Part shown: in pieces, positions 1-64,000 of the stretch | Layout: each line of letters opens with the position of its first letter | Position numbering within the stretch: position 1 is the stretch's first letter | DNA from: an uncultured Bacilli bacterium | GTDB taxonomy: Bacteria > Bacillota_I > Bacilli_A > RF39 > UBA660 | Assembly: GCA_934167465.1 (NCBI GenBank) | Contig: CAKPKR010000006.1 | Location: forward strand, 3,299 to 67,298 | Direction: 5' to 3' | Length of the DNA stretch: 64,000 nt | The notes under the pieces: generated by a model | The model's database searches: none | The model's input: the letters and a program-made list of their open reading frames with translations, nothing else | Told to the model about the DNA's origin: nothing | Translations under genes and position numbers: made by a program

Positions 1-266
1 TAATTCTAATCATTTTTAACTATTAAACATAAGAAAGAAAGAAATAAAAATTTCTTTATTTACAACAGCTTATGAGTAATTTTCTATAAGTCGGTATATA
101 CCAGTTTATATTAGCTTTATTTTCATTTATTTGGATTAACTCCTTTACTTATTATATTTCATATAATATCTAGATTCAGTTTCTTCTATAACATTAAATT
201 CTAATTTCTTATATAGAGATATAGCTTTTTTCATTTTCTTTAAACACCAACAAATATACTATAGCA

Positions 267-797
267 TTATTTTATTTCTAAAATCTTTCTTTTGTTTAGG
301 GATAATATTTCAAAACTTTTTTCATTATATAATTCATTCGCTAATTCTATTGATTCTTTTAACAATTCTTCTAAACTGTTTATTGGATTTTTATTATAGT
401 CTTCTTTATATAACCAATCCAGATATTTTATTTTTGTAGCTTCATTAGGTCTTCCATATATTACTTTACCAGAATGTAACCAATATCCAAATTCTACATT
501 TGTAGTAAAACCAGGCATATTCGGTAAACTCCTAGGTATCCAAAACATAATAACTGTTGCTTCTGTTAATGCCTCTCTTTCCCACATTGCTTGATCAACA
601 TAATCTGTTTTTGGTTTCCAAGTTGAATATTCAGGAACATAAACTACACCATCAAATCCTAACTCATTTAATTTTTCACAAACAATAGTTCTCCAAGATT
701 TTACATTTTCATTTCTTGGAGTTGGACCCGCTATGAATATAGATTTTTTATTTTTTATAACTTTTTGATCCGAATAATTAATTATCATTAATATCAC
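267..797 (-). CDS. nucleoside 2-deoxyribosyltransferase-like protein
   Basis: 176-aa ORF. KSIFIAGPTPR strand, then QAMWEREAL..VIMFWIP and TNVEFGYW motifs fit the deoxyribosyltransferase-like fold as I recall it. Not searched. Confidence 0.55.
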   Translation of the reverse strand: MILMIINYSDQKVIKNKKSIFIAGPTPRNENVKSWRTIVCEKLNELGFDGVVYVPEYSTWKPKTDYVDQAMWEREALTEATVIMFWIPRSLPNMPGFTTNVEFGYWLHSGKVIYGRPNEATKIKYLDWLYKEDYNKNPINSLEELLKESIELANELYNEKSFEILSLNKRKILEIK

Positions 798-1023
798 ATT
801 CCTTTCTTAATAGTATTTAATTAAATACTGTTTAATCCATTAATTTATCAAAGTCTGAAACATAGCTTTTATATTGTAAAATTTTATACTAATTAAATTC
901 GTTTTATAATGCTCACTTTTTTAATCTATTTAAGTATAACATAAAAAAGACAGATTTCAAATCTATCTAATTATTGATTAATTAAATTTACTTATTTAAT
1001 AGACTGATCAATCTACCATATAA

Positions 1024-1368
1024 TCACTTTTTAATTAATTGAATTGATCTACCATTATTATCTGAAATAAAAAAACTTTCCCTATTCAAATCACCAAAAA
1101 ATACATCAAGTTTTTCTTTACAATATCCTAAAGATTCAAGTAGCTTACAATAATCTTCTTCTGTTTCATATCTATATGCAACATGATCAAAATTTTCCTT
1201 ATTAGAAGATTCAAATAGTTCTAATGAATGATTATTTAATCTTAATGTCGCCCATTTATAGTTACCATCTTTAAATCTTTCAACTAAACTATATCCGAAA
1301 TTTGTATAGAAAAGAATTGATTCTTCTAAATCAGTAACTGTAATTGCAATATGATCTAAATCTAACAT
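1024..1368 (-). CDS. VOC/glyoxalase family protein
   Basis: LDHIAITVTDLEESILFYT..GY motif. Start moved to internal ATG at 1368, which has an AGGAGGT RBS 7 nt upstream. A hairpin terminator lies about 945-975 downstream. Confidence 0.7.
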   Translation of the reverse strand: MLDLDHIAITVTDLEESILFYTNFGYSLVERFKDGNYKWATLRLNNHSLELFESSNKENFDHVAYRYETEEDYCKLLESLGYCKEKLDVFFGDLNRESFFISDNNGRSIQLIKK

Positions 1369-1417
1369 AAAATACCTCCTACAAATATTATAATCTTTCA
1401 AGTAGGAAGTAATCTTG

Positions 1418-1990
1418 CTAGATAATTATTTTTTCTATTCTTTTTAAATTTAAATGTCTTATATCATTTAAATCTTCTGAATAACGTACTATAATCATTA
1501 CAGTATTTTCATATATATATATTTGAATTGGTAATACATCCCTAGTTTTTTTCAAACCTTTACTATTATATTCAATTGTTATTGATGCATTATTGTTAAT
1601 TGCATTTTGAATTATGCTTATTTTTCCTTTTTCTTCATTACTTATATTTTTGGTTTCATCAACTAATCTGCAATAATTACTTATTTTATATTTTATTTCT
1701 TCTAAGTCTCTTTTATCATTATCTGATAATTTATCTATTAACAAATTAACTTTATCTATATCATTCTTATTAAATAAAATTGAGGGGATTTCTACTTTTG
1801 ATTGTAGCCTATACCCTCCATTTTGTCCCATAATATTTTCTAGATATATTCCTTCTTTTTCAAGTTCTTCTTTATATTGTCTCACAGTTCTAGGCGTAAC
1901 TTCTAACATTTCAGCTAACTTTTTACAATTATAAATTTTTCCTGAAGATAAGATATCCAACATTTTAATATTTTTTGAAATCTTTGACAT
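1418..1990 (-). CDS. HTH-WYL domain transcriptional regulator
   Basis: N-terminal HTH (LAEMLEVTPRTVRQYKEELEKEGI) and C-terminal WYL-like segment (VMIIVRYSEDLNDIRHLNLKRIEKI). Clear paralogue of 31369..31965. Confidence 0.7.
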   Translation of the reverse strand: MSKISKNIKMLDILSSGKIYNCKKLAEMLEVTPRTVRQYKEELEKEGIYLENIMGQNGGYRLQSKVEIPSILFNKNDIDKVNLLIDKLSDNDKRDLEEIKYKISNYCRLVDETKNISNEEKGKISIIQNAINNNASITIEYNSKGLKKTRDVLPIQIYIYENTVMIIVRYSEDLNDIRHLNLKRIEKIII

Positions 1991-2094
1991 GAATTTCTCC
2001 TCTTTTAGTTAAACCTAATTTTATTGTTCCAAAAAAATATTATCATATAGAAATATCTTTGTAAATATATTTAAAAACATCTCAATGAGATGTT

Positions 2095-2853
2095 TTAAGC
2101 AATTTTTACAATATTTAAATATGCACTGGTATCTGAAGCAGGTGATATTGTTGCAGCATCTGTTGCTTCTATTGTTAATCCGATTTCATCACCAGCATTA
2201 AATGCATTTATTGTACTACCAACAAAATCAGTGTCAACATTGGCCGTAACATTCTTACTTATTGCTGTACTACCAATAGGTGTTTCTTTTTGTTTAACAT
2301 GTATAGTAACATCAGTATTTGTGCTAGCACTTCCAGAGAAGTAATAATCCACTTTATAAGTACCATCAGTAGGAATTGTTAGTTTATTTTGAGTATTTAA
2401 TGTTATTCCATTCGAAGGTCCATTACTTCCAAGTGGTATATCTTGGGCTATATTTGCTTCTAAAGTTATATTATTTTCAGTAGTATCATATTTACGACCA
2501 TATGTATTAGTTGGAGAAGCAGCCGCTGGTCCCGTTGGTCCTTGTGGTCCTGCTGGTCCTGCTAACCCTTGTACTCCTTGTTGACCTTGTGGTCCTGCTG
2601 GACCTGTTGGTCCTTGTGGTCCTTGAGGTCCTGTTGGTCCCGCTGGAATTCTAAAATTTAAAATTGTATTTTGATTAGTTCCTGAATTTGTTACAGAAGC
2701 ATTTGTTCCAGGCGCACCTGTTGTAGTAGTTCCAACTGTAATTGTAGCTGGTCCTTGTGGTCCTGTTGGTCCAATTACAACTAATTTCTCTTTGCATTTT
2801 TTTCCTTCAGCTAAAATTTTTTCAATTTTTCGAGAATATTTTTCATTATTCAT
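2095..2853 (-). CDS. collagen-like triple-helix repeat protein with BclA-like C-terminal globular domain
   Basis: GXY repeats ([38 protein letters not shown]) form a locally G+C-rich block. They are followed by a beta-rich C-terminal domain of about 135 aa. GGAGG RBS present. Confidence 0.8.
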
Positions 2854-2937
2854 TTTATATTCCTCCTTTACTATATTTTATGAATAATAAAAAAAATGAA
2901 TATTATATAAATCACAAAAAAAAGAGATTATTTATCT

Positions 2938-4362
2938 CTAATATGCTTTAGCAAAATTAACGATGTGTTTTGCTTCTTCACCACAACATATACATTTTTC
3001 ATTAATTGGTTCCTTATCACTAATACATCTACTTGTAGCTGTAGTATCTTCTTTTATCTTTAGTTCGCATTCTGTTTTACCACACCAAGGTGCTTGAATA
3101 AAGCCACCAACTGATTCTAATTTTTCTTTGAACTCATCATAAGTTGAAACTTTAGTCATATGTTCACTTAGAAAAGAACAAGCTTTTTCATACATTTCAT
3201 TATGAATTATATTTAATAAACCTATTATAGTTTCAGATAACTTAGTATCTAAATTAAGTTCAACTTTATTTCCGTCATTTCTTTTAGCAATAACACATTT
3301 ATTATTTTCAATATCCTTAGGACCTATTTCAATTCTAATTGGAATACCTCTCATTTCAGCTTCAGCAAATTTATAACCCGGAGATTTATCTGTATCATCA
3401 ATATCTACTCTTAATCCTTTTTTTGTTAATTCTTCTTTGATTTCAATTGCTTTTTCCATTACGCCATCAACATTTTGTTTGATAGGAATTATTCTTACTT
3501 GAATAGGTGCTACCTTAGGTGGTAACACTAGTCCATTGTCATCACCATGAACCATAATGACTGCTCCTATTAATCTAGTAGAAACTCCCCAACTTGTTTG
3601 ATAAACATATTGCCATTTATTGTCTTTATCCAAGAATTTCATATCAAATGCTTTAGCAAATCCTTGACCAAAATAATGAGAAGTTCCAGATTGTAAAGCT
3701 TTTCCATCATGCATCAATGCTTCAATTGTATAAGTTGCTTCAGCACCAGCAAATTTTTCTTTTTCTGTTTTTAATCCAGTTACCATTGGAATTGCTAATA
3801 AATCAGCAGAAGTTTTTTTATAAATATTTAGCATTTGTATTGTTTCTTCTATGGCTTCTTCTTTAGTTGCATGAACTGTGTGACCTTCTTGCCATAAAAA
3901 TTCAGAGCCTCTTAAGAAAGGTCTTGTAGTTTTTTCCCATCTAACTACACTACACCATTGATTATATTTTTTAGGTAAATCACGATAAGAATTTACTATT
4001 TTAGCATAATGCTCACAAAATAATGTTTCACTTGTAGGTCTTACTACACATTTTTCATCTAATTCTTCTAGTCCCCCTTGGGTTACAACTGCACATTCAG
4101 GAGCAAATCCTTCAACATGATCTTTTTCTTTTTGTAATAAATTTTCTGGTATTAACATTGGCATATAAACATTTTGATGTCCTGTTTTTTTGAATTCATT
4201 ATCCATATATTTTTGGATATTTTCCCATATTGCATATCCATATGGACGATATATTATAAATCCTTTTAAACTTGAATAGTCCATTAATTCTGCTTTTTTA
4301 CATACATCTGTATACCATTTAGCAAAGTCATCTTTCATACTAGTAATTGCTTCGTTCTTCAT
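2938..4362 (-). CDS. proS: proline--tRNA ligase (archaeal/eukaryal-like short type)
   Basis: 474 aa. FAKWYTDV..., class II motifs and a C-terminal Zn-binding-like CxxC segment. Strong family resemblance. Confidence 0.93.
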   Translation of the reverse strand: MKNEAITSMKDDFAKWYTDVCKKAELMDYSSLKGFIIYRPYGYAIWENIQKYMDNEFKKTGHQNVYMPMLIPENLLQKEKDHVEGFAPECAVVTQGGLEELDEKCVVRPTSETLFCEHYAKIVNSYRDLPKKYNQWCSVVRWEKTTRPFLRGSEFLWQEGHTVHATKEEAIEETIQMLNIYKKTSADLLAIPMVTGLKTEKEKFAGAEATYTIEALMHDGKALQSGTSHYFGQGFAKAFDMKFLDKDNKWQYVYQTSWGVSTRLIGAVIMVHGDDNGLVLPPKVAPIQVRIIPIKQNVDGVMEKAIEIKEELTKKGLRVDIDDTDKSPGYKFAEAEMRGIPIRIEIGPKDIENNKCVIAKRNDGNKVELNLDTKLSETIIGLLNIIHNEMYEKACSFLSEHMTKVSTYDEFKEKLESVGGFIQAPWCGKTECELKIKEDTTATSRCISDKEPINEKCICCGEEAKHIVNFAKAY

Positions 4363-4418
4363 TTTTTCACTCTTTTCTAAATCATTGTAATTATATCAAA
4401 AATATATAGGTCTAACAA

Positions 4419-5177
4419 TTATATTGTTTTTTCTTTTTCCATAGTTATATGGTCAATTAAAAATCCCTTAGTTGGTTTATCTGATATCATTTCATAGCAC
4501 AAATTCATACATTCATCATTATCAGTTATTCCTTTATAATCAATATATTTTTGTCTATTAAATATTAATGTCAATGTTGATTCAATTCTCTCTATTATAT
4601 CATCATAATTGATATCATTGAAAAGATATATTGTAAGTAAATTTAACATATAGCAATCAATTCCATCAAAAGTATCTTTAACATCATAATATTTTTTCAT
4701 TGTTGAACTTATTTGATCAAAATTGTAATTTTCTATTTTAACATTAACAGAATCACATAAATATGCTTTATTTCCATCGGTAATAATGTTTTTTACATTT
4801 AAATCTGCATATATACAATTTTGATTTCTTAAATTAATTATTTCTTCTTTTAAATTCAATAACAAATTATGCTTTTCTTCATCGGTCATTATATCTTTCA
4901 TTACACAAATGGGATAAAATTTTTTCATGTATTTCATTGAAAATCCTATAACATCATTATCTACTTTAACTAACTTGTCAGGTTTAATTAAAACACCTGT
5001 TTTTAGTTTATTTATCAATTTGATTTTATTTATATCAACTTGATCAGAATCATAATATTTTTTTATTAAAATTTCTCTATTGTCAGAAATATAAGTATAT
5101 ATTTCAGATTCATAACCTTCAGTTAATAAGTTTTTGTTTTTATCAAATTCACTTTTATTTAATTCTAAATATTCCAT
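4419..5177 (-). CDS. protein kinase-like fold protein (atypical catalytic motifs)
   Basis: GYESEIYTY..ILIKKYY (Gly-loop/VAIK-like) and IYADLNVKNIITDGNKAYLCDS (HRDLxxxN / DFG-like region with substitutions). Confidence 0.45.
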   Translation of the reverse strand: MEYLELNKSEFDKNKNLLTEGYESEIYTYISDNREILIKKYYDSDQVDINKIKLINKLKTGVLIKPDKLVKVDNDVIGFSMKYMKKFYPICVMKDIMTDEEKHNLLLNLKEEIINLRNQNCIYADLNVKNIITDGNKAYLCDSVNVKIENYNFDQISSTMKKYYDVKDTFDGIDCYMLNLLTIYLFNDINYDDIIERIESTLTLIFNRQKYIDYKGITDNDECMNLCYEMISDKPTKGFLIDHITMEKEKTI

Positions 5178-5250
5178 ATAACCACCTAAATAACATTATA
5201 ATATAATAAAAGAAAAAAGACAATTAATGTTTTAAAACTTTTGCCTTTAA

Positions 5251-6669
5251 TTAAACTATTTCACCATACATATTCCAAGTTTTGATATCTGTTATTTTGA
5301 CATCAACAATTTTTCCTATATTATCTTTTGAACCTTTAATATTTACTAATTTCATTGTATCAGTATATCCAAATAACATATTTTCATCTTTTTCACTTAT
5401 TCCTTCTACTAATACAGGTACTATTTTTTCTAAATATTTATCATTTGCTTCCTTAGAGTATTTATTTATTAATTCATTTAAAACTTGTAATCTTTTTTCT
5501 TTTATATCTAAAGAAACATTATCGTTCATTTTAGCTGCTGGAGTTCCTACTCTAGGCGAAAAAATGAATGTAAATGCAGAATCAAATTTACAAGTATTAA
5601 CTACTCCTAAAGTATCATTAAAATCTTCATCTGTCTCATTTGGAAATCCAACTATAATATCAGTTGTTATTGAAGAATAAGGTAAAGCCTTTTTAATTTT
5701 ATTAAATAATGTTATATATTCTTCTTTGGTATATCTTCTTCCCATTAATTTTAAAATATTGTTTGAACCTGATTGAAGTGGTAAATGAATATAAGGCATT
5801 ATATTTTTATATTTACTTATTATTTCAATCATTTTATCTGTAAAATCCCAAGGATGACTAGTAACGAATCTAATTCTTTCTATTCCTGTTTTAGCGACAT
5901 CTTCTAACAAATTTTCCATTCCATAATCAATATCTAAGTCTTTTCCATAAGCATTGACATTTTGACCTAATAAAGTTACTTCTTTATAACCATCCTTTAT
6001 TAAATCTTCTACTTCTTTTATGATATATTCTGGAAGTCTACTTCTTTGTTTTCCTCTAGTATAGGGAACTATACAATATGTACAGAATTTATCGCAACCA
6101 TACATTATATTAATCCAAGCTTTATATTTAGAATCTCTTTTAACTGGAATATTTTCAATTACATCACCTTCAATACTAAATACTTCTATTTCTTGTTCTT
6201 TTTTTATAATTGAGTCATTTAATATTTGTGGTAATTTATGAATATTATGAGTTCCAAATACAATGTCTAACCATTTATATTTAGTTTTGATTTCATTTAC
6301 AACTACTTCTTCTTGAGCCATACATCCACATATACCTGCTATTACGTGTGGTTTTTCTTCTTTTAAGTGTTTAATTCTTCCTAGATAACCAAATACTTTA
6401 TTATGGGCATTTTCTCTTATAGCGCATGTATTTAATAAAATTAAATCGGCATCTTCCATTACATCCGTTTCTATATATGACATATCTTCTAAGATAGCTT
6501 TTATATTTTCTGAGTCATGTTCATTCATTTGACATCCATATGTTCTTAAAAAATATTTTTTATTTTTACCTATTTCTTTTAAATTGTTGTTCATTATATA
6601 ATCATTGGTTTTAACTAAAACTTCCTTGCTTGTTCTTAATTTTGCCTCTTTTAAATTTGGTAAATTCAT
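5251..6669 (-). CDS. miaB: tRNA-2-methylthio-N6-dimethylallyladenosine synthase
   Basis: YFLRTYGCQMNEHDSE, radical-SAM motif CDKFCTYCIVPYTRG, C-terminal TRAM domain. Confidence 0.95.
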   Translation of the reverse strand: MNLPNLKEAKLRTSKEVLVKTNDYIMNNNLKEIGKNKKYFLRTYGCQMNEHDSENIKAILEDMSYIETDVMEDADLILLNTCAIRENAHNKVFGYLGRIKHLKEEKPHVIAGICGCMAQEEVVVNEIKTKYKWLDIVFGTHNIHKLPQILNDSIIKKEQEIEVFSIEGDVIENIPVKRDSKYKAWINIMYGCDKFCTYCIVPYTRGKQRSRLPEYIIKEVEDLIKDGYKEVTLLGQNVNAYGKDLDIDYGMENLLEDVAKTGIERIRFVTSHPWDFTDKMIEIISKYKNIMPYIHLPLQSGSNNILKLMGRRYTKEEYITLFNKIKKALPYSSITTDIIVGFPNETDEDFNDTLGVVNTCKFDSAFTFIFSPRVGTPAAKMNDNVSLDIKEKRLQVLNELINKYSKEANDKYLEKIVPVLVEGISEKDENMLFGYTDTMKLVNIKGSKDNIGKIVDVKITDIKTWNMYGEIV

Positions 6670-6716
6670 AAAATCACTTCCTTAAAGATAATATCATATA
6701 TAATTAGTTTAATCAA

Positions 6717-6959
6717 TTATTTTTTCTTTATTTCTAATGTATAACCTAACACATCAAATATTTTCAATATTGTTTTTAATTTAGGTGAGTTAACATTATT
6801 TTCAATTCTAGCAAGAGCTGGTTGTTTCATATTTATTAATGACGCCAAATCATTTTGTGAAAGATTTTTTTTATTCCTTAATTCACTTATTTTTTCTATT
6901 ATTTCATATTCTCTATCAATTAATTCTTGTTCTTTTTTTATGTATTCTTCTTTATTCAT
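6717..6959 (-). CDS. XRE-family HTH protein (putative antitoxin)
   Basis: 80 aa. LSQNDLASLINMKQPALARIENNVNSP is an HTH_3 motif. Overlaps the upstream ORF by 8 nt. Confidence 0.75.
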   Translation of the reverse strand: MNKEEYIKKEQELIDREYEIIEKISELRNKKNLSQNDLASLINMKQPALARIENNVNSPKLKTILKIFDVLGYTLEIKKK

Positions 6960-7422
6960 ATTTTTCTCCTATTCTTCCATTTAATAGATTATTTTTAAAT
7001 TCACTTACAAATTTAAGTTCAATTTTTCCAACTAAAAAATCAATATTTTCTCTTTTTATATTATAAATATTATCAGTTTTAACAATACTGTCTTTATTCA
7101 AATTATTCATATTTCCTTTTTTTAATAATACATTACTTTCATATTTTAATTTATCAGATTTTGATGAAATTAACATACAAAAGTAATCTATATCTATTCC
7201 TCTATTTTCTTCGTCAACTATAACAAATAAATGTTTATTTACATTTTTATTTTTGTATTTACTAACATATACAATATCCCCAATTTTATATGTTCCATAT
7301 ACATTTAATTTTTCACCAATATAAAATCCAACTTCGTCTGGTTCTAAACTATCATATACACCATTATAAATTAATAAGTCGTCATTTTTAATAACTTCAC
7401 CAATAAATTTTGACATAACCAT
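6952..7422 (-). CDS. PemK/MazF-like fold protein (putative toxin) with N-terminal extension
   Basis: The pattern GDIVYV..KHLFVIV..CMLISSK..KDSIVKTDNIYNI..VGKI follows the PemK/MazF consensus layout. Assignment from memory. Confidence 0.5.
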   Translation of the reverse strand: MVMSKFIGEVIKNDDLLIYNGVYDSLEPDEVGFYIGEKLNVYGTYKIGDIVYVSKYKNKNVNKHLFVIVDEENRGIDIDYFCMLISSKSDKLKYESNVLLKKGNMNNLNKDSIVKTDNIYNIKRENIDFLVGKIELKFVSEFKNNLLNGRIGEKYE

Positions 7423-7437
7423 CGTCTCATAGTAGTG

Positions 7438-7453
7438 ATAACATATATGTTAT
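7438..7453. promoter_or_regulatory. perfect 16-bp palindrome ATAACATATATGTTAT, candidate operator of the MazF-like/XRE operon
   Basis: Read directly. Lies 16 nt upstream of the 7422 start codon. Confidence 0.4.
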
Positions 7454-7516
7454 AGAAAAGCCAATTTATTTTAAATATAAAAACAACTATATTTCAAGTT
7501 GCTCTAAAATTCTTAT

Positions 7517-7592
7517 TGGTGTCCCGTTAGGGGCTCGAACCCTAGACCCACAGATTAAGAGTCTGTTGCTCTACCAACTGAGCTAACGAGAC
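7517..7592 (-). tRNA. tRNA-Lys (anticodon CUU)
   Basis: Cloverleaf readable: acceptor GTCTCGT/ACGGGAC, anticodon arm ACAGA-CTCTTAA-TCTGT, T-arm GGGTTCGAGCCC, encoded CCA. Confidence 0.9.
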
Positions 7593-7639
7593 AAAACAAC
7601 AATATCATTATAACATATTTTTCAAAAAAATACATTTTT

Positions 7640-8914
7640 TTAGGAATTTTTTTTGATATTTTGTTTAAATTTTCTATTTCTGTAAAATGGGACTAGTTTT
7701 TTAAATAAAAAATATATCAATTTATTGGTAATTAAATCGAACTCACCAACAAATTCAACATAATCACCACCAAATTTTTTCTTAAACTCATGTAGTCCTA
7801 ATAAAGGATCATTTTCTTCTAATTTACCAACGGTTCCAAATTGGTCATATATTTTTATTCCTTTATCGTAATAATATTTAATATGCTCAAAATATGTCTT
7901 ATAATTGGCATATGTATAAGATAAAATATCGTGATTTCCAGCATATAGTACCCAAGCCTTGTTTCCATATTCAACAATAAAATGGGCACTCAATATTATA
8001 TTATTTCCATATTGTTCTTTTTCTTCTTGATATTTAATATTATCATTCAATAGTTTTTCTTTTCTTTTTTCTAATTCATTTAATTTAGTTTTCATACTCT
8101 TACTTAAATTATCAAGATTTTTTATTTCCTTCATTTCATTTTCTATCTCTAAAATAATATCTTTATTTTTAGAAATAATCTTATTAATATCAACGCTACC
8201 TAAAAAAATATTACATTTGTTTTTCTTACTAAATATATTATATAAATCTTGATAATATTTTTTATTATGAGTTACAAAACCTTTTCTGTTTTCAGTTATA
8301 TTCATCAAATTATAAAATGCCTCTATATCATCTGATAAAGTAACCGATACATCTAAATCATTAGCTTTTTTTATTCGTTGTTTAGTTGTTTTAGAAAAAT
8401 GTTCTTCAATTTGTTCGAATGGTTGATTGAAATCAATTCTAAAAGAAAATCTTGGTTGTGTTGTTTCAAATCTTTTAGTAAAACCTAAATGTTTATAACC
8501 TAATTTTTTTAAATTTTCATATGCATTAGTTTTTACTTCTAATTCTTCATCTTTATAATTATATTTTTTTATAATTACATCAGGATCAATTTTAATAAAT
8601 ATGCCTCTATGTTTTTTTACATATTTTTTTAATTCATTTGTGAATGTTTTTAATAAATTAAAGTCTTCAAAATTTATTACATATCCTCTTGGTGCATAAA
8701 AGTAGGAATAACCAAATACTAATTTTTTTTCTAATAGTAGTGTCGCACATACTAATTTTTCATTTTCTTTTAAGCCTACATAATGAGGAATTAATCCTTT
8801 ATCAATTGAAGAAAATTCCCCCCACATTGATGATTGTAGAAAATGAGATTTATATTCATTTTTTTCTACAAATTCTTCATATTCAGTTAATTCTATATTA
8901 TCAATAAATTTCAT
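7640..8914 (-). CDS. FemAB-family peptidoglycan interpeptide-bridge aminoacyltransferase
   Basis: 424 aa. N-terminus ...HFLQSSMWGEF and the central coiled-coil insert are typical of FemA/FemB/MurM. Confidence 0.85.
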   Translation of the reverse strand: MKFIDNIELTEYEEFVEKNEYKSHFLQSSMWGEFSSIDKGLIPHYVGLKENEKLVCATLLLEKKLVFGYSYFYAPRGYVINFEDFNLLKTFTNELKKYVKKHRGIFIKIDPDVIIKKYNYKDEELEVKTNAYENLKKLGYKHLGFTKRFETTQPRFSFRIDFNQPFEQIEEHFSKTTKQRIKKANDLDVSVTLSDDIEAFYNLMNITENRKGFVTHNKKYYQDLYNIFSKKNKCNIFLGSVDINKIISKNKDIILEIENEMKEIKNLDNLSKSMKTKLNELEKRKEKLLNDNIKYQEEKEQYGNNIILSAHFIVEYGNKAWVLYAGNHDILSYTYANYKTYFEHIKYYYDKGIKIYDQFGTVGKLEENDPLLGLHEFKKKFGGDYVEFVGEFDLITNKLIYFLFKKLVPFYRNRKFKQNIKKNS

Positions 8915-8945
8915 ATTATCACCTATTAAAAAGAATAAGTAAAAC

Positions 8946-10130
8946 TTATTTCTTTAATCCTTTTAAACCACCATTATAACCACTTAATATATTAGATTCA
9001 AATGAAGTAGTTTTTTTAGAGTTTTCTTTATATTCTTTAATGGTTAATTTAATAACATCATCTAACAATTTTTTGTATTCTATTCCTTTTGCTTTCCAAA
9101 GATAGAATGCTAAAGAACCTGGAATTGTGTTTGGTTCATTTACATATACTTTTTCATTCTTTTTATCAATTAAAAAGTCAATTCTAGCAATTCCTTTTAA
9201 GTTTAAAGCTCTAAATGTTTCTTTAGAACATTTAATTACTTCTTCTTCTAGTTTTTTATTAATTCTAGCAGGAATTATTCTATCTGTTGCTACCATACCT
9301 TTACTAGAAGTTTTTAATTTTCCTTTTTTACCATTTCCTAGATATTTATCACTAAATGTTAAAAATTCGTTTTTAGTAATAACTTCATCAATAACACTTG
9401 TATCTTGATATTCATTATTACCCATTACACTACAATTAACTTCAATTAAATTTTCGATTATTTTTTCAACTACTATTTTATTATCGTACTTAATTGCTTC
9501 ATCTATAGCTTTCACAACATCTTTTTCAGTTTTGGAAACTGTTATACCAACACTGCTACCTAAATTAGCTGGTTTTACTATTACTGGATAACCAATTTCT
9601 TTAATATTTTTTAGTATTTTTTTAGAATCATCTAAATATTCATTATCATAAAACCAAGTATAAGCTGGTACTGGTATATTATTTGCTTCCATTACTTGTT
9701 TCATTACAACTTTATCTTGTCCTAAACTTGCTCCTAACATAGAAGGACCTACATATGGAATTCCAACTGTTTCTAAGAATCCAGCTAGAGAACCATCTTC
9801 AACTCCTTTTCCGTGGACAATTGGAAATACGATATCTAGTTCATCTACTACTTTATTGAATAATCCATTTGTTTTTAATAAACAAAATCCTCTTTTTGTT
9901 TTGGCTAAAGTAACTTGTTTAGCATATTTTTTTAATTCATTAAAGTCTTTATATACATCTATTTCCATTAACATTTTACCAGTATACCAAATTCTATCTT
10001 TACTAATGTATATTGGCACTATATCATATTTATCTTTATCAATATTTTCCATTGCTTGAATAGCTGTTATAATACTTACTTCGTGTTCTACTGATTCGCC
10101 ACCAAATATTACTCCTAATTTTATTTTCAT
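8946..10130 (-). CDS. ddl: D-alanine--D-alanine ligase
   Basis: MKIKLGVIFGGESVEHEVS... and ATP-grasp motifs. Start placed at internal ATG 10130; the ORF extends to 10157. Confidence 0.9.
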   Translation of the reverse strand: MKIKLGVIFGGESVEHEVSIITAIQAMENIDKDKYDIVPIYISKDRIWYTGKMLMEIDVYKDFNELKKYAKQVTLAKTKRGFCLLKTNGLFNKVVDELDIVFPIVHGKGVEDGSLAGFLETVGIPYVGPSMLGASLGQDKVVMKQVMEANNIPVPAYTWFYDNEYLDDSKKILKNIKEIGYPVIVKPANLGSSVGITVSKTEKDVVKAIDEAIKYDNKIVVEKIIENLIEVNCSVMGNNEYQDTSVIDEVITKNEFLTFSDKYLGNGKKGKLKTSSKGMVATDRIIPARINKKLEEEVIKCSKETFRALNLKGIARIDFLIDKKNEKVYVNEPNTIPGSLAFYLWKAKGIEYKKLLDDVIKLTIKEYKENSKKTTSFESNILSGYNGGLKGLKK

Positions 10131-10143
10131 ACTATCACTCTTT

Positions 10144-11733
10144 CTACTTCTCATCAAATATATCAGGTAAATCGCTTTGAACTAATACATATGTTTCTTT
10201 ATCTACTATTTTATTAACTAATTCAAAGGCTTCATTTATATTGTTTAATACATAAATATTATTTTTTTTGAATTTTTTTTCTATTAATCCTTCATATATT
10301 GGTTTTGTTTGTTCTTTTCCTAGTAGTATAGCTATATCTGTTTTTTTACTCATATAAGTTCCTAATTCTTTATTAAGTTCATATGATTTATTTCCAAGTT
10401 CAATCATTCCTGAAGAGATTACTATTCTTTTACCAGGCATATTTTCTAGTACATCTAAGGCCATTTTTGTTCCATCAGGGTTTGCATTATATGCATCATC
10501 TATTATATTAATTATACCCATTTTTTTTAGTTCTAGTCTATGTTCTACTGGTTTTACTTTTTTTACTCCCATTTGTAGTTGTTTTATAGTTATTCCAAGT
10601 TCTTTTCCTAAAGCAATTCCCGCAAGTATATTATAGATGTTTGCTTTTCCTAATAGTTTTGTTTCAAATTTATATTTCTTTTTATCACCTTTAAATATAC
10701 AATCAAATGTTGTTCCATCACTATTTAATTTTATATTTGTTGCTCTAACATCAACGTTTTCATTTTCAATTCCAATCCAAACAATTTTTACTTTATTTTT
10801 CAATTTATAATTAACTTGTAATTTATCATCACCATTTAATACAGCTATTCCATCATTTGGTAATGATTCAATTAATTCAAATTTTCCTTTTTGAATATTT
10901 TCTTGAGAGCCAAAGCTTTCTAGATGTGCTACCCCAATTTTAGTCAATATCCCATATTTAGGCTTAACTAAATCACATAGTTCTTTTATTTCGCCTCTTT
11001 TAAATGCTCCCATTTCAGCTATAAATATATCATTGAATTTATCCAAATAATTATTTATTGTTATTATTAATCCAACTGGTGTATTAAAGTTTTTTGGAGT
11101 TGGTAATGAATTATATTTAATACTTAATAAGTCATTTAAGATATTTTTACTACTTGTTTTTCCATAAGATCCTGTAATTCCTACAACTTCTAATGAAGGT
11201 AATTCTCTTAATTTTTTTATAGCTTTTTTCTTAAAACGGTTTGCTAAAAACTTCTCAATTGGTTTATTTATTAAATTTGCTAAAAATGTTACATAATAAT
11301 TTAAATAAACCATTAATCCTATCACTAAATAATATATTCCTAAGTTATTTTCTTTAAAAGTTAAAGAAAATACTATGTTTGGTATTAAATATAATATTAA
11401 TTCTGTTACAAATAATCTTTTTACTCTTTTTGTTACTTTTAATTCTAATTTTGATGCAGTTTGATTGTGCAAATTATATAAAGACAAAAATGTATAAAAA
11501 ACTATTACTAATACCATCAATAATATGTCACTTTTAATAAATATAAATGGTATTACAAAAACGAATAGTATATCTAGATTATAAAAAACTTTTTTTAAAT
11601 TCCTATTAATCCATTTTATATATCTTGATCCATCATTATACCAATTTTGTTGTAACATTTGAAATGATTTTCTTGTTTTAATATATGTATATATCAATAT
11701 AGGAAGTAATGTTACTATAAACTTCATTAACAT
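10144..11733 (-). CDS. murF: Mur ligase (MurF-like) with N-terminal multi-pass membrane domain
   Basis: GITGSYGKTSSK P-loop plus Mur ligase central and C-terminal domains. The first roughly 170 aa are 4-5 hydrophobic helices. AAGGAG RBS precedes ATG 11733. Confidence 0.75.
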   Translation of the reverse strand: MLMKFIVTLLPILIYTYIKTRKSFQMLQQNWYNDGSRYIKWINRNLKKVFYNLDILFVFVIPFIFIKSDILLMVLVIVFYTFLSLYNLHNQTASKLELKVTKRVKRLFVTELILYLIPNIVFSLTFKENNLGIYYLVIGLMVYLNYYVTFLANLINKPIEKFLANRFKKKAIKKLRELPSLEVVGITGSYGKTSSKNILNDLLSIKYNSLPTPKNFNTPVGLIITINNYLDKFNDIFIAEMGAFKRGEIKELCDLVKPKYGILTKIGVAHLESFGSQENIQKGKFELIESLPNDGIAVLNGDDKLQVNYKLKNKVKIVWIGIENENVDVRATNIKLNSDGTTFDCIFKGDKKKYKFETKLLGKANIYNILAGIALGKELGITIKQLQMGVKKVKPVEHRLELKKMGIINIIDDAYNANPDGTKMALDVLENMPGKRIVISSGMIELGNKSYELNKELGTYMSKKTDIAILLGKEQTKPIYEGLIEKKFKKNNIYVLNNINEAFELVNKIVDKETYVLVQSDLPDIFDEK

Positions 11734-11738
11734 ATTTT

Positions 11739-12470
11739 TCACTCCTTAATAAAATTATTTATTATATTTATTGTTTGTCCTAATCTTTCTAAGTATGCAT
11801 AGTGTGTACAATTTTCATATTCTATTACAGCTGCATCTTTTATTAAAGTTTCTAATTCGTATGCATCTTCTAAAGGTACTGCTTCATCTAATGTTCCCCA
11901 AATTATAATTGTTGGACATTTTATTTTTTTTACTTCTTCAGTTATGTCTAAATTAACTGTATTTACTAATATTTTTCTCATTATTGGAGAAGCATTTTTA
12001 TAATCTGTTGAACCAATGTGTTTTTTGGCAAATTCTTCAAATTTATTTAAACCTGGAATTTTTTTTAATTTTTTTAATATTTTCGTTTTTGTACTTATTT
12101 TTTTTATTTCTTTTTTAAATGGGCTTCCAAATAAAATAAGTTTTTCAACTTCATACATACTTGCATAAAGTAAACTTATTTTTCCTCCAAATGAATGTCC
12201 AATTAGTATTGGCTTTTCAACTTTTAATTCTTTTAAACATTCTTTTATGCAATTAACAAAATCTATTACTTGCCAATCGAATGGAGGTTCACTACTCCCA
12301 CCGTGCCCTGGTAAATCAAATATTATGATATCGTTTGTTTCACTAAATGCATCACCTATTGGTTTCATCATTTCAATATTTTGACCCCAACCGTGTAGTA
12401 ATACTAAAGTCTTTCCTTTTTTATTTCCATATCTTATATAGTTGATATCTGTGTCTTTTATCTTTTTCAT
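11739..12470 (-). CDS. alpha/beta hydrolase
   Basis: LVLLHGWGQN and nucleophile elbow GHSFGG. Confidence 0.8.
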   Translation of the reverse strand: MKKIKDTDINYIRYGNKKGKTLVLLHGWGQNIEMMKPIGDAFSETNDIIIFDLPGHGGSSEPPFDWQVIDFVNCIKECLKELKVEKPILIGHSFGGKISLLYASMYEVEKLILFGSPFKKEIKKISTKTKILKKLKKIPGLNKFEEFAKKHIGSTDYKNASPIMRKILVNTVNLDITEEVKKIKCPTIIIWGTLDEAVPLEDAYELETLIKDAAVIEYENCTHYAYLERLGQTINIINNFIKE

Positions 12471-12573
12471 AAATTCACCATTATTATTATAACATTATTT
12501 TAATAATTTTTGAATTAAATTAGTTAATTTTACTGATTTTTACAAAATTTAATTCAACAAAAAAATATTGATT

Positions 12574-12816
12574 CTATATAGAATCAATATTAATTTTAAC
12601 TTTTTTTTCACCTTTATTATATGAAGCTGCTTGAACAATAGTTCTGATAGCACTTGCATTCATACCATTTTTTCCAATTAAAGTTCCCATTTCATCACTA
12701 TTTACTAATACTTCAATAGTAATGAAATCATCATCTTCAAATGATTTAACTGTAACTGATTCAGGATCTTTTACAATGTTTTTGACTAGATATTCGGTAA
12801 GTTCAACTAAATTCAT
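12574..12816 (-). CDS. KH-domain RNA-binding protein (YlqC/UPF0109 type)
   Basis: LIGKNGMNASAIRTI GXXG motif. Conserved position downstream of rpsP. Confidence 0.85.
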   Translation of the reverse strand: MNLVELTEYLVKNIVKDPESVTVKSFEDDDFITIEVLVNSDEMGTLIGKNGMNASAIRTIVQAASYNKGEKKVKINIDSI

Positions 12817-12818
12817 AA

Positions 12819-13103
12819 TTATTTACCTTCTTTTTTAGTCATTTTTGATTCATGAAATTTTTTCATAATTCCTTGTTTACTTAATAAATCTCTAACTGTA
12901 TCAGTTGGGATAGCTCCATTATTTAACCATTTAAGTGCGATTTCTTCATTGATTTTTATTTCAGCTGGTTCCATTATTGGATTATAAGTACCTACTAATT
13001 CGATATCTTTTCCATCTCTTTTTACTCTAGAATCAGCTGCTACTATACGATAAAATGGTCTTTTTTTAGCACCCATTCTTTTAAGTCTTAATTTAACTGC
13101 CAT
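12819..13103 (-). CDS. rpsP: 30S ribosomal protein S16
   Basis: [35 protein letters not shown] precedes ATG 13103. Confidence 0.95.
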
Positions 13104-13185
13104 AGTTTTCCCTCCATTCACTATATCAATGATATCATAATATTATATTAGTGTCAACCTTTTTTTATTAACACTAAAAAAACAC

Positions 13186-13725
13186 TTACGTGTTTTCTAT
13201 ATAATCTTCTTTAACATTTTCATCTATTTCATTTAATGTTTCTTCTGTTACTTCATCTTCAATATCATCCCATGGTTCTTCATCTTCTTCAATACTTATT
13301 TTTACTTTTGTTTCTCCTATTATTTCTACTCCTAGTTCTTTTTCAATTTCAAAGTTGATATTTCCATTATCTATATCTACTTTAACACAATTAGGTTGTT
13401 TTAATGTTCTAACTATTATATCGGTATCACTTGTCAAATCAGCATTTTCTTTAACTTTTACATTAAATAAATCATTATATGTTACTTTTTTATTTACAAC
13501 CATTGTTTTAGAATCGTTATCATAAGAATACCAAATATTTACATCGTAAGAACCATCAACTCCTATTTTATCACCAGATTTATAACCCTTAAATTTATGA
13601 TTTATTACCCAACATCCTAATACTGTTGTAGGAACATTTTCAGTAGTTATTGAATAACTATTTTTAAAGTGTTTTTTTCCTTTTCCGATAATAGCCTTAG
13701 TTACAATTTCTTTAAATGAAGACAT
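13186..13725 (-). CDS. cotE: outer spore coat morphogenetic protein CotE
   Basis: Collinear with Bacillus CotE as I remember it: FKEIVTKAI..GKGKK, LGCWVINHK, DVNIWYSYDNDSKT, LKQPNCV, VGETKV, acidic tail. Confidence 0.85.
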   Translation of the reverse strand: MSSFKEIVTKAIIGKGKKHFKNSYSITTENVPTTVLGCWVINHKFKGYKSGDKIGVDGSYDVNIWYSYDNDSKTMVVNKKVTYNDLFNVKVKENADLTSDTDIIVRTLKQPNCVKVDIDNGNINFEIEKELGVEIIGETKVKISIEEDEEPWDDIEDEVTEETLNEIDENVKEDYIENT

Positions 13726-13786
13726 ATAATCACCTCTACATTAATTTATGCTTTTATAGGCGAAAAGTGTACAAAAAAATAATATT

Positions 13787-14197
13787 TTAAAATATTATTT
13801 TTTTATCAGTATTTATTATATATTTTGTTAATTCTTCATATCTTGTATCATATGCATATCCTTGTGGTGGTGTAAATTTATATTTTTCTCTTAGTTCTTT
13901 TAAAGCAATAGGTTTTTCTAATTCATAAAAATGTTTTATTTGATAGGCATATTTATATTTTGTTAATTTTTCATTAAATTCTTTATTGCCAATTCCTAAT
14001 TCGTCTATTTTATTTGGAAATTCAATAATTTCTCCAATTTCTATTATATATTTTAATGAGGAAGTTGGAACTGTTTCATAAACATATAGAAAATCTATTT
14101 TTTCTTTAGGATTAAAAGATCTAAACTCATAATTTTTAGTTTTGTTTTCAATTCTTCTTAGATGAATTGGATTTATACTTATATAAATTGCCCTCAT
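13787..14197 (-). CDS. ASCH/PUA-like domain protein (tentative)
   Basis: 136-aa ORF whose N-terminus ISINPIHLRRIENKTKNYEFRS is ASCH-like. 4-nt overlap with the upstream gene. Confidence 0.45.
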   Translation of the reverse strand: MRAIYISINPIHLRRIENKTKNYEFRSFNPKEKIDFLYVYETVPTSSLKYIIEIGEIIEFPNKIDELGIGNKEFNEKLTKYKYAYQIKHFYELEKPIALKELREKYKFTPPQGYAYDTRYEELTKYIINTDKKIIF

Positions 14198-14775
14198 TTT
14201 TTCTTATAAAAATATGATACAAATTTAGAAAATTTATATAAAATTGTATTACTTTTATTTATGGCAAAACTTTTTCCTAAAGCTTTACCTCCAATTGTTA
14301 ATGAAGCTACTAAAGCTGTAACTATTAACATTACATAAAATTTATTAAATTTAAATGCATTAGCAATTGATAAAGCAATTATACTTCCAGCACTACCTGA
14401 TACGATACCACATATATCTCCTACTACATCATTACAAAAACTTGATACTTTATCAGCATTCTTTTTAAATGTTACAGCTATATCTGCTCCTTTAATTTTT
14501 CTAGAATTCATTGAATTAAATGGAACAATATCAGCAGCAGTCACAGAAACTCCTATCATATCAAATATAATTCCTAATAAAATAAAAATTATTAATAATA
14601 ATATTCCAATGACAACATTAACATTTGGAATTACAATTTCAGAAAAAGTTGTAAATAATAATGATATTACAAATGTAAGTAATGTTATTTTGATAATCCA
14701 ATTATAATTAATTAATTCTTTTTTCTTTTTAGATTGTAATTGTTTTTTTAAGCTTTTCTTTTCATCTTTATTCAT
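14194..14775 (-). CDS. small four-helix membrane protein with Lys-rich termini
   Basis: 193 aa with four hydrophobic segments and a conserved-looking NDVVGDICGIVSGSAG. Function unknown. Confidence 0.6.
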   Translation of the reverse strand: MNKDEKKSLKKQLQSKKKKELINYNWIIKITLLTFVISLLFTTFSEIVIPNVNVVIGILLLIIFILLGIIFDMIGVSVTAADIVPFNSMNSRKIKGADIAVTFKKNADKVSSFCNDVVGDICGIVSGSAGSIIALSIANAFKFNKFYVMLIVTALVASLTIGGKALGKSFAINKSNTILYKFSKFVSYFYKKK

Positions 14776-14848
14776 TTATTTCACCTATAATAATTATACC
14801 ATTTTTATTGTGTTTTTTATACTTATTAATCAAAAAAAGATTAGTTAA

Positions 14849-16249
14849 CTAATCTTCTATTGGTTCAGGCTTACCAAATATTTCAGTCATTCTATTTATG
14901 AAATTTACTACTGCCTCATTTTTTCCTATATTTTCATAAATTGAATTCATATCCTTTTCGGTAATATTTTCATAATTAATTCTTTCTTTTGAAAGAATAT
15001 TTGTAAATGGTTCATCAGTTTGTTCAATATTTGTATTGCTATTAATATTAATTGTAGCAATCAATTCATCATTATCCTTAATATTAATATTAAATTTTGA
15101 ATTATTAGTGTTTATACTATCTTTTTTGGTTATTTTATTTGTTAAATTTCCATCAATAGTTATCCCTGAACTAACTACATTATAATCAATATCAATTAGT
15201 TCTTTTGTTATTTTTGAATTAATTGTAATATTCGTTTTTTCTTCATCATTTTGAACATTAATAATTGTTTTATATTCATTTTCTTTTTGTTTTTTAGATG
15301 TTAATTCAGCTACTTTTTTTCCTGTTATATATAAATTTCCATAAATAACATCATTATAATTATAAATATTTAGTTTTCCTAAATTATTAAAATTAATTTC
15401 AAAGCCAATATAATCATTTAATAACCCTTTTGTGTATAAAGAAAGTGATACAAAAGTTTCATTTTCAAATTCAGTTTCTGCTTCTAATTCTTTTATAAGT
15501 TCATTAATACTAGACTCTATTTCTTTTTCATCAACTTCTCCTAGTTCAGAAATATATTTAATAAATTTTTTATCTTTTTCTAAATCTTTCAATGTATTAA
15601 TTAATAATTTAATTGTTTTTTCTTCAGTGAATTCATATTCTATTTTATTTACTTCAATTTTATTTTTTTGAATATTTAATTTTTCTTTTGATTTTTTAAA
15701 ATCTTTTTGATTTAAATTTTTAAACAAATTATCTTTAATAGTTTTTAAAACATATTTAATTTTACTAATTTCCATATTAGAGTTTTCAAATAATGAATCA
15801 TACTCTTCGTATGGAATCTCAATATATTTATCATATAAATTTTTAAGTTCAACATAAAAATTTTTATTTTGTCCATACATTGCAACATCAAATAAATCAT
15901 TTTTATCATATTTAGTGTTTAATTCAAATGAGAATTCTTTACTTTTATAATCTTGAACAGCATTTATAAAAAATTGCAACTTATTAATTTCATCTAAAAT
16001 ATTCTGATCAATTACATCTTTATATTTATCACTAACATTAAAATCAAAAGATAAATCACTATTTAATTTAGTTGTTTTATCATAAGAAACATCTATATTA
16101 TCTAGTGTATCTTCTATATTTTTATATCCTTTATTTAATATTTTAGCAAAAATATTTTTTGAATTATTTAAATATAAATATGTTCCTCCTAGTAAAACAA
16201 TAACAACGACAGGTAAAATTATCCATAATTTATTTATTTTTTTCTTCAT
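14849..16249 (-). CDS. membrane-anchored Asn/Lys-rich protein, unknown function
   Basis: Start set at ATG 16249 (MKKKINKLWIILPVVV, GAGGAG RBS). The longer ORF would run through a terminator and promoter. Confidence 0.6.
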   Translation of the reverse strand: MKKKINKLWIILPVVVIVLLGGTYLYLNNSKNIFAKILNKGYKNIEDTLDNIDVSYDKTTKLNSDLSFDFNVSDKYKDVIDQNILDEINKLQFFINAVQDYKSKEFSFELNTKYDKNDLFDVAMYGQNKNFYVELKNLYDKYIEIPYEEYDSLFENSNMEISKIKYVLKTIKDNLFKNLNQKDFKKSKEKLNIQKNKIEVNKIEYEFTEEKTIKLLINTLKDLEKDKKFIKYISELGEVDEKEIESSINELIKELEAETEFENETFVSLSLYTKGLLNDYIGFEINFNNLGKLNIYNYNDVIYGNLYITGKKVAELTSKKQKENEYKTIINVQNDEEKTNITINSKITKELIDIDYNVVSSGITIDGNLTNKITKKDSINTNNSKFNINIKDNDELIATININSNTNIEQTDEPFTNILSKERINYENITEKDMNSIYENIGKNEAVVNFINRMTEIFGKPEPIED

Positions 16250-16274
16250 ATAACTTACTCCTCTTCTGAGGCTG

Positions 16275-16303
16275 ATTATAACAGAAAAAAAGATATTTTG
16301 CAA
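16275..16303 (-). promoter_or_regulatory. sigmaA-type promoter TTGCAA-17-TATAAT for gene 14849..16249
   Basis: Read on the minus strand. The -35 lies in the loop of the upstream terminator hairpin. Confidence 0.55.
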
Positions 16304-16309
16304 TATCTT
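16284..16309 (-). terminator. intrinsic terminator ending the non-coding unit
   Basis: Minus strand AAGATATT-GCAA-AATATCTT followed by TTTTTCT. Confidence 0.55.
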
Positions 16310-16895
16310 AAAACAATGGCGATTAATATAGTTAACTTTATGTCTTAGGTCAAGTAGAATTTCTCTAGTTTTTACTTATCGTTACCAATAAGCGGTTCCC
16401 CTTTGAAAAAACCAATATACCGTTACCAAATATATGACTTGATTACCACTTAGTACATACTGCAATCCTATATTAGCACTCTAGGAATTTTCTTCAACAA
16501 CAATTTATTATTAATTCTTTTTTGCAAACATAGTTTCATAAAGCAATAATATTATTATATTGGCCAAAACAATAATATCTGTCATTAATCCCCTATATTC
16601 ACTCAAGACAAGCTACGCTACTCGTAAGTGATCCCCACATAGTAGGTTTAATCCTAAATCGTCACAAGTCCATCAACTTTCGTGTATAGGCTTATAACAA
16701 GTTTAGGTCTCCACGAATACTGGGTCGATTGCGTATGCCATTACGGTCGCCCAACATTCTATCTTCCAGCACTCACCCTACACTGGGCGTATAAAGCAAG
16801 CACCACAAGCTTCACAGATGTGCTCTTTAATGGATTTTTAGCCCCATCTTCATAATAAATTTAATTGACTAGAATAATGTGCCATCAATTTATAT
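16284..16895 (-). ncRNA. candidate large structured non-coding RNA (about 610 nt, class unassigned)
   Basis: The unit runs from its own promoter to its own terminator with stops in all six frames. The core 16590-16860 is markedly G+C richer than its surroundings. Several helices have G-U pairs only on the minus-strand transcript. Confidence 0.5.
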
Positions 16896-16900
16896 ACAAA

Positions 16901-16929
16901 ATAATAGCAAATATTAGAATTATTGTCAA
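16901..16929 (-). promoter_or_regulatory. sigmaA-type promoter TTGACA-17-TATTAT driving the non-coding unit
   Basis: Read on the minus strand immediately after the tkt terminator hairpin (16963-16982). Confidence 0.55.
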
Positions 16930-16975
16930 ATTCTAATCTATTATATGTTTAATCAAAGAAAAAGATGAATTATAT

Positions 16976-18976
16976 TCATCTTATTAAATTATATATACCA
17001 TTTTCAATTGTCATATAATCAAATTTCATATATTCTAGTACTTGATCTTTAGGACCACTTATTCCAAAAGTATTAATAGTAAATAAATATGAATCATTAT
17101 AAACATATTTTTCCCAGCCAAATTTTGAACCTGCTTCAATTACTATTTTTTTACAACCTGTTGGTAATATTTGTTCTTTATATTCTTTTGATTGTTTTTC
17201 GAATAATTCCATACAAGGCATACTTACAACTCTTACATTTAAGTCATATTTTCTTTTTAAATTATATGCAACTAAACAAGCAGTAGATACTTCTGTACCA
17301 GTTGATATTATAATTCCATTTAAGTTTCCTTGTTCTCTTTCTAGTATATATGCTCCTTTACTAACATCTGCATTAACAGTATTTTTCATTATTTTTATTT
17401 CTGTTCTTGATAATAATAATGCACTTGGAGTTCCTTTTGATTTTAATATTTCATTCCAACAATAAACTAGTTCATTAGCATCACATGGTCTAAATACATT
17501 TAAATTCGGAGTAGCTCTTAAAGTTGCTAACTGCTCTATTGGTTGATGTGTTGGACCATCTTCACCAACTAATATTGAATCGTGTGAAAAAATATAAGTT
17601 ACTGGTAAATTCATTAAAGCAGACATTCTAATAGCTGGTTTCATATAATCGGAAAAACTTAAAAATGTTGATCCGAATACACGATAATTATATGTTGCAA
17701 TTCCGTTTAAAATAGCTCCCATAGCGTGTTCTCTAACACCAAAATAAATGTTTCTACCCTTAAAATCGTCTGTCTTTAAATAATCGTATTTTTCTAAATA
17801 TACATTAGTAGCGCTTGCGACATCAGCTGAGCCACCTATAAAATTAGGTATTTTTTCAGCTATCTTATTCATTATAGTTTTATTAGTAACTCTCGTTGCC
17901 TCTTTTAAATCTTCATCAAATTTAAAGTCTTCTAAAGATAACAATGGATAATTTACATCTTCAAATAAAAATTTAATTTCTTCATCTTTGACATTCAATA
18001 ATCCACTTTTATACATTTTATAATTATTAGACCATTCCATATATTTATCATTTACTCTAGTTGATATTTGGTTTTGAAAATTCATTTTTGCTTGTTCATT
18101 AACGTAGAATTTTCCTTGTGGTATTCCTAAGTTATTTTTTAATTGTTCAATATCTTCTTTAGATAATGGTTTTCCGTGAACTTTATTAGTTCCTGCTAGA
18201 AATGATCCTTCACCAATAATTGTTTTAAATTCTATTATAATTGGTTTTGATGAGTTTTTAGCCTTTTCTATAGCTTTACTTATTTCTTTTACATCATTTC
18301 CTTTTTTTACTAACAATGTATTCCAACCTAAAGCACTAAATCTACCTAAAACATTTTCTTTAAAGGTTAAATCAGTTGAGCCATCTAAGCTTATATTATT
18401 TGAATCATATAATACAATTAGATTATTCAAATTTAAACTTCCAGCTATACTAGCAGCTTCATTAGTGATTCCTTCCATTAAATCACCATCGCCACATAAT
18501 ACATATATTTTATGATCAATTATAGATTTTTCTTTTTCTAAAATATTTTTTTTAGGGGTTTTTAATTCTTGATATAGTTTTTTACTAGCGATTGCCATTC
18601 CTACAGCTGAAGCAAATCCTTGACCTAATGGTCCCGTAGAAATATCTACTCCCGGTGTTATTCCATATTCTGGATGTCCTGGAGTTTTATACCCTACTTT
18701 TCTAAAGTTTTTAAGGTCATCAATTGATAAGTCGAATCCCGCCATATATAATGTTGCATATAAAAGTGCTGAACCGTGACCTCCTGACATTATAAATCTA
18801 TCACGATTTATCCATTTTGAGTCTTTTATACTTATTTCTAAATGTTTAGCATATAAAGTATATAAAATTGGAGCAGCTCCTAATACGATTCCTGGATGCC
18901 CACTTTTAGCTTCATCAATCATATCAATTGCTAAAGACTTAATATTTGCAATTATTTCATTGTCCATTGTATTCAC
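16976..18976 (-). CDS. tkt: transketolase
   Basis: 666 aa. SGHPG, GDGDLMEG TPP motif and a transketolase C-terminal domain. Confidence 0.95.
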   Translation of the reverse strand: MNTMDNEIIANIKSLAIDMIDEAKSGHPGIVLGAAPILYTLYAKHLEISIKDSKWINRDRFIMSGGHGSALLYATLYMAGFDLSIDDLKNFRKVGYKTPGHPEYGITPGVDISTGPLGQGFASAVGMAIASKKLYQELKTPKKNILEKEKSIIDHKIYVLCGDGDLMEGITNEAASIAGSLNLNNLIVLYDSNNISLDGSTDLTFKENVLGRFSALGWNTLLVKKGNDVKEISKAIEKAKNSSKPIIIEFKTIIGEGSFLAGTNKVHGKPLSKEDIEQLKNNLGIPQGKFYVNEQAKMNFQNQISTRVNDKYMEWSNNYKMYKSGLLNVKDEEIKFLFEDVNYPLLSLEDFKFDEDLKEATRVTNKTIMNKIAEKIPNFIGGSADVASATNVYLEKYDYLKTDDFKGRNIYFGVREHAMGAILNGIATYNYRVFGSTFLSFSDYMKPAIRMSALMNLPVTYIFSHDSILVGEDGPTHQPIEQLATLRATPNLNVFRPCDANELVYCWNEILKSKGTPSALLLSRTEIKIMKNTVNADVSKGAYILEREQGNLNGIIISTGTEVSTACLVAYNLKRKYDLNVRVVSMPCMELFEKQSKEYKEQILPTGCKKIVIEAGSKFGWEKYVYNDSYLFTINTFGISGPKDQVLEYMKFDYMTIENGIYNLIR

Positions 18977-19020
18977 CTACCATATAAATAGTATAGCAAA
19001 TTTTTAAAATAATATAAAGA

Positions 19021-19155
19021 TTATTCTGTTACTATTTGAATATTTTCACTTGATTCAAAATTTTGATTATTATCAGTCATTCCTCCTATATAAGTTAATC
19101 CAAATACAATTATTACGAATAAAATCATTGTTTTGCTTTTAAATATTTCTAACAT
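19021..19155 (-). CDS. 44-aa single-pass membrane peptide, candidate SOS-induced division inhibitor
   Basis: MLEIFKSKTMILFVIIVFGLTYIGGMTDNNQNFESSENIQIVTE. GGAG RBS. Divergent from lexA. A LexA box lies in its promoter spacer. Below the ORF-track size cutoff. Confidence 0.5.
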   Translation of the reverse strand: MLEIFKSKTMILFVIIVFGLTYIGGMTDNNQNFESSENIQIVTE

Positions 19156-19187
19156 ACTATCACTCCTTCGTTGATATAATCTTATCA

Positions 19188-19201
19188 CGAATATTTGTTC
19201 G
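19188..19201. promoter_or_regulatory. LexA (Cheo) box CGAATATTTGTTCG
   Basis: Matches CGAAC-N4-GTTCG with one deviation. Lies between TTGACA and TAAGAT of the small-gene promoter. Confidence 0.75.
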
Positions 19202-19216
19202 TGTCAATATAAATTA

Positions 19217-19230
19217 CGAACAAAAGTTTG
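19217..19230. promoter_or_regulatory. second, weaker LexA box CGAACAAAAGTTTG overlapping the lexA -35
   Basis: GAAC-N4-GTTT. The lexA promoter TTGACA(19228-19233)-17-TAAAAT(19251-19256) is readable. Confidence 0.55.
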
Positions 19231-19286
19231 ACAAAATGTAAAGTATGTGCTAAAATGTAAATGTATTAAAAAAGGAGGTTATTTTT

Positions 19287-19904
19287 TTGAAAGAATTAAC
19301 TAAAAAACAAAAACAAATATTAGATTTTATTAAAACTTATATGGTTTCCCACGGATATCCACCAACTATTAGAGAAATAGGTACAGCTGTTGGTTCATCA
19401 AGTCCTGCTACTATTCACGCCCATTTAGCTAATCTAGAAGAAAAAGGATATATTAAAAAACAAAATAGTAAAAATAGAGCTCTTGAATTATTAGTCGAAA
19501 ATGAATTTGAACAAAAGAACGAAAATGTTGTCGATGTTCCATTGCTTGGTAAAATAACTGCCGGAAGTCCAATTGAAGCTATCGAAAATCCAAACGAATT
19601 TTTTTCATTACCAGCTTTCTTAATTCCTAAAAACAAAGAAGTATTTACCTTAAATGTAAGTGGATGTAGTATGATTAATGCTGGAATATTTGATGGTGAT
19701 ATTGTTATTGTTGAAAAAAGAAATACAGCTAGAAACGGTGAAATTGTTGTAGCAATGACTGATGAAAATGAAGTTACTTTAAAAAGATTTTATAAAGAAA
19801 ATGGTCACTTTAGATTACAACCAGAAAACGATACAATGGATCCAATTATTTTACCTAACGTTACAATCTTAGGTATTGCTATCGGATTATATAGAAAAAT
19901 ATAA
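19287..19904 (+). CDS. lexA: LexA repressor
   Basis: TTG start behind a GGAGG RBS. Winged HTH N-terminus, cleavage-site and catalytic Ser (GCSM) and Lys (TLKRF) regions. Confidence 0.95.
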   Translation: MKELTKKQKQILDFIKTYMVSHGYPPTIREIGTAVGSSSPATIHAHLANLEEKGYIKKQNSKNRALELLVENEFEQKNENVVDVPLLGKITAGSPIEAIENPNEFFSLPAFLIPKNKEVFTLNVSGCSMINAGIFDGDIVIVEKRNTARNGEIVVAMTDENEVTLKRFYKENGHFRLQPENDTMDPIILPNVTILGIAIGLYRKI

Positions 19905-19926
19905 AAACAACTTTTTAAAGTTGTTT

Positions 19927-20613
19927 TTAGTAATTATTTTTTAATTTTTGATACCAATCTTTTACTTTTGTTTTAGTCTTATCGTATGTATCTTTAGCTG
20001 CATCTTTTGTTTTATCAATTACTTCTTTATCTCTTTCCATTATTTCTGAAGCTGATTCTTTAAAATTATTATAAGTTTCATCACTCATATTTTCTTTTAA
20101 TTTATCATCCGTTTTTTGTGATATTTCATCATATTTTTGTTTTAAATATTCTTTCGCACTATTATATTTTTCATCAATTTTATCTTTATAATTTGGAAAT
20201 TTATTTTCTATTTTAGTATCTACTGTATAGTAAATTTCTAAAATATTATTTTTTGTTTCTTCTTTTAAATAATTAAATTTTATACCTTTAATCTCCCCAT
20301 CATAAAATATGAAGTCAGTCATTGTTATAAATTTTTTTATTACTTCTTCCTTTACTTCTTCAGTATCTATATTATTTTTAATATCATTAAAATAATTCAA
20401 TACCTCTTTATCTCTATCGGTTATTATTTCTGGTGTTTGTTTACTTTCTTTATTTGACACTGAAGAAATTTGAGCTTTTTCTTCATTTTTTGTTTCTGTT
20501 TTAGGTGTTTCTTGTTTTATTTGTTCTCTAGGTTCAATTTTATTACTACAACCAGTTATTAAAATAAATCCTGACAACACAATAATAAATATTTTTTTAT
20601 TTACATTTTTCAT
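19927..20613 (-). CDS. lipoprotein, Lys/Glu-rich
   Basis: MKNVNKKIFIIVLSGFILITGCSN lipobox. GGAG RBS precedes ATG 20613. Confidence 0.75.
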   Translation of the reverse strand: MKNVNKKIFIIVLSGFILITGCSNKIEPREQIKQETPKTETKNEEKAQISSVSNKESKQTPEIITDRDKEVLNYFNDIKNNIDTEEVKEEVIKKFITMTDFIFYDGEIKGIKFNYLKEETKNNILEIYYTVDTKIENKFPNYKDKIDEKYNSAKEYLKQKYDEISQKTDDKLKENMSDETYNNFKESASEIMERDKEVIDKTKDAAKDTYDKTKTKVKDWYQKLKNNY

Positions 20614-21211
20614 ATTTTTCACGCTCCATTTTTGAAAAAACACAACCACAATAATTTTGTCTATATAAATTATATTCTTTAGATAATTCTATGCTTCTTT
20701 TATAGCCATTTTTCTTTTTAAAATCCGAAGGTAAATATTTTATTTTATATTTTTCTTCCAATAAGTAACCTATTTCATTTATTTTTTTACTATTTTTATA
20801 TGGACTTACTGTTAATGTTGTAGCAAAATAATCATATTTTAAATCACTTGCTTTTTTTGCTGTGCTATCCATTCTAAGTAAATAACATTTACTACATCTG
20901 GAACCTCCTTCTGGTTCATTTTCTAATCCTTTTATTACATTTAAAAAATCGTCATAATTATAATCTGAATCAATTATATTAAGCTTATTTTTAGTTTTAA
21001 ATTCATTTATGAATTTTATTTGTTCTTTTTTTCTTTTTTCATATTCTTCGACTGGTGATATATTAGGATTATAGTAATAAATTGTTATATTGAAATAATT
21101 TGAAAGATATTCAATACAATAACTACTACAAGGTGCACAACAACTATGCAATAATAAATTAGGCGTATAGTCTAAATTTCCAATTATTTTATCTAATTCT
21201 TCTTGATACAT
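20597..21211 (-). CDS. queH: epoxyqueuosine reductase QueH (DUF208)
   Basis: LLLHSCCAPCSSY, GGSRCSKCY, YCGC cysteine motifs. Confidence 0.85.
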   Translation of the reverse strand: MYQEELDKIIGNLDYTPNLLLHSCCAPCSSYCIEYLSNYFNITIYYYNPNISPVEEYEKRKKEQIKFINEFKTKNKLNIIDSDYNYDDFLNVIKGLENEPEGGSRCSKCYLLRMDSTAKKASDLKYDYFATTLTVSPYKNSKKINEIGYLLEEKYKIKYLPSDFKKKNGYKRSIELSKEYNLYRQNYCGCVFSKMEREKYEKCK

Positions 21212-21271
21212 AATATCACCTCTTTACGCAAATATTATATAACGAAAAAAGATTTAAATCAATTAAATCTT

Positions 21272-22465
21272 TTAAAAGTTAAACATTAATATGTTTGGTG
21301 CGAATATCATTAATAATCCAATTATTAACATTAATATTCCACCAATTAAATGAGAATATTTACTATACTTATTAGATATTCCTTTTATATTAAGAGTAAA
21401 CATTGCAATACTAAATACAATTATATCATCTATTAGGAAGAAGAATATATAAATTAATATATATATAAAACTTTGAATTCCACTTAAATTATTTATTTTC
21501 AATATATTAGTAAATATTATTGGCCATCCTGCTGAACAAGCAAATTCAATAAAATTAACTGAAATTGCTAAACCCATTACTCCTAATAGCGCTAGAATAA
21601 AACTTTTTTCGGATGTGAATTTTTTAATTTTATTAATTATTTTCTTTCTTGAATCATTATTTACAACTTCACAACCTGTTTCTTTTTTGGTTGATTTATA
21701 ATAACTATATAGATTCCAAATAGCGGCTACAATTGCGACTATTCCTATTAAATATTGCATATATGATTCGTTAATTAATTTTTTTAAAATTTCTAGCCAT
21801 GACAACATTATTCCCATATATACAAGAGCAGATGTTGTTAAAAATGCTACTCCTAATGTAATCATTCTTTTTTTATTATTCATTCCTATTAACATACTTA
21901 TTAAGAATATTAATATCCACATTGCACAAGGATTAAAACCATCAACAAATCCTATTATCATTGCAATTAATGGCAAAGATACTTTTTTAGTATCAACTTC
22001 ACCTAGTAATGGAATTGTAACATTATTATATTGTTCTTGTTCTGTTTCTTTAATTTCTTCTTTAGTTTTATTTAAATCAATACTTGTTCCTGATTCTTTT
22101 ACTTGAGAAACAACATCAATATAGTCTTCTTTTTTATATTTTTCTATGAAATGTAGTATTTGTGATTTAATATTATCACTATATCCAGTAAGACCAATAT
22201 CTCCTATTACTGTGTATGGAACATAGTTATTTGTACAATTTAAACTTTGTTTTACTAAATCTAATAAATCACTATTTTCTTTATTAGAAGATACTTCATA
22301 CATTTCTATTTTTACTTCATCATCATTTATTGTATTTAAAAATTCTTTTTCAGCTTTACAGTGTGGACAAGAACTACTATAAAATAAGTTTATTGTTACT
22401 TCTTTAGCATTTACACCTATTATAAATAAAAAGAAAATTAAAATAGCATATAATGTTTTTTTCAT
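21272..22465 (-). CDS. fusion of exported thioredoxin-fold domain (CPHC) and CcdA/DsbD-like membrane domain
   Basis: Signal peptide, SSSCPHCKAEKEFL, then 6 TM helices with a GFNPCAMW motif. Confidence 0.65.
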   Translation of the reverse strand: MKKTLYAILIFFLFIIGVNAKEVTINLFYSSSCPHCKAEKEFLNTINDDEVKIEMYEVSSNKENSDLLDLVKQSLNCTNNYVPYTVIGDIGLTGYSDNIKSQILHFIEKYKKEDYIDVVSQVKESGTSIDLNKTKEEIKETEQEQYNNVTIPLLGEVDTKKVSLPLIAMIIGFVDGFNPCAMWILIFLISMLIGMNNKKRMITLGVAFLTTSALVYMGIMLSWLEILKKLINESYMQYLIGIVAIVAAIWNLYSYYKSTKKETGCEVVNNDSRKKIINKIKKFTSEKSFILALLGVMGLAISVNFIEFACSAGWPIIFTNILKINNLSGIQSFIYILIYIFFFLIDDIIVFSIAMFTLNIKGISNKYSKYSHLIGGILMLIIGLLMIFAPNILMFNF

Positions 22466-22713
22466 TCTACTTCACCTATTATTTCTAATATTTGTTTTTT
22501 ATTTTTTTCACCTATTATTCTTGTTATTTCTTTATTATCTTTAAATACAATTATAATTGGTAATATATTTCCTACATTAAATTCTTTTACTTTTTCCTCA
22601 TCAAAATCATAATCATACTCTTCATATTCATAGTTTGTTTTAATTTCATCCCAATCTTTTTTAGTTATTATACAACTAACACACCAAGAAGCACTTATTC
22701 TAATTAATTTCAT
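22462..22713 (-). CDS. small thioredoxin-family protein
   Basis: SASWCVSCI CxxC motif, 83 aa. Overlaps both neighbours. Confidence 0.7.
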   Translation of the reverse strand: MKLIRISASWCVSCIITKKDWDEIKTNYEYEEYDYDFDEEKVKEFNVGNILPIIIVFKDNKEITRIIGEKNKKQILEIIGEVE

Positions 22714-23824
22714 TTAATTCCTTATAACATTTATCAAATGCGTCTAAAAATTTATCTACTTCTTCGTTAGTTGTTAATCCTGATAAACTAATTCTGATAC
22801 TATGTTTAGCTTGAAGTTCATTTTTAGTAACTTCATAGACTGATCTACTAATTGGGTTGTTTGATGAACAAGCTGATTGTGTAGATATGTATATATCATA
22901 ATTTTCTAAGGCGTGTTGCATTGTTTCTGGTTTGATATTAAGAACACTTATATTTAAAATATGAGGTATTGAATAGATATTGCTATTAATTTTAACATCA
23001 TCATATTTACTTATTTTTTCTACTATTTTTTTGTTTAATTCTTTTGTTTTAATTAAATTATTTTCTAATTCTTCATCAATTAATCTTAAAGCTTTTGATA
23101 AAGAGACAATTAAAGGTAACGCAGGTGTACCACTACGATATTTAGTTGTACTCTTTCCACCGTGAATTAGTGGTTCAATTAAAATATCTTTTTTCTTAAT
23201 TAAAACACCTATTCCTTTTGGTCCATAAAATTTATGGGCTGTAAAACTTACTAAATCAACATTACTATAATCTATTTTCACTTTTCCAACTGCTTGAGTT
23301 GCATCAACATGAAAATAACAGTTATAATTTTTTAATATATTAGCTAACTCTTCAATATTTTGTTTTACACCTGTTTCTGAATTAACTGCTCCTACTGTTA
23401 CTAATATTGTGTCATCTCTAAGTAATGATTTTAAGTCTTGAATATCAATTAACCCATATTCATTTGTTTTTACAAAATCAACTTCAAATCCTAGATTTTG
23501 TAAATAACCAATTGGACCATAAATAGATGAATGTTCTAAATTAGTTGTAATTATATGTTTTCCTTTTTTTTGGTTTCTTAAAGCTATTCCTTTGATTGCT
23601 AAATTATTTGATTCACTAGCGCAACTTGTATATATAATTTCTTCATCAGTTAAATTCATTATTTTTTTTATTTGATTTGTTGCTTCTGTTTCTAATTTTT
23701 TTGCTTCTACGCCTAATTTATGTAATGAGTTAGGGTTACCTATAAAATTATTTGTTACTTTATTATAAGTATCTAATACTCTACTATCTACAGGAGTAGT
23801 TGCTGAATAATCTAAATATATCAT
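22700..23824 (-). CDS. cysteine desulfurase (NifS/IscS family)
   Basis: PLP-lysine region SFTAHKFYGPKGIG. Class V aminotransferase layout. Confidence 0.9.
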   Translation of the reverse strand: MIYLDYSATTPVDSRVLDTYNKVTNNFIGNPNSLHKLGVEAKKLETEATNQIKKIMNLTDEEIIYTSCASESNNLAIKGIALRNQKKGKHIITTNLEHSSIYGPIGYLQNLGFEVDFVKTNEYGLIDIQDLKSLLRDDTILVTVGAVNSETGVKQNIEELANILKNYNCYFHVDATQAVGKVKIDYSNVDLVSFTAHKFYGPKGIGVLIKKKDILIEPLIHGGKSTTKYRSGTPALPLIVSLSKALRLIDEELENNLIKTKELNKKIVEKISKYDDVKINSNIYSIPHILNISVLNIKPETMQHALENYDIYISTQSACSSNNPISRSVYEVTKNELQAKHSIRISLSGLTTNEEVDKFLDAFDKCYKELNEIN

Positions 23825-23873
23825 AACATCACCTTTTTCATTATATCATTTAATTGTGAAAAAAAAAAGAAAT

Positions 23874-24728
23874 CTAATTAAATATCTTCCACGGTTTGAT
23901 TTTATTCATATCTTTTTCATACTTTTTATATATTCCGATTACTTGTTGATTTTTATTTATAAATACTATTATATCTTCATCGTATCTATTTTCTAGTAAA
24001 CAACCATTTTTAATTTTGTTTTCAATGTATTCATTTACTTCAATTTGTAGGTATTCTTTTAAGACCTCTTGCATTTCTAGTAATTTATATTTTTTATTTT
24101 TTATTTGTTCTAATGTGTATGAATCTTCAATTTTAAATTCACCTTGTTTTGTTCTTTTTAGGCTAGACATTGTTCCAATTATATTTAGTTCATTACATAT
24201 ATCGTTTATTAAACTTCTAATATATGTTCCCTTACTTACAAGACATCTGAAAGTAAATTTATTTCCGGCATATTTTAATAATTCTATTTCTTTTATTTCA
24301 ACTTCTTTTTTAGGTAATTTTACTTCTTCTTTATTTCTTGCATATTCATATAATTTTCTTCCATTTACTTTTACAGCAGAATATATCGGAACTTCTTGAA
24401 GATATGTTTTTTTAAATGATTTTATTGTTTGTTCTAATTTAGATTTATCTAATTTTATTTCTTTTGTTTCTAAAATATTACCTGTTATATCTAAGGTATC
24501 TGTTTTTATTCCAAGTGTTACTTCAGCTATATATTCTTTATAAGTAGAGACTAAAAGTTCTGATATTTTAGTAGATCCACCTATTGTTACAACTAATACT
24601 CCTGTTGCAATAGGATCTAATGTACCTGTATGACCTACTTTTTTAGTTTTAAATTCTTTAGAAATTATATTGACAACATCTCTACTTGTATAGTCTTTTT
24701 CTTTATTTACTACTAATATTCCATTCAT
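23874..24728 (-). CDS. truB: tRNA pseudouridine(55) synthase
   Basis: GILVVNKEKDYTS.DVV, GHTGTLDP motif. Confidence 0.95.
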   Translation of the reverse strand: MNGILVVNKEKDYTSRDVVNIISKEFKTKKVGHTGTLDPIATGVLVVTIGGSTKISELLVSTYKEYIAEVTLGIKTDTLDITGNILETKEIKLDKSKLEQTIKSFKKTYLQEVPIYSAVKVNGRKLYEYARNKEEVKLPKKEVEIKEIELLKYAGNKFTFRCLVSKGTYIRSLINDICNELNIIGTMSSLKRTKQGEFKIEDSYTLEQIKNKKYKLLEMQEVLKEYLQIEVNEYIENKIKNGCLLENRYDEDIIVFINKNQQVIGIYKKYEKDMNKIKPWKIFN

Positions 24729-24735
24729 ATATCAC

Positions 24736-26007
24736 CTAAAGTTTATAGTCAAATTCAAAGTCTAAGATTCTTACATTGTCGCCATCTTCAGCTCCTAATT
24801 CTCTTAATTTATCATCTATTCCCATTTTTCTTAGTTTCATTGCAAATCTATTAGCTGCTTCTTCTGTTGTAAATCTAGTCATTTTAAGTAATTTTTCTAC
24901 TTCTTTTCCTTTTATAACCCAAGTATTATTGTCCTTAGTTATTGTAAATGGTTGTTCTTTTTTAAATTTATATAAGATATGGCTTTCAAATTTCTCTTCT
25001 TCATATAATGGTTGTTTTTCTATTTTATCTAACATATTTGATAATTCTACCAACACTTCTTTTATTCCTTCATTATTCATTGCTGATATAGGATATACTT
25101 TTGTTTTAACTTTTTCTTCAAATTTTTTCAAATTTTCTTTTGCACTTTCCATATCCATTTTATTAGCAATTATTATTTGTGGTTTTTCTAGTATTTTTTT
25201 ATTAAAGTTTTCTAACTCTTTATTTATTATTACATAATCTTCATAAGGGTCTCTACCTTCATAGCCACTCATATCGATAACGTGAGCTATAACTCTAGTT
25301 CTTTCTATATGTTTTAAGAATTTATCTCCTAGTCCTTCTCCTAATGAAGCTCCTTCGATTAATCCTGGTAAATCAGCTACGACAAATGATTTGTTTTCAT
25401 TTACTCTTACCACTCCTAAATTAGGATTCAAAGTTGTAAAATGATAAGCAGCTATTTTAGGTTTAGATGCAGAAATTTTAGATATTAATGTTGATTTACC
25501 AACGCTTGGCATTCCAACTAAACCAACATCGGCTAATAATTTTAACTCAACTTTTACTCTTTTTTCTTCACCTGGTTCACCATTTTCAGCAAATGCAGGA
25601 GCTGGATTTGAACGTGTTGCGAAAGCCATATTTCCTCTTCCACCACGACCTCCATATGCTACTACAACCTCATCATCTTTTTTTGTTAAGTCAGCAATTA
25701 TTAAATTTGTGTCTAAGTCAGTTATTACGGTTCCAAGTGGTACTCTAACAATAACATCTTCGGCATTTTTTCCATGTTTAGCTTTGCCTTCTCCGTTAGC
25801 GCCCTTATTTCCTTTTATTGCTTTTTGGTATCTTAAATCTATTAGAGTATTTAGTCCTTCATCTACTTTAAAGATAATGTCAGATCCTTTTCCTCCATTG
25901 CCACCATATGGACCTCCCATCGGAATGTATTTTTCTCTCCTGAATGCCATACATCCATTACCACCAGTACCAGCTATTAAATCTATTATTACTTCATCTA
26001 TAAACAT
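24736..26007 (-). CDS. obg: GTPase Obg
   Basis: MFIDEV.., Gly-rich Obg fold, GMPSVGKST P-loop, C-terminal OCT domain. Confidence 0.95.
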   Translation of the reverse strand: MFIDEVIIDLIAGTGGNGCMAFRREKYIPMGGPYGGNGGKGSDIIFKVDEGLNTLIDLRYQKAIKGNKGANGEGKAKHGKNAEDVIVRVPLGTVITDLDTNLIIADLTKKDDEVVVAYGGRGGRGNMAFATRSNPAPAFAENGEPGEEKRVKVELKLLADVGLVGMPSVGKSTLISKISASKPKIAAYHFTTLNPNLGVVRVNENKSFVVADLPGLIEGASLGEGLGDKFLKHIERTRVIAHVIDMSGYEGRDPYEDYVIINKELENFNKKILEKPQIIIANKMDMESAKENLKKFEEKVKTKVYPISAMNNEGIKEVLVELSNMLDKIEKQPLYEEEKFESHILYKFKKEQPFTITKDNNTWVIKGKEVEKLLKMTRFTTEEAANRFAMKLRKMGIDDKLRELGAEDGDNVRILDFEFDYKL

Positions 26008-26173
26008 AGTATCACCTTTTTTCTATGTTTATTATACACGATTTTTATTTTAAATGATATAGTTTAATTATATTTTTATTTATTACTTCATTTATTTTTT
26101 TTAAATTTATAGCAAGAAAAAAGTCCATCAGTAAGACAGACTAAATTCTTCATTTTAATATCATTTTTTTAGT

Positions 26174-26995
26174 TCATTTAAAAACTTTTTTTAACTCAAT
26201 AGGTAAATCTACCTTAAAATTCATTATTCCTTTATTTTTGGGATTTATTAATTCTAATTCATAAGCATGAAGTCCTAAACGATTAAAATTGTTATTACCA
26301 TATTTTTTATCACCAATAATTGGATGATTTATATCTTTCATATGAACTCTTATTTGATTTTTTCGACCAGTTAATATATTGATATCTAATAAAGTATATT
26401 TTTCATTACTTTTAATTACTTTATATTCTGTTTTAGCAAATTTACCATTTTTATCTTTAGTACTATAAACATTATAATTTTTATCTTCTTTTAAATAAGA
26501 TTCCACTACTCCAGATTTTTTTACAATTCCATCAACAATAGCATAATACTTTCTTTTTTTAACAATTTCATTCCAATTATCTTGATACATATTTTTAATT
26601 TTTTCATTCTTAGCAAACATCACAATTCCAGAGGTATCTTTATCTAATCTATGAATAACAAAAATACGATTCTTTTTATTATTTTTTTTAACATAATCAC
26701 TAACTAAATGATATAAAGTTTTTTCTTTTTCATTTTTAGTACTTATTGTAAGTAATCCGTTTGGCTTTTCTACAACTAATATATCATTATCTTCATATAT
26801 TATTTTTAAATCACTATTTTTATTTATAAATATTTCATCATTATTTTTTAGTAAATAATTATATTTGGTTATTACTTTGTTATTTACATAAATTGATTTA
26901 TTAGTAAGCATTGCCTTAGCTTTTTTTCTTTCTATTTTTAAATTTTCTATTAAATATAAAAGTAATTCTTTTTGACTTTCAACATTATATTTCAT
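26174..26995 (-). CDS. RluA-family pseudouridine synthase
   Basis: HRLDKDTSG catalytic motif with an S4-like N-terminus. AAGGAG RBS precedes ATG 26995. Confidence 0.85.
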   Translation of the reverse strand: MKYNVESQKELLLYLIENLKIERKKAKAMLTNKSIYVNNKVITKYNYLLKNNDEIFINKNSDLKIIYEDNDILVVEKPNGLLTISTKNEKEKTLYHLVSDYVKKNNKKNRIFVIHRLDKDTSGIVMFAKNEKIKNMYQDNWNEIVKKRKYYAIVDGIVKKSGVVESYLKEDKNYNVYSTKDKNGKFAKTEYKVIKSNEKYTLLDINILTGRKNQIRVHMKDINHPIIGDKKYGNNNFNRLGLHAYELELINPKNKGIMNFKVDLPIELKKVFK

Positions 26996-26996
26996 A

Positions 26997-27704
26997 TTAC
27001 AACTCCTTAAATACATTACCAAGTTTATCGTGAATAACTATATCTGCTATATTATCATAATTAGTTTTATCTTTATTAATTAAAATTAAATATTTACCTC
27101 TAAAATAATTTATTAAGTTAGCTGCTGGATAAACCATTAGGGAGGTACCACCAACAATTAAAACATCACATTTACTAATATATTCTATTGCTTCATCATA
27201 TGTTTCATTTAATGGTTCTTCATATAAAACAACGTCTGGCTTAATAAAACCACCACACTCACATAACGGAATATTATCATCATTAAATACACTTTCAGCA
27301 CTATAAAACTTATGGCATTTGTCACAATAATTACGATAAATAGACCCGTGTATTTCTAAAACATTTTTACTACCAGCTTTAATATGTAATCCATCAATGT
27401 TTTGGGTAATAATGCATTTTAGTTTATTTTTCTTTTCTAACTCTACTAATTTTTTATGTGTAATATTAGGTTTTACATTAAGAGAATTCATTTTTTCTTT
27501 ATAAAACTTATAAAAATATTTAGGATTATCGTAAAAAAATGTATGACTAAGTATTTGTTCAGGGGGATAAGCATATTTTTCATTATATAAACCATCAACA
27601 CTTCTAAAATCAGGAATACCACTTTCAGTTGATACTCCAGCACCACCAAAGAAAACTATATTATCATTTTCATCAATAATTTTTTTTAATTTATCTATTT
27701 CCAT
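26997..27704 (-). CDS. cobB: NAD-dependent protein deacylase (Sir2/CobB)
   Basis: GAGVSTESGIPDFRS, QNIDGLH, Zn-ribbon CxxC...CxC. Confidence 0.9.
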   Translation of the reverse strand: MEIDKLKKIIDENDNIVFFGGAGVSTESGIPDFRSVDGLYNEKYAYPPEQILSHTFFYDNPKYFYKFYKEKMNSLNVKPNITHKKLVELEKKNKLKCIITQNIDGLHIKAGSKNVLEIHGSIYRNYCDKCHKFYSAESVFNDDNIPLCECGGFIKPDVVLYEEPLNETYDEAIEYISKCDVLIVGGTSLMVYPAANLINYFRGKYLILINKDKTNYDNIADIVIHDKLGNVFKEL

Positions 27705-27781
27705 AAAAATAACCTCTTAATTATTATACCATATATTAGCCCATTCAAATATTAATTACACGAATATATTAACATAACGAG

Positions 27782-28579
27782 GTGATTATTACGATAAATT
27801 GGTTTATTAATTTGAATCCTTCAATTCAAGCTTTAATTGCAACTCTATTTACTTGGAGTGTAACAATGTTAGGAGCAAGTATTGTTTTGTTTTTCAAAAA
27901 AATAAATAAAAATATTATGGATGCTATGTTAGGATTTGCTGGTGGAGTTATGATAGCTGCTTCATTTTGGTCATTATTATCTCCTTCTATCGATATGGCA
28001 GAAAATTTAAATATGATTCCTTGGTTAGTTGCTTTTGTAGGTTTTTTTGCAGGTGGAGTTTTATTATTTATTGGAGATAAAATATTTGATGTTTGTAGTA
28101 AACAAAGTAATAATAAATATAAAAGAATTACTATGCTTATTTCTTCTATTACTTTACATAATATTCCAGAAGGATTAGTTGTAGGTGTTGCATTTGGATC
28201 AATTGCTTATGGATTAGAAGGCAGTACAATATTATCGGCTTGTTTATTAGCTTTAGGAATTGGACTTCAAAATTTTCCAGAAGGAACAGCAGTTTCGGTT
28301 CCACTTAGAAGAGAGGGAATGTCCAGAACCAAATCTTTTATAATTGGTAGTTTGAGTGGTATTGTTGAACCTATTTCAGGAGTTATAGGGGCAATATTAG
28401 TTACAAAAATAAGAACAATTTTACCTTTTTTACTTGCTTTTGCAGCTGGAGCAATGATATATGTTGTTGTTGAAGAAATAGTTCCTGAAAGTCAAACTAA
28501 TAAAAGAAAGGATTTAATGGCTTTATTTACTCTAATTGGTTTTTCAATTATGATGATTTTAGATGTAGCTTTAGGATAA
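27782..28579 (+). CDS. ZIP-family metal transporter
   Basis: GTG start. Multi-TM protein with HNIPEGL and QNFPEG motifs. Confidence 0.88.
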   Translation: MIITINWFINLNPSIQALIATLFTWSVTMLGASIVLFFKKINKNIMDAMLGFAGGVMIAASFWSLLSPSIDMAENLNMIPWLVAFVGFFAGGVLLFIGDKIFDVCSKQSNNKYKRITMLISSITLHNIPEGLVVGVAFGSIAYGLEGSTILSACLLALGIGLQNFPEGTAVSVPLRREGMSRTKSFIIGSLSGIVEPISGVIGAILVTKIRTILPFLLAFAAGAMIYVVVEEIVPESQTNKRKDLMALFTLIGFSIMMILDVALG

Positions 28580-28585
28580 CAAACT

Positions 28586-29092
28586 TTATGTTTGTTTTTT
28601 TATTTCCGCTGGTATTCCTACTACTGTTGAGTTTTTAGGAACATTTTTTAATACTACAGCGTTAGCGCCTACTTTAGAATTTTCACCAATTACAATGTTA
28701 CCTAATATTTTAGCTCCACTTCCAATATAAACATTATTCTCGATTGTTGGATGTCTTTTTCCTTTTTCTTTTCCTGTTCCACCTAAGGTAACACCTTGAT
28801 ACATTGTAACATTATCACCAATTATAGTTGTTTCTCCTATTACAACTCCATTACCGTGATCAATAAATAAATTTTTACCTATGGTAGCACCTGGATGAAT
28901 TTCTATACCGGTTTTTCTTTTCATTTTTTCTGAAATTAGTCTAGCTATAAAATAATGTTTTCTTGTATAAAAATAATGTGATATTTTATAGCCTATTATA
29001 GCTTTAAATGAAGGATATAAAATAGCTTCTAAATTACTATGAATAGCAGGATCATTTTTTTTAATATTTTCTATTTGTTCTTTAATAAACAT
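28586..29092 (-). CDS. cysE: serine O-acetyltransferase
   Basis: Hexapeptide repeats with [23 protein letters not shown] precedes ATG 29092. Confidence 0.9.
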
Positions 29093-29149
29093 AATATCAC
29101 CTACCATATTATATTTGAATAAAAAAAACGCGTGTAATTCAAACGTGTC

Positions 29150-29716
29150 TTAATTAATTCCAATAATATAGTAAAAATATGGTGCATTTCCTGATGCAGA
29201 AAATGTAATACTATTACTACCTTTTGGAAGATTTAGTCGATATCCAATACCATAAGTAAATGAACCATAATCATTACCACTATTAAATATAGAATTTTTA
29301 AGTGGTACCCACGAATTTGTTTGCTTGATATATCCATTCTTATCACTAGAAAAGGCTAATGCAACTTTATATGATTTTGAAGTAGTAAAATTAAAAGTAT
29401 AATCACCAACCCAATTATTACCTGATACAATAATAGCAACCTCAGATATATTTGCACTTGCACTTACACCTATTATAAGTTATCCTTTTACTACTGCTGT
29501 TTTTCCATTCAATATATCATTTGCAGTTGCATCGCCTGAACTTTTTATTTTATAAATATCATTTAAAACTTCATTTACAGTCATACTTGTTCCATCACTT
29601 ACATTATATACAACATCACTTGCTTTATATGTGACCGCTGCATATAACGTTCCACTTATACATATAATCATTGTAATTATTACTAAAAATATTCTGCTTT
29701 TCATTATTTTTTTCAT
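29150..29716 (-). pseudogene. decayed member of the conserved-N-terminus secreted protein family (in-frame TAA at 29480-29482)
   Basis: The 78-aa ORF continues in the same frame for about 110 further codons after one TAA, down to the stop at 29150-29152. The N-terminus is paralogous to 46710..47534 and 60274..60897. Confidence 0.7.
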
Positions 29717-29739
29717 TTAAATTCCTACTTTCCAATGCT

Positions 29740-29771
29740 ATCATACCATCCCCCACAGACGATTTTATCAA
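29740..29771 (-). promoter_or_regulatory. degenerate copy of the family promoter (TTGATA-20-TATGAT) with an interrupted G tract
   Basis: Aligns with 47557-47587 and 60922-60952. The tract reads GTGGGGGATGG on the minus strand. Confidence 0.45.
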
Positions 29772-29797
29772 GCAGAAATTTTGTTCGTATTTGTTTA

Positions 29798-30391
29798 TTA
29801 TAATTTTACATATTGTTTAGTGTTTGATTCTGCAAATTTTTTTATTGCATTATCTGCAGTATCTAAGTATTGCTTTAACTCATCTTCTGTCATTTCCGCT
29901 AAAGTCTTTGTATAATTAAATGGTATAAATACTGACCACAAATCAGACCATTTTTTATTTATATCTATTTCTCTTTTTTCTCTACTCAAATAACCTTCAG
30001 AAATTCCATAAAATAGTTTAATATTTTCTCCATCAAAATAAGCTAATACTTCTTTAAAATAACAATATCTATTTTCTACATTTTTCATTTTTTCTAATAA
30101 GCCATCTATTCCTATTTTTTCTAATAATTCTCTTTTAGGAAAAGCACCAGGAAAGTTAGGATTATTAGGATAATTTGGAATATAAAAACCTGAGTCTAAA
30201 GCAATACAAGGTTTACCAACAACTCTATAGGCTTGTTTTACTTTTGAAATTGCTATTATTTCAATATCATTTATGTTTGGTTCCTCATAATCATAGTCAT
30301 AAGTTAATAATTTTATCTTATTATCATCAAAATATTTTTGAGCTGTTGCTACTTTACCCTTATTTCCTGTTACAAATACTATTTCTTTCAT
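29798..30391 (-). CDS. Ham1/ITPase-family non-canonical NTP pyrophosphatase-like protein (divergent)
   Basis: IVFVTGNKGK, EEP, ALDSGF..PG layout of the Ham1/RdgB fold. The usual C-terminal FGYDP region is replaced. Confidence 0.65.
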   Translation of the reverse strand: MKEIVFVTGNKGKVATAQKYFDDNKIKLLTYDYDYEEPNINDIEIIAISKVKQAYRVVGKPCIALDSGFYIPNYPNNPNFPGAFPKRELLEKIGIDGLLEKMKNVENRYCYFKEVLAYFDGENIKLFYGISEGYLSREKREIDINKKWSDLWSVFIPFNYTKTLAEMTEDELKQYLDTADNAIKKFAESNTKQYVKL

Positions 30392-31317
30392 TACATATCT
30401 CCTTTGAAAAAATATACTTTTTTTACTAATGGTGAATATTTTATATCTGATAAATCTTTGTTTTTATTTTCAGCTAAAGCCTTAGTTATATATATACTTT
30501 TTAATGTTGCATAATAATCATTTAATAAAACTTCGTCACTATATTTGTCAATTTTAACTAATTCGGTATAATATTTATCCCATTCTTCTAATATTATTTT
30601 ATCGTATTCTTTATTTGAATTAAATAATATTAAGCCATTTTCATTATCATATGATGTTTTAGTTCTTCCATGACAAAAACTATATTTTTCATGAAGTATT
30701 GGAAATGCTATAGCTGATTCTACCATTGTCGATTCTAAATAAGTAGATGCAGCCTTTACTTCATTACCATAAATTATTTCATATACATTATTATTTTTAA
30801 TTTCTATTAATTCATTTTTGATTTTATCAAATATGTCAATTATTATGTCTTTTGTTTCTTTATTATATTTTGTTGATAATAAAATACTTATCGGCATTAG
30901 AGTACTTGCTAAAGAAATATAGCTAGGTTCTTTTTCGATTTTACTTTTATATTCAATTTTTTCTATTGATTCATATTTTTCTGAATTATTTGTTAGTAGA
31001 TATTTCTTCTTATTACTATTTAACATACTATCAACAATATAACCTTTACCACTATAACTAACTCCAAATATATTATTAAATTTATCAATATTTTCGTATT
31101 TTAAATCTCTTGGACTTTTACATACAGCAATATTTTTTTCATTTAATATGTGATTTAAAAATTCAGCTACAACACTAGATCCACCAACACTAGTAATAAA
31201 TGTATTTCCTTTTATATTTTCTATTTGTTCTTTTATTTTAATTAAATCAGATTTTTCCAATGTATCTATAATTCTTGGCAATAATAATTCAAAATTTTCT
31301 TTCATATTTCCTTTCAT
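30391..31317 (-). CDS. double SIS-domain (sugar-phosphate binding/isomerase-like) protein
   Basis: FITSVGGSSVVAEFL and GVSYSGKG..LLTNN (SIS 1). GNEVKAASTYLESTMVES..HEKYSFCHG (SIS 2, AgaS/GlmS-isomerase-like). 1-nt overlap with the downstream gene. Confidence 0.55.
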   Translation of the reverse strand: MKGNMKENFELLLPRIIDTLEKSDLIKIKEQIENIKGNTFITSVGGSSVVAEFLNHILNEKNIAVCKSPRDLKYENIDKFNNIFGVSYSGKGYIVDSMLNSNKKKYLLTNNSEKYESIEKIEYKSKIEKEPSYISLASTLMPISILLSTKYNKETKDIIIDIFDKIKNELIEIKNNNVYEIIYGNEVKAASTYLESTMVESAIAFPILHEKYSFCHGRTKTSYDNENGLILFNSNKEYDKIILEEWDKYYTELVKIDKYSDEVLLNDYYATLKSIYITKALAENKNKDLSDIKYSPLVKKVYFFKGDM

Positions 31318-31368
31318 AATAAAACCTCCTTAAATACATAATAATACTTAAAGAGGTAATATCTTGTC

Positions 31369-31965
31369 TCATTCATAAAATTCTTCAATTAATTTAATTT
31401 TTCTTATTCGGTCTAATTCGAAATGGCGCATATCTTTTCTTTTTTCACAGTATGCAGCACATCCCCATCCTCTTTCAGTTAAAAACATATCATAAGGATG
31501 AATAATTCTCAAATTTTCTCCTGCATTGTATGAATAATATAATATTTCAACTTTTTTTCTTTGTTTTATAGCTCTACTTAATACATTATATTTTTCATTA
31601 TTTAAAATGTTTGTTTCTTTTTGTTCTACTTTACTTCCTTGGTAAATTCCTCTAATTTTATCTTTTAATATTTCTAATTTTTTTTGTTCATTTATATCTT
31701 TTGTTTTTTCTATTAAATTTGATAGTAATTTTACATCATTTGAATTAAATTTTCTATTAGGAATTCTTATACTTTTATTTAAAACATAGCCACCATATTG
31801 GCCTCTTATTGTATCAATATATATTCCTGATTTTTCTATTTCTTCTTTATATATTCTTACCATACGAGGAGTTACTTCTAAAATATTAGATAACTCATCA
31901 ACACTATACTTTTTCCCACTATTCAATAATTCAATCATTGTAATAGCATTACTTAATTTTGACAT
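31369..31965 (-). CDS. HTH-WYL domain transcriptional regulator
   Basis: LSNILEVTPRMVRIYKEEIEKSGI HTH. WYL-type segment ERGWGCAAYCEKRKDMRHFELDRIRKI. Paralogue of 1418..1990. Confidence 0.7.
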   Translation of the reverse strand: MSKLSNAITMIELLNSGKKYSVDELSNILEVTPRMVRIYKEEIEKSGIYIDTIRGQYGGYVLNKSIRIPNRKFNSNDVKLLSNLIEKTKDINEQKKLEILKDKIRGIYQGSKVEQKETNILNNEKYNVLSRAIKQRKKVEILYYSYNAGENLRIIHPYDMFLTERGWGCAAYCEKRKDMRHFELDRIRKIKLIEEFYE

Positions 31966-31986
31966 AGAATCACCTACTTGACTGCT

Positions 31987-32020
31987 ATTATAACAAAAGA
32001 AAAAACCTTTTACAAGGTTT
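31987..32020. repeat. 34-bp direct repeat copy A (terminator hairpin plus TTGTAA-17-TATAAT promoter)
   Basis: Identical to 34040..34073: ATTATAACAAAAGAAAAAACCTTTTACAAGGTTT. Confidence 0.9.
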
Positions 32021-32144
32021 TAATATATCATATTTTTATTTGTTATGCATATTATAAAAATTTAGACATTTAGTAGTATTCATATAAATAATTTTAATTT
32101 TTGCTAAATTATACAACAATAAATTATGCTTTTAAATCTAGTTG

Positions 32145-32153
32145 GTTAAGTTG
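32145..32153. repeat. target-site duplication GTTAAGTTG (left)
   Basis: Identical 9-mer at 33356..33364, directly outside the IS inverted repeats. Confidence 0.8.
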
Positions 32154-33355
32154 TATGGTAATCGCTTAAAATTATTAAACATATCTATTGACAATCATTA
32201 AGATTTGGTATTACTTCAAAAATAAGTCTTTCTATTTTTGAAAAATCTAATACATAATTAGTTAATTTCCTTTTTAAAGGTACCTTCCCAAAACTATCAT
32301 CTAAACTTGCTAAATTAAATACAATCTTTCTTAGTATTGATAGATTATTGATACTATTTCCAATTCTATTTCTTGAATGGTCTTCATCTAGAATTACATC
32401 TAATCTCCAATGTAATCCACACTCAGTATTCCAATGATCTCTTATTACTTCTTCTAATCTTTTAATATCTATTTCATAATCTATAATGTAATAATTTTCT
32501 GTTATTGTTATTTCTTCATTTATCATTGTTTGGATTTTTGTATATGCTATCGCTTTTACCATTTTCCACTTCTTCCATAATCTTTTCCTATTGTTTTATA
32601 ATATTTTATATTTTTATTACCATATAAATTATATTGTTTATTAAAATACTTTTTTATATCTTTTAATAATTGCTTTTGGTTTTCTTTTACTTTTAATGCA
32701 TAATGCCCACCTTTATCAACTATTTTATTAACTATTTTTTCTTGTACTCCTATTGAATCTATTGTTATAGTTGCTCTTGTAATATCTATTAAATCTATCA
32801 AATCTAGTATTGTGGTTATTTCATTTGATTTACTTTTATTTGACCTATTGAAATACCTATATCTCCTAAAAAGGCAGAAACTATATATGGTATATTTCCA
32901 CCTTGTATTTTATTTGTTGCGCTTTTCACTGTTTTACCGTCGATACTTATCTTTTTACCTGTTTTATTTTTTACTATCTCGCTTATCCATTCAATAAAGA
33001 TTTCCATAAACTTTTTACTATCTATTTGAACATATAAATCTGATAAACAATCATGTGATGGTGTTCCATTTTTTAATCCTAATAATTTATTGAAATATTC
33101 TTCTTTTAATTTCATAAAATATGCAATATCAACATAATCGGTTTGTCCACATAGTATTGTATAAATTGTCATTATTAAAATATCTATTAATTTATATTTT
33201 TTCCTCTTATATCTCTTGGATCTTCTAATACTTCAAATTGTTCAAATAAACTCATCTATACCATCTCCTAGTATAATTGTAGCTTATCATTCTATTATTT
33301 GGTAACTTATTTACTTTTTTTACACTTTTTTTAATAATTTTAAGCGATTACCATA
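32154..33355 (-). mobile_element. ISAs1-family insertion sequence (1202 bp) with perfect 26-bp terminal inverted repeats
   Basis: Left end TATGGTAATCGCTTAAAATTATTAAA (32154-32179). The right end (33330-33355) is its exact reverse complement. Flanked by a 9-bp duplication. Confidence 0.85.
32185..33255 (-). pseudogene. ISAs1-family (H-repeat-associated) transposase, broken by three frameshifts
   Basis: Fragments MSLFEQFEVLEDPRDIRGK / MTIYTILCG..DGKTVKSA / KSNEITTILDLIDL..TIDSIGVQ / HWNTECGLHWRLDVILDEDHSR are collinear with the family but fall in different frames. Confidence 0.8.
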
Positions 33356-33364
33356 GTTAAGTTG
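33356..33364. repeat. target-site duplication GTTAAGTTG (right)
   Basis: See 32145..32153. Confidence 0.8.
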
Positions 33365-33408
33365 CAACAAAGTCTATCGTATGTTATAATAACCCCAGGA
33401 GGAAGATT

Positions 33409-33756
33409 ATGACAAATGGAGAAAAAATATTCAAAATTGAAAAAATACGAAAATATGAAAAAGAAATATCCAATGAAGATAAAAAAATCGTAAGAATAAC
33501 ATTTTCAACAGGTCTATCAGCATTAGTAGCGGCACTTTCTTTTAGTATCTCTTTAAATGAAAAAATGCAAGTTATACCAATTTTTGCATATACAGAATTT
33601 TTATTTGGTCTTATAAACTCTGCGTGTGTTATAACTCAATTAAAAGATTTATTAAAATCAATTAATAAGAAAACATTACTAAATATTAGAATTGAAACCA
33701 TAAATGATGAATTAGAATTTGATAAATATGAAGAAATTAGAGGATTAAAAAAATGA
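33409..33756 (+). CDS. small membrane protein, unknown function
   Basis: 115 aa with two hydrophobic helices. AGGAGG RBS. Promoter TTGCAA-17-TATAAT directly upstream. Confidence 0.55.
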   Translation: MTNGEKIFKIEKIRKYEKEISNEDKKIVRITFSTGLSALVAALSFSISLNEKMQVIPIFAYTEFLFGLINSACVITQLKDLLKSINKKTLLNIRIETINDELEFDKYEEIRGLKK

Positions 33757-33983
33757 TAATAGATATTAAAGATATTTTAACATTAGATGATAATAACGAC
33801 TATGTAGTAATAAGCAAAACAACTTATGAAAGTAAAACATATTATTATCTAGTTGATAATAATAATAATAGTAATTTAAAATTTTGTTATGAAAAAAATG
33901 ATTCATTAGTTGAACTTGAAGATAAAGAATTAACAACAAAATTATTACCTTTATTTTTAAAAAGTATTGAAAAAACATTTTAG
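33753..33983 (+). CDS. small acidic protein (DUF1292-like, tentative)
   Basis: 76 aa with an ATGA overlap onto the upstream ORF, followed by a terminator. Confidence 0.5.
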   Translation: MIIDIKDILTLDDNNDYVVISKTTYESKTYYYLVDNNNNSNLKFCYEKNDSLVELEDKELTTKLLPLFLKSIEKTF

Positions 33984-34004
33984 AAAGAGAAAATGTTTTT
34001 TTTG
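33971..34004 (+). terminator. intrinsic terminator
   Basis: AAAACATTT-loop-AAATGTTTT followed by a T run. Confidence 0.7.
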
Positions 34005-34039
34005 TAATTTAATAATTCGATTACGTTTTATAAAAAAAA

Positions 34040-34073
34040 ATTATAACAAAAGAAAAAACCTTTTACAAGGTTT
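34040..34073. repeat. 34-bp direct repeat copy B, 10 nt downstream of tRNA-Ser
   Basis: Identical to 31987..32020. Confidence 0.9.
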
Positions 34074-34083
34074 AAATTCTAAA

Positions 34084-34174
34084 TGGCGGAGTAGAGAGGA
34101 TTTGAACCTCCGCGCCAGTTGCCCGACCTACACCCTTAGCAGGGGCGCCTCTTCAGCCTCTTGAGTACTACTCC
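34084..34174 (-). tRNA. tRNA-Ser (anticodon GCU)
   Basis: GGAGTAGT acceptor, anticodon arm CGCCC-CTGCTAA-GGGTG, long variable arm, T-arm GGAGGTTCAAATCCTC, encoded CCA. Promoter TTGACA-17-TAAAAT upstream. Confidence 0.9.
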
Positions 34175-34236
34175 AAACACTACGATTATAATTTTACATT
34201 ATAATCATAATAATGTCAAGGTGTTTTATTAAACAA

Positions 34237-34659
34237 TTATTCCAAATCTTTATTGTAATCACTAGTTTGATAATTTCCAGGACAACTCAAATAAGTTTTA
34301 TATTCTTTCTTTTGTCTATTATAAACAACATAACCAGTACATTCTTTATTATTTTTAGGATCAACTACTTTTTTGATATATCCATTTCTAATTAAATTAT
34401 TTAATTTTATTATAACAGTATCTTCTGTTTCACTATTATTATATAACTTTGCCTGTTCAGTTATTCTATCTTCCAATTCAATATAGTCTCCAATATCAGT
34501 TTTATCTCCAGAAATTATAGGATCAATAATTGGCTTTTTATTTTCCTTATTCATCAATTGATTGCATAAGATTATTACAATAACTAAGCAGACAAAAAAA
34601 GCTAAAAGAAATAATAAAAATTCATTTAACCCCCACCCTTTATTATCTAATCTTTTCAT
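34237..34659 (-). CDS. membrane-anchored protein, unknown function
   Basis: 140 aa. N-terminal TM helix; C-terminal part has two Cys. Confidence 0.55.
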   Translation of the reverse strand: MKRLDNKGWGLNEFLLFLLAFFVCLVIVIILCNQLMNKENKKPIIDPIISGDKTDIGDYIELEDRITEQAKLYNNSETEDTVIIKLNNLIRNGYIKKVVDPKNNKECTGYVVYNRQKKEYKTYLSCPGNYQTSDYNKDLE

Positions 34660-34668
34660 ATTTCACCT

Positions 34669-35328
34669 CTAAAATATATCTATATTACTTTCTAATTCTT
34701 TAAATCTATATAATTTTGCAGGCCTACCATTTTTAATATTATTTTTATCGCCTGTATCTTCTAATATATCTAAATTAATCAATTTTTTTCTAAAATTTCT
34801 TCTATCTAATTTTTTAGCAAGTATCTCTTCAAATACCGCTTGTAATTCAGGCATTGTAAAATCACTTGGAAATAGTTTTTTTAATAATTCGACATTTGTT
34901 AATTCTTTTCTTAAATAATTAATAGTATCTTTTAAAATATCACCATGATCATATACCATCTTTGGTAACTCATTTATTGGAAACCAAGCTGATTCAAAAT
35001 TTCTTTTGTGCTTTTTTAATAATAGCGTTTGATTATCAACTAACCCAATTAAAGAATTACCTAATATTCTATCATTAGGAAGTCTATCTATTTTACTAAA
35101 AACATTGCATTGTTTCAAATATATATTCTCTATGCCTGCCATCTCATTAATTGTGTATTTAGCGCATTCTTCAATTGTTTCTGTGATCATAAGCAGATTA
35201 CTTGGAAGCATCCAATATCCCTTAAATGGTTCTTCTTCTTTTCTAAATAATAGAACATTTAATTTTCCTTTAGAAATTGTAAACAAATTAACTAAAACTT
35301 CAATTTGATTAATATATCTATTGTCCAT
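34669..35328 (-). CDS. NrtR-like Nudix-domain transcriptional regulator
   Basis: Nudix-fold N-terminus plus C-terminal winged helix (FTMPELQAVFEEIL..LDRRNFRKK..GRPAKLYRF). Start at ATG 35328 with a GGGTGA RBS. Confidence 0.72.
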   Translation of the reverse strand: MDNRYINQIEVLVNLFTISKGKLNVLLFRKEEEPFKGYWMLPSNLLMITETIEECAKYTINEMAGIENIYLKQCNVFSKIDRLPNDRILGNSLIGLVDNQTLLLKKHKRNFESAWFPINELPKMVYDHGDILKDTINYLRKELTNVELLKKLFPSDFTMPELQAVFEEILAKKLDRRNFRKKLINLDILEDTGDKNNIKNGRPAKLYRFKELESNIDIF

Positions 35329-35403
35329 TTTTTCACCCGTTTCACATCTAATTATAGTAATTTTTACACAAAATGTCAATTAAAAAGAGAGTTTACAACT
35401 CTC

Positions 35404-38400
35404 TTAGTTCATTAATTCTTCTTCTAATACTTCTAATGGTTCACTATTTATCATACTTTTCTCTAATTCATAAGTACAATCACGATATTCTCTAGCACCT
35501 GTTCCAGCTGGAATAAGTTTACCAATGATAACGTTTTCTTTTAGACCATTTAAATGATCTACTTTACCATGAATTGCAGCATCAGTTAAGATTCTTGTAG
35601 TTTCTTGGAATGATGCAGCAGATAAGAATGAATCAGTTTCAAGAGAAGCTTTAGTTATACCTAAAAGCACTGGTTTACCTGTAGCAGGTACTTTTCCATT
35701 TAAAATCAATTCTTTATTAACTTCTCTAAAATGATTTATATTAACCATTGTTCCTATTAAGAATTCAGAATCACCACTAGTTACAATCTTAATCTTAGAA
35801 ATCATACGTTTAGCAATAACCTCAACGTGTTTATCAGAAATATCAACACCTTGAGAACGATAAACTTTTTGAATTTCAGATAAAATATATTGTTGAACTG
35901 TGATTGGATCTGTCACTACTAATAACTCTTTTGGACTAATAGCACCATGAGTAAGTCTTTGTCCTGATCTAACTTCATCACCTTTGTTAACAGCTAATTT
36001 AGCACCATAATTTGAAGTATGTTGTTTAACTTCAACATCATTTTTAACACTGATAATGAATTTACCATTTTCTTCAACTATTTCAGATACAATACCATTT
36101 ATTTCAGATATAGTAGCTTTTCCTTTTGGATTTCTTGCTTCAAATAACTCTTGAACACGAGGAAGACCTTGTGTAATATCGTCTCCAGCAACACCACCTG
36201 AATTAATTGTACGCATTGTAAGTTGGGTACCTGGTTCACCAATTGATTGGGCAGCCATAATACCTACGGCTTCACCTAATTCAACAATTGAACCAGTTGC
36301 TAAATTACGACCGTAACAATGTCTACAAACACCATTTTCACTCTTACAAGTAAGTAGAGTTCTGATTGATACTTTTGTTATTCCGGCATCTATTATCTTA
36401 TCAGCAATAGCTTCTGTAATATATTCATTTTTATCAATAATTGTTTCTTTTGTTTCTGGATTGATAACTTTTTTATTAGTATATCTACCAACGATTCTAT
36501 CTCTTAATGATTCAATAACTGTACCATCTGTATTATAGAATGTTTCAACTACAACACCTTCATCAGTACCACAATCTTCATATTTAACAATAATATCTTG
36601 TGATACATCAACTAAACGACGAGTTAAATATCCAGCATCGGCAGTCTTTAGGGCTGTATCAACGAAACCTTTTCTGATGGCATGGGTACCTGTAAAGAAT
36701 TCAGATACACTAGCACCATCCATAAATGAAGATTTAATTGGAATTTCGTCTGGCTCACCAGTTGGTTTAGACATTAATCCACGCATACCTGCCATTTGGT
36801 TGTAGTTACTCATATTACCACGAGCACCTGAATCAATCATAATTGAAATTGGATTATCTTTATTTTCTTTAACAATATTTGAAAGTTCATCAGCGATTTG
36901 ATTTTTAGCATCATTCCATGTACTAACAACTTTTTCATATCTTTCTCTATCAGTAATAAGGCCACGTTTAAATTGCTTATTTATTTGTGCAACTTTATCG
37001 GAAGCATTATTTAAAATTTGTTCTTTATCTTGTGATGGAATAATATCTCCAATACCAATTGATATACCTGATAATGTAGATTCTTTAAATCCTAAATCTT
37101 TCATCTTATCAAGCATAATTGAAGTTTCAGTTGTATGATATCTTTTATAAATTTGAGCAATTAATTTAGTTAATACTTTTTTACCAAAAGGTTTAACTAA
37201 TTCCATTTCACTAATTGCTTCTTTTATATTTGTTCCCATTGGTAAGAAATACTTACTTGGAGTAATACCAGTAATATTTTCATCAGTACCTTCATTAATA
37301 TATTGGAAACTGTCTGGGAATATTTCATTAAATTTTAATTTACCTACTGTAGTAACTAAATATTTTTTACATTGTTCTTCAGTAAATAACTTATGTTTAA
37401 ATGATTTTGCAGGTATAGCAATTCTTGTATGTTGAGTGATTTCTCTTCTTTCATAAGCCATTAATGCTTCATTAGGATCTTTAAATACTCTACCTTCTCC
37501 TACTTCTCCTGCTTTTTCAATAGTAATATAATAGTTACCTAAAATCATATCTTGACCTGGAGTAACAATTGGATTACCATCTGATGGTTTTAAGATGTTG
37601 TTAGCACCTAACATAAGAATTCTTGCTTCTGCTTGAGCTTCTTTACTAATAGGTACGTGAACAGCCATTTGATCTCCATCAAAGTCGGCATTAAATGCTG
37701 CACAAACAAGTGGATGAAGTCTTATTGCTCTACCATCAATTAATTTAGGTTCAAATGCTTGAATACCTAATCTATGTAATGTTGGAGCACGGTTTAACAT
37801 AACTGGATGTTCTTTTATTTTTTCTTCAACAATATCCCATACTCTAGGATCTTGATTTTCAATCATTCTTTTAGCAGCTTTAATATTAGTTGCTATTTCT
37901 TTAGAAACTAAACCATTAATAACATGTGGTTTAAACAATTCTAATGCCATTTCTTTAGGAATACCACATTCATACATTTTTAAAGTTGGACCTACAACGA
38001 TAACTGAACGACCACTATAGTCAACACGTTTACCAAGTAAGTTTTGACGGAATCTACCTTGTTTACCTTTTAGCATACTAGATAAGGATTTTAAAGGTCT
38101 ATTTCCTGCTCCTGTGATATTTCTTCCACGTCTACCATTATCAAATAAAGCATCTACGGCTTCTTGAAGCATACGTTTTTCATTTTGAATAATTATTGAT
38201 GGTGCACCTAATTCCATTAATTTTTTTAAACGATTATTTCTGTTGATAACACGTCTATATAAATCATTTAAATCGGATGTTGCAAATCTGCCACCATCTA
38301 ATTGAATCATTGGTCTAAGTTCTGGTGGAATAACTGGAAGAGCATCTAGTATCATCCATTCAGGTCTATTTCCTGATTCTAATAATGCATCTAATACATC

Positions 38401-39036
38401 TAATCTCTTAACTAATCTTACTCTTTTTTGACTAGTTGGATCTTTAATTTCTGCTATTTCTTTATTAATTTTAGCAACTTCTTCTTCTAAATTAACTTGA
38501 GTAAGTAATTCCTTAATAGCTTCAGCACCCATTCCTACTCTGAAACTATTTCCATATTTTTCATAATATGCTCTATATTCTTTATCACTTATTGTTTGTT
38601 TTTTCTCTAAAGGTGCAGTACCCGGATCTAAAACAACATATGAAACAAAGTATAAAACTTCTTCTAGTTCTCTTGGTGACATATCAAGAACTAATCCCAT
38701 TCTTGAAGGTACACCTTTAAAAAACCAAATATGTGAAACTGGTGTAGCAAGTTCGATGTGACCCATACGTTCACGACGAACTTTGCTTCTTGTTACTTCG
38801 ACACCACATCTATCACAAACAATATTTTTATATCTTAATCTTTTATATTTACCACAACTACATTCAAAATCTTTAGTTGGTCCAAATATTTTTTCACAGA
38901 ACAAACCATCTCTTTCTGGTTTTAAAGTACGATAATTTATTGTTTCGGCTTTTTTTACTTCTCCATAAGACCAAGATCTAATTCTTTCAGGAGAGGCAAT
39001 TGATATTTTTAATCCTTCAAAATTATTAACATCCAT
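35404..39036 (-). CDS. rpoC: DNA-directed RNA polymerase subunit beta'
   Basis: 1210 aa. Zn-finger CxCGKY..CDRCG, NADFDGD active site. Confidence 0.98.
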
Positions 39037-42000
39037 TAATCTTCAGCCCCTTCCATAGCTTCCAATTCTTCAATTGGAGCGTCTTCTATATCATCAAAAT
39101 CATCAAATTCATCTTCTTCATCTTCAACTATTTCATCATCTACAGGTAAATCTTCTGTAGTTTCAAATTCATTTGTTGATAAATAAGAATCTTCATCTGA
39201 TGCTTCTAATTCTTTTAAGTCAACAAATTTTCCTTCTTCGTTTAGAACTGTTATATCAAGTCCTAAAGCTTGAAATTCTTTAGTCAATACTCTAAAGCTT
39301 TCTGGAATACCAGATGCAGGAATTGGAGTACCTTTTACTAATGATTCATAAACTCTAACACGACCTACAACGTCGTCAGATTTAATTGTCATCATTTCTT
39401 GTAATACATGAGCAGCACCATATGCATATAATGCCCAAACTTCCATTTCTCCAAATCTTTGTCCACCAAATTGTGCTTTACCACCAAGTGGTTGTTGTGT
39501 TACTAATGAGTATGGACCAGTTGATCTAGCATGTAACTTATCATCAACCATGTGGTGAAGTTTAATCATATACATTACACCAACAGAAATTCTGTTATCG
39601 AATTTTTCACCTGTACGTCCATCATATAACCAACTTTTTCCATCTTCTTCTAATCCAGCTTCTTTTAAGGCATCAAGAATTTCTCCTCTTGTAGCACCAT
39701 CAAATACTGGAGTAGCCATATAAATTCCTAATTGTTTAGCAGCCATTCCTAAATGCATTTCTAAGATTTGACCTAAATTCATACGAGATGGAACTCCAAG
39801 TGGATTTAATAAGATATCAATTGGTTGACCATTTGGTAAATATGGCATATCTTCTTCAGGTAATACTAAAGAAATAACACCTTTGTTACCATGACGTCCG
39901 GCCATCTTATCTCCAACTGTAATTTTTCTCTTTTGAGCAATATAAACTCTAACTATTTTAGAAACACCAGCTGGTAATTCATCACAATCCTCTTTAGTAA
40001 ATACTTTAACATCATGAACAATTCCAGCACCACCATTTGGAACTCTAAGTGAAGTATCTCTAACTTCTCTTGTTTTTTCTCCAAATATAGCATGTAATAA
40101 TTTTTCTTCGCTAGTAAGTTCAGCCATTCCTTTAGGAGTAACTTTGCCTACTAAAATGTCATCATTTTTAACTTCTGTACCGATACGAATAATACCATTT
40201 TCATCCAAGTTTTTACGAGCTTCTTCACTTATGTTAGGAATATCTCTTGTAAATTCTTCTGGTCCTAATTTAGTATCGCGACATTCGATTTGGTAATCTT
40301 CTATATGAATTGATGTAAATACATCATCTTTTACTAATCTTTCATTTAATATTACAGCATCTTCATAGTTATAACCATTAAAGTTCATAAATGCTACTGT
40401 AACGTTTTTACCTAAGGCCATTTCACCTTTTTCAGTTGATGGTCCATCTGCTATTATTTGTCCTGCTTTTACTTCATCACCAAGTCTTACGATTGGAACT
40501 TGATGATAACAAGTACCAGCATTACTTCTTTCATATCCATTTAAGTAATATGTATCCATGCCACCTAAAGTTTTAACTATTATTTTTCTAGCATCTACAT
40601 AGTCAACTACACCATTTCCGTTTGCTATTACGACTGCACCAGAGTCTTTAGCCGCTACTCCTTCAACACCTGTTCCTACAAGTGGAGCTTCTGCTTGTAA
40701 TAATGGGATTGCTTGACGTTGCATGTTAGCACCCATAAGAGCACGTTTACCATCATCGTGTTCCAAAAATGGAATACCTTGTGTTGATATTGATACTGCT
40801 TGTTGTGGAGAAACATCCATATAATCAACTTTATCAGCATCTAACATCATATTCTCACCACGATATCTAACTGGAACTGTATCAGATACTATTCTACCAT
40901 CTTTATCAATTTCTACAGCAGCTTGAGAAATATAATATTCTAATTCTTCATCAGCTGTCATATAAACAACTTCATCTGTTAATTTTCTATCTTTTATTCT
41001 ACGATATGGAGTCATTATAAATCCATAATCATTAATTCTTGCATAACTTGCTAAAGAAGTTATAAGTCCAATGTTAGGTCCTTCTGGAGATTCAACTGGA
41101 CATAATCTACCATAATGTGATGGATTAACGTCACGTACTTCCATACCAGCACGATCTCTTGATAAACCACCAGGTCCTAAAGAAGATAATCTTCTTTTGT
41201 TTGAAAGTTCTGCGATTGGATTTGTTTGATCCATGAATTGAGATAATTGACTACTACCAAAGAATTCTTTGATTGAAGCTGTAAGCGGTCTAATATTAAT
41301 TAAAGTTTTAGGAGTAACTTCAGTTATTTCTTGAGTACTCATTCTATCTCTAATTACTCTTTCAATTCTTGAAATACCAATTCTAAATTGATTTTGTAAT
41401 AATTCACCTACTTGACGAACACGTCTATTAGATAAATGATCTATTTCATCAAATGAACCAATACCTTCTAATAAATTTAAATAATAAGATACTGATGCAT
41501 AGATGTCAGATATTGTTAATCTCTTTTCTTCAATTGTAGGATCGTTACCAATAATGTTAATAATCTTTTTAGAATCTCTTGGTGAATAAACTTTAATTAT
41601 TTGAACTTTATTGTAAGTATCTAATTCATTATTAATTAAAACTTCTTTAACACCATATCCATTAGCTAAGATTGGTTTTAATTCTTCTAATACTTCTTTT
41701 GTAATATTAGTTCCTTTTTCAAATGTTTTTTCACCATCTTTAATTGTTTCAGCTAAAGTTAAACCTAATAATCTATCTGTAACATTTAGTTTTCTATTAA
41801 ATTTATATCTACCAACCTTTGATAAATCGTATCTAAAAGCATCAAAGAATCTAGTGATTAATTGATTTTTAGCACTGTCTAATGTAGATGGTTCACCTGG
41901 TCTTAATTTAGAATGAATATCAATTAATGATTCATCTGTATTTTTGTTTGTATCTTTTATAATTGTTTTTTCTAAATATTCATTTTCACCAAATAAATCA

Positions 42001-42623
42001 ACTATATCTTGATCATTTGATAATCCAACTGCTCTAAGTAATGTAGTAACTGGAACTTTTCTTGTTCTATCAATTCTTACATAAATTACATCTCTGGCGT
42101 CCAATTCGTATTCTAGCCATGTACCTCTATTAGGAATAACTTGACTAGTTATAACTAATCTACCATTTTTGTCTATTTCTTTTCCATAATAAGCAGATGG
42201 AGATCTTACTAATTGTGATACGATAACTCTTTCAGCCCCATTAATTATAAATGTACCACTCTCAGTCATAACAGGCATATCTCCCAAGTAAATTTCTTGT
42301 TCTTTTACCTCACCTGTTTCTTGATTGAATAATCTGGCTTCTACTTTTAAAGGTGCTGCATAAGTTGCATATCTTTCTTTGCATTCTTTAATTGAATATC
42401 TTGGTTTTTCAAAGAAATAATCACCAAATTCAAGTGTTAAATTTCCTGTAAAGCTTTCTACAGGAAAAATATCATCAAATACTTCTTTGATACCATTTTT
42501 CATAAATTCATCATATGATTTTGTTTGAACTTCTAATAGATTTCCTAGTTCAATTGCATTTTTAGTTTTTGCATAACTTCTTCTTTCACGATAGTCTCCA
42601 ATTTTTTTTACTTTATAAGCCAC
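39036..42623 (-). CDS. rpoB: DNA-directed RNA polymerase subunit beta
   Basis: 1195 aa, all conserved regions readable, with a long acidic C-terminal tail. TAATG overlap with rpoC. Confidence 0.98.
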
Positions 42624-42896
42624 TATTTCACCCCTATGTACTAAATTTTAGGAAAACAATACGCAAAAATTCGCGCATACGTCAATATATGATTTTAACA
42701 AATTTATATCAATAAGTCAATGTTATTAAAATCATTTTTACAATTTAATATCAATATAATTTATACAACATTCTTTCTTGCCAATTTCAAGATTCTTCTG
42801 TTTATATAAGCTATATTAATATCAACTTATATTTTTGTGTATGATACAAATTGGGATGCATCCAATAAAAATAAGTCTTATTTATAATACGACGAA

Positions 42897-42925
42897 AGCC
42901 CATACTAGTTTTTTAAGTACAGGCT
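42897..42925 (-). terminator. hairpin between rplL and rpoB (possible attenuator)
   Basis: 10-bp stem AGCCUGUACU/AGUAUGGGCU with two G-U pairs on the minus transcript. Weak U tract. Confidence 0.35.
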
Positions 42926-42943
42926 AACATCATAACTATTAAA

Positions 42944-43312
42944 TTATTTTAATTCGATAGTAGCTCCAGCTTCTTCGAATTTTGCTTTCATTTCTTTAGC
43001 TTCATCAGTAGATACGTTTTCTTTAATAACTCCACCATTATCAGCGATTGCTTTAGATTCACCTAAACCTAAACCAGTAATTTCTTTAATTAATTTGATA
43101 ACGGCAAGTTTATTAGCACCAGCACTAGCTAGTACTACATTAACTGAGCTTGGTCCTTCTTCAACAGCAGCACCTGCTACTGGAGCAGCTACAGCTACTG
43201 CACTTGGATCTACACCAAATTCTTCTTTCATTGCGTCTACTAATTCTTTAACTTCAAGAATAGTCATTTCTTTTAATCCACTAATAAATTCGTCTTTTGT
43301 AAATTTTGCCAT
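42944..43312 (-). CDS. rplL: 50S ribosomal protein L7/L12
   Basis: Ala-rich hinge and a conserved C-terminal domain. Confidence 0.97.
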   Translation of the reverse strand: MAKFTKDEFISGLKEMTILEVKELVDAMKEEFGVDPSAVAVAAPVAGAAVEEGPSSVNVVLASAGANKLAVIKLIKEITGLGLGESKAIADNGGVIKENVSTDEAKEMKAKFEEAGATIELK

Positions 43313-43327
43313 TTTATATTCCTCCTT

Positions 43328-43822
43328 TTAATTATTTTCTAAATCTTGACTATATAAGTCTAAGCAAATTGATAAGTCACGAACAACTCCCATAAGTCCA
43401 CCTGCAAGCATTGTAAGTAATCCTTCTCTTGATGGAATTGAAGCAAGTTCGTTTAACATTTTTTCATCAGCTATTTCTCCGTCTACAACACCAACTTTGA
43501 TTTCTAATGCTTTATGAGTTTTTGCGAAATCAGCTAGAGTTTTAACAGGAGCAACTGCATCAGCACCAAAAGCAATAGCTTTAGGTCCATTTAAATGTTC
43601 ATCAATATTGATGTTCATTTTTTCTAATGCTCTTTTTGTAAGAGTGTTTTTGTAAACTTTGAATTCTGAATCAGATTCTTTTAATTTTCTTCTTAATTCA
43701 TTTGTTTCAGTAACTGTAAGTCCACGATATTCAAATAAAATGTATGAAGAAGAGTTTTTCATTTTGTCAACTATTTCATTAACAACTGATTCTTTTTTTT
43801 CAATTATTTTTTGATTTGCCAC
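43328..43822 (-). CDS. rplJ: 50S ribosomal protein L10
   Basis: GTG start at 43822 behind an AAGGAGGTG RBS. MANQKIIEKK... Confidence 0.93.
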   Translation of the reverse strand: MANQKIIEKKESVVNEIVDKMKNSSSYILFEYRGLTVTETNELRRKLKESDSEFKVYKNTLTKRALEKMNINIDEHLNGPKAIAFGADAVAPVKTLADFAKTHKALEIKVGVVDGEIADEKMLNELASIPSREGLLTMLAGGLMGVVRDLSICLDLYSQDLENN

Positions 43823-43991
43823 TAGTTGCACCTCCTTAAGTTTTATTCCGTAAAAATCCCTTACGTAATTACAGTAAGGGACCAAAGATCTTCATTATAA
43901 AGTCCTCGGTAGGTAATTAAGCTTTGTTTTGCTCCTACTGTCTACGGTACATATTTTTTTCACGAACAATCTAATTATAGCACATTTTTAA
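43823..43991 (-). promoter_or_regulatory. probable L10 leader (autoregulatory 5' UTR)
   Basis: 169-nt G+C-enriched untranslated stretch in the position of the Firmicute rplJ leader. Structure not verified. Confidence 0.4.
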
Positions 43992-44687
43992 TTAGATGTC
44001 AAAACTATTTGCATCAATTTTAATTCCTGGACCCATTGTTGAAGATACGGCTACATTTAAAATGTATTTGCCTTTAACAACTGATGGTTTAGTTTTAGCT
44101 ATTAATGATACAAAGGCATTTAAATTTTCTATTAATTTTTCATTATCAAATGATACTTTACCAATTATAACATGTAAATTACCATAACTATCTGTACGAT
44201 ATTCAACTCGTCCTTTTTTTACATCTTCTACTGCTGTTTTAGTATCTATTGTTACAGTTCCAGTTTTTGGGTTTGGCATTAATCCTTTTGGTCCTAATAC
44301 TCTACCTATTTTACCTAAAGCAGGCATCATATCTGGAGTAGCAATCATTGTATCGAAATCGAACCAATTTTCTTTTTCGATTTTTTCAATCATATCTGTA
44401 TCTCCAACATAATCAGCGCCAGCTTCTTTAGCAGCTTTAGCAGCTTCTCCTTTTGCTATAACTAATACTTTTTTAGTTTTACCAGTTCCATTAGGAAGAA
44501 CGATAGCTCCTCTTAATTGTTGATCAGCCTTTTTAGTATCAAGGTTTAATCTTAATGCTAACTCAACTGATGCATCAAAACTAGATATTGATGTTTCTTT
44601 TACTAAAGCGATAGCTTCTTCTTTAGTATATGCTTTGCCTTTTTCAATTTTAGCTAAAGCTTCTACATATTTTTTACCTTTTTTCAT
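43992..44687 (-). CDS. rplA: 50S ribosomal protein L1
   Basis: [10 protein letters not shown].. behind an AAGGAGGT RBS. Confidence 0.96.
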
Positions 44688-44751
44688 TTTTTTACCTCCT
44701 TGTGGTTTAATAGCGGATTTTATTCCTCCCACATAGTTTTACCTATATGAA

Positions 44752-45177
44752 TTAGTCTTCTACTTTAACGCCCATGTTTTGAGCTGTTCCAGCCACTTGT
44801 TTCATAGCTGATTCAATGTCATAAGCATTTAAGTCTGGTAATTTAATTTCTGCAATTTCTCTTAATTGTTCTTTAGTTAAAGTTGCTACTGTTTCATTAG
44901 ATCCTTTAACTGCACCTTTCTTAATTCCAGTAAGTTTTTTAATTAAGAAAGATGTTGGTGGAGTTTTAATTACGAAATCGAATGTTCTGTCTTCATAAAC
45001 AGTTAATTCAACTGGTAATATATCTCCCATTTTATCTTTTGTAGCATCGTTGTATTTTGTACAGAATTCTTGAATATTAATTCCTAATGGTCCTACAACT
45101 GTTCCAACTGGTGGAGCTGGTGTAGCTTTTCCTGCAGCGATTGCTAACTTAACAACTCTTGTAATTTTCTTTGCCAC
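44752..45177 (-). CDS. rplK: 50S ribosomal protein L11
   Basis: GTG start behind GGAGGTG. AKKITRVVKLAIAAGKATPAPPVG. Confidence 0.96.
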   Translation of the reverse strand: MAKKITRVVKLAIAAGKATPAPPVGTVVGPLGINIQEFCTKYNDATKDKMGDILPVELTVYEDRTFDFVIKTPPTSFLIKKLTGIKKGAVKGSNETVATLTKEQLREIAEIKLPDLNAYDIESAMKQVAGTAQNMGVKVED

Positions 45178-45310
45178 GAAAAACACCTCCTATATATTTT
45201 TTTTCGCGAGCGGTCCAAATGATATCCGCTTTAACTCATATCTCCCGCTTTCATCTATATTAATAAAAATATAGCTAATTTAATATAACACATTTTATTT
45301 ATTTTGTAAA

Positions 45311-45799
45311 CTATTTACTAAGTTTCTTTTGTTTATTTTTATCTTTTTTTAATAATACTATTTTAACTTCTTTGTTTTCTAAAATGGAATTTACTGCAAG
45401 ATTATATAGATAATTTAAATAAATAAGTTCATCAACGCTTAAATTACATTTGATTTCAATAGTTATTTGATTATCCCATATTTTTTCATCATTAATTGAT
45501 TCACATAACTTAATTATGTTTAATTCTTCAAAAAATAAACATTCAAGTGTTATTATTCTTGTTTTATATTTTTTGATTGCTAAATTGTATAATTTTTCAT
45601 TTTCCTTTATTTCATAAAAAATCTCTCTTATATCGATTATATCTTGATATGATATTTTTTCTTCTTTTGGTTTAATGATATTATCTATTTCTTTCATTAA
45701 ATATTCTAATTGTTCATTTGTATTATCGTTCAAATATTTTTTCTTTAACAAATTTGATAATTTATCAATTTTATTTTCTATTTCCCCCACTATAAACAC
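45311..45799 (-). CDS. hypothetical protein inserted between nusG and rplK
   Basis: 162-aa Lys/Glu/Ile-rich ORF starting 4 nt after the nusG stop. No recognisable motif. Confidence 0.5.
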   Translation of the reverse strand: MFIVGEIENKIDKLSNLLKKKYLNDNTNEQLEYLMKEIDNIIKPKEEKISYQDIIDIREIFYEIKENEKLYNLAIKKYKTRIITLECLFFEELNIIKLCESINDEKIWDNQITIEIKCNLSVDELIYLNYLYNLAVNSILENKEVKIVLLKKDKNKQKKLSK

Positions 45800-45803
45800 T
45801 TCC

Positions 45804-46340
45804 TTAATTTACTTTTTCAATTTGAGATAAGTTAATTTCAACTATTGTTTCTTGTCCAAATAAGTCAATTGCTATTTCTAATTCTTGTGTTTCTATATTG
45901 ATTTTCTTAACTTTACCAAACATATTAGCGAATGGTCCAGAGATAACTTTAACTTGATCACCAACTTTTAAGTCATTTCCAATTTCTAATCTGCTCATAC
46001 CCATAGATCCTAAAATTTTATCTACTTCTTGTGGAGATAAAGGAAATGGTTTTGCTCCTTTACCACTTGATCCAATGAACCCTGTTACTCCTGGAGTGTT
46101 TCTTACAATAAACCAAGCCTCATCATTCATCACCATTTCTACTAATATATATCCTGGAAACATTTTTTTTACTTTTTTCTTTTCTTTTCCATCTTTTAGT
46201 TCTATTTCTTCTTGTTCTGGAACTACTACTCTATAGATGTAATCTTCCATTCCCATTGTACTAGCACGCATTTCTAGTTTTTCTTTTACTTTATTTTCAT
46301 GACCTGAATAAGTATTAACTACATACCATTCTTTTTCCAT
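45804..46340 (-). CDS. nusG: transcription termination/antitermination factor NusG
   Basis: WYVVNTYSGHENKV NGN domain and a KOW motif. Confidence 0.96.
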   Translation of the reverse strand: MEKEWYVVNTYSGHENKVKEKLEMRASTMGMEDYIYRVVVPEQEEIELKDGKEKKKVKKMFPGYILVEMVMNDEAWFIVRNTPGVTGFIGSSGKGAKPFPLSPQEVDKILGSMGMSRLEIGNDLKVGDQVKVISGPFANMFGKVKKINIETQELEIAIDLFGQETIVEINLSQIEKVN

Positions 46341-46349
46341 ATTTTCCTC

Positions 46350-46529
46350 CTATTTTATAATCATTTTAATACCCGTTAGTATTAAGTCTAAGCTTGCAAA
46401 AAATAATGCAAATATAAGTACACATGATAGTGTTGCTACTGAATAAGCAATAATTGTTTTTTTGTCAGGCCACTTTACTTTAGTCATTTCTTTTTTTACA
46501 CTTACCAAAAATCTAGCTATTTTTTTCAT
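46350..46529 (-). CDS. secE: preprotein translocase subunit SecE
   Basis: 59 aa, MKKIARFLVSVKKEMTKVKWPDKKT + TM helix. Below the ORF-track cutoff; read manually. Confidence 0.85.
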   Translation of the reverse strand: MKKIARFLVSVKKEMTKVKWPDKKTIIAYSVATLSCVLIFALFFASLDLILTGIKMIIK

Positions 46530-46655
46530 TTCACACCTTCTTTAAAATATATGATTTTTTTCAAAATAAAAACACCTTTTCGTGTCTAAATAAATATTAC
46601 CATATTGTATTTAAAAAGTCAATATAAGTAAATAAAAAGTTGTTTTTTTAGAATA

Positions 46656-46687
46656 ATAAAAAAACTGTGTTTTATAATTACACAGTT
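46656..46687 (-). terminator. intrinsic terminator of 46710..47534
   Basis: AACTGTGT-loop-ACACAGTT followed by a T run on the minus strand. Confidence 0.7.
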
Positions 46688-46709
46688 AATTATATATGGC
46701 TCTAAATTA

Positions 46710-47534
46710 TTATGAAAGTTTTGATTTAGGAATTGTTATTACTGGACGGATGCCTAATGTATTATATTTAACTTCAGAATCAGATAAAGTACCATGGTAA
46801 TCAATTCTCATAACAGTATTATTAGATCTAACAAATGGCGTTGAAGTCCAATAACCATATGTTGCTATTGATTCAGAAACATTACATCCATAAGAAGTGC
46901 AACTATTTGTATAATCAAACAACCAAGCATATCTACTTGTTCCTTTTCCACTAGCAGTTTGTGTTTCACTATTACTATCCAAATAAAAACCAGAAACTTG
47001 ATGAATATATTTTTCGTTTTCGGTTATGATTGCAATTTCTTTATCTGTTATTAATCTTGGTATATTTTTCCAGTTTGAAACACTAACAAGTTTATCTACT
47101 TCCACCTTTAAATTACTTTCTTCATACGATACATTTTTATTATCATTATTCCAAGCAATCATAGCAGTTGTGTTATGATCTAATATCATATTCACCGTTG
47201 AGGAATCCGAAGAATCATTAAATATATACCATTTCATACATCCAACTTTATTTTCATTTTTACTATTATCTTCAACGTAATCTTCACATATTTCTCCACT
47301 TACTGGATTATAATATATTACTGTTCCATTTTTATAAAAATAATTATAACCTTTTTTATTAATTTTATTATATAATTCATTTAAAGCATCATTTACATTC
47401 ATACTACTTCCATCACTTGCATTATATACTACATCTGTTGCTTTATATGTTGTTGCAGCATATACACTTATACTAGTAACTATAATAGTTGTAATTATTA
47501 TTAAAAATATTCTACTTTTTATTATTTTTTTCAT
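46710..47534 (-). CDS. secreted protein, conserved-N-terminus family, C-terminal YW(T/L)S...G(I/V)RPVI-type domain
   Basis: Signal peptide MKKIIKSRIFLIIITTIIVTSISVYA, then the shared module TYKATDVVYNASDGSSMNVNDALNELY, then a unique 215-aa C-terminus. Confidence 0.8.
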   Translation of the reverse strand: MKKIIKSRIFLIIITTIIVTSISVYAATTYKATDVVYNASDGSSMNVNDALNELYNKINKKGYNYFYKNGTVIYYNPVSGEICEDYVEDNSKNENKVGCMKWYIFNDSSDSSTVNMILDHNTTAMIAWNNDNKNVSYEESNLKVEVDKLVSVSNWKNIPRLITDKEIAIITENEKYIHQVSGFYLDSNSETQTASGKGTSRYAWLFDYTNSCTSYGCNVSESIATYGYWTSTPFVRSNNTVMRIDYHGTLSDSEVKYNTLGIRPVITIPKSKLS

Positions 47535-47556
47535 TTATAACACCTATCCTACTTAG

Positions 47557-47587
47557 ATTATACCCCCCCCCCAGACGTAAAAGTCAA
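47557..47587 (-). promoter_or_regulatory. family promoter TTGACT-19-TATAAT with G10 tract in the spacer
   Basis: Minus strand TTGACTtttacgtctGGGGGGGGGGTATAAT, read directly. Confidence 0.6.
47563..47572. repeat. homopolymeric C10 (G10 on coding strand)
   Basis: Counted in the sequence. Confidence 0.95.
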
Positions 47588-47798
47588 GAAAAATGTTACA
47601 ATTTTTTTATAAATTTTGTAGAACTTATTATATTTTTTAAACATTATTATAGTTCAAAATTAAAAAGAACCAAAGTAGCACTACCTTGGTTCAAATGTAT
47701 TAAATTAATAATACAGTATATTATATGTAAACAAAAAATATAATTATTATATAATTGATTATTTTGTCAATAAATGTTACAATTTAGTAGGTGATAGT

Positions 47799-48431
47799 AT
47801 GAAGAAAGAAGATATTCCTAATATTTTAACAATGACTAGAATTGTATTAACTCCAGTCATAATCATATTAGGTTTGTTAAATAAAACTAATCTAGTAATT
47901 ATATTTGCCATTATATGTGCCTTAACTGATATGTTGGATGGTAAATTAGCTCGCAAATGGAATGTTATTTCAAGAAAAGGCGCTAAATTAGATACAATAG
48001 CTGATAAAATATTTGGAATTGGAATAATTATTAGTTTAATAAGAAAAAAACACTTATTAATATATCTTTTAATATTGGAAATTATTATAGCTATAACTAA
48101 TTTATACTATTATTATTCTACAAATAAGGTCGAATCATTAATGATTGGAAAAATCAAAACTACATTTTTATTTTGTAGTATAATATTTTGCATGATAAGT
48201 TTATATTTTAAAATTGATGGTGGTTTAACTAATGGTTTTATATATGCTACCATAAACTTGCAAATACTATGTTTAGTTCAATATTTTCTTAACTTTTTAG
48301 ATAATAAAAATCCAATTACCGTTGAAAATAATTTAACCCATCAAAAAATTATGAATGAAGAAATAGAAAAAACAATTAAAATCAATAATTTAACCGATTT
48401 AATAGAAGAATATAGTGAAAACGAAAAATAG
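47799..48431 (+). CDS. CDP-alcohol phosphatidyltransferase family protein
   Basis: DMLDGKLARKWNVISRKGAKLDTIADK matches D-x2-DG-x2-AR-x8-G-x3-D-x3-D. Confidence 0.85.
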   Translation: MKKEDIPNILTMTRIVLTPVIIILGLLNKTNLVIIFAIICALTDMLDGKLARKWNVISRKGAKLDTIADKIFGIGIIISLIRKKHLLIYLLILEIIIAITNLYYYYSTNKVESLMIGKIKTTFLFCSIIFCMISLYFKIDGGLTNGFIYATINLQILCLVQYFLNFLDNKNPITVENNLTHQKIMNEEIEKTIKINNLTDLIEEYSENEK

Positions 48432-48443
48432 ATACGTATGTAT

Positions 48444-48851
48444 CTATTTTGTTTTATTTGCTAAACGTTTAATTTTAGAATCACTATAATTTAGAGATAG
48501 TCTTGATAATTTTGTTCTTATTGATTTTAATTTATCTTTATTAATGTCATTTTCTAAATATACCTCAGAAACTTTATAAATTGTTTTTCTTTCATAAATT
48601 GGCATTATATAATCAATGACTATTATATATGTTGCATTTTCTATTTCAAATACTTTTTTTTCAATTTGATCAGAACGAATAGTTGTATATTTATCAAATT
48701 TGGAAGTTAGTTTAATTTTATCTTCTAAAGAAAATTTTTCTATTTGTTCTTTAATAGTTCCATCTGTCATTATTTTTGAACCAAATACTTTTTCAGAAAA
48801 TTCATCCCAAACATTTTTTATTCCAGTTAAGGTTTCAATTCTTTTATTCAT
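48444..48851 (-). CDS. hypothetical protein
   Basis: ORF only; start uncertain (48851 or 48875). Confidence 0.45.
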   Translation of the reverse strand: MNKRIETLTGIKNVWDEFSEKVFGSKIMTDGTIKEQIEKFSLEDKIKLTSKFDKYTTIRSDQIEKKVFEIENATYIIVIDYIMPIYERKTIYKVSEVYLENDINKDKLKSIRTKLSRLSLNYSDSKIKRLANKTK

Positions 48852-48907
48852 GATGCAATCGACTCCAAGATACACATATTACATTACATCTGTATTTTTG
48901 GCAATAG

Positions 48908-50422
48908 TTAATTCACCATATTGATGAATTGTTCCATTGTAATACTACTATAAATTGGATAACGAGGTATATAATATCTATTACTATTTCTAGTAGCATT
49001 CATATTTCCTCCACCAAATGCTACTTGTACTCCTAAATTTTTAAGAATTGCTGTTGAATTAGCATTATGAACATAAAATGGATAACAAAATGAATTGTAA
49101 CTTCCTACTATATCAAATGATTTTTTTAAATCATCATATAATTCATTATAACTTAAACAATTAATATTTTGACTTCCACAAGCACCAACTTTATGAATGT
49201 CATACCCATGTGATTCAATATCTAAATTCTTGGATTGATAGTTTTTAGGATCCCACCAAGCAGTTATTAAGAATAATGTAGCATTTAAATCATATTTTTC
49301 TAGTAAAGGAATTAACTTATTACCATTTATGGTACTAGTTCCCATTGCTCCATCATCTACTGTTATTAAAACACTTTTAGTTGGTATTTCTATTTTTCCA
49401 TTATACCAATCTACAAATTCTTGCATTGTTAATGTCTTGAAATTATTATCCTTCAAATATTTAAGATGTTCCTCAAATTTAGTAGTATCCAAACATATTG
49501 TTTCATTACATACTTCCCCATTTTTATCATAGAAGAAGTGGTAATTCAAAACTGGTACTGCAACCTCACTAGAGTAAATATATTTAACAATTTTTTCTTT
49601 GTTAAGCATTTTTTTTAGGATATCAATTGTTATATTGTCAACTTCGTAAGAATTTAGATTTTCTTTAGAGCTTACTTCATCATTCTTATTTATTTCAAAC
49701 TCTATTTTGTTAACAATCAAATTATATTTTTTAAATAATTCATCATCTTTATCACTAACCAATAAAATAGTATTATCGGATAATTCTATTTCATTATTTT
49801 TCCACATTTTATAAATTTCATTATTTATCATTTTATAACTACTAATAAGTTTAAGTTGTTCTTCATCATAATTAATTAAATTTAATATTACGATAGAATC
49901 TGCATATTCACCGTTTTTTACTTCTTTTTCTTCTTTTACATATTTTTGATTAATTTTAAATAATTGATTATTAAATTTAATATAATTTCCTTCTTTTTTT
50001 AGATAAATATTAAATTCTTTTTGTTCATCTATTTTAATACTATCTAGTTCAAATTTATCAGTTGTTACAATATTACTATTAAAAGGTAAATAATCAATAT
50101 TTTTAATTTCTTCATTTACTTGTTTTATATTTTCATAGTATATATAATATTCCTCATCTAATAATTTATAATAATCATTTTTATAATTAGTTTTTTCCAA
50201 ATATAGTTTAGAGTTTTCGCCTATTTCTCCTATTTCAATATATTTATCTTTAATTTTTTTATAAAGATTTATTTTTTTTGTTGTTTTTATAACTTCGCCA
50301 TAATTATTTTTCTTTGTTTTAATTATATTATCGTTTCTAACTTTATCACAGATTAAATATGTTCCAAATAAAAGAATAGCAATTAATAAAATAACTAAAA
50401 TTAGAATTATCTTTTTCTTCAT
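48908..50422 (-). CDS. membrane-anchored polysaccharide deacetylase (NodB-domain) protein
   Basis: N-terminal TM. C-terminal VLITVDDGAMG, ESHGYDIH motifs. Confidence 0.8.
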   Translation of the reverse strand: MKKKIILILVILLIAILLFGTYLICDKVRNDNIIKTKKNNYGEVIKTTKKINLYKKIKDKYIEIGEIGENSKLYLEKTNYKNDYYKLLDEEYYIYYENIKQVNEEIKNIDYLPFNSNIVTTDKFELDSIKIDEQKEFNIYLKKEGNYIKFNNQLFKINQKYVKEEKEVKNGEYADSIVILNLINYDEEQLKLISSYKMINNEIYKMWKNNEIELSDNTILLVSDKDDELFKKYNLIVNKIEFEINKNDEVSSKENLNSYEVDNITIDILKKMLNKEKIVKYIYSSEVAVPVLNYHFFYDKNGEVCNETICLDTTKFEEHLKYLKDNNFKTLTMQEFVDWYNGKIEIPTKSVLITVDDGAMGTSTINGNKLIPLLEKYDLNATLFLITAWWDPKNYQSKNLDIESHGYDIHKVGACGSQNINCLSYNELYDDLKKSFDIVGSYNSFCYPFYVHNANSTAILKNLGVQVAFGGGNMNATRNSNRYYIPRYPIYSSITMEQFINMVN

Positions 50423-50628
50423 TATATCACCACACTTATTATAAAATATTTAAAAATTAATATCAATGAAAAATGAAATTATTGTGAAAATAATTGTTAT
50501 TATTTTATTATTATGATATTATTTGTTTGTCAATTTAATTTGACAAATCTTTTTTAAGATTACTTCTTTTCTACAAAGCACTTTTTGTGCTTTACTTTTT
50601 AAAATCCTCCTTTAAAAGGAGGATTTTA

Positions 50629-50784
50629 TTATTCCATCATATCTTCTAGCGTATCTTTCGCTTTTCTCTTAGTACTTTTCATTACTTTGTTCATTTCTTT
50701 CGTAAGAGGTTTCTTATACTTTTGATATGCTAAAACAGCCCCAGCACCTAAACCCATAAGTGCTATATTTTTACCTAACTTCAT
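50629..50784 (-). CDS. 51-aa small protein with N-terminal hydrophobic helix
   Basis: MKLGKNIALMGLGAGAVLAYQKYKK.. with a GGTG RBS, followed by two tandem hairpin terminators (50601-50627, 50576-50596). Confidence 0.4.
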   Translation of the reverse strand: MKLGKNIALMGLGAGAVLAYQKYKKPLTKEMNKVMKSTKRKAKDTLEDMME

Positions 50785-50856
50785 AAAATCACCTTCTTGC
50801 TAAAAAATATGATACCGTATATAAAAAAATCTATATACATTAATATTTTATAGATT

Positions 50857-53064
50857 TTATAAAGTTTTATACATATTTTCTAATTTTTCTTTCAAATTTG
50901 TTTTTCTAACAATTTCACTATTGTTATGAATTCCTGTTAAAAAAGCATTAACATTACCTAAAATTATTAATTTATTTTTAGCTCTTGTAATTCCTGTATA
51001 TATTAATTTTTTATATAGCATTCGATAATATTCATTGCATATTGGCATTAAAACAAATTCAAATTCACTTCCTTGTGATTTATGAATACTAATTGCATAT
51101 CCGTGTTTTATATTTGAAAAATCCTTTGGTAAATATTTTACTTCATTACCATCATAATCAATATATATTTCATTTTTTTTAGAATCAGATTCAGAAGCTG
51201 GAATGATTTTTTTTATTGTTCCAATGTCTCCATTAAATACATTATTGTCTGCCATATTAACTAATTGTAATATTTTATCATTTTCTCTAAATATTGTTGT
51301 TCCACTTTTTATTTCTTTCAAATTATCACTTTTAGGATTAAATATATCTTGTAATTCTTTATTTAGATTATCAATTCCATTTATTCCTGCATACATTGGA
51401 ACCAATATTTGAAAATTTTTATAGTTATAATCTTTTTCTAATATTTGTTTAGTTAGGTTTTTAACATTCATTAGAATATTGTTACATTCTAAAAATTTAA
51501 AGTCGCTTTTTTCTTCCAAAAATTCATTTGTTACTTCATTATTTTTTATGTCTTGTGCTAATTTAGAAATGTATGATTTTTCATTTTGACGATATAATAA
51601 TTCTAATTCTATTGTTTCTATTGTTTTACTTTCTATCAAGTCTTTTAATATTTGACCGGGACCAACACTTGGCAACTGATTATAATCTCCTACTAAAACT
51701 AATTTAATATTATCAGTTAATCCTCTAAAAAGACTTGCTAAAAGATTTGTATCAATCATACTTACTTCATCAACAATTATTAACTTTTCAGTATTAGGAT
51801 TAGTTATATCTACACCAAAACTATTTGTTTCTTTATTCCATTTTAAATATCTATGAATTGTTGTTGCCGGAAAAACACATGATTCACTCATTCTTTTACT
51901 TGCTCTACCTGTTGGTGCAAGTAATGCTATTTTTTTTAATGCTTCATCGCCTGTATATTCATTTAAGGTTATAAATGTATCTACTATTGCTTTAATTATA
52001 GTTGTCTTTCCAGTTCCTGGTCCACCTGTTATTATTAGTATATTATTTTCTAATGATTTTATTATTGATTCTTTTTGTTTTTCATCATATTCTATTTTAT
52101 TAAATTCTTCTAATTTTTTTAATATTCTATCAATATTCTTATAACTATCTTTTTGTTTTTTTAATAGATATTTTATTTTATTTACTATTGTTTTTTCTTC
52201 ATTATAGGTATCTTTTAAATAATATTTTTCATCTTCTAATACTATTTTTCCTTCGAATCTTAGTTCATCTAAATATAAGTCAAAATTTTCTATTTCTTGA
52301 TTTACATATTTTATAGTATTATCTTTTATTTCATCATGATATAAATAAGTATCACCGTTTTTAAATGTTAAATTTTTAAAAATATAAATTATACAAGCTT
52401 TAATTCTTCTTGAATCTAGTAAATCATAGTTTAATTTTTTGCCAATTTCATCTACTTTAGTAAAATTAATTTCCATTATGTCATCAATTAATGTATAAAT
52501 ATTATTTTCTAATGTTAATACAGTATCGCTTTTATATTTATTATAGATTGCCAAAGAATCACGCATATTAAATCCTAGTTCTGTTAAATAAACTATTGTT
52601 TCATGGCTTTCTTCATATTTTGTTAATGTATTATAAATTACATCTATTTTTTTATTGTTTATTTTAGGTACTCTTTTTAAATTTTCTTTATCTTCCAAAA
52701 TTAAATTAAGGGTATTTTCTCCTAATGTTTTGACTATAGATTCTGCTAATTTAACGCCTACTCCTTTAAATAAATTACTACTTAAAAATTCAATTATTCC
52801 ATCTTTATCATTTGGTAATACTTTTTCGTATTCATTTACAACATATTGAATTCCATATTTAGGATGGTCTATTAATTCACCGTATAGTATATATGTATCT
52901 TTTTCATTTAATTCAGCAAAGTAACCTGTAAATGTTAATGTGTCATTTACAAAATCAGTTATGTCTTGATCATTTGTTTCTGTAATTTTCATTATTCCTA
53001 TTTTATAGCCATTAGAAGATTCAAATACACTTCTAATGTAGTTTCCTTTTATATAATTTTTCAT
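50857..53064 (-). CDS. recD2: RecD2-type ATP-dependent DNA helicase
   Basis: 735 aa. GGPGTGKTT Walker A, DEVSM, C-terminal SH3-like / UvrD_C_2 layout. Confidence 0.88.
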   Translation of the reverse strand: MKNYIKGNYIRSVFESSNGYKIGIMKITETNDQDITDFVNDTLTFTGYFAELNEKDTYILYGELIDHPKYGIQYVVNEYEKVLPNDKDGIIEFLSSNLFKGVGVKLAESIVKTLGENTLNLILEDKENLKRVPKINNKKIDVIYNTLTKYEESHETIVYLTELGFNMRDSLAIYNKYKSDTVLTLENNIYTLIDDIMEINFTKVDEIGKKLNYDLLDSRRIKACIIYIFKNLTFKNGDTYLYHDEIKDNTIKYVNQEIENFDLYLDELRFEGKIVLEDEKYYLKDTYNEEKTIVNKIKYLLKKQKDSYKNIDRILKKLEEFNKIEYDEKQKESIIKSLENNILIITGGPGTGKTTIIKAIVDTFITLNEYTGDEALKKIALLAPTGRASKRMSESCVFPATTIHRYLKWNKETNSFGVDITNPNTEKLIIVDEVSMIDTNLLASLFRGLTDNIKLVLVGDYNQLPSVGPGQILKDLIESKTIETIELELLYRQNEKSYISKLAQDIKNNEVTNEFLEEKSDFKFLECNNILMNVKNLTKQILEKDYNYKNFQILVPMYAGINGIDNLNKELQDIFNPKSDNLKEIKSGTTIFRENDKILQLVNMADNNVFNGDIGTIKKIIPASESDSKKNEIYIDYDGNEVKYLPKDFSNIKHGYAISIHKSQGSEFEFVLMPICNEYYRMLYKKLIYTGITRAKNKLIILGNVNAFLTGIHNNSEIVRKTNLKEKLENMYKTL

Positions 53065-53141
53065 TATATCACCTATTCAATTATACCATAGTTTATAAAA
53101 AATAAAATAATATTTCAAAAAAATACGAATATTTTTTCGTA

Positions 53142-53438
53142 TTATTTTTCTATCCATTCTATTAATTGTTCTTTAGGTAAAAATCCTATATTTTTTTCGA
53201 TTTCTTTTCCGTTTTTAAATTTTATTAATGTTGGAACTGACATAACACCAAATTCTTTAGCAATCTCACTACATTCATCAACATCAACTTTTACTATTTT
53301 ATAATTACCTTTTATTTCTTCTAGTACTGCTCCTAACATTCTACATGGTCCACACCATGTTGCAAAAAAATCTACTATTACTAATTCATCATTAATTAAT
53401 TCTTTAAAGTTATCATTACTGCAATGTATTAATGCCAT
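53142..53438 (-). CDS. trxA: thioredoxin
   Basis: WCGPC motif, 98 aa. Confidence 0.93.
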   Translation of the reverse strand: MALIHCSNDNFKELINDELVIVDFFATWCGPCRMLGAVLEEIKGNYKIVKVDVDECSEIAKEFGVMSVPTLIKFKNGKEIEKNIGFLPKEQLIEWIEK

Positions 53439-53440
53439 AA

Positions 53441-54151
53441 TTATCCCTCCTTATATTTTTTAATTATTTCATCTACATTTTTAATTTTTAATTTATCTTT
53501 TTTTACTAATGTTTCAACTGAATTTACATCGATTATATCATATTTTAGAAATAAATCTAATGTTTCTCTATTAAATTCATTTGGGTTTTCTTCTTTTTCA
53601 TATTTATTTTTTAAATCCGAAAATTCATCTATAACTTTTATACTTTTATCGACCATTTGAGATAATATTGGTGTATTATTTAGTATTTTATCCTTATATT
53701 TTGAATTTATACTGAAATCAAATATTGGCAAATTCAATATGTATAAAATAATAAAGACAAAGATAAAGTTTTCTAACATTCCTACTATTGCTCCTCCAAT
53801 TTTTGATGGAATACTAAGTACTACTGTCACTTTTAATAGAAATTCAAATATTTTTGTAAATTTTAATAGTAATTTTAAAATTATTGCTAAAACAGAAAGA
53901 ACCAATATAAACGCTATTAATTCATATACAAATATATTTAATACTGGTAAACCTTTTAATAAACCTCCAAAATCAAAGAAAGGTAAATTTTCGTACATAA
54001 ATCTTGAAACTGGATTTTTTAGGATAAAAGCTAATACCATCACTAATATTATTCCAATTGTACTCACTAATTGAGTTGTTAATCCCCTTTTAAATCCTAC
54101 AACTGCCCCCATTAAAATTGCTAAAATTATAATTACATCTACTATAGACAT
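53441..54151 (-). CDS. CvpA-family membrane protein
   Basis: N-terminus VDVIIILAILMGAVVGFKRGL with 4 TM helices. Confidence 0.75.
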   Translation of the reverse strand: MSIVDVIIILAILMGAVVGFKRGLTTQLVSTIGIILVMVLAFILKNPVSRFMYENLPFFDFGGLLKGLPVLNIFVYELIAFILVLSVLAIILKLLLKFTKIFEFLLKVTVVLSIPSKIGGAIVGMLENFIFVFIILYILNLPIFDFSINSKYKDKILNNTPILSQMVDKSIKVIDEFSDLKNKYEKEENPNEFNRETLDLFLKYDIIDVNSVETLVKKDKLKIKNVDEIIKKYKEG

Positions 54152-54204
54152 TTTATCATTCCCTTCTATTTAATTATATTATAATTTCAAAAAAAAATAA
54201 AGTA

Positions 54205-54723
54205 TTATAACTTTATTGTTCTATATTCTTTTTCAAATTTTAAAAGTTTAATTTCACGATTATTTTTAATATTATTATCACTATTTACTTCTTTAAGACC
54301 ATTTTTAATAAAGTCATCGAATGTTAATGATAATAGTATATCTTTGTTTAAATTATAGAATAATCCATCAACATTATATTGAATTGCTGAGAATAAATCG
54401 TTGGTCGTCCATAAATCAATTATTGTCCCATTATATTCAAATTTATAACCTCCAAAACTATTATAATTGTATTTTATATTAAATTTTTTTAATACATCAA
54501 ATATCCAGTCTTCTTGTTCTTTTCCAAGAACAACAAAATCTAAATCTTTTGGCTTTTCAGCAAGAATTAAATCTCTAATTCCACCACCTAATAAGTAAAT
54601 TTCTGAAAGTTTGGAAATAGTATAAGCAGGATAAAAATGGTTCATTATGTAATTTTTTATTCTCATTTGTAAATTTAAATCATAACTAAATTCATCTATT
54701 TGTTCATTATATTTTATATTCAT
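54205..54723 (-). CDS. stand-alone nucleotidyltransferase head domain (CCA-adding/poly(A) polymerase-like)
   Basis: LGGGIRDLILAEKPKDLDFVV (GG-x-RD ... DxD) in only 172 aa. No neck, body or tail domains. Confidence 0.55.
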   Translation of the reverse strand: MNIKYNEQIDEFSYDLNLQMRIKNYIMNHFYPAYTISKLSEIYLLGGGIRDLILAEKPKDLDFVVLGKEQEDWIFDVLKKFNIKYNYNSFGGYKFEYNGTIIDLWTTNDLFSAIQYNVDGLFYNLNKDILLSLTFDDFIKNGLKEVNSDNNIKNNREIKLLKFEKEYRTIKL

Positions 54724-54787
54724 TCAAATCAAATCCTTTAATGTATTATAGCATAAATTAAGAAAAAAATTGATATTTCTATCAATT

Positions 54788-57142
54788 TTATTTATTTCTT
54801 AACTTTGCACCTGTTTTTTCAACTTCTTCAATTATTTTATTAAATGAATTCATAACTTCTTCTTCAGATAAAGTATGTGTAGGATCACTAAATATTAATT
54901 TAAAAGCTAAAGATTTTGAATTTTCATCAATAATATATAAATCAAATAATTCACAACTATTTAATATTTTTCCTCCAGCTTTTTTAATGATTTTTTCTAA
55001 TTCTTCACAAGTAACATCATTATCAACCATAAATGCTAAATCTTTAGTAGAAGCTGGAAATTTACTTATTTCTTTATAAGTCATTCTACTGCTTCTATTA
55101 GCTAAAACCTTATCTAAATCTAATTCTAAAGCATAGACATCACCTTTAACTACATTTGGATGTAATTTACCAATAACACCTACTACTTTTCCTTGAAGTT
55201 CAATAGTTGCACTTTGTCCTGGATGAAATTCTTTTGGTAAATTAGAAACAACTAAACGATATCTATTATTATATCCAAGATAATCCATTAACTCTTCTAG
55301 TACACCTTTAATTACATAAAAATCCACTTTTGTATTTTTTATGTCTAAATAGTAATCTCCTGTCATAAGAATAGCTAATTTATTATTTTCTTTGTAGATT
55401 CCTTCTTCTTTATAGAAACCTTTTCCCATTTCAAATATACTAATATTTTCTAAATTACGATCTTTATTATATTTATAAATTTCTTTTAATGAATAAAGTA
55501 AACTATATCTTAATGTACTTCTATCTTCACTCATTGGATCAGCTAAAGTAATTGGTTCAAAATCTTCAGTAGTAAATTCAAAAACATTATTATATGGAAT
55601 TAAAGAGTAACTTAAAGTTTCATTTAATCCTAAATCAACTAATTTATTTTTAATTTTTCTTCTTGTTTTATTATAAGTTCCAGTAATAACATTTAAAACT
55701 GGTAGTTTTCCTTTAATATTGTCCATTCCATAAATTCTTCCGGCTTCTTCAATTAGATCTTCTTTAATATTAATATCTAATCTTCTAGATGGAACTGTTA
55801 CCGTTAAAATATCATTTCCTTCTACTTTAAATCCTAAAGATTCATATATATCTTTTACAGTATTAAAATCAAGTTCAATTCCTAATACTTTATTAATTTT
55901 ATCAATACTAATTTCTATTATTTTATCATTAGCATCAGTTTCGTCATATTTAACCATACCGCCTACTATAGTAGCATCAGCATATTTTTCTAATAAGTAG
56001 CAACTTCTTTCGATAGCCATATATGTTCTTTTAGGATCTAAACCTTTTTCAAATCTATTTGAAGCTTCACTTCTTAATATTTTTTTAGATGTTTTTCTTA
56101 CCTTTATACTATCAAAAATAGCTGATTCTATAATAATATTTTTTGTATCTTCTTCTACTTCGGTAGATAACCCACCCATTACACCAGCAAGGCCTACTGC
56201 ACCATTATTATTAGCAATTACAATATCATCATTTGATAAAGTCCTTTTAATATTATCTAGAGTGGTTAATTCCTCATTATCATTAGCATCTCTAACTATT
56301 AATGTATCGCCTAATCTATCAGCATCATAGTAATGTAATGGTTGACCAGTTTCAAGCATTACATAGTTTGAAATATCAACAACGTTATTTATTGGTCTAA
56401 TTCCAGAAGCAATAAGTCTATTTTTAATGAATTCTGGACTTTCTTTTATTGTAACATTAACAGCTTTTTTGGCTAAAAACAAAGGACAAGATTTAGTTTC
56501 TACTTTAACTTTAAACTCATTATTAATATCATTATCATTACTATTATAATTTAATTCAATATTTTTTACTTTCTTTTTATAAATTGCCCCTAGTTCATAA
56601 GCCATACCAATTATACTTAATAAATCGCCTCTATTAGATGTTAATTCAAAATCAATTACTTCATCATCTAATCCTAATATTTTGATTGGATTACTTCCTA
56701 CAATACTATCAAGTGGTAATTCACAAATACCATTTACATCTTTTTCAGATAAAAATTTATGTTCTAAACCTAATTCTGCTACTGAACATAACATACCATT
56801 TGATACTTGTCCACGAATCATTCCTTTTTTTATTTCACCGCCTGGTAATTTAGCGCCAGCCAAGGCAACAATTACTTTTATTCCTTTACGGCAGTTTGGA
56901 GCTCCACAAACAATATCCAATATTTCTTTACCAATATCAACTTTACAAACATGTAGATGATCACTATCAGGGTGATCAGAACATTCTATTACCTCACCAA
57001 CTACTAAATTAGTACAATTAATTAATGGACAAGCTGTATCATATTCATTTCCTACATTTGTCATAGCTTCTGCTATATCTTTTATAGATAAAGATTCGTC
57101 TAAATCAATATAATCACTTACAAATTTTCTACTTAATTTCAT
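54788..57142 (-). CDS. pheT: phenylalanine--tRNA ligase beta subunit
   Basis: 784 aa with tRNA-binding, B3/4, B5 and FDX-ACB domain order. Confidence 0.96.
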   Translation of the reverse strand: MKLSRKFVSDYIDLDESLSIKDIAEAMTNVGNEYDTACPLINCTNLVVGEVIECSDHPDSDHLHVCKVDIGKEILDIVCGAPNCRKGIKVIVALAGAKLPGGEIKKGMIRGQVSNGMLCSVAELGLEHKFLSEKDVNGICELPLDSIVGSNPIKILGLDDEVIDFELTSNRGDLLSIIGMAYELGAIYKKKVKNIELNYNSNDNDINNEFKVKVETKSCPLFLAKKAVNVTIKESPEFIKNRLIASGIRPINNVVDISNYVMLETGQPLHYYDADRLGDTLIVRDANDNEELTTLDNIKRTLSNDDIVIANNNGAVGLAGVMGGLSTEVEEDTKNIIIESAIFDSIKVRKTSKKILRSEASNRFEKGLDPKRTYMAIERSCYLLEKYADATIVGGMVKYDETDANDKIIEISIDKINKVLGIELDFNTVKDIYESLGFKVEGNDILTVTVPSRRLDINIKEDLIEEAGRIYGMDNIKGKLPVLNVITGTYNKTRRKIKNKLVDLGLNETLSYSLIPYNNVFEFTTEDFEPITLADPMSEDRSTLRYSLLYSLKEIYKYNKDRNLENISIFEMGKGFYKEEGIYKENNKLAILMTGDYYLDIKNTKVDFYVIKGVLEELMDYLGYNNRYRLVVSNLPKEFHPGQSATIELQGKVVGVIGKLHPNVVKGDVYALELDLDKVLANRSSRMTYKEISKFPASTKDLAFMVDNDVTCEELEKIIKKAGGKILNSCELFDLYIIDENSKSLAFKLIFSDPTHTLSEEEVMNSFNKIIEEVEKTGAKLRNK

Positions 57143-58179
57143 TAGTCTTCATCCTTTCTATTAAATTCTTCTAAAAATCTTAAATCATTTCCGTAGATTG
57201 TTCTAATATCTGGAATACCATATTTAAACATAGCAAATCTATCTATTCCAGTACCAAACGCAAATCCTTGATATTTTTTAGAATCATATCCACTCATTTC
57301 TAAAACATTTGGATGTACCATTCCTGCCCCTAATACTTCAATCCAACCAGTTCCTTTACATAAGTTACATCCTTTACCTCCACATTTAAAACAAGTAACA
57401 TCAACTTCAACTGATGGTTCTGTAAATGGAAAGTAACTTGGTCTAAATCTAACACTAGTTTTTTCACCTAGTATTTTTTTACAAAATAATTCTAACGTTC
57501 CTTTTAAATCAGCCATTGAGATATTTTCATCAATTACTAATCCTTCTATTTGCATAAATTGATGAGAATGAGTGGCGTCTTCATCTCTTCTATATACTTT
57601 TCCTGGACATACTATTCTAATTGGTCCTTTTTCTTTATTTTCTTCCATTGCCCTTACTTGAGCAGTTGAAGTTTGACTTCTAAGTAACCATGCATCATAT
57701 TCATCTTTTAGATAGAATGTATCTTGAGCATCTCTAGCTGGATGTCCTATTGGTAAATTTAATTTTTGAAAACAGTTTTCATCACTTTCTATTTCTGGAC
57801 CTTCATATACTGTATAGCCCATTGAAACAAATAAGTCTTCAAAATCTTCTGTTACTCTAGTCATTGGATGTTTACTACCTTTTTTTATTTTTTTACTTGG
57901 TAGAGTTATATCTATTTTTTCACTTTCTAGTTTTTTATTTAATTCTATATTATGAAGTTCTTGTTTTTTTAAAGATAGTGCATTATTTATTTCTTCTTTA
58001 AATTTATTAACTTTCATTCCATATTCTTTTTTTTCTTCAGGACTTAATGTTCCCATAATACTCATTAATTCTGTAACTGGTCCTTTTTTACTAAAATATT
58101 TAGTTTCTATTTCACTTAATTCTTTAGTATTTTTTACATTTTCTAAACATTCTAATATTTCTTTTCTTAATTTTTCCAT
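57142..58179 (-). CDS. pheS: phenylalanine--tRNA ligase alpha subunit
   Basis: HPARD, FRPSYFPFTEPS, GFAFG.G.DR class II motifs. Confidence 0.97.
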   Translation of the reverse strand: MEKLRKEILECLENVKNTKELSEIETKYFSKKGPVTELMSIMGTLSPEEKKEYGMKVNKFKEEINNALSLKKQELHNIELNKKLESEKIDITLPSKKIKKGSKHPMTRVTEDFEDLFVSMGYTVYEGPEIESDENCFQKLNLPIGHPARDAQDTFYLKDEYDAWLLRSQTSTAQVRAMEENKEKGPIRIVCPGKVYRRDEDATHSHQFMQIEGLVIDENISMADLKGTLELFCKKILGEKTSVRFRPSYFPFTEPSVEVDVTCFKCGGKGCNLCKGTGWIEVLGAGMVHPNVLEMSGYDSKKYQGFAFGTGIDRFAMFKYGIPDIRTIYGNDLRFLEEFNRKDED

Positions 58180-58190
58180 ATTAATTCCTC

Positions 58191-58904
58191 CTATATTTTT
58201 TTCTTTCTACTTAATTTATATAACATATTAAAAGTTATAAAATTATATATATATTTTGTTATTATCTCTTTTTTACTACTTTTAAATACTTGATGTCTAA
58301 CATTTTCTAGTATTACTAGTTCTTTTTTACAATTTAAGTTATCATAAACAAATTTACTTGAATCTACTGATATTACATTATCAATGTCACCGTGTAATAA
58401 TAATGTTGGGCAAGTTACTTTTTTGATATTTTTTTTGTTATTATCTGCTAATTTTTTATATTCAATCATTACTGATTTAGGAATTGCAAAAAATTTTTTT
58501 ATTGCTCCTTCAAACCCTGTTCCAACTTCTTTATCAACTTTATTAGTTAAAATATTTTTTAAATCTTCTTTATTTTGTTTAAAACTTCCAAACTTAAATG
58601 CACTAGATATGAGAACTAATTTATCTACCTCTTTATATCTAGAGGCTAAATTAACAGCTAATATAGTTCCCATGCTGTGAGCTACTATTGTTACTTTTTT
58701 ATATTTTTTTAGTATTTTTTTTAATTCCTCTTCTGATTTATCTAACCATTCTTTACCTGTTGACTTTGTTGTTGTATCGTTTTCGTGTCCTGGTAAGGTA
58801 AAAGTAAATAATTCTATATTACGATAATTTTTCATTTTATTTATAAAATATTCATTATCTTCTTGTTTTGCTGATAAACCATGAATAAACATTACTGCTT
58901 TCAA
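58191..58904 (-). CDS. alpha/beta hydrolase (carboxylesterase-like), first gene of the T-box controlled operon
   Basis: VMFIHGLS, nucleophile elbow AHSMG, HGDIDN..RHQ. Start set to TTG 58904 behind GGAG, because the longer ORF would begin inside the terminator stem. Confidence 0.75.
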   Translation of the reverse strand: MKAVMFIHGLSAKQEDNEYFINKMKNYRNIELFTFTLPGHENDTTTKSTGKEWLDKSEEELKKILKKYKKVTIVAHSMGTILAVNLASRYKEVDKLVLISSAFKFGSFKQNKEDLKNILTNKVDKEVGTGFEGAIKKFFAIPKSVMIEYKKLADNNKKNIKKVTCPTLLLHGDIDNVISVDSSKFVYDNLNCKKELVILENVRHQVFKSSKKEIITKYIYNFITFNMLYKLSRKKKI

Positions 58905-58916
58905 AAAATCATCTCC

Positions 58917-59105
58917 AAAAAAAATCACATCCTATAAGGACGTGATTTACGTGGTACCACCTTAATTTATACTCGAAACTATAACGCGTTACCGTAAATA
59001 AGGCTAGAAGGTGAATTCATAAAATCAAGATTATGTTTACTTCCACCATTCATGTAAACTCTCTAGTTAATCTAACATTTACTACTACTTCTTCATCATA
59101 GCTTT
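58917..59105 (-). promoter_or_regulatory. T-box leader, Phe specifier (UUC)
   Basis: Minus strand shows GCTATGATGAAGAAGTAGTA (GA motif), AGAGAG box, specifier context GAATTCA, T-box AATTAAGGTGGTACCACG, and terminator ATCACGTCC-TTAT-AGGATGTGAT + T8. Promoter TTGAAC-17-TATACT upstream. Confidence 0.85.
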
Positions 59106-59136
59106 TCAATATACAAATAGTATACCATAATTTTTC

Positions 59137-59436
59137 TTATTGTTCAATTTCATTTGCTATATCATCAAATGTTTTTTCATTTTTATTAAATTCTATTGGT
59201 TTTTCTTTAGATATTTCAATTATTTTTGGTACAAATAAAATTGTATATATTGTAGTTATTACTATCAATATAGACAATTCTGTTACAATTATTATTGGTT
59301 TTTTAGTTTTTTTCTTAGTAATTTCGTTATTTTTTATTTCAAGATTTATTGCTGAAATATCTAGTCCACAATTCATACACATTGTATCCTTATTAGATAA
59401 GATGTTATTACATTTTGGACATACTATTTTTTTCAT
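59137..59436 (-). CDS. zinc-ribbon membrane protein
   Basis: CPKCNN..CMNCG followed by one TM helix. Confidence 0.55.
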   Translation of the reverse strand: MKKIVCPKCNNILSNKDTMCMNCGLDISAINLEIKNNEITKKKTKKPIIIVTELSILIVITTIYTILFVPKIIEISKEKPIEFNKNEKTFDDIANEIEQ

Positions 59437-59469
59437 ATATTCACCTCAATTATATTATAACAGAGGTTT

Positions 59470-59904
59470 TTATTTTTTCAATTGTTTTTGTTTATTTTTT
59501 TGTAATTCAAAGTTTAATAGATTATATATTTTTACTAGTGTCCATTTATCAATTACACCAGTTGCTAATAGATCTTTTGTATACACGTCTAATGCTAATT
59601 GTTCTAATAATTCTGGTGTTAATTTTTTATTTAATTCTTCAGTATCGACTACATATTTTTTATTAAATATGTGGTTGTAAGCATCTTGTTCTCTATCAGA
59701 TATTTCATATCTATTTTTTTTACATGCTCTAAATGAATCACCAGTTATCACTTCCTCTACTATATCTTCATTTTTAATTTCAAAAATATATAATTCATTT
59801 GTTATAGTAGAGATTGGCCCTCTATTTCCGCCTAAATTTTCACATACATATATTCTACCAATTAATAAATTACTTAATAAATATGTTTCTTTCATTATTA
59901 TCAT
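59470..59904 (-). CDS. hypothetical protein
   Basis: 144-aa ORF. Start may be the fourth codon. No motif recognised. Confidence 0.45.
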   Translation of the reverse strand: MIIMKETYLLSNLLIGRIYVCENLGGNRGPISTITNELYIFEIKNEDIVEEVITGDSFRACKKNRYEISDREQDAYNHIFNKKYVVDTEELNKKLTPELLEQLALDVYTKDLLATGVIDKWTLVKIYNLLNFELQKNKQKQLKK

Positions 59905-59999
59905 CCCTTTGCGAACGTATATTATATCATTTATTTTTTTTATGTCAAATTAATTTCAAAAAATAAAATCAACATTACTGTTGATTTACTGCTTTAAAT

Positions 60000-60076
60000 T
60001 GGTGACCAGTACGAGATTCGAACTCGTGAATGCTGCCGTGAAAGGGCAGTGTGTTAAGCCGCTTCACCAACTGGCC
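60000..60076 (-). tRNA. tRNA-Glu (anticodon UUC)
   Basis: GGCCAGT acceptor, anticodon arm CTGCC-CTTTCAC-GGCAG, T-arm GAGTTCGAATCTC, encoded CCA. Confidence 0.88.
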
Positions 60077-60083
60077 AAAAAAA

Positions 60084-60159
60084 TGGCGCCTAATGTAGGA
60101 CTCGAACCTACGACCTATCGGTTAACAGCCGAGTGCTCTACCAACTGAGCTAATTAGGC
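60084..60159 (-). tRNA. tRNA-Asn (anticodon GUU)
   Basis: GCCTAAT acceptor, D-arm AGCTCAGTTGGTAGAGC, loop CTGTTAA, T-arm GGTTCGAGTCC, encoded CCA. Confidence 0.88.
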
Positions 60160-60273
60160 ACATCTTAATTGCTTAAGACTTTTTAATTATATAATATATT
60201 TTATTTTTATGCAATACCTTTTATGAAAATTTTTTAATATTTTGTAAAGTTTTTTCATAAAGTAATATATATT

Positions 60274-60897
60274 CTATTTTTTCATATATACTTCATATAT
60301 ATTAACAGTTTTAGAATAAGCTTCTAATACTACATAAAATTCACCTGATAAATATGGAACTGATAATTCAATTAAATAATGACCATTATCTAATTTTTTT
60401 GATTGACTACTTCCTATGCATAACGACGTTGTATAACCATAATCAGTTCTTTGTAATGACATTGAATCTGGAGTTGTCATTGTACCTATACTTATATTTT
60501 GATTATCGACTTCAAAATATATTTTACTATAATCAGTTAAATTAACCTTTTTTGATGTTGTTAAATTAGAACTATAGCTTCCACCGGGAGCTACAAATGT
60601 TAAATGATCAGAATTAAGTGTTAATGTTGAGTATTGTGATTGAAATCCTTTTCTCCAACCACCTGTAATATCAGAATATACATTACCTGCTTTATATAAA
60701 TAATACTTAGTTTCATCTTCTATCTTTTTATTATATAACTCATTTAAAGCATCATTTACATTCATACTCGTTCCATCACTGGCATTATATATTACATCAC
60801 TTGCTTTATATGTTGTTATGGCATACACTCCTATACTTGTAAACATTATAGCTGTTAATATAAAAATAAATATTCTACTTTTCATTATTTTTTTCAT
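60274..60897 (-). CDS. secreted protein, conserved-N-terminus family, beta-sandwich-like unique C-terminus
   Basis: MKKIMKSRIFIFILTAIMFTSIGVYA + TYKASDVIYNASDGTSMNVNDALNELY, then a unique 150-aa domain. Confidence 0.8.
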   Translation of the reverse strand: MKKIMKSRIFIFILTAIMFTSIGVYAITTYKASDVIYNASDGTSMNVNDALNELYNKKIEDETKYYLYKAGNVYSDITGGWRKGFQSQYSTLTLNSDHLTFVAPGGSYSSNLTTSKKVNLTDYSKIYFEVDNQNISIGTMTTPDSMSLQRTDYGYTTSLCIGSSQSKKLDNGHYLIELSVPYLSGEFYVVLEAYSKTVNIYEVYMKK

Positions 60898-60921
60898 TAT
60901 AAATCCCTACTTTCTAACAAT

Positions 60922-60952
60922 ATCATACCCCCCCCCCAGACGTAAAAGTCAA
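60922..60952 (-). promoter_or_regulatory. family promoter TTGACT-19-TATGAT with G10 tract in the spacer
   Basis: Minus strand TTGACTtttacgtctGGGGGGGGGGTATGAT, read directly. Confidence 0.6.
60928..60937. repeat. homopolymeric C10 (G10 on coding strand)
   Basis: Counted in the sequence. Confidence 0.95.
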
Positions 60953-61019
60953 GCAGAAATTTTGTTCGTTTTTTATTTTCGCAAATTAATATAGAAAAAA
61001 ATTAGTATTTCTACTAATT

Positions 61020-62753
61020 TTATCTGATCTTTATATGTATTTCTCTTAATTGTTGTTCAGTTAGCTCACTAGGTGACCCCATCATATTATCAGCACCACT
61101 AACACTAGTTGGGAACGCTTGAACTTCTCTTAAATTTGGTTCATCCTTAAGTAACATTATAATTCTATCAATTCCAGGAGCCATACCTGCATGTGGTGGT
61201 GCCCCGAATTGAAAAGCTGTATATAAAGATTTAAATCTTTCTTTAACAGTATCTTCACTATATCCAGCAATTTCAAAAGCTTTTTTCATAATATTAATAT
61301 CATGATTTCTAACAGCCCCAGACGCCATTTCATTACCATTACATACAAAATCGTATTGATATGCTTTAATATCTTCAATATTTTCATTATTTAAGGCATC
61401 TAAACCACCTTGAGGCATACTAAATGGATTGTGACCAAAATCATATTTTCCTTCTTCATTTAATTCAAACATAGGAAAATCATTTATAATACAAAATTCA
61501 AATTTATTTTTATCAATTAAATCTAATTTTCTACCTAGTTCAGTTCTAATTAATCCAGCTTGTTTGCTAGCTATTAATTCATTCTTATCAGCTATAAAGA
61601 ATAAAACACTGCCAACTTTTAAACCTGCTTTATTAATTAAATTTTGTTTGTCTTCATCAGTTAAAAATTTATCAATAGGTCCTTTAAAAGACATATCATC
61701 CATTACAGTAATATAACCAATACCTGGCATATCAATTGATTTAGCATAATCAACTAATTCATTAAACCAAGAATTGGATTTATCAGCAATATTATCAACC
61801 TTAATTCCTCTTACAACTGCACCTCTAAATGGTTTAAAATCAGATGATTCAAAAACATTGCTAATATCAATTATTTCCAAAGGATTTCTTAAATCTGGCT
61901 TATCAGTTCCATATTTTAACAAAGATTCTTTGTAAGGAATTCTTCTAAATGGTCTTTCAGAAACTTCTCGATTACTAAAATTTGTAAAAGTATCATAAAA
62001 GATTTCTTCACCTATTTTATAAACATCTTCTTCAGTTGCAAAACTCATTTCAAAATCCAGTTGATAAAATTCTAAAGTTCTATCACTTCTACAATCTTCA
62101 TCTCTAAAACAAGGTGCGATTTGATAGTATTTATCAAATCCACTAACCATTAATAATTGCTTATAAATTTGAGGTGCTTGAGGTAAAGCATAAAATTTAC
62201 CTTTAAAATTTCTTGAAGGAATAACAAAATCCCTTGCTCCTTCTGGAGAAGAAGCAGAAATAATTGGAGTTTGAACTTCAGTAAATCCTAAAGAATTCAT
62301 TTTATTTCTTAAGTAATTTAATACTTTAGATCTAAAAACAATATTTTCATGAACTTTTTTATTTCTTAAATCTAAATATCTATATTTTAATCTTAAATCA
62401 TCATTTACTTCATGTGAAGTTTTTATTTCAAATGGTAAAGTAGCTGCTTTACTAATTAAATTTAATTCAGAAACTAATAATTCAATAGTACCAGTTTCAA
62501 TATTATTATTGTAATCTTCCTCATTTCTTTTTCTAACTACACCTTTAACAGTAATAGTAGATTCTTTAGAAATGTCTTTAAACATTTCATCATTATTACT
62601 TACCAATTGAATAGTACCAAATTCATCTCTTAAATCCAAAAATAATACACCACCATGGTCTCTTATGTTTTCTACCCAACCAGATAATTTAATTTCTTTT
62701 GAAACATCAGCTTCACTTACTTTTCCACAATAAGTATCTCTATATATATTCAT
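61020..62753 (-). CDS. aspS: aspartate--tRNA ligase (bacterial type)
   Basis: 577 aa with an OB-fold N-terminus, FRDEDCRSDR (motif 2 region) and GAPPHAGMAPGIDR (motif 3). Confidence 0.96.
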   Translation of the reverse strand: MNIYRDTYCGKVSEADVSKEIKLSGWVENIRDHGGVLFLDLRDEFGTIQLVSNNDEMFKDISKESTITVKGVVRKRNEEDYNNNIETGTIELLVSELNLISKAATLPFEIKTSHEVNDDLRLKYRYLDLRNKKVHENIVFRSKVLNYLRNKMNSLGFTEVQTPIISASSPEGARDFVIPSRNFKGKFYALPQAPQIYKQLLMVSGFDKYYQIAPCFRDEDCRSDRTLEFYQLDFEMSFATEEDVYKIGEEIFYDTFTNFSNREVSERPFRRIPYKESLLKYGTDKPDLRNPLEIIDISNVFESSDFKPFRGAVVRGIKVDNIADKSNSWFNELVDYAKSIDMPGIGYITVMDDMSFKGPIDKFLTDEDKQNLINKAGLKVGSVLFFIADKNELIASKQAGLIRTELGRKLDLIDKNKFEFCIINDFPMFELNEEGKYDFGHNPFSMPQGGLDALNNENIEDIKAYQYDFVCNGNEMASGAVRNHDINIMKKAFEIAGYSEDTVKERFKSLYTAFQFGAPPHAGMAPGIDRIIMLLKDEPNLREVQAFPTSVSGADNMMGSPSELTEQQLREIHIKIR

Positions 62754-62762
62754 AAAATTCTC

Positions 62763-64000
62763 CTATCTTTTATTAATTTCTTCTATCATTTTACTTCTAG
62801 CTATGGCAGGATTTGCTTGACCTTTTGTTTTCTTCATTACTTGACCAACTAAGAAATCAACAATATTATCTCTACCAGACCTATAAGTTTCAATAGCATT
62901 AGGTTGTTCATCTAAAACCTCATTTATAACTTTTAATATTTCTTCTTCGCCACCTATTTGTTTAATACCTTTTTCTTTTACTATATCTGTAGGTACTTTG
63001 CTATTTTCCAAGGCATCATATAATACTTCTTTTGCTTGTTTAGATGAAATCTCATTTGTATTAACTAGATTAATTAAATTGCTTAACATTGATGGAGTTA
63101 CAAATAAATCTTTTATTTCCATATTCATTTTATTTAAATGCCCTAAAATTATACTTGTAATCCAGTTAGAAACTGTTTTAGGATCAGCGCCACATTTTAA
63201 AGTTTCCTCAAAATAATCAGAAATATCTTTTTCTTTTACTAATATAGTAGCATCATAGTTAGATAAACCATATTTATCCATATAAATCTCTTTTCTTTGG
63301 TTAGCCAAAACTGGAATTTGTTTTTTGATTTCATCTAACCATTCTTTACTTAATTTGAATTTTGGAATATTTGGTTCAATAAAATATTTATAATCAATTG
63401 CGTCTACCTTACTACGCATATAAATAGTTGTTCCAGATTCTTCATCCCATCTTCTTGTTTCTTGATGAATTTCTGTATCATATGTTCCGTCTTCTTTAGC
63501 TTCTGTTTGTCTTTCAATTTCATAATTAATAGCATCTCTTACTCCACTAAATGAATTTACATTTTTGATTTCAACTTTAGTTCCCCAATTTTTAGAGTCA
63601 CATTCATCTAATGATGCATCCATTATTGAAACATTAACATCACATCTAATTTGTCCTTTTTTACTATCTGCTTCACTTATGTCAGCATATCTATAAATGC
63701 TTCTCATAGTTTCTAGAAAAGCAACGGCTTCATCAGCTGAATGAAAGCAAGGTTCAGTAACTAATTCTAGTAAAGGAACTCCAGCTCTATTATAATCAAT
63801 TGTTGAATATCTAGCATAATGATCAGTACTAGCAGCATCTTCTTCTAAATGGATATTATTGATTTTAGCAATTTTAAATTCGCCATTTACATCATATTTT
63901 AATTCACCATAGATGCCAATAGGCGCTGGCTTAGTTTCTTGTGTAATTTGATAGTTTTTAGGCATATCAGGATAATAATAATTTTTTCTTTCAAAATAAA
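62763..64000 (-). CDS. gatB: Asp/Glu-tRNA amidotransferase subunit B (5' end outside window)
   Basis: YPDMPKNYQITQ.., RCDVNVS, C-terminal GatB/YqeY domain. The frame stays open to the window edge. Confidence 0.93.
   Translation of the reverse strand, partial: YFERKNYYYPDMPKNYQITQETKPAPIGIYGELKYDVNGEFKIAKINNIHLEEDAASTDHYARYSTIDYNRAGVPLLELVTEPCFHSADEAVAFLETMRSIYRYADISEADSKKGQIRCDVNVSIMDASLDECDSKNWGTKVEIKNVNSFSGVRDAINYEIERQTEAKEDGTYDTEIHQETRRWDEESGTTIYMRSKVDAIDYKYFIEPNIPKFKLSKEWLDEIKKQIPVLANQRKEIYMDKYGLSNYDATILVKEKDISDYFEETLKCGADPKTVSNWITSIILGHLNKMNMEIKDLFVTPSMLSNLINLVNTNEISSKQAKEVLYDALENSKVPTDIVKEKGIKQIGGEEEILKVINEVLDEQPNAIETYRSGRDNIVDFLVGQVMKKTKGQANPAIARSKMIEEINKR

What the first reader, a model, noticed from the sequence alone, without database searches (positions are those of the whole stretch)
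16284..16929. Self-contained non-coding transcription unit of about 610 nt with a G+C-rich core: candidate large structured RNA of unassigned class
A 670-nt gap lies between tkt and the next gene, with stop codons in all six frames. Read on the minus strand, the order is as follows.
- The tkt terminator hairpin.
- A near-consensus promoter, TTGACA-17-TATTAT (16901-16929).
- A core at about 16590-16860 that is conspicuously G+C richer than anything non-tRNA in this AT-rich window.
- An AT-rich tail.
- An intrinsic terminator (16284-16309).
- A separate promoter for the downstream gene, embedded in that terminator.
Local helices can be drawn at 16722-16728/16747-16752, 16663-16669/16676-16684 and 16798-16803/16820-16825. 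The last two need G-U pairs that exist only in the minus-strand transcript, which supports that orientation.
I could not find the signature motifs of RNase P RNA, tmRNA, SRP RNA, T-box or common riboswitches. The length class is that of the ornate large RNAs of Firmicutes (OLE, ROOL, GOLLD). From memory, OLE loci are accompanied by a small four-helix membrane protein (OapA). A 193-aa four-helix membrane protein lies two genes downstream (14194..14775), but that link is only a recollection-based guess.
Basis: partly seen in the sequence, partly recalled or inferred. Interest (0 to 1): 0.75.

Follow-up and report, generated by a model that had tools for sequence, protein, structure and literature searches.

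The report
OLE RNA gene with nearby oapA

Summary
Window 16300..16901 (minus strand) matches Rfam RF01071 (OLE, Ornate Large Extremophilic RNA) over the whole model (1-616/616) at 397.8 bits, against a gathering score of 50 (E 2e-113).

- **Structure:** 140 of the 150 consensus base pairs present are standard pairs. Across 71 related OLE loci the structure covaries strongly: 88.8% of cells are paired against 38-46% in slid controls, and 114 of 150 pairs show changes on both sides.
- **OapA:** The 193-aa protein at 14194..14775 is an OapA orthologue. It has four hydrophobic segments, a sub-threshold CNNM/DUF21 match and the DxxxD motif (DVVGD). Its homologues follow an OLE gene in 74 of 80 related genome loci, directly in nearly all, including a cultured Bacillaceae species.
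- **Transcription signals:** The promoter (TTGACA-17-TATTAT with TG), the G+C-rich core (40-45% against 17-25%) and the AT-rich hairpin plus T-tract are all present.
- **Local peculiarity:** An uncharacterised 466-aa gene, with its own promoter and terminator, lies between ole and oapA.
- **Host:** An uncultured human-gut Bacilli MAG lineage. OLE has already been surveyed across GTDB Bacillota genomes, uncultured gut clades included.

Verdict: already known, low interest.

The parts
16953..16982 (-). Terminator-like hairpin and U-rich tail at the end of tkt. The stem overlaps the tkt stop codon.
   Evidence: 9-bp stem, -7.4 kcal/mol, followed by UUUUUCUUU. Sequence.
16901..16929 (-). ole promoter: TTGACA, 17-nt spacer, TATTAT, with a TG extended -10.
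   Evidence: 11 of 12 matches, the best site in the region; an extended -10 box is aligned at the same position in 56 of 71 related loci.
16300..16901 (-). OLE RNA gene (Rfam RF01071, full length). The real transcript probably starts near 16894 and ends in the T-tract near 16283-16289.
   Evidence: 397.8 bits, E 2.2e-113, model 1-616/616; 140 of 150 consensus pairs are standard pairs; 209 of 249 highly conserved consensus positions are matched; covariation across 71 loci.
16283..16309 (-). AT-only hairpin (8 bp, GCAA loop) plus U7: the likely intrinsic terminator or 3'-end element of ole.
   Evidence: -6 kcal/mol, weak on its own; conserved in L001 and in the neighbouring species L002. Not called by the G+C-dependent scan.
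16275..16303 (-). Promoter of the inserted 466-aa gene (TTGCAA-17-TATAAT, TG extended), overlapping the ole hairpin.
   Evidence: 10 of 12 matches; absent from L002, which lacks the inserted gene.
14849..16249 (-). Uncharacterised 466-aa protein with an N-terminal hydrophobic anchor, lying between ole and oapA.
   Evidence: no Pfam, NCBIfam or PDB match; homologues lie downstream of oapA in L003, L004 and L021, and at this position only in the window and L001.
14832..14856 (-). Hairpin (AGAUUAGUUAACUAAUCU) plus U7 after the 466-aa gene.
   Evidence: Read directly from the sequence; not folded.
14781..14801 (-). oapA extended -10 box (TGGTATAAT, 14801..14793) and ribosome-binding site (AGGTGA, 14786..14781).
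   Evidence: the same TGATATAAT...AGGTGA...ATG arrangement precedes oapA in L002.
14194..14775 (-). oapA: OLE-associated protein A, 193 aa, four hydrophobic segments, DVVGD motif at residues 116-120.
   Evidence: PF01595 CNNM at 20.3 bits, below its cut-off of 28.4, as reported for OapA in PMC11332333; motif FCNDV[IV]GDI conserved through to Lederbergia; homologues follow OLE in 74 of 80 loci, directly in nearly all.

Best explanation
The region is the ole gene, which encodes an OLE (ornate, large, extremophilic) RNA of about 600 nt.

**Shown here**
- It has a sigma-70-type extended -10 promoter at 16929..16901.
- The sequence fits the conserved multi-helix OLE architecture.
- An AT-rich hairpin plus T-tract follows at 16309..16283.
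- oapA (14194..14775), which has its own extended -10 promoter, encodes the four-helix membrane protein that partners OLE RNA.

**Inferred from published work on Halalkalibacterium halodurans (not tested here)**
- The RNA dimerises.
- OapA anchors it to the cell membrane.
- It forms a ribonucleoprotein particle that helps the cell cope with stresses such as short-chain alcohols, cold, excess Mg2+ and poor carbon sources.
- Its biochemical activity is still unknown in the literature.

**Specific to this species:** an unrelated 466-aa gene cassette lies between ole and oapA, so the two are separate transcription units rather than adjacent genes.
For: - **Family match:** One search gives RF01071 OLE at 397.8 bits (gathering score 50), E 2.2e-113, model 1-616/616, not truncated.
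- **Structure in this sequence:** 150 of 159 consensus pairs are present, and 140 of them are standard pairs. 209 of 249 highly conserved consensus positions match.
- **Covariation:** On 71 OLE loci, 88.8% of cells are paired against 37.8-46.1% when partners are slid. 114 of 150 pairs change on both sides, and 0 of 500 shuffles reach the observed values.
- **Independent Rfam check:** 9 of 9 related loci tested again scored 377-494 bits for OLE.
- **OapA:** It has a sub-threshold CNNM match, and the DxxxD motif and four hydrophobic segments are conserved through to Lederbergia wuyishanensis. An OLE gene lies upstream of the homologue in 74 of 80 loci. PMC11332333 and PMC12265935 describe exactly these OapA features and the ole-oapA adjacency.
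- **Transcription signals:** Promoters, hairpins, G+C-rich core.
- **Host:** Uncultured gut Bacilli MAGs, within the known Bacillota range of OLE.
Against: - No expression data are available, so the transcript ends are inferred.
- The 3' hairpin is weak (A-U pairs only, z -1.2).
- The small hairpin at Rfam model positions 424-435 and three pairs of the enclosing stem are missing. This is a trait of the whole gut-Bacilli clade rather than damage to this copy.
- oapA is not immediately adjacent to ole.
- OapB (YbzG) and OapC (YbxF) homologues were not found in the window. In H. halodurans their genes lie elsewhere in the genome, away from ole, and they are reported to be largely missing from reduced gut clades.
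Confidence: 0.97

Rival explanations
1. It is a decaying, non-functional OLE remnant: the family assignment is right but the gene is no longer used, because oapA has been separated from it by an insertion.
For: A 466-aa gene lies between ole and oapA. One small hairpin is missing. 40 of 249 highly conserved consensus positions differ.
Against: - 140 of 150 pairs are standard pairs.
- The promoter is near-consensus.
- oapA is intact and keeps its own conserved promoter and ribosome-binding site.
- The strain in L001 and the sister species L002 have nearly identical OLE sequences.
- The missing hairpin is absent from the whole clade.
- Many of the differences from the consensus are G-to-A or C-to-U changes, as expected in a very AT-rich genome, and pairing is kept.
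Confidence: 0.02
2. It is a large structured RNA of a different or new class (ROOL, GOLLD, raiA, HEARO, group II intron or an undescribed one) that only resembles OLE in size.
Against: In the all-family Rfam scan at gathering thresholds, OLE was the only match in this region and covered the full model. The synteny with oapA is specific to OLE.
Confidence: 0.005
3. The G+C-rich core is a fragment of a protein-coding gene, or the region is a long cis-regulatory 5' leader of the downstream 466-aa gene.
For: A 57-aa antisense ORF lies at 16682..16855. The region sits directly upstream of a gene.
Against: - The antisense ORF is broken by frame-shifting length changes in relatives.
- Substitutions follow base-pairing rather than codon patterns.
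- A hairpin with a T-tract and a separate promoter separate the RNA from the downstream gene.
- In L002 and more than 65 other loci, the same RNA is followed by oapA rather than by this gene.
Confidence: 0.005

Closest known systems
OLE RNA (Rfam RF01071), full-length type, as characterised in Halalkalibacterium (Bacillus) halodurans
   Same: - Length is about 600 nt and the alignment covers the full model.
- The conserved sequence blocks are shared (for example CUAGUCA, GCCCAG, AAUGGCAU, GUGGAGACC, GUAGC, UUGAGUG, UGCAAAA, CCUAGA, ACUAAGUGGUAAUC, GGUAAC twice, GACCUAAG).
- The helices are the same and are supported by covariation.
- An oapA gene lies nearby, and the host is in Bacillota.
   Different: - G+C content is far lower (34%).
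- The small hairpin at model positions 424-435 is missing, as in the whole gut-Bacilli clade.
- ole has its own promoter and a terminator-like hairpin. In H. halodurans it is part of one long polycistronic transcript.
- oapA is separated from ole by an extra gene.
- The neighbours are tkt, CotE and rpsP rather than the isoprenoid genes. In L080 and L072 a transketolase-like gene, possibly dxs, does lie downstream of oapA.
OLE variant 1 (TANB77) and variant 2 (RF39) of uncultured gut bacteria (Fernando and Breaker 2024, PMC11332333)
   Same: The host is likewise an uncultured, AT-rich gut lineage within Bacillota. Several related loci in my alignment have a shortened helix 5, the apical part that the window keeps.
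   Different: The window's RNA keeps every Rfam helix between model positions 196 and 385, so it is of the full-length type and not a P7/P8-less or shortened variant. I could not see the paper's figures, so my mapping onto its P-numbers is approximate.
ROOL and GOLLD RNAs (other ornate large bacterial RNAs)
   Same: They are also large, structured, non-coding RNAs of unknown biochemical function, found in Bacillota and their phages.
   Different: There was no Rfam match to either family. They are not associated with oapA.
CNNM/DUF21 Mg2+ transporters (MpfA, CorB, CorC), as relatives of OapA
   Same: There is a weak PF01595 match over residues 60-191.
   Different: The score is below Pfam's cut-off. 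There are no CBS or CorC_HlyC domains. The protein has four rather than three transmembrane segments, and it has the DxxxD motif that the literature says CNNM domains lack.

Membership tests
OLE RNA (RF01071) | Score above the curated covariance-model threshold over the whole model | tested here: met
   397.8 bits against a gathering score of 50, model 1-616/616, not truncated.
OLE RNA (RF01071) | Length of about 600 nt with a large fraction of highly conserved nucleotides | tested here: met
   The match is 602 nt. 209 of 249 upper-case consensus positions are identical. 156 columns are invariant across 71 related loci.
OLE RNA (RF01071) | Many base-paired substructures supported by covariation | tested here: met
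   there are 19 helix blocks, 88.8% of cells are paired against 38-46% in slid controls, and 114 of 150 pairs show changes on both sides.
OLE RNA (RF01071) | oapA gene next to or near ole | tested here: met
   oapA lies at 14194..14775, one gene downstream. It is directly downstream in most related loci.
OLE RNA (RF01071) | Host is a member of Bacillota, typically an anaerobe or extremophile | tested here: met
   the closest locus, L001, is an uncultured Bacilli MAG from human (Hadza) gut, with 99% OapA identity.
OLE RNA (RF01071) | Expressed as an abundant RNA that localises to the membrane and dimerises | not testable with these tools
   This needs RNA-seq, a Northern blot, fractionation or cryo-EM.
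OLE RNP complex | Partner proteins OapB (YbzG, KOW domain) and OapC (YbxF, L7Ae-like) encoded in the genome | tested here: inconclusive
   No L7Ae-like gene follows rpoC, and Pfam gave no L7Ae-like match for the small ORFs I scanned; not every ORF in the window was scanned. The rest of the genome is not available. These proteins are reported to be largely missing from reduced gut clades.
OapA | Small protein with four transmembrane helices and no CBS or CorC domains | tested here: met
   The protein is 193 aa. Hydropathy gives segments at about 24-45, 50-86, 117-139 and 143-167. Only a partial CNNM match was found.
OapA | Weak, sub-threshold similarity to the CNNM/DUF21 domain | tested here: met
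   PF01595 at 20.3 bits, cut-off 28.4. PMC11332333 reports OapA as the next-best cluster below MpfA.
OapA | DxxxD motif | tested here: met
   DVVGD lies at residues 116-120 and is conserved in all 15 aligned homologues.
OapA | Binds OLE RNA and is needed for its membrane localisation | not testable with these tools
   This requires biochemistry.
ROOL / GOLLD / raiA / HEARO / group II intron | Rfam covariance-model match at the gathering threshold | tested here: not met
   no such match anywhere in the window.

The most novel reading that the evidence does not exclude
The 466-aa membrane-anchored protein of unknown family is a lineage-specific partner or modifier of the OLE particle. It lies between ole and oapA here, and its homologues lie directly after oapA in three related species. 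Its insertion may have uncoupled ole and oapA expression in this species.
Probability: 0.07. Interest if true: 0.35.

Novelty: already known. Interest (0 to 1): 0.1.

Why it matters
It matters little beyond correct annotation. OLE RNA is among the most intriguing bacterial non-coding RNAs: it is large, membrane-associated and of unknown biochemical function. However, the family, its OapA partner and its presence in uncultured gut Bacillota have all been published, including a survey of GTDB that found 2,822 Bacillota representatives (PMC11332333). This locus adds one more full-length example from a very AT-rich gut lineage. It has clean, separate promoters for ole and oapA and an inserted gene between them. 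That could be of minor use to people studying how ole and oapA expression is coupled.

Tried and rejected
- **PDB sequence searches:** OapA, the 136-aa ORF and the 466-aa ORF gave no meaningful hits.
- **Pfam and NCBIfam:** Nothing was found for the 466-aa and 136-aa ORFs, even at E<=10.
- **Structure prediction:** A single-sequence AlphaFold2 model of the 136-aa ORF was unusable (pLDDT 41), so I ran no fold search. My impression that its K-N-Y-E-F-R stretch resembles an ASCH-domain motif remains untested.
- **Search for OapC/YbxF:** I looked at its usual place after rpoC and found an NrtR-like regulator and transposase fragments instead.
- **Inserted genes compared:** I tested whether the gene inserted between ole and oapA in L056 and L035 is related to the window's 466-aa gene. 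It is not; it is a polysaccharide deacetylase.
- **Literature search:** A search combining 'OLE RNA', cotE and tkt returned only irrelevant papers.
- **Coding-fragment idea:** Rejected.
- **Other RNA families:** Rejected.

Full report
**Observation.** Read on the minus strand, the region between the transketolase gene (16976..18976; Pfam Transketolase_N, Transket_pyr and Transketolase_C_1) and the next ATG (16249) is 726 nt with no substantial ORF.
- The consensus scan ranks TTGACA-17-TATTAT at 16929..16901 as the best promoter-like site. It has 11 of 12 matches and a TG extension.
- The composition profile confirms a G+C-rich core of 40-45% GC at 16575..16874, against 17-25% in the flanks.
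- The 3' hairpin (16309..16290) plus U7 folds at only -6 kcal/mol, with z = -1.2. The G+C-dependent terminator scan misses it.
- The hairpin is nevertheless conserved in a second strain (L001) and in the sister species L002.
- A second promoter, TTGCAA-17-TATAAT (16303..16275), overlaps the hairpin.
Of the three hand-drawn helices, only one overlaps the conserved structure, by three pairs.

**Identity.** A scan of the whole window against all 4,227 Rfam families at gathering thresholds gives a single match in this region: RF01071, OLE (Ornate Large Extremophilic RNA). It covers 16300..16901 on the minus strand at 397.8 bits (gathering score 50), E 2.2e-113, model positions 1-616 of 616, not truncated.
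- I transcribed that alignment. 150 of the 159 consensus pairs are present, and 140 of them are standard pairs.
- 209 of the 249 highly conserved (upper-case) consensus positions are identical.
- The one structural loss is the small hairpin at model positions 424-435 together with three pairs of the enclosing stem.
- In an alignment of 71 related OLE sequences, that hairpin is present only in the Clostridia-type loci and in Lederbergia. It is absent from the whole gut-Bacilli clade. It is therefore a clade trait, not decay of this copy.

**Relatives and covariation.** A search of GTDB representative genomes with the 193-aa downstream protein returned 80 loci.
- Most are uncultured gut MAGs labelled Bacilli, Tenericutes or Erysipelotrichaceae. 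The set also includes some Oscillospiraceae and Clostridia and the cultured Lederbergia wuyishanensis.
- L001 (CAKOTA010000004.1, from Hadza gut) is 99% identical at the protein level and is evidently the same species as the window.
- nhmmer with the window's RNA, and then with a profile, found an OLE homologue on the same strand upstream of the protein match in 74 of the 80 loci, 70 of them near full length and the other four cut off at contig ends. Where the spacing can be read it is about 30-90 nt in nearly all.
- An independent Rfam scan of 11 loci confirmed OLE at 377-494 bits in all nine expected cases. It found none in the two loci where nhmmer had found none.
- I mapped the Rfam structure onto a MAFFT alignment of 71 sequences and counted pairs. 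88.8% of cells form standard pairs, against 37.8-46.1% when the 3' partners are slid by 1-3 columns.
- 114 of 150 pairs show changes on both sides, and no shuffle out of 500 reaches the observed values.
- The longest open frames are not conserved. Length changes of 1-4 nt shift the antisense 57-aa ORF out of frame in relatives, which rules out a coding fragment.

**OapA.** The 193-aa protein (14194..14775) has the following features.
- It has four hydrophobic segments.
- It has a sub-threshold match to the CNNM/DUF21 domain: PF01595 at 20.3 bits, against a cut-off of 28.4.
- It has no CBS or CorC domains.
- It carries the motif FCNDVVGDICG, which contains DxxxD and is conserved in all 15 aligned homologues, including the Bacillaceae one.
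- Fernando and Breaker (PMC11332333) describe OapA in just these terms: weak CNNM homology that clusters just below MpfA, a distinctive DxxxD motif and four transmembrane helices.
- Lyon and Breaker (PMC12265935) state that oapA is the most common immediate downstream neighbour of ole.
- No solved structure matches the protein by sequence.

**Local gene arrangement.** In this species and in L001, a 466-aa ORF (14849..16249) lies between ole and oapA.
- It has an N-terminal hydrophobic anchor and is rich in Lys, Asn and Glu. It has no Pfam, NCBIfam or PDB match.
- It has its own promoter (16303..16275). It is followed by its own hairpin plus T7 (14856..14832).
- oapA keeps an extended -10 box (TGGTATAAT, 14801..14793) and a ribosome-binding site (AGGTGA). 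These match the arrangement upstream of oapA in L002, where nothing is inserted.
- Homologues of the 466-aa protein lie immediately downstream of oapA in L003, L004 and L021. The gene has therefore moved within the neighbourhood rather than arriving from elsewhere.
- In L056 and L035, an unrelated polysaccharide deacetylase occupies the same slot.
- A 136-aa ORF (13787..14197) overlaps the oapA stop codon by 4 nt and is found only in the window and L001. It has no detectable family, and its single-sequence structure model was unusable.
- Further downstream lie CotE, ribosomal protein S16 and a KhpA-type KH protein. By their sizes and sequences, the ORFs at 10144..11742 and 8946..10157 look like MurF and a D-Ala-D-Ala ligase; this is my reading, not a tested assignment. 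LexA lies upstream of tkt.
- These categories are sporulation, translation, cell wall, DNA repair and central metabolism. They are the ones the literature lists as typical ole neighbours.

**Mechanism.**
- Shown here: the family assignment, the structure conservation, the promoter and hairpin sequences, and the OapA synteny.
- Inferred from work on H. halodurans: OLE RNA dimerises, and OapA binds it and anchors it to the membrane. Together with OapB (YbzG) and OapC (YbxF, which binds a k-turn) it forms a particle needed for tolerance of alcohols, cold, excess Mg2+ and poor carbon sources. The biochemical activity remains unknown.
- I found no YbxF-like gene after rpoC, and the small ORFs I scanned with Pfam gave no L7Ae-like match. 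In H. halodurans these genes lie elsewhere in the genome, away from ole, and they are reported to be largely missing from reduced gut lineages. This is inconclusive.

**Novelty and verdict.** OLE RNA was described in 2006. A 2024 survey found 2,822 representatives across GTDB Bacillota, including uncultured gut clades and shortened variants. The window's RNA is of the full-length type. The finding is a correct rediscovery of a known RNA and its partner gene, so I rate it 'already known' with low interest. The only slightly unusual points are the gene inserted between ole and oapA and the clean, separate transcription signals for each of the three genes.

Noticed in passing
window 14849..16249 (-); L003:6779-8095, L004:662-2014, L021:6748-7227: An uncharacterised 466-aa protein with an N-terminal anchor lies between ole and oapA and has its own promoter and terminator. 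Its homologues lie just downstream of oapA in three related species, and L002 has no gene inserted between ole and oapA. It has no Pfam, NCBIfam or PDB match.
   Followed up: partly
window 13787..14197 (-): A 136-aa ORF overlaps the oapA stop codon by 4 nt, which suggests translational coupling. Among the 80 loci it is present only in the window and L001. It has no family match, and its AlphaFold2 single-sequence model was unusable (pLDDT 41). A K-N-Y-E-F-R stretch reminded me of ASCH domains, but I did not test this.
   Followed up: partly
window 13186..13725 (-); L003, L004, L010, L011, L014, L054: A CotE (outer spore coat) homologue (PF10628, E 2e-51) lies close to oapA here and within a few kb of it in six related species whose MAGs are labelled Bacilli, Tenericutes, Firmicutes or Muribaculaceae. 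This fits the published link between ole and sporulation genes, and it suggests that these small-genome gut lineages form spores.
   Followed up: partly
L005, L025, L037, L038, L062: These loci hold OapA homologues (52-62% identity) but no OLE RNA within 6 kb on either side. nhmmer with a profile found none in all five, and Rfam found none in L005 and L038. Either ole lies elsewhere in these genomes or OapA occurs without OLE.
   Followed up: partly
L056:4712-5968, L035:774-2030 (also L062:4264-5514): In another subclade (L056 and L035), a 418-aa membrane-anchored ORF lies between ole and oapA; the L056 copy matches polysaccharide deacetylase (PF01522). L062 has a similar-looking 416-aa ORF upstream of oapA, but no OLE was found there. 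The L056 ORF is unrelated to the window's 466-aa insert.
   Followed up: partly
window 29480..29716, 46710..47534, 60274..60897 (all -): Three ORFs of 78, 274 and 207 aa share nearly identical signal-peptide-like N-termini (MKKI[MI]KSRIF...TYKA[ST]DV[VI]YNAS). They appear to be a small paralogous family of secreted or surface proteins, one of them possibly truncated.
   Followed up: no
window 32185..35379 (-): rpoB and rpoC (by size and position, downstream of the L10 leader; 39036..42623 and 35404..39036) are not followed by the usual ybxF-rpsL-rpsG-fusA genes. Instead there is an NrtR-like Nudix/winged-helix regulator (34669..35379), several unknown small ORFs, and a fragment of a DDE transposase-associated domain (32816..33172). 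This suggests a rearrangement or an insertion.
   Followed up: partly
window 31369..31965 and 1418..1990 (-): There are two HTH regulators with similar N-termini (MSK[LI]S..I.M...L.SGK.Y....L...LEVTP R.VR.YK). Pfam confirmed the first as HTH_11 plus a WYL domain. I did not check the second.
   Followed up: no
window 43842..43965 (-), 7520..7592 (-), 60003..60159 (-): The other Rfam matches in the window are the ribosomal protein L10 leader upstream of the presumed rplJ-rplL genes and three tRNA genes. All are ordinary.
   Followed up: no

Follow-up and report, generated by a model that had tools for sequence, protein, structure and literature searches.

Within the window analyzed here, a stretch of 64,000 nucleotides with a GC content of 25.7%, three genes (copies A, B and C) have the promoter, the RBS, a 26-aa signal peptide and a mature N-terminal module of approximately 30 aa in common, and each continues into a C-terminal domain, or head, that is unrelated to the other two. 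The same front end recurs in a large protein family in which it is joined to many different heads, a G tract in the promoter spacer differs in length between samples at identical loci, and from strain to strain one whole unit is replaced by another at a given chromosomal site. Structure models place two of the heads in the C-type-lectin-like and jelly-roll fold classes. We consider it probable that copies A, B and C are part of a family of lectin-like binding proteins that is Sec-exported, phase-variable and head-swapping.

Three genes with a common front end

The three genes are located as follows:
29150..29716, minus strand: copy A, pseudogene with one nonsense codon
46710..47534, minus strand: copy B, intact ORF of 274 aa
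60274..60897, minus strand: copy C, intact ORF of 207 aa

Over the first 58 residues, the protein encoded by copy C is 78% identical to that of copy B and 64% identical to that of copy A, and the three front ends have 33 invariant columns; the likeness stops at about residue 57 and the sequences are unalignable beyond this point. The 5' coding DNA is 85% identical between B and C (178 bp), 82% between A and B (177 bp) and 77% between A and C (193 bp), and nothing alike was found 3' of this part in the DNA comparison of the three copies. The mature motif kept in all of them is TYKA(S/T)DV(V/I)YN(A/V)SDG(S/T)SM(N/T)VN(D/E)(A/V)LN(E/D)(L/I)Y. When the window was searched with a 26-nt motif probe, exactly three sites were found, namely those in A, B and C, against none expected from 100 shuffles. 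The initial annotation had described one 5' cassette with divergent C-termini at three loci, and both the coordinates and the alignments agree with this description.

Copy B is flanked by genes for a CDP-alcohol phosphatidyltransferase and SecE/NusG, copy C by those for AspS and tRNA-Asn/Glu, and copy A by those for a hexapeptide acyltransferase and a Ham1-family protein. The neighbors SecE/NusG, AspS, tRNAs and Ham1 fit the earlier view of monocistronic genes inserted among housekeeping genes. The acyltransferase gene had been named cysE; its product resembles CysE and is at most a putative CysE. No phage genes adjoin any of the three copies, no immunity-like genes were seen among the inspected neighbors, and no partner gene lies near the cassette genes.

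The units of copies B and C, with promoter elements read from the sequence and head folds as predicted below, are composed of the following features:
47667..47692, minus strand: terminator-like hairpin upstream of the B cassette (called by the scan, 11-bp stem followed by a T run)
47557..47587, minus strand: copy B promoter
47582..47587, minus strand: copy B -35 hexamer TTGACT
47563..47572, minus strand: copy B G10 tract, the last 10 nt of the 19-nt spacer
47557..47562, minus strand: copy B -10 hexamer TATAAT
47457..47534, minus strand: copy B signal peptide, aa 1-26
47364..47456, minus strand: copy B N-module, aa 27-57
46713..47351, minus strand: copy B head, predicted DUF6273/C-type-lectin-like, aa ~62-274
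46655..46687, minus strand: hairpin (aactgtgt/acacagtt) and T run after the B stop codon, read by eye
60922..60952, minus strand: copy C promoter
60947..60952, minus strand: copy C -35 hexamer TTGACT
60928..60937, minus strand: copy C G10 tract within the 19-nt spacer
60922..60927, minus strand: copy C -10 hexamer TATGAT
60820..60897, minus strand: copy C signal peptide
60727..60819, minus strand: copy C N-module
aa ~64-207 of copy C, minus strand: copy C head, predicted jelly-roll (CBM/Eph-LBD-like)

Copies B and C have a 29-nt core promoter, CTTGACTTTTACGTCTG(10)TAT, in common, of which copy A carries a degenerate version. With its 19-nt spacer, the copy B promoter was not called by a scan limited to spacers of 16-18 nt. 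A conserved element, CGAACAAAATTTCTG, is located directly upstream of the copy C promoter, and A and C share 15 nt upstream of the core promoter. The signal peptide of copy B consists of MKKIIKSR followed by IFLIIITTIIVTSISVYA, and its mature module is ATTYKATDVVYNASDGSSMNVNDALNELYNK. The hairpin at 47667..47692 would shield the B cassette from read-through, and the hairpin at 46655..46687, which escaped the scan because of its 9-nt loop, is probably a terminator that makes copy B monocistronic. One public contig with an identical B gene and another downstream context (L019) departs from the window exactly at the latter hairpin; this may reflect either a genuine rearrangement or a chimeric assembly at low coverage, and the contig was kept out of the evidence.

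Copy A is a decayed member of the family, as is evident from two features:
29480..29482, minus strand: in-frame TAA, the sole break in the ORF, the same frame continuing to 29150
29740..29771, minus strand: decayed promoter, with TTGATA, a 20-nt spacer with an interrupted tract (GTGGGGGATGG) and TATGAT

Its signal peptide and N-module are intact and are followed by a 'GDATANDILNGKTAVVKG' linker and a small, probably beta-rich head, and its promoter contains no run of at least 7 G. Intact relatives exist (P0147, P0256 and P0262), of which P0147 has Lys at the position of the TAA, and the 78-aa truncated product of copy A was also recorded in other samples (P0125).

Size of the family and reassortment of heads

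A profile built from the three 58-aa front ends and searched against 1.84 billion representative proteins (clusters at 50% identity) retrieved 748 clusters at E≤1e-3, of which 83 reached E≤1e-10. Thus, the likeness between the three copies is not that of a generic signal peptide, since the mature motif of about 30 aa is kept in addition and the 58-residue profile finds this many clusters. In the best 150 of the 748 clusters, the match begins within the first 13 residues, and the proteins comprise 56-368 aa; the median length of family proteins is 188 aa.

All-against-all BLASTP of the C-terminal parts of 277 module-bearing proteins sorted the heads into 85 groups, and no similarity could be detected from one group to another. 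Where two front ends were at least 93% identical, the heads were unrelated in 107 of 191 pairs (56%). One exact 26-aa signal peptide was found with 7 head groups, and conversely the B-type head was found with 35 signal-peptide variants. Near-identical front ends on unrelated heads indicate that heads have been reassorted against front ends many times, and the combination of a constant 5' cassette with unrelated C-terminal domains, originally noticed in three genes, thereby extends to 85 head groups.

The family is confined to uncultured low-GC gut bacteria of humans, including Hadza samples, and of ruminants; the hosts are spore-forming Bacillota of very low GC content. A MAG from roe-deer rumen carries a relative, and related MAGs are labelled 'uncultured Bacilli bacterium'; next to one family copy, the sporulation genes yabP/yqfD are found. 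A search of genome contigs with two narrow peptide patterns yielded 6 loci, all of them outside the window's own species.

Strains also differ in which whole unit occupies a given site of the chromosome. On contig L034, AspS is 100% identical to that of the window and the first 35 nt past its stop codon are shared, after which a different family member follows. The sequence runs on in contig L007 from the same sample and forms a tandem array of 3 family genes, all of which have a G tract of their own. In the 64-kb window, we found neither silent head cassettes (promoterless, pilS-like) nor a DGR template repeat or a second copy of a head. A literature search for a described equivalent in gut Firmicutes returned nothing relevant.

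Predicted folds of the heads

The AF2 model of copy B has a mean pLDDT of 82.9, with values mostly above 90 in the head. Foldseek matched it to the IgA peptidase of T. ramosa (9qa6, E=2.4e-3), the C-terminal domain of Lcl (8q4e) and animal CTLDs in the PDB and, among viral models, to DUF6273 proteins of gut phages (E=1.8e-5, probability 1.0). In the Pfam scan, Lcl_C (PF07603) remained sub-threshold at E=0.13, and in precomputed annotations PF19789 (DUF6273) is a weak match for the exact B protein and is listed for several homologs. According to these model-based matches and the occurrence of PF19789 in homologs, the head of copy B is predicted to have a DUF6273/Lcl_C C-type-lectin-like fold, so that the lectin-like character ascribed to it in the initial annotation is well founded. 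DUF6273 adopts a C-type-lectin fold in receptor-binding proteins of phages (PMC10743442) and makes up the N-terminal domain in the IgA protease of T. ramosa (PMC12402451). Four cysteines of the B head (C83, C99, C212 and C217) are invariant in 49 homologs, as would fit an extracytoplasmic protein. The fold is thus the one also seen in the phage DGR-target 'tentaclins', the T. ramosa IgA protease and Legionella Lcl, but in copy B it stands by itself as the head on a secretion/handle cassette of 57 aa, and unlike the genes of phage DGR-target proteins, the window is free of a DGR template repeat.

In other bacteria, B-type heads with 50-60% identity are fused to type IV pilins (PF07963; P0045, P0063 and P0106), where they begin at the same boundary, Y-x-N-G-T-x-I-Y-Y-N-P. 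These fusions indicate that the B-type head is meant for display outside the cell. The proteins of the window differ from the pilins in having a Sec signal and the TYKASDV module instead of a prepilin leader and a pilin domain. The B-type head is additionally found on a second signal-plus-module variant, ...STIISSTNVTYQNKTVKESLDELY.

For copy C, the AF2 model is of moderate quality (mean pLDDT 64.6, head mostly 70-88). Foldseek found 64 matches in the PDB at E≤1e-3, among them Eph LBDs, CBM6, CBM29 and CBM86, and Pfam gave Laminin_G_2 and CBM_15, both sub-threshold. The model suggests a jelly roll similar to CBM6/29/86 or Eph LBDs, consistent with the beta-sandwich-like domain that had been proposed. 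Most heads of the family are without a Pfam match; exceptions are the ALK/LTK-type glycine-rich domain PF12810 in P0134 (E=1e-36) and PF18573 (BclA_C) in P0178, the latter from precomputed annotation.

A length-variable G tract in the promoter spacer

Runs of at least 7 G occur in the window exclusively in the promoters of copies B and C (8 overlapping matches versus 0.35 expected). Of 29 cassette promoters in the fetched loci, 19 have a tract of G10, 6 one of G9 and 4 one of G11, and G8 is absent, some of these lengths being read from contigs with 2-5x coverage in which homopolymer errors are possible. At the B locus, with identical protein sequence, 5 public contigs have G10 like the window and 3 have G9, and in these alignments of at least 99.6% identity no other indel is present. 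At the C locus, G10 as in the window is present in L025, L026, L027, L030 and L032, and G11 in L031, L033, L035 and L036. Taken over both loci, these contigs are at least 99.5% identical to the window and differ from it by no indel other than that in the tract and one 4-bp deletion in the UTR, and T8 tracts in the same aligned regions never vary. The phase-variable promoters suggested earlier are therefore matched by a tract that is polymorphic in length (G9/G10/G11) at identical loci from different metagenomes. Several public contigs stop or have gaps at the G tract.

Where a member lacks the tract, as in L011 (TTGAAA-17-TATACT) and L015 (TTGACT-17-TAAAAT), the equivalent hexamers are spaced by exactly 17 nt, and this fixes the hexamer assignment. 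In a variant family of the STIISSTNVTYQNKTVKESLDELY type, a G9 tract abuts the -10 hexamer. A G run between the -35 and -10 hexamers is also present in porA of N. meningitidis, where gain or loss of one G shifts the spacing, and repeat-controlled promoters include those of hif and vlp, with M. hyorhinis among the cases cited (PMC3899988).

Each gene forms a unit of its own that comprises a sigma-70-type promoter with 9-11 G in the spacer, an RBS, the signal peptide, the module of about 30 aa and one of many unrelated globular heads of ligand-binding type. Slipped-strand mispairing would alter the length of the spacer between -35 and -10. Judged by the 17-nt spacers of tract-free members and the porA-type precedent, tracts of G8-G9, which correspond to spacers of 17-18 nt, should be active, although the exact ON length is a guess, and tracts of G10-G11, corresponding to 19-20 nt and including the commonest assembled state, should be weak or off. 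Each member would switch on its own, and a population would present a changing mix of binding proteins.

Export signal and possible role of the module

The signal peptide of the family consists of a basic n-region of 8 aa and 18 further residues that end in V/L-Y-A. The pattern [VLIAT][YFH]A is found at the signal end in 243 of 274 members (89%), and in 221 of these 243 the Ala is located exactly 18 residues past the last K/R of the n-region. From this geometry we infer a Sec/SPase I signal with a predicted cut after V-Y-A, for which the -3/-1 pattern alone was used. In the mature module, positions A9, Y14, V24, A27, L28, L31 and Y32 are at least 90% conserved, whereas the sequences are only 30-60% identical, indicating that the constraint acts on the protein and not on the DNA alone. 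AF2 draws the module as a beta-hairpin followed by a 13-residue helix, with low confidence (pLDDT 56-73 in copy B, below 50 in parts of copy C).

Neither Pfam nor NCBIfam contains a match to the module, and a profile of 56 sequences found none among PDB sequences. A weak hit of the copy C module to the NCBIfam 'MAG1140 family' did not recur in 44 diverse members and was attributed to chance. Lipoproteins were considered and rejected as a class, because only 52 of 274 members (19%) show a lipobox-like pattern and the signal peptides of copies B and C are without Cys. The proteins are not sortase substrates either, as a loose LPXTG-like pattern occurs in 4 and a C-terminal hydrophobic tail in none of the 274 members, among which SLH or other known anchors were likewise absent. 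Together with the pilin motifs discussed below, the Pfam, NCBIfam and lipoprotein tests were all negative, and the initial impression that no described family matches has held.

In the mechanism that we propose, the signal peptide would be cut after V-Y-A, the module would act as a handle common to all heads, by which each of them is docked or assembled on a single cell-surface partner, and the heads would bind glycans or other ligands derived from the host, the diet or phages. In its strict form, in which the module of about 30 aa is a universal docking peptide that brings at least about 100 lectin-like heads onto one conserved cell-surface scaffold, under the control of per-gene poly-G switches and with cassette exchange, we put this idea forward as tentative and somewhat doubtful.

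The products might instead be released as soluble proteins, such as scavenging lectins, decoys for phages or IgA, or lectin-like bacteriocins, with a module that has its role in export, in folding or in processing, where it could be a propeptide. The apparently cleavable signal peptide, the absence of known anchor motifs, the small size of the proteins (median 188 aa) and the monocistronic genes without a nearby partner gene would all suit soluble products. However, retention of the module across 748 clusters down to approximately 30-40% identity, with near-invariant A/Y/V/AL/LY positions, points to a specific shared interaction, the B-type heads on type IV pilin scaffolds of relatives point to surface display, and immunity-like neighbor genes were not seen, so that we regard release as unlikely, albeit a reading to be taken seriously.

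A low probability is also assigned to an uncleaved hydrophobic N-terminus acting as type II membrane anchor, with the module as juxtamembrane stalk. Signal-anchor proteins are common in Firmicutes, and AF2 draws a continuous helix over residues 8-29 that includes V-Y-A. Against this, the hydrophobic stretch is fixed at 18 residues and has a conserved -3/-1 V-x-A end, both typical of cleaved signals. The sporulation genes and genes for polysaccharide deacetylase indicate that the organism is presumably walled, and a head of 150-200 aa tethered at the membrane of a walled cell would probably fall short of the surface.

The initial annotation had likened the module to the N-termini of phage tail fibers (NVQDALDEL), which would be in line with domesticated phage receptor-binding proteins whose module attaches to a phage-tail-like particle or a prophage baseplate. 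DUF6273, the glycine-rich domain and the 'GDAT..IL.GK.A..G..ITG' linker of A-type members are indeed shared with gut phage proteins (PMC10743442), the linker matching phrog_13589 and unannotated gut phage contigs. Of the front part, only this linker is common to gut phage proteins: matches of the module to PHROG were scattered and weak with none consistent, tblastn against 50,697 phage records with the module of one divergent member (P0344, 38 aa) found nothing, and IMG/VR contained no relative. The likeness to tail fibers thus found no support in PHROG, PDB, phage tblastn or IMG/VR, and considering also the Sec signals and the location of the copies beside SecE/NusG, AspS, tRNAs and Ham1 and not beside phage genes, we judge a phage-derived attachment device to be very improbable.

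Equally improbable are non-canonical pilin-like subunits that polymerize via their N-terminal helix, an idea suggested by the PF07963 fusions of the B-type head in relatives and by a pilin-like ORF in the window at 34237..34659, but contradicted by the prepilin motif G|F-T-L-x-E in 0 of 274 members, the absence of N_methyl matches in copies A, B and C, and a module that is polar directly after V-Y-A.

Comparison with known systems

The proposed family of exported, phase-variable binding proteins with exchangeable heads is most readily compared with the Vlp system of M. hyorhinis and with the related Vsa/Vsp-type variable surface lipoproteins. Vlp genes, reportedly described by Yogev et al. 1991 and Citti & Wise 1995, are said to have a conserved 5' region and signal peptide, a divergent mature part and combinatorial expression. 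Both are multigene families whose genes are each equipped with a promoter homopolymer, with ON/OFF control in the case of Vlp, and in both a conserved 5' cassette of promoter and signal peptide precedes divergent mature regions. The length of the promoter homopolymer differs in both, here between samples at identical loci. In contrast to Vlp, the signal peptides of copies B and C lack a lipobox Cys, the tract is poly-G instead of poly-A, and the mature regions are unrelated globular heads instead of tandem repeats; no tandem repeats were found in the coding regions. The host here is moreover a presumably walled, spore-forming gut Bacillota.

With porA, the cassette shares a tract placed between recognizable hexamers, here TTGACT-N9-G10-TATAAT/TATGAT. 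However, porA encodes a single porin in N. meningitidis, whereas dozens of dispersed genes constitute the present family, and the host here is Gram-positive, with a relation between tract length and expression that is predicted by analogy. As judged from the sequences, the family appears to resemble Vlp and porA in its way of working without being homologous to them, and the protein module on which it is built is undescribed. It belongs to neither the Vlp nor the porA system: a lipobox, a repeat-based mature region and any sequence relationship to them are absent, and its variable parts are unrelated globular domains.

Biological significance

Phase-variable surface repertoires are well documented in the pathogens Mycoplasma, Neisseria and Haemophilus and, by way of invertible promoters, in gut Bacteroidales. 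To our knowledge, repeat-driven repertoires are essentially undescribed in gut Firmicutes. With 748 clusters, the family has so far been unnamed, and the combination of promoter, signal peptide and module provides a compact marker by which further members can be found in metagenomes. It also supplies a catalog of small binding-type domains, about 85 or more in number and mostly unclassified, several of which are shared with receptor-binding proteins of gut phages. The length of the G tract in sequencing reads offers a natural read-out of bet-hedging in situ that does not depend on cultivation. If the module is a docking handle, it may be of use as a display tag. If the docking mechanism proves true, it would constitute a previously unrecognized plug-and-play form of surface display in an abundant, uncultured lineage of gut Bacillota, which could in this way vary its binding of mucus and dietary glycans, IgA and phages.

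Upstream element of the cassette promoters

A conserved 15-nt element abuts the -35 box on its upstream side in two of the three family promoters of the window.

60953..60967, minus strand: element CGAACAAAATTTCTG, copy C
29772..29786, minus strand: the same element, copy A (pseudogene)

The element recurs in distant family members on the public metagenome contigs L005, L010, L011 and L013, and is missing from the promoter of copy B. It could represent a family-wide UP element, or else a site for a regulator common to the family.

Family members on other contigs

L011, which belongs to a Hadza 'Bacilli' MAG, carries a family member together with a neighbouring protein.

L011 34..1746: 570-aa neighbour protein
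L011 4001..5359: 452-aa family member

The promoter of the 452-aa protein is locked, with an interrupted tract and a 17-nt spacer; its head ends in ...GFRLVLKG, and the protein had no Pfam match at E<=0.01. The neighbour contains two YWW...GVRPS/IYPSV-type repeats that are reminiscent of DUF6273.

L019 carries a B gene identical to that of the window, and the two sequences part exactly at the hairpin after the stop codon (L019 1380..1560, window 46657); beyond this point L019 runs into a sigma-70 gene, where the window has secE. The junction represents either a rearrangement at the boundary of the unit or a chimera from low coverage (2.8x).

Three short family-bearing contigs (L010, L012 and L013) were assigned to a MAG that bears the label 'uncultured Muribaculaceae'. 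They are probably mis-binned, because their GC content of 22-27% is far below that of Muribaculaceae.

Other features of the window

16300..16901, minus strand: OLE (ornate large extremophilic) RNA over its full length; score 397.8 bits, covering model positions 1-616 of 616
32185..33172, minus strand: three adjacent short ORFs resembling decayed ISAs1/H-repeat-type transposase fragments
34237..34659, minus strand: 140-aa ORF with N-terminus MKRLDNKGWGLNEFLLFLLAFF, a G-W-G-L-N-E motif and then a hydrophobic helix

The host of the OLE RNA is an uncultured human-gut organism with 25.7% GC. One of the three short ORFs matches DDE_Tnp_1_assoc (E=1e-12), and together they look like pieces of a single decayed transposase. 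The N-terminus of the 140-aa ORF, for which no Pfam match was obtained, resembles a type IV prepilin leader.

The G tract beyond the window

A second family with a variant N-terminal module occurs in L037.

L037 3940..3966: G9 tract directly abutting the -10 box (TATAAA)

Its N-terminus reads MKKIIVGIIIG...NVTYQNKTVKESLDELY and is joined to a B-type head. The G-tract device therefore extends to more than one cassette lineage.

The cassette G tract is also a frequent exact stop or gap point of public metagenome contigs: L004, L024, L028, L029, L035 and L036 end at it, and L005 has an N gap there (~9570). The C25 run at the start of L004 is an artefact. Since contigs break or gap at the tract, the family is probably under-assembled and under-counted.

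Follow-up and report, generated by a model that had tools for sequence, protein, structure and literature searches.

Work on phase variation among commensals of the gut has dealt chiefly with invertible promoters and methylation. In Mycoplasma hyorhinis, the surface proteins of the vlp multigene family diverge in their mature parts, but promoter, 5' region and signal peptide are conserved; a poly-A tract in every promoter spacer switches the respective gene on or off independently. In Bordetella pertussis, the fimbrial genes fim2 and fim3 are controlled by spacing, through a poly-C tract that separates an upstream activator region from the -10. A G tract lies between the -35 and -10 hexamers of porA in Neisseria meningitidis, and its length sets transcription through hexamer spacing (PMC7864442). 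Similarly, the tp0126 gene of Treponema pallidum, which encodes an OmpW homologue, carries poly-G between its -35 and -10 hexamers and is transcribed best at 17-nt spacing (PMC7864442). Poly-G tracts of this species range from G7 to G11 within isolates, and tprL is on at G8 and near background at G10 (PMC7864442). The mechanism itself is textbook.

Here, we describe a promoter of comparable layout upstream of gene B in an uncultured human-gut bacterium with low GC content and genetic code 11. The analyzed stretch of DNA, 64,000 nt in length, is referred to as the window. Gene B and two further copies in the window, A and C, constitute a family whose layout resembles that of vlp, with a conserved promoter and signal peptide, a divergent remainder and a homopolymer in the spacer. 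However, the vlp genes carry poly-A, encode tandem-repeat lipoproteins and are clustered, whereas the present family carries poly-G, its predicted products are lectin-like or pilin-type, and its copies are scattered among housekeeping genes. For the activator site of fim2/fim3, a conserved block upstream of the gene B -35 is a possible counterpart, although the Bordetella promoters are BvgA-dependent and lack a good -35, whereas that of gene B is near consensus. As in gene B, the homopolymer of porA occupies the spacer; opc of the same species has a poly-C promoter. Nevertheless, porA is a single porin gene of a Gram-negative pathogen, whereas gene B belongs to a multigene family of Bacilli, and the common tract lengths of porA give 16–17 nt, whereas that of gene B corresponds to a 19-nt spacer, which exceeds the optimum by two. 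The T. pallidum genes tp0126 and tprE/G/J/L share with gene B the presence of poly-G in the promoters of (here predicted) surface-protein genes, several of them paralogous. That organism, however, is a spirochaete pathogen with unrelated gene families, whereas the present one is an uncultured Bacilli bacterium of the gut; moreover, transcription of the tpr genes starts a few nucleotides after the tract, which therefore lies outside the classical spacer, whereas the gene B tract lies inside it.

Literature searches covering RF39, uncultured bacteria of the gut and promoter switches based on homopolymers yielded no description of a promoter-spacer homopolymer switch in uncultured gut Bacilli. 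As far as the literature is searchable, this lineage, this family of predicted DUF6273-type lectin-like proteins and pilin fusions, and the wide occurrence of the layout among gut MAGs all appear to be undescribed. We propose, with a probability of roughly 70%, that the G10 tract is a slippage-driven, spacer-length phase switch of a sigma-A-type promoter, of the kind known from porA and tp0126.

The gene B promoter and its setting

On the minus strand, positions 47587..47557 read TTGACT-tttacgtct-G10-TATAAT, precisely the arrangement of hexamers and poly-G that the initial annotation had reported; the full stretch to the ATG reads ttcTTGACTtttacgtctGGGGGGGGGGTATAATctaagtaggataggtgttataaATG, and its parts are listed in Table 1. 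The -35 hexamer matches the consensus at 5/6 positions and the -10 hexamer at 6/6, with a 19-nt spacer between them, which bears out the earlier description of near-consensus hexamers and of the spacer length. The -10 box is separated by 22 nt from the gene B ATG at 47534, and transcription would start approximately 7 nt downstream of the -10. The G tract ends 28 nt upstream of the ATG, and an in-frame TAA lies immediately 5' of this codon, which places the tract outside the coding sequence; an intragenic frameshift switch was rejected on these grounds. Immediately 5' of the -35 lies a conserved block, ACGAACAAAATTTCTGC, which hints at extra regulation, possibly via an activator.

Table 1. Features of the gene B locus, its sister copies and the adjacent terminator-like hairpins in the window
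Feature	Position	Strand	Basis or remark
-35 hexamer TTGACT, gene B promoter	47582..47587	(-)	read directly from sequence
Non-G spacer part tttacgtct, 9 nt	47573..47581	(-)	sequence
Poly-G tract, G10 on coding strand, proposed slippage-prone switch element	47563..47572	(-)	sequence
-10 hexamer TATAAT, gene B promoter	47557..47562	(-)	sequence
Short 5' leader of gene B, 22 nt, ctaagtaggataggtgttataa, AGGTG Shine-Dalgarno	47535..47556	(-)	sequence
Family member B, 274 aa, 825-nt ORF	46710..47534	(-)	signal peptide, conserved ~60-aa family module and predicted DUF6273/Lcl_C-like (C-type-lectin-like) domain
Terminator-like hairpin 5' of gene B promoter	47692-47667
Terminator-like hairpin and U-run, end of B transcript	~46656..46687	(-)	z = -3.3; 0/200 shuffles fold equally well
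Putative second switch promoter, gene C: TTGACT-tttacgtct-G10 (60937-60928)-TATGAT	60922..60952	(-)	sequence
Family member C, 207 aa, N-terminal module as in B, other C-terminal domain	60274..60897	(-)	sequence
Decayed promoter copy: TTGATA-aaatcgtct-gtgggggatgg-TATGAT, 20-nt spacer	29740..29771	(-)	interrupted tract 29756-29746
Family member A, pseudogene	29150..29716	(-)	single in-frame TAA after codon 78; frame runs on to ~29150

Runs of seven or more G residues occur at two places only in the 64-kb window, namely the gene B promoter and the identical promoter tract of gene C. Counted as overlapping G7 matches, these amount to 8, against 0.35 expected from dinucleotide shuffles, and none of 100 shuffles contained as many; the view that such a tract is improbable by chance is thus confirmed. 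The spacer length is also unusual for the window. Window genes are preceded by 26 promoter-like sites that match both hexamers at 5/6 positions or better, and the spacers of these sites peak at 17 nt (11/26), as exemplified by the rplJ promoter (TTGACA-17-TATAAT). Spacers of 19 nt were found among these sites only for B and C, with A at 20 nt, in agreement with the earlier statement that the gene B spacer exceeds the optimum by 2 nt. In terms of tract length, G8 corresponds to 17 nt, G9 to 18, G10 to 19 and G11 to 20.

The window is a housekeeping region that contains rpoB/rpoC, an L10 leader, nusG, secE, aspS, pheST, a Mur ligase gene and OLE RNA, and the family copies are scattered among these housekeeping genes. 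Gene B is a self-contained cassette flanked by a pgsA-like gene and secE, the latter with its own promoter-like site (TTGACT-17-TAATAT), distinct from that of gene B. The hairpin and U-run downstream of gene B indicate that the gene is monocistronic, and the gene C promoter sits behind the aspS terminator hairpin. Given the terminator of B and the aspS terminator ahead of C, each copy forms a transcription unit of its own, in which only this one promoter has space. Between the upstream terminators and the G tract, no minus-strand promoter-like site was found besides the putative switch promoter.

The initial annotation concerned gene B, and the intact sister copy C and the decayed copy A were absent from it. 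The truncated product of A was found in the same form on 23 contigs. A contig from another sample (L110) carries an A-like paralogue with both an intact G9 tract and an intact ORF; in the window species, tract decay thus accompanies the inactivation of gene A.

Tract length and conservation across samples and species

To compare tract lengths, contigs were chosen by an exact match to protein B, to protein C or to the neighboring pgsA-like protein. The G tract occupies the same position in contigs from at least 13 independent samples, covering several projects and assemblers, so the tract in the window is no assembly artefact. At the B locus, the assembly consensus, obtained at 2–8x Illumina coverage in an error-prone homopolymer context, reads G10 in approximately nine samples, G9 in three (ERZ4561431, ERZ4561110 and ERZ27287303, representing both assemblers and two projects) and G11 in one (ERZ918518, whose -10 shows G in place of its first T). 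The low-coverage consensus at the C locus is G10 in five samples and G11 in one. Eight paralogous promoters with the same core from one other metagenome (OGPT01) comprise seven with G10 and one with G9. Overall, G10 is the consensus in approximately 80% of observations, and the G8 state, which would give 17 nt, was never seen at the B and C loci in the contigs compared. Every contig of the B and C loci, and each of the eight OGPT01 promoters, has the same TTGACT -35.

The surroundings of the varying tract are constant. In an alignment of approximately 1.2 kb across the B locus, seven contigs equal the window exactly, and two G9 contigs (L083 and L084) differ from it over this length solely by one missing G; in the third G9 contig (L082), other differences occur only past the gene end. 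The varying B tract has matching flanks on either side, or at least on its upstream side, and the homopolymer directly upstream of the gene, between -35 and -10, is polymorphic on constant flanks according to these low-coverage consensus calls. As controls, 25 other homopolymers in the B and C loci (A/T of 7–8 nt and C5) were invariant in every sample, although with A/T runs shorter than G10 they do not constitute a like-for-like error control. The interrupted tract of pseudogene A was identical in 10/10 samples. The comparison of tract length across isolates that the initial annotation had suggested, made here between samples, returned differing lengths on matching flanks with constant controls.

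Changes other than tract length were also observed around the element. The -10 box at the B locus reads TAAGAT or TATGAT in other samples, and in L097/L102 a 27-nt patch after the tract, covering the -10 and the leader, has been replaced, with 16/27 nt changed against a single change in the other ~900 nt. The leader varies even in front of an identical protein C. Signs of sequencing difficulty are also apparent: contig L123 runs out into poly-C junk when it reaches the tract, and many assemblies stop there or right beside it, although the repetition of the promoter and N-terminal module accounts for such breaks equally well.

In diverged relatives, the geometry of a -35, 9 nt, G(n) and a -10 is kept while the non-G spacer sequence has changed. 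Examples are TTGAAA-aatgtgcct-G10-TATAAT in L002, TTGCCG/TTGCTG-9 nt-G9-TATAAA in L008 and L115, and TTGCCG-agagcaaac-G(n)-TAAAAA in L038 (G10) and L054 (G9). The tract of L076 is interrupted (GGGAGGGGG) and its spacer is exactly 17 nt. Another subfamily has the form TTGACA-3 nt-G10-11-TG-TATGAT/TATGCT, with spacers of 15–16 nt. An unbroken G run retained amid changing surroundings suggests that the run as such is under selection. In related MAGs, the layout in some cases stands before genes that join this lectin-like domain to a type IV pilin; the pilin-type gene of L117-L119 has no tract. A scan of genome contigs with the exact promoter word returned chance G4 matches only.

The layout extends well beyond this lineage. 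A first scan of one genome per species with the pattern TTGA-N10-14-G9-TATRAT returned at least 113 loci, and promoters with a TTGA-type -35, a run of at least nine G residues and TATRAT were found in more than 110 species representatives, mostly gut or host-associated. Clostridia, Bacilli, Selenomonadales, Saccharibacteria, Treponema, Mucispirillum, Streptobacillus, Helicobacter and Streptococcus suis are among the matches listed. The hexamers are mostly perfect TTGACA and TATAAT, and the non-G flank is most often 9 nt, again among the matches listed. A second scan (TTGACA-N5-16-G7-TATAAT) allowed spacers of 12–23 nt; pooled with the first, it yielded at least 132 sites with 127 distinct flanks. 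Among the matches listed, the counts per spacer length were 1 (13 nt), 5 (14 nt), 16 (15 nt), 18 (16 nt), 9 (17 nt), 24 (18 nt), 37 (19 nt), 15 (20 nt), 4 (21 nt), 2 (22 nt) and 1 (23 nt). The distribution among the matches listed is therefore bimodal, with clusters at 15–16 and 18–20 nt and a dip at 17 nt. With the slightly over-sampled first-scan loci down-weighted, approximately 8.6 sites of 17 nt were observed among the matches listed, against approximately 19.7 expected from the adjacent lengths (P ~0.0025). G9 tracts alone gave 12, 11, 2, 14 and 13 sites at 15, 16, 17, 18 and 19 nt, respectively, among the matches listed.

Spacers 1–2 nt on either side of 17 nt are what an off-by-default switch predicts. 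Their presence on both sides is hard to square with a G tract that shifts the optimum to 19 nt; given in addition the 17-nt optimum of porA and tp0126, such a shift is disfavored. Of the ORFs downstream of the surveyed promoters, 63% have a hydrophobic N-terminus, compared with 21% of control ORFs taken from these loci (odds ratio 6.6, p = 3e-23; among the matches listed).

Protein products of the family

The family members have their promoter, 5' leader and signal-peptide module in common and differ in their C-terminal domains. Proteins A, B and C begin with MKKI(I/M)KSRIF..., followed by a hydrophobic segment to ..VYA|A and by TYKA(S/T)DV(V/I)YNASDG.SMNVNDALNELY, after which they diverge; the signal peptide of protein B has VYA-A as its cleavage-type site. 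The prepilin cleavage/methylation motif (GFTLIE...) is absent from the N-termini of A, B and C, which places them outside the type IV pilins.

Searches of Pfam and NCBIfam with B, C and A returned no significant family, and a PDB sequence search returned no match. Against Pfam, protein B reaches only Lcl_C, at E = 0.13, in addition to a weak precomputed DUF6273 match; its homologue in L008 scores 23.9 bits against a Pfam gathering cut-off of 23.5. Protein B has 711 homologues, not one of which is named in any source, and many of them are annotated as PF19789 (DUF6273). In other MAGs, the N-terminus of many B homologues is that of a type IV pilin, joined as a fusion (PF07963, E = 1.5e-7; GFTLIELL), and DUF6273 matches occur among homologues both with and without the pilin N_methyl motif. 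All relatives of protein B that were found come from human and animal gut MAGs, whose labels are uncultured Bacilli, 'Tenericutes' or Bacillota, with many copies per MAG and with contigs that often end at the 5' ends of the genes.

Structural comparison offered further indications. The AlphaFold model of protein B has a pLDDT of 77.6, with values above 85 across most of residues 70–170. In a Foldseek search, this model matched the C-terminal domain of Legionella Lcl (probability 0.84) and many C-type lectin domains, as well as the structure of a Thomasclavelia ramosa IgA peptidase (E = 5e-4). The signal peptide, the predicted lectin-like fold and the pilin-fusion relatives suggest that the family products would be secreted or surface-bound lectin-like binding proteins, and protein B probably has a role in adhesion.

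Competing explanations and biological meaning

The proposed mechanism starts from a sigma-A-type promoter whose spacer contains a hypermutable homopolymer, G10. Slipped-strand mispairing at replication would add or remove a single G, and the resulting change in G(n) would alter the -35/-10 distance and thereby the promoter strength and transcription of the monocistronic gene. The predicted states are weak or off at G10, partly on at G9 and fully on at G8, and switching between them would be frequent and reversible. Since the same switch would stand ahead of each family member, each could flip independently, and single cells could show different combinations of surface proteins. The phase switch predicted by the initial annotation is thus supported at the sequence level by length polymorphism, an off-optimum spacer, conservation of the tract and the predicted secretion of the products. 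Nonetheless, the dominance of G10 and the lack of any G8 observation leave room for G10 being a selected functional state rather than the 'off' state.

The strong dominance of G10 at all loci also fits a static promoter element, spread through paralogue duplication, that works at 19 nt and acts directly through contact with a regulator or RNA polymerase or through DNA stiffness, with G9 and G11 representing sequencing or assembly errors. Low coverage and the visible artefacts at the tract (L123) would agree with such errors, and the conserved block 5' of the -35 could bind an activator. However, G9 recurs in three samples that span two projects and both assemblers, with the DNA otherwise the same, tract length varies among orthologous and paralogous promoters of other species as well, and neither the 25 other homopolymers nor the pseudogene A tract vary. 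Furthermore, the surveyed spacers, among the matches listed, flank 17 nt and avoid it, which argues against a single shifted optimum, and the G-tract spacers of porA and tp0126 keep the ordinary 17-nt optimum (PMC7864442). We therefore consider a static element unlikely. The replaced patch directly after the tract in L097/L102, the three -10/leader alleles at one locus and the differing leaders before an identical protein C raise another explanation, in which the promoter, tract and N-terminal module form a homology block for gene conversion or cassette exchange and the tract marks a recombination junction. Exchange between paralogues, however, needs only a common stretch of approximately 250 nt and no homopolymer, and this explanation, which we judge improbable, leaves unaccounted for both the single-G differences on identical haplotypes and the same layout in unrelated single-copy genes of many phyla. 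The patch replacement after the tract is real, and a role in recombination is compatible with a role as a switch.

An RNA-level role, in which the tract would be transcribed from a promoter further upstream and act through leader structure, as half of a terminator or in reiterative transcription, appears very improbable. In the L008/L038/L054 subfamily, G(9-10)-TAAAAA-CCTCTC-T6 could form a G:C/G:U hairpin with a U-run, but the window elements have no C-rich partner, and folds leave the G run unpaired in a loop with a z of only about -2. The stretch between the upstream terminators and the tract offers no other minus-strand promoter-like site, and no Rfam match was found at the locus. Moreover, the tract lies upstream of the -10, which means that it is not transcribed from the gene B promoter, and upstream of the predicted transcription start rather than at it. 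Two further candidates were rejected. An inverton was excluded because only AT-rich, low-complexity inverted matches were found, none of them common to the B and C loci, and all contigs show one orientation. A G-quadruplex was ruled out by the presence of a single G run only.

Beyond the single promoter, the phase-switch reading of gene B may extend to a portable module, consisting of the promoter, the poly-G switch, the leader and a signal-peptide or pilin N-terminus, that is joined to many lectin-like heads. Copies of this module may be switched independently by G slippage and reshuffled through short-patch gene conversion. Additionally, consensus promoters with a poly-G spacer may represent a widespread switch for secreted proteins in host-associated bacteria of several phyla. 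Taken jointly, mycoplasma-like antigenic variation in gut Bacilli together with widespread off-by-default poly-G spacer switches is a tentative picture that we hold to be possible rather than probable.

The signature of a -35, approximately 9 nt, G(n) and a -10 would provide a simple way to spot contingency genes in metagenomes, and the switch, if real, would help account for assembly breaks at the family genes. It would also have a bearing on IgA evasion, phage resistance and adhesion. If these readings hold, contingency regulation through simple sequence repeats would add to invertons a major and overlooked layer of phase variation among gut microbes, and commensals with reduced genomes would vary the lectins and pilins on their surface from one cell to the next, like Neisseria, Treponema and Mycoplasma.

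Apparent promoter exchange at the family loci

The -10 element and leader of the minus-strand gene for secreted family member B were found to vary far more than their surroundings. At the B locus in other samples (L097, L102, L098/L122), a block of 27 nt was replaced directly after the G tract, the run of G residues between the -35 and -10 elements. This stretch, comprising the -10 element and leader, carried 16 substitutions, compared with 1 across the other ~900 nt, and TATAAT, TAAGAT and TATGAT were all found as -10 alleles at the single B locus across samples. Protein C was identical in L092 and L094, yet the leaders ahead of the gene differed. The 27-nt replacement looks like short-patch gene conversion among the family promoters.

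Changes were also observed at the boundary between tract and -10 element. In L121 (ERZ918518), G replaces the first -10 T relative to L122, giving G11-AAGAT, and the first -10 T is absent from L111 relative to L112, giving G10-ATGATA. Such changes would lengthen the G run and damage the -10 element at once. In family member A, both the in-frame TAA and the interrupted tract are fixed: the truncated product occurs on 23 contigs, and the locus is the same in 10 of the 10 samples inspected (L293-L302). A close paralogue of A with an intact G9 tract and an intact ORF was found in another sample (L110).

Cassette location and neighbouring features

In L082 (sample ERZ4561431), gene B carries a G9 tract and is followed by a gene of the sigma-70 family (270 aa), with secE/nusG, the usual downstream neighbours, not there; divergence begins just past the B stop codon. 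Either the locus is structurally variant in this sample, or the B cassette occupies a second position in the genome. Many metagenome contigs (L087, L091, L092, L101, L103, L105, L108, L113, L116, L017, L039 and L123) start or end at the G tract or a few nt away, the last with poly-C junk at the tract. Assemblies evidently break at the family promoters, which could come from repetition of the module, from heterogeneity in the tract or from artefacts in poly-G reads.

In the interval that separates the pgsA-like gene from gene B, a promoter-like site and a hairpin could together specify a ~70-nt small transcript; nothing in Rfam matched this candidate region (47660-47770). Elsewhere in the window, this uncultured gut member of the Bacilli also hosts an OLE RNA, immediately 3' of which lies an unannotated ORF that lacks a Pfam match.

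Coordinates of features in the window and of promoter-subtype elements in related loci
Feature	Location	Strand	Details
OLE RNA, full-length	16300-16901	-	RF01071, 397.8 bits, model positions 1-616
ORF, 484 aa	14849-16303	-	immediately 3' of OLE RNA
Family member A, pseudogene	29150-29771	-	single in-frame TAA, interrupted G tract
Replaced block, B locus	47535-47562		-10 and leader
Strong promoter-like site	47770-47743	-	TTGACA-16-AATAAT; window 47660-47770
Terminator-like hairpin, then T-run	47692-47667	-	~50 nt downstream of TTGACA-16-AATAAT site
Promoter subtype	L008 2949-2990		G(9-10)-TA(T/A)AAA-CC(C/T)CTC-T6-7
Promoter subtype	L038 2477-2515		as for L008
Promoter subtype	L054 2436-2475		as for L008
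Promoter subtype	L115		as for L008

Poly-G spacer promoters in other species and in pilin fusions

Genome contigs were scanned for consensus promoters with a G run (loci L124-L292), and TTGACA/TATAAT promoters in which a run of G7-G16 directly adjoins the -10 element were identified in more than 100 species from several phyla. Among the matches listed, the species were mostly host-associated, the genes behind the promoters encoded signal-peptide proteins for the most part, spacer lengths formed two clusters, 15-16 nt and 18-20 nt, separated by a dip at 17 nt, and C preceded the tract in 62% of sites.

In related MAGs (L017, L038, L039, L044, L054 and L056), the same lectin-like C-terminal domain as in the family is joined to type IV pilin N-termini (GFTLIELL), and G6-G10 tracts also lie upstream of these pilin-fusion genes. 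L044 carries three pilin paralogues in tandem, two of which share identical G9 upstream regions. The tabulated promoter subtype, preceded by a GGCAAA-N8-TTTGCC hairpin, could also form a terminator-like G:C/G:U hairpin followed by a U-run. This hairpin potential may constitute a second control layer.

Follow-up and report, generated by a model that had tools for sequence, protein, structure and literature searches.

We find that the run of ten G residues on the minus strand at 60928..60937 of the window, the 64,000-nucleotide stretch of DNA analyzed here, is best explained by slipped-strand phase variation of a promoter spacer, a reading to which we assign a probability of roughly 75%. In the mechanism we propose, the G10 tract would be the hypermutable part of the spacer in a sigma-A-type promoter whose gene encodes a small protein, secreted or located at the surface. 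[quoted passage not shown] The same cassette heads dozens of paralogs that have in common a signal peptide and a 30-residue module, followed by unrelated lectin-like C-terminal domains. Each copy would switch alone, so that a variable repertoire of proteins would be displayed in stochastic combinations. The switch mechanism as such is known and its instance in this protein family is new; our literature searches yielded no account of the family, nor did they yield one of Clostridia-like gut bacteria that switch a promoter spacer by poly-G.

The cassette core and its spacer

The core of the cassette, which we refer to as member C, occupies 60952..60922 on the minus strand, where the sequence reads gcTTGACTtttacgtctGGGGGGGGGGTATGATattg. 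It consists of a -35 hexamer, TTGACT (60947..60952), a fixed 9-nt spacer segment, tttACGTCT (60938..60946), the G10 homopolymer GGGGGGGGGG, identified in a run scan and forming the variable-length part of the spacer, and a -10 hexamer, TATGAT (60922..60927); the hexamers and the fixed segment were read directly from the sequence. The spacer is thus 19 nt long. The start codon of gene C follows the -10 hexamer after 24 nt, a stretch that contains a ribosome-binding site, AGGGA (60904..60908, minus strand), located 6 nt before the ATG. On the other side of the core, an alignment of cassettes delineates a conserved A/T-rich block, ACGAACAAAATTTCTGC (60953..60969, minus strand), which may be an UP-like element.

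A second copy of the core, member B, lies 13,365 nt away at 47557..47587 on the minus strand and reads TTGACT tttacgtct G10 TATAAT, with its G tract at 47563..47572. The two 31-nt cores differ in a single base, which is in the -10 hexamer (TATAAT in B, TATGAT in C). This confirms, on the minus strand, the initial annotation, which had described two members about 13 kb apart with a 19-nt spacer, a common -35 hexamer, 9-nt segment and G10 tract, and different -10 hexamers. Outside the 31-nt core, B and C are not identical: ACGAACAAAATTTCTGC is present in C and absent from B, and their 5'UTRs differ.

The two tracts are the only runs of eight or more G or C residues in the 64-kb window, against an expectation of 0.02 from shuffled sequences, and the 15-mer TTGACTTTTACGTCT has exact copies in the window at members B and C only. 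A chance homopolymer is ruled out by this low expectation together with the cassette context in which G runs are found in related loci (see below). A switch of the coding frame is ruled out as well, the tract being intergenic and separated from the downstream ATG by the -10 hexamer and a further 24 nt, as is a known RNA element or riboswitch at the site, for which Rfam has no match at gathering score overlapping 60900-61000. A standard promoter scan, which considers spacers of 16-18 nt only, does not report the cassette.

Pairs of the form TTGAY-N-TAnnAT peak in the window solely at a spacer of 17 nt, where 16 are observed against 5.1 expected and many lie just upstream of genes; the other spacings from 13 to 22 nt are at background. 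With the fixed segment of 9 nt, a G8 tract gives a spacer of 17 nt, G9 one of 18 nt and G10 one of 19 nt. Since the organism's promoters strongly prefer 17 nt, G10, which is the state of the window and also the commonest one, would be weak or off and G8 would be active; G9 might perhaps be on as well. [quoted passage not shown]

The surroundings are those of a low-GC genome, with 25.7% G+C in the window and nearly all long open reading frames on the minus strand. The host makes peptidoglycan (murF, ddl and femX) and is an uncultured, walled Gram-positive bacterium of the human gut; a related contig carries SpoIIIAH. Elsewhere in the window, Rfam identifies a full-length OLE (ornate large extremophilic) RNA at 16300-16901 on the minus strand (RF01071, 398 bits), which is unusual in a bacterium from human-gut metagenomes and has a promoter-like site, TTGACA-17-TATTAT, just upstream at 16929. 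It also identifies a ribosomal protein L10 leader at 43842-43965 on the minus strand (RF00557), in the expected secE-nusG-rplKA-rplJL context. The longest A/T homopolymer of the window is a run of ten A residues on the plus strand at 23859-23868 (T10 on the minus strand), located in a short gap between two minus-strand open reading frames.

The genes behind the cassette and their family

Gene C (60897..60274, minus strand) encodes a protein of 207 residues with a predicted signal peptide, formed by MKKIMKSR, a hydrophobic stretch and VYA, a conserved 30-residue module and a C-terminal domain of the beta-sandwich type. Gene B (47534..46710, minus strand) encodes 274 residues, of which the N-terminal 58 are as in gene C and the remainder forms another C-terminal domain. 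The first approximately 58 residues are common to the two proteins, which are unrelated beyond this point, so that the initial view of two proteins with different C-terminal domains is borne out by the sequences of their genes. The common part opens with a basic n-region, followed by hydrophobic residues, VYA and the motif TTYKA.DV.YNASDG.SMNVNDALNELYNK; the predicted signal peptides end in ...FTSIGVYA/ITT in gene C and in ...VTSISVYA/ATT in gene B. No lipobox cysteine is present in either gene, and the IISC found in the hydrophobic region of a few paralogs is not general.

Comparison of the gene C protein with Pfam, NCBIfam and PHROGs yielded nothing above the family cut-offs; its best Pfam score was 14.3 bits, to Laminin_G_2 (cut-off 22.9). 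The sub-threshold matches were to Laminin_G/CBM families for gene C and, weakly, to Lcl_C/DUF6273 for gene B. An AlphaFold (AF2) model of the 207-residue protein, of moderate confidence (pLDDT 66), predicts an N-terminal helix, a hairpin, a further helix and a beta sandwich. Foldseek relates this predicted sandwich to Eph ligand-binding domains and to jelly rolls of the CBM6/29/86 families, with low TM-scores, and we regard a CBM/Eph-like fold of gene C as a lead rather than a result.

Gene C looks like a separate, monocistronic transcription unit, because a terminator-like hairpin followed by a T7 run marks the end of aspS upstream (60995..61021, minus strand; dG -8.9 kcal/mol, z -3.2) and the tRNA-Asn and tRNA-Glu genes downstream have a promoter-like site of their own (TTGCAT-17-TATAAT). 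The hairpin would insulate gene C from upstream transcription. Gene B is located upstream of secE-nusG in the window. On a contig from one Hadza sample (L030), a member-B-identical gene is followed not by secE-nusG but by a gene for a 270-residue protein of the sigma-70 family (regions 2, 3 and 4; 1531-2343, plus strand), an arrangement that represents either a rearrangement or a second copy.

A database search with the 207-residue protein returned 118 clusters, and for most of them the match is confined to its N-terminal 28-38%. With a profile of the N-terminal module, we retrieved 1977 clusters (at 50% identity) with E<=1e-3 from 1.84 billion representatives, 370 of them with E<=1e-10. Judged by sequence, this module defines a large, unannotated multigene family. 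Each member combines a predicted signal peptide and the conserved 30-residue module with an unrelated C-terminal domain; among the latter are ALK_LTK_GRD, BclA_C, H_lectin, DUF4183, DUF6273 and Lcl_C, and the C-terminal domains are globular, of the beta-sandwich, GRD, BclA_C or H-lectin types. The proteins of the family are probably surface-exposed.

The sequences of close relatives all come from gut metagenome assemblies, Hadza samples among them. The same core precedes every close family member retrieved, in 28 distinct flank pairs, which substantiates the earlier proposal of a conserved regulatory cassette. Its consensus is CTTGAy-NNNN-ACGyCT-Gn-TAtrAT, followed after about 24 nt by ATGAAAAAAAT..., and a ribosome-binding site, (A)AGTAGGA, is likewise conserved in the family. 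The best-conserved positions across the 28 flank pairs are CTTGA (at least 96%) and T1, A2, A5 and T6 of the -10 hexamer (96-100%). The ACGyCT block is conserved to 93-100% in the paralog cassettes, and the four nucleotides before it vary (TTTT, AAAA or AAAC). Upstream of the core, 21 of the 28 cassettes have the block ACGAACAAAATTTCT; the other seven, including member B, have unrelated upstream sequence and retain the core. That the -35 and -10 hexamers are conserved even next to an unrelated upstream flank fits a promoter. In roughly 200 kb of related loci, all G runs of six or more residues but one fall into the cassette context.

A scan of GTDB for the cassette returned one further candidate (L005), besides 16 chance matches in high-GC or unrelated genomes. 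This promoter, TTGACA aacacgtct G10 TATAAT, lies at 4386-4420 on the plus strand of contig CAZLNI010000055.1 and is identical to the cassette in architecture, with 9 nt followed by G10 and with the ACGTCT block, and likewise lies upstream of a secreted protein. It is a single sequence and differs in its 115-nt leader, in the downstream gene, which encodes an unrelated 517-residue protein without the N-terminus of the family, and in the genome to which it belongs. The contig has 36% GC and is labelled Muribaculaceae; its gene content looks Bacillota-like.

The conservation of the ACGyCT block next to the tract exceeds what a passive spacer should show, and such a spacer does not account for the sharp mode of tract length at G10 either; this hints at an additional factor, which may act at the cassette. 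In one form of this idea, the cassette would be a family-specific promoter read by a dedicated factor (an alternative sigma, or else a protein that activates or represses) recognizing ACGyCT-Gn, the CGAAC block or both, and tract length would tune the binding of this factor and not just the distance between the hexamers, in a manner resembling the opc or the CRP-modulated tprE/G/J promoters. The idea draws on the conservation of ACGyCT, including its presence in the unrelated L005 promoter, on the upstream block of the 21 cassettes, on the non-canonical 19-nt spacer that results from the modal tract length, on the precedent of factor-dependent poly-G/C promoters (PMC7864442) and on the sigma-70-family gene adjoining gene B in L030. 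We nevertheless consider it unlikely, since the best-conserved positions are those of canonical -35 and -10 hexamers, the upstream block is missing from seven of the 28 cassettes, the distance from GAAC to CGTC is, in our reading of the sequence, 21 nt and thus unlike that of ECF promoters, and no candidate gene for the factor is consistently linked. For the same 21-nt spacing, and for the absence of the CGAAC block from the seven cassettes, an ECF-sigma promoter of the type GAAC...CGTC is not favoured.

More distant members of the family, from anaerobic digesters and rumen (L074-L089; N-terminus 33-49% identical), have ordinary promoters and no poly-G; the protein family would therefore be the older of the two, with the switch added to it in one lineage. 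These distant genes often lie directly after genes ending in ...GNGYAKITY, of the glycine-rich-domain type, which suggests tandem arrays. In tblastn searches of 50,697 phage records, the N-terminal module had no match below E=0.6; IMG/VR contained no relative of the family and the cassette pattern was absent from viral contigs. A phage or prophage origin is thus unsupported by these searches, and the resemblance to phage proteins is limited to the GRD-type C-terminal domains of some paralogs.

Length variation of the tract

The gut metagenome assemblies contain 60 complete tracts, with lengths of G6 (two), G8 (one), G9 (nine), G10 (43), G11 (three), G12 (one) and G13 (one), lengths that are read from the consensus of assembled short-read metagenomes, with several contigs at 2-6x coverage and long G runs being error-prone. 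The tract is therefore not of fixed length in population data, a finding that would have counted against the initial annotation: it ranges from 6 to 13 residues and differs between otherwise identical sequences. At the member C locus, recognized by an identical protein, other samples have G10 five times and G11 once (L026), and an ortholog of this locus with 84% amino-acid identity (L002) has G9, preceded by TTGACA aaaacgtct. At the member B locus, other samples have G10 five times and G9 three times. Among the paralogs, one locus has G9, G10, G10, G12 and G13, a second has G8 in one case and G10 in another, and a third has G9, G10 and G11; one further locus has G10 in all eight samples.

The clearest cases come from two contigs (L031, 2477 nt; L032, 2210 nt) that match the window with zero mismatches and have as their sole difference one G fewer at member B. 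Three independent assemblies agree on G9 at this locus. As a reference, none of 22 A/T homopolymers of 7-8 nt changed in the compared stretches of near-identical contigs.

Copies vary independently of each other. Three adjacent paralogs have tracts of 10, 8 and 9 residues on one contig (L036) versus 9, 10 and 10 on another (L037), and sample ERZ4561110 combines G9 at locus B (L031) with G10 at locus C (L022), compared to G10 at both in the window. The independent switching put forward in the initial annotation thus finds support at the level of DNA, where adjacent paralogs vary separately; a corresponding effect on transcription would be expected from the 17-nt spacer preference and from the precedents discussed below. 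Three hallmarks of a contingency locus are present at 60928..60937: the G10 tract is uninterrupted and, at a threshold of about 8 nt or more, long enough to slip; at the sequence level it lies between the -35 and -10 hexamers, where it would set their spacing; and its length is polymorphic with flanks unchanged.

The window contains an internal control for these uninterrupted tracts in the form of member A, a decayed copy found by sequence search at 29771..29740 on the minus strand. Its core reads TTGATA aaatcgtct GTGGGGGATGG TATGAT, with an interrupted tract, and is followed by a truncated remnant of a family gene, which the list of open reading frames places at 29716..29480 (minus strand, 78 residues) and whose intact relatives are P0029 and P0069. 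The tract of member A is identical in ten of ten contigs from ten samples, several of them at only 2.5-2.9x coverage, and no contig breaks there. Because its tract is interrupted, member A is a locked copy.

At least 11 contigs break in or beside uninterrupted tracts, among them three at the member C locus (L001, L023, L100) that begin immediately 3' of the tract. Contigs are known to end at poly-G for technical reasons, and we take the breaks as suggestive but ambiguous with respect to length heterogeneity; some of the calls that deviate by one residue and some of the breaks could be technical. Two unusual alleles were seen in addition, an interrupted tract, GGGGGTGGGGGG, in L044 (about 40-85) and a G6 tract in L063 (about 2460-2500) that results in a 15-nt spacer; both could be errors or represent states that are locked.

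The sharp mode at G10 (72% of the 60 tracts) would also fit a selected, fixed length. Under this interpretation, G10 would be a promoter or operator element, for instance one that acts as a rigid block of G:C pairs or that forms a binding site with ACGyCT, expression would be conventional, whether regulated or constitutive, and the length differences would be sequencing or assembly errors. The locus with G10 in all eight samples, the low coverage (2-6x) of several deviant contigs, the conserved ACGyCT block and the technical nature of contig ends at poly-G are all in agreement with this. Yet the deviations are not just of one residue, as consensus sequences with both flanks intact include G6, G8, G12 and G13, and the G9 of member B recurs in three independent assemblies. 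Further, the ortholog with 84% identity retains the tract as G9, the 19-nt spacer of the supposed selected length is 2 nt off the organism's own optimum, and an uninterrupted G10 is intrinsically prone to slippage (PMC11868660). A fixed element is thus quite unlikely to be the explanation.

Differences between near-identical strains other than those in tract length are concentrated in the 25-nt patch that separates the tract from the ATG, where they correspond to the types found in other paralogs: 12 of 13 differences in L035, five of six in L024 and seven of seven in L026 fall into this patch. In the window, the clustered differences map to 47535-47559 and 60901-60927, in strains that are otherwise about 99.5-100% identical. 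These differences in the -10 hexamer and the 5'UTR reflect either conversion of one cassette by another or chimeric assembly at the repeat. They raise the question whether the conserved 5' module (promoter, 5'UTR and 170 nt of coding sequence) could serve mainly as a homology handle for gene conversion or shuffling between paralogs, with poly-G as a by-product or a recombination hotspot, which would also be in agreement with the 80-86% DNA identity of the paralog 5' regions. We judge this to be very improbable as the main explanation. Two of the three patches are found at the end of a contig or close to it and could be chimeras that arose when the repeat was assembled, and pure length changes in otherwise identical sequences are left unexplained; moreover, a homology handle is compatible with slippage and not exclusive of it.

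Elements of these alternatives could also act together. The cassette would then be a two-layer system of variation in a human-gut commensal of the Bacillota, in which G10 and ACGyCT form an element that is read by a factor and coordinates the paralogs in a poised-off or mutually exclusive manner, and in which the 5' region is in addition a handle for gene conversion that reshuffles promoter-proximal patches and C-terminal domains. We consider such a system conceivable, if rather doubtful. Phase variation of the spacer by slippage remains the reading that we prefer.

Related switches and significance

[quoted passage not shown] As in M. hyorhinis vlp, M. arthritidis maa2 and M. mycoides vmm, the genes described here belong to a multigene family in which promoter and signal sequence are conserved and the surface domains diverge. 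The tract in the vlp spacer is poly-A, whereas that in the cassette is poly-G. Unlike the Vlp proteins, those of genes B and C are not lipoproteins, as they have no lipobox cysteine, and the family is without C-terminal tandem repeats that vary in number. The host also differs, being a walled, very AT-rich Gram-positive gut bacterium, and there is no sequence homology between the two systems. The likeness is in the location of the homopolymer, between -35 and -10, where slippage switches each vlp gene independently (PMC2268961). [quoted passage not shown] A tract beside a -10 hexamer need not switch, since the T-tract next to the -10 hexamer of M. agalactiae vpma has been shown not to do so (PMC2268961).

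In T. pallidum, several paralogous genes for surface proteins have poly-G tracts of 7-12 residues in their promoters, with most molecules at one modal length (PMC7864442). The tract of tp0126 separates the -35 from the -10 hexamer, with an optimum of transcription at a spacing of 17 nt; activity of the tprL promoter is seen with G8, whereas with G10 it is near background (PMC7864442). This is in line with the prediction that G8 is on and G10 weak or off in the cassette. The cassette resembles tp0126, tprE/G/J, tprF/I and tprL in placing poly-G in promoters of paralogous genes. In the tpr promoters, unlike in the cassette, the tract directly precedes the transcription start and does not occupy a clean -35/-10 spacer, and these promoters are modulated by CRP. 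T. pallidum is, in addition, a spirochaete, and the proteins in question are of the outer-membrane porin type and belong to unrelated families.

In Neisseria meningitidis, the poly-G tract in the porA spacer and the poly-C tract of opc set the level of expression via the spacing of the hexamers (PMC7864442). These are single genes of a Gram-negative host, in contrast to the family-wide cassette described here, and the opc tract overlaps the -35 region.

Phase variation in gut commensals has so far been described mostly for invertible promoters or methylation. The poly-G tracts pose a practical problem, as they fragment short-read assemblies. Since tract length would give the state of the switch directly, existing and future metagenomes, especially PCR-free or HiFi ones, could be used to follow, in each host and through time, which genes of the family are switched on in vivo. 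For the bacterium, dozens of independently switchable, lectin-like secreted proteins could serve the evasion of IgA, the evasion of phages, or bet-hedging between glycan niches.
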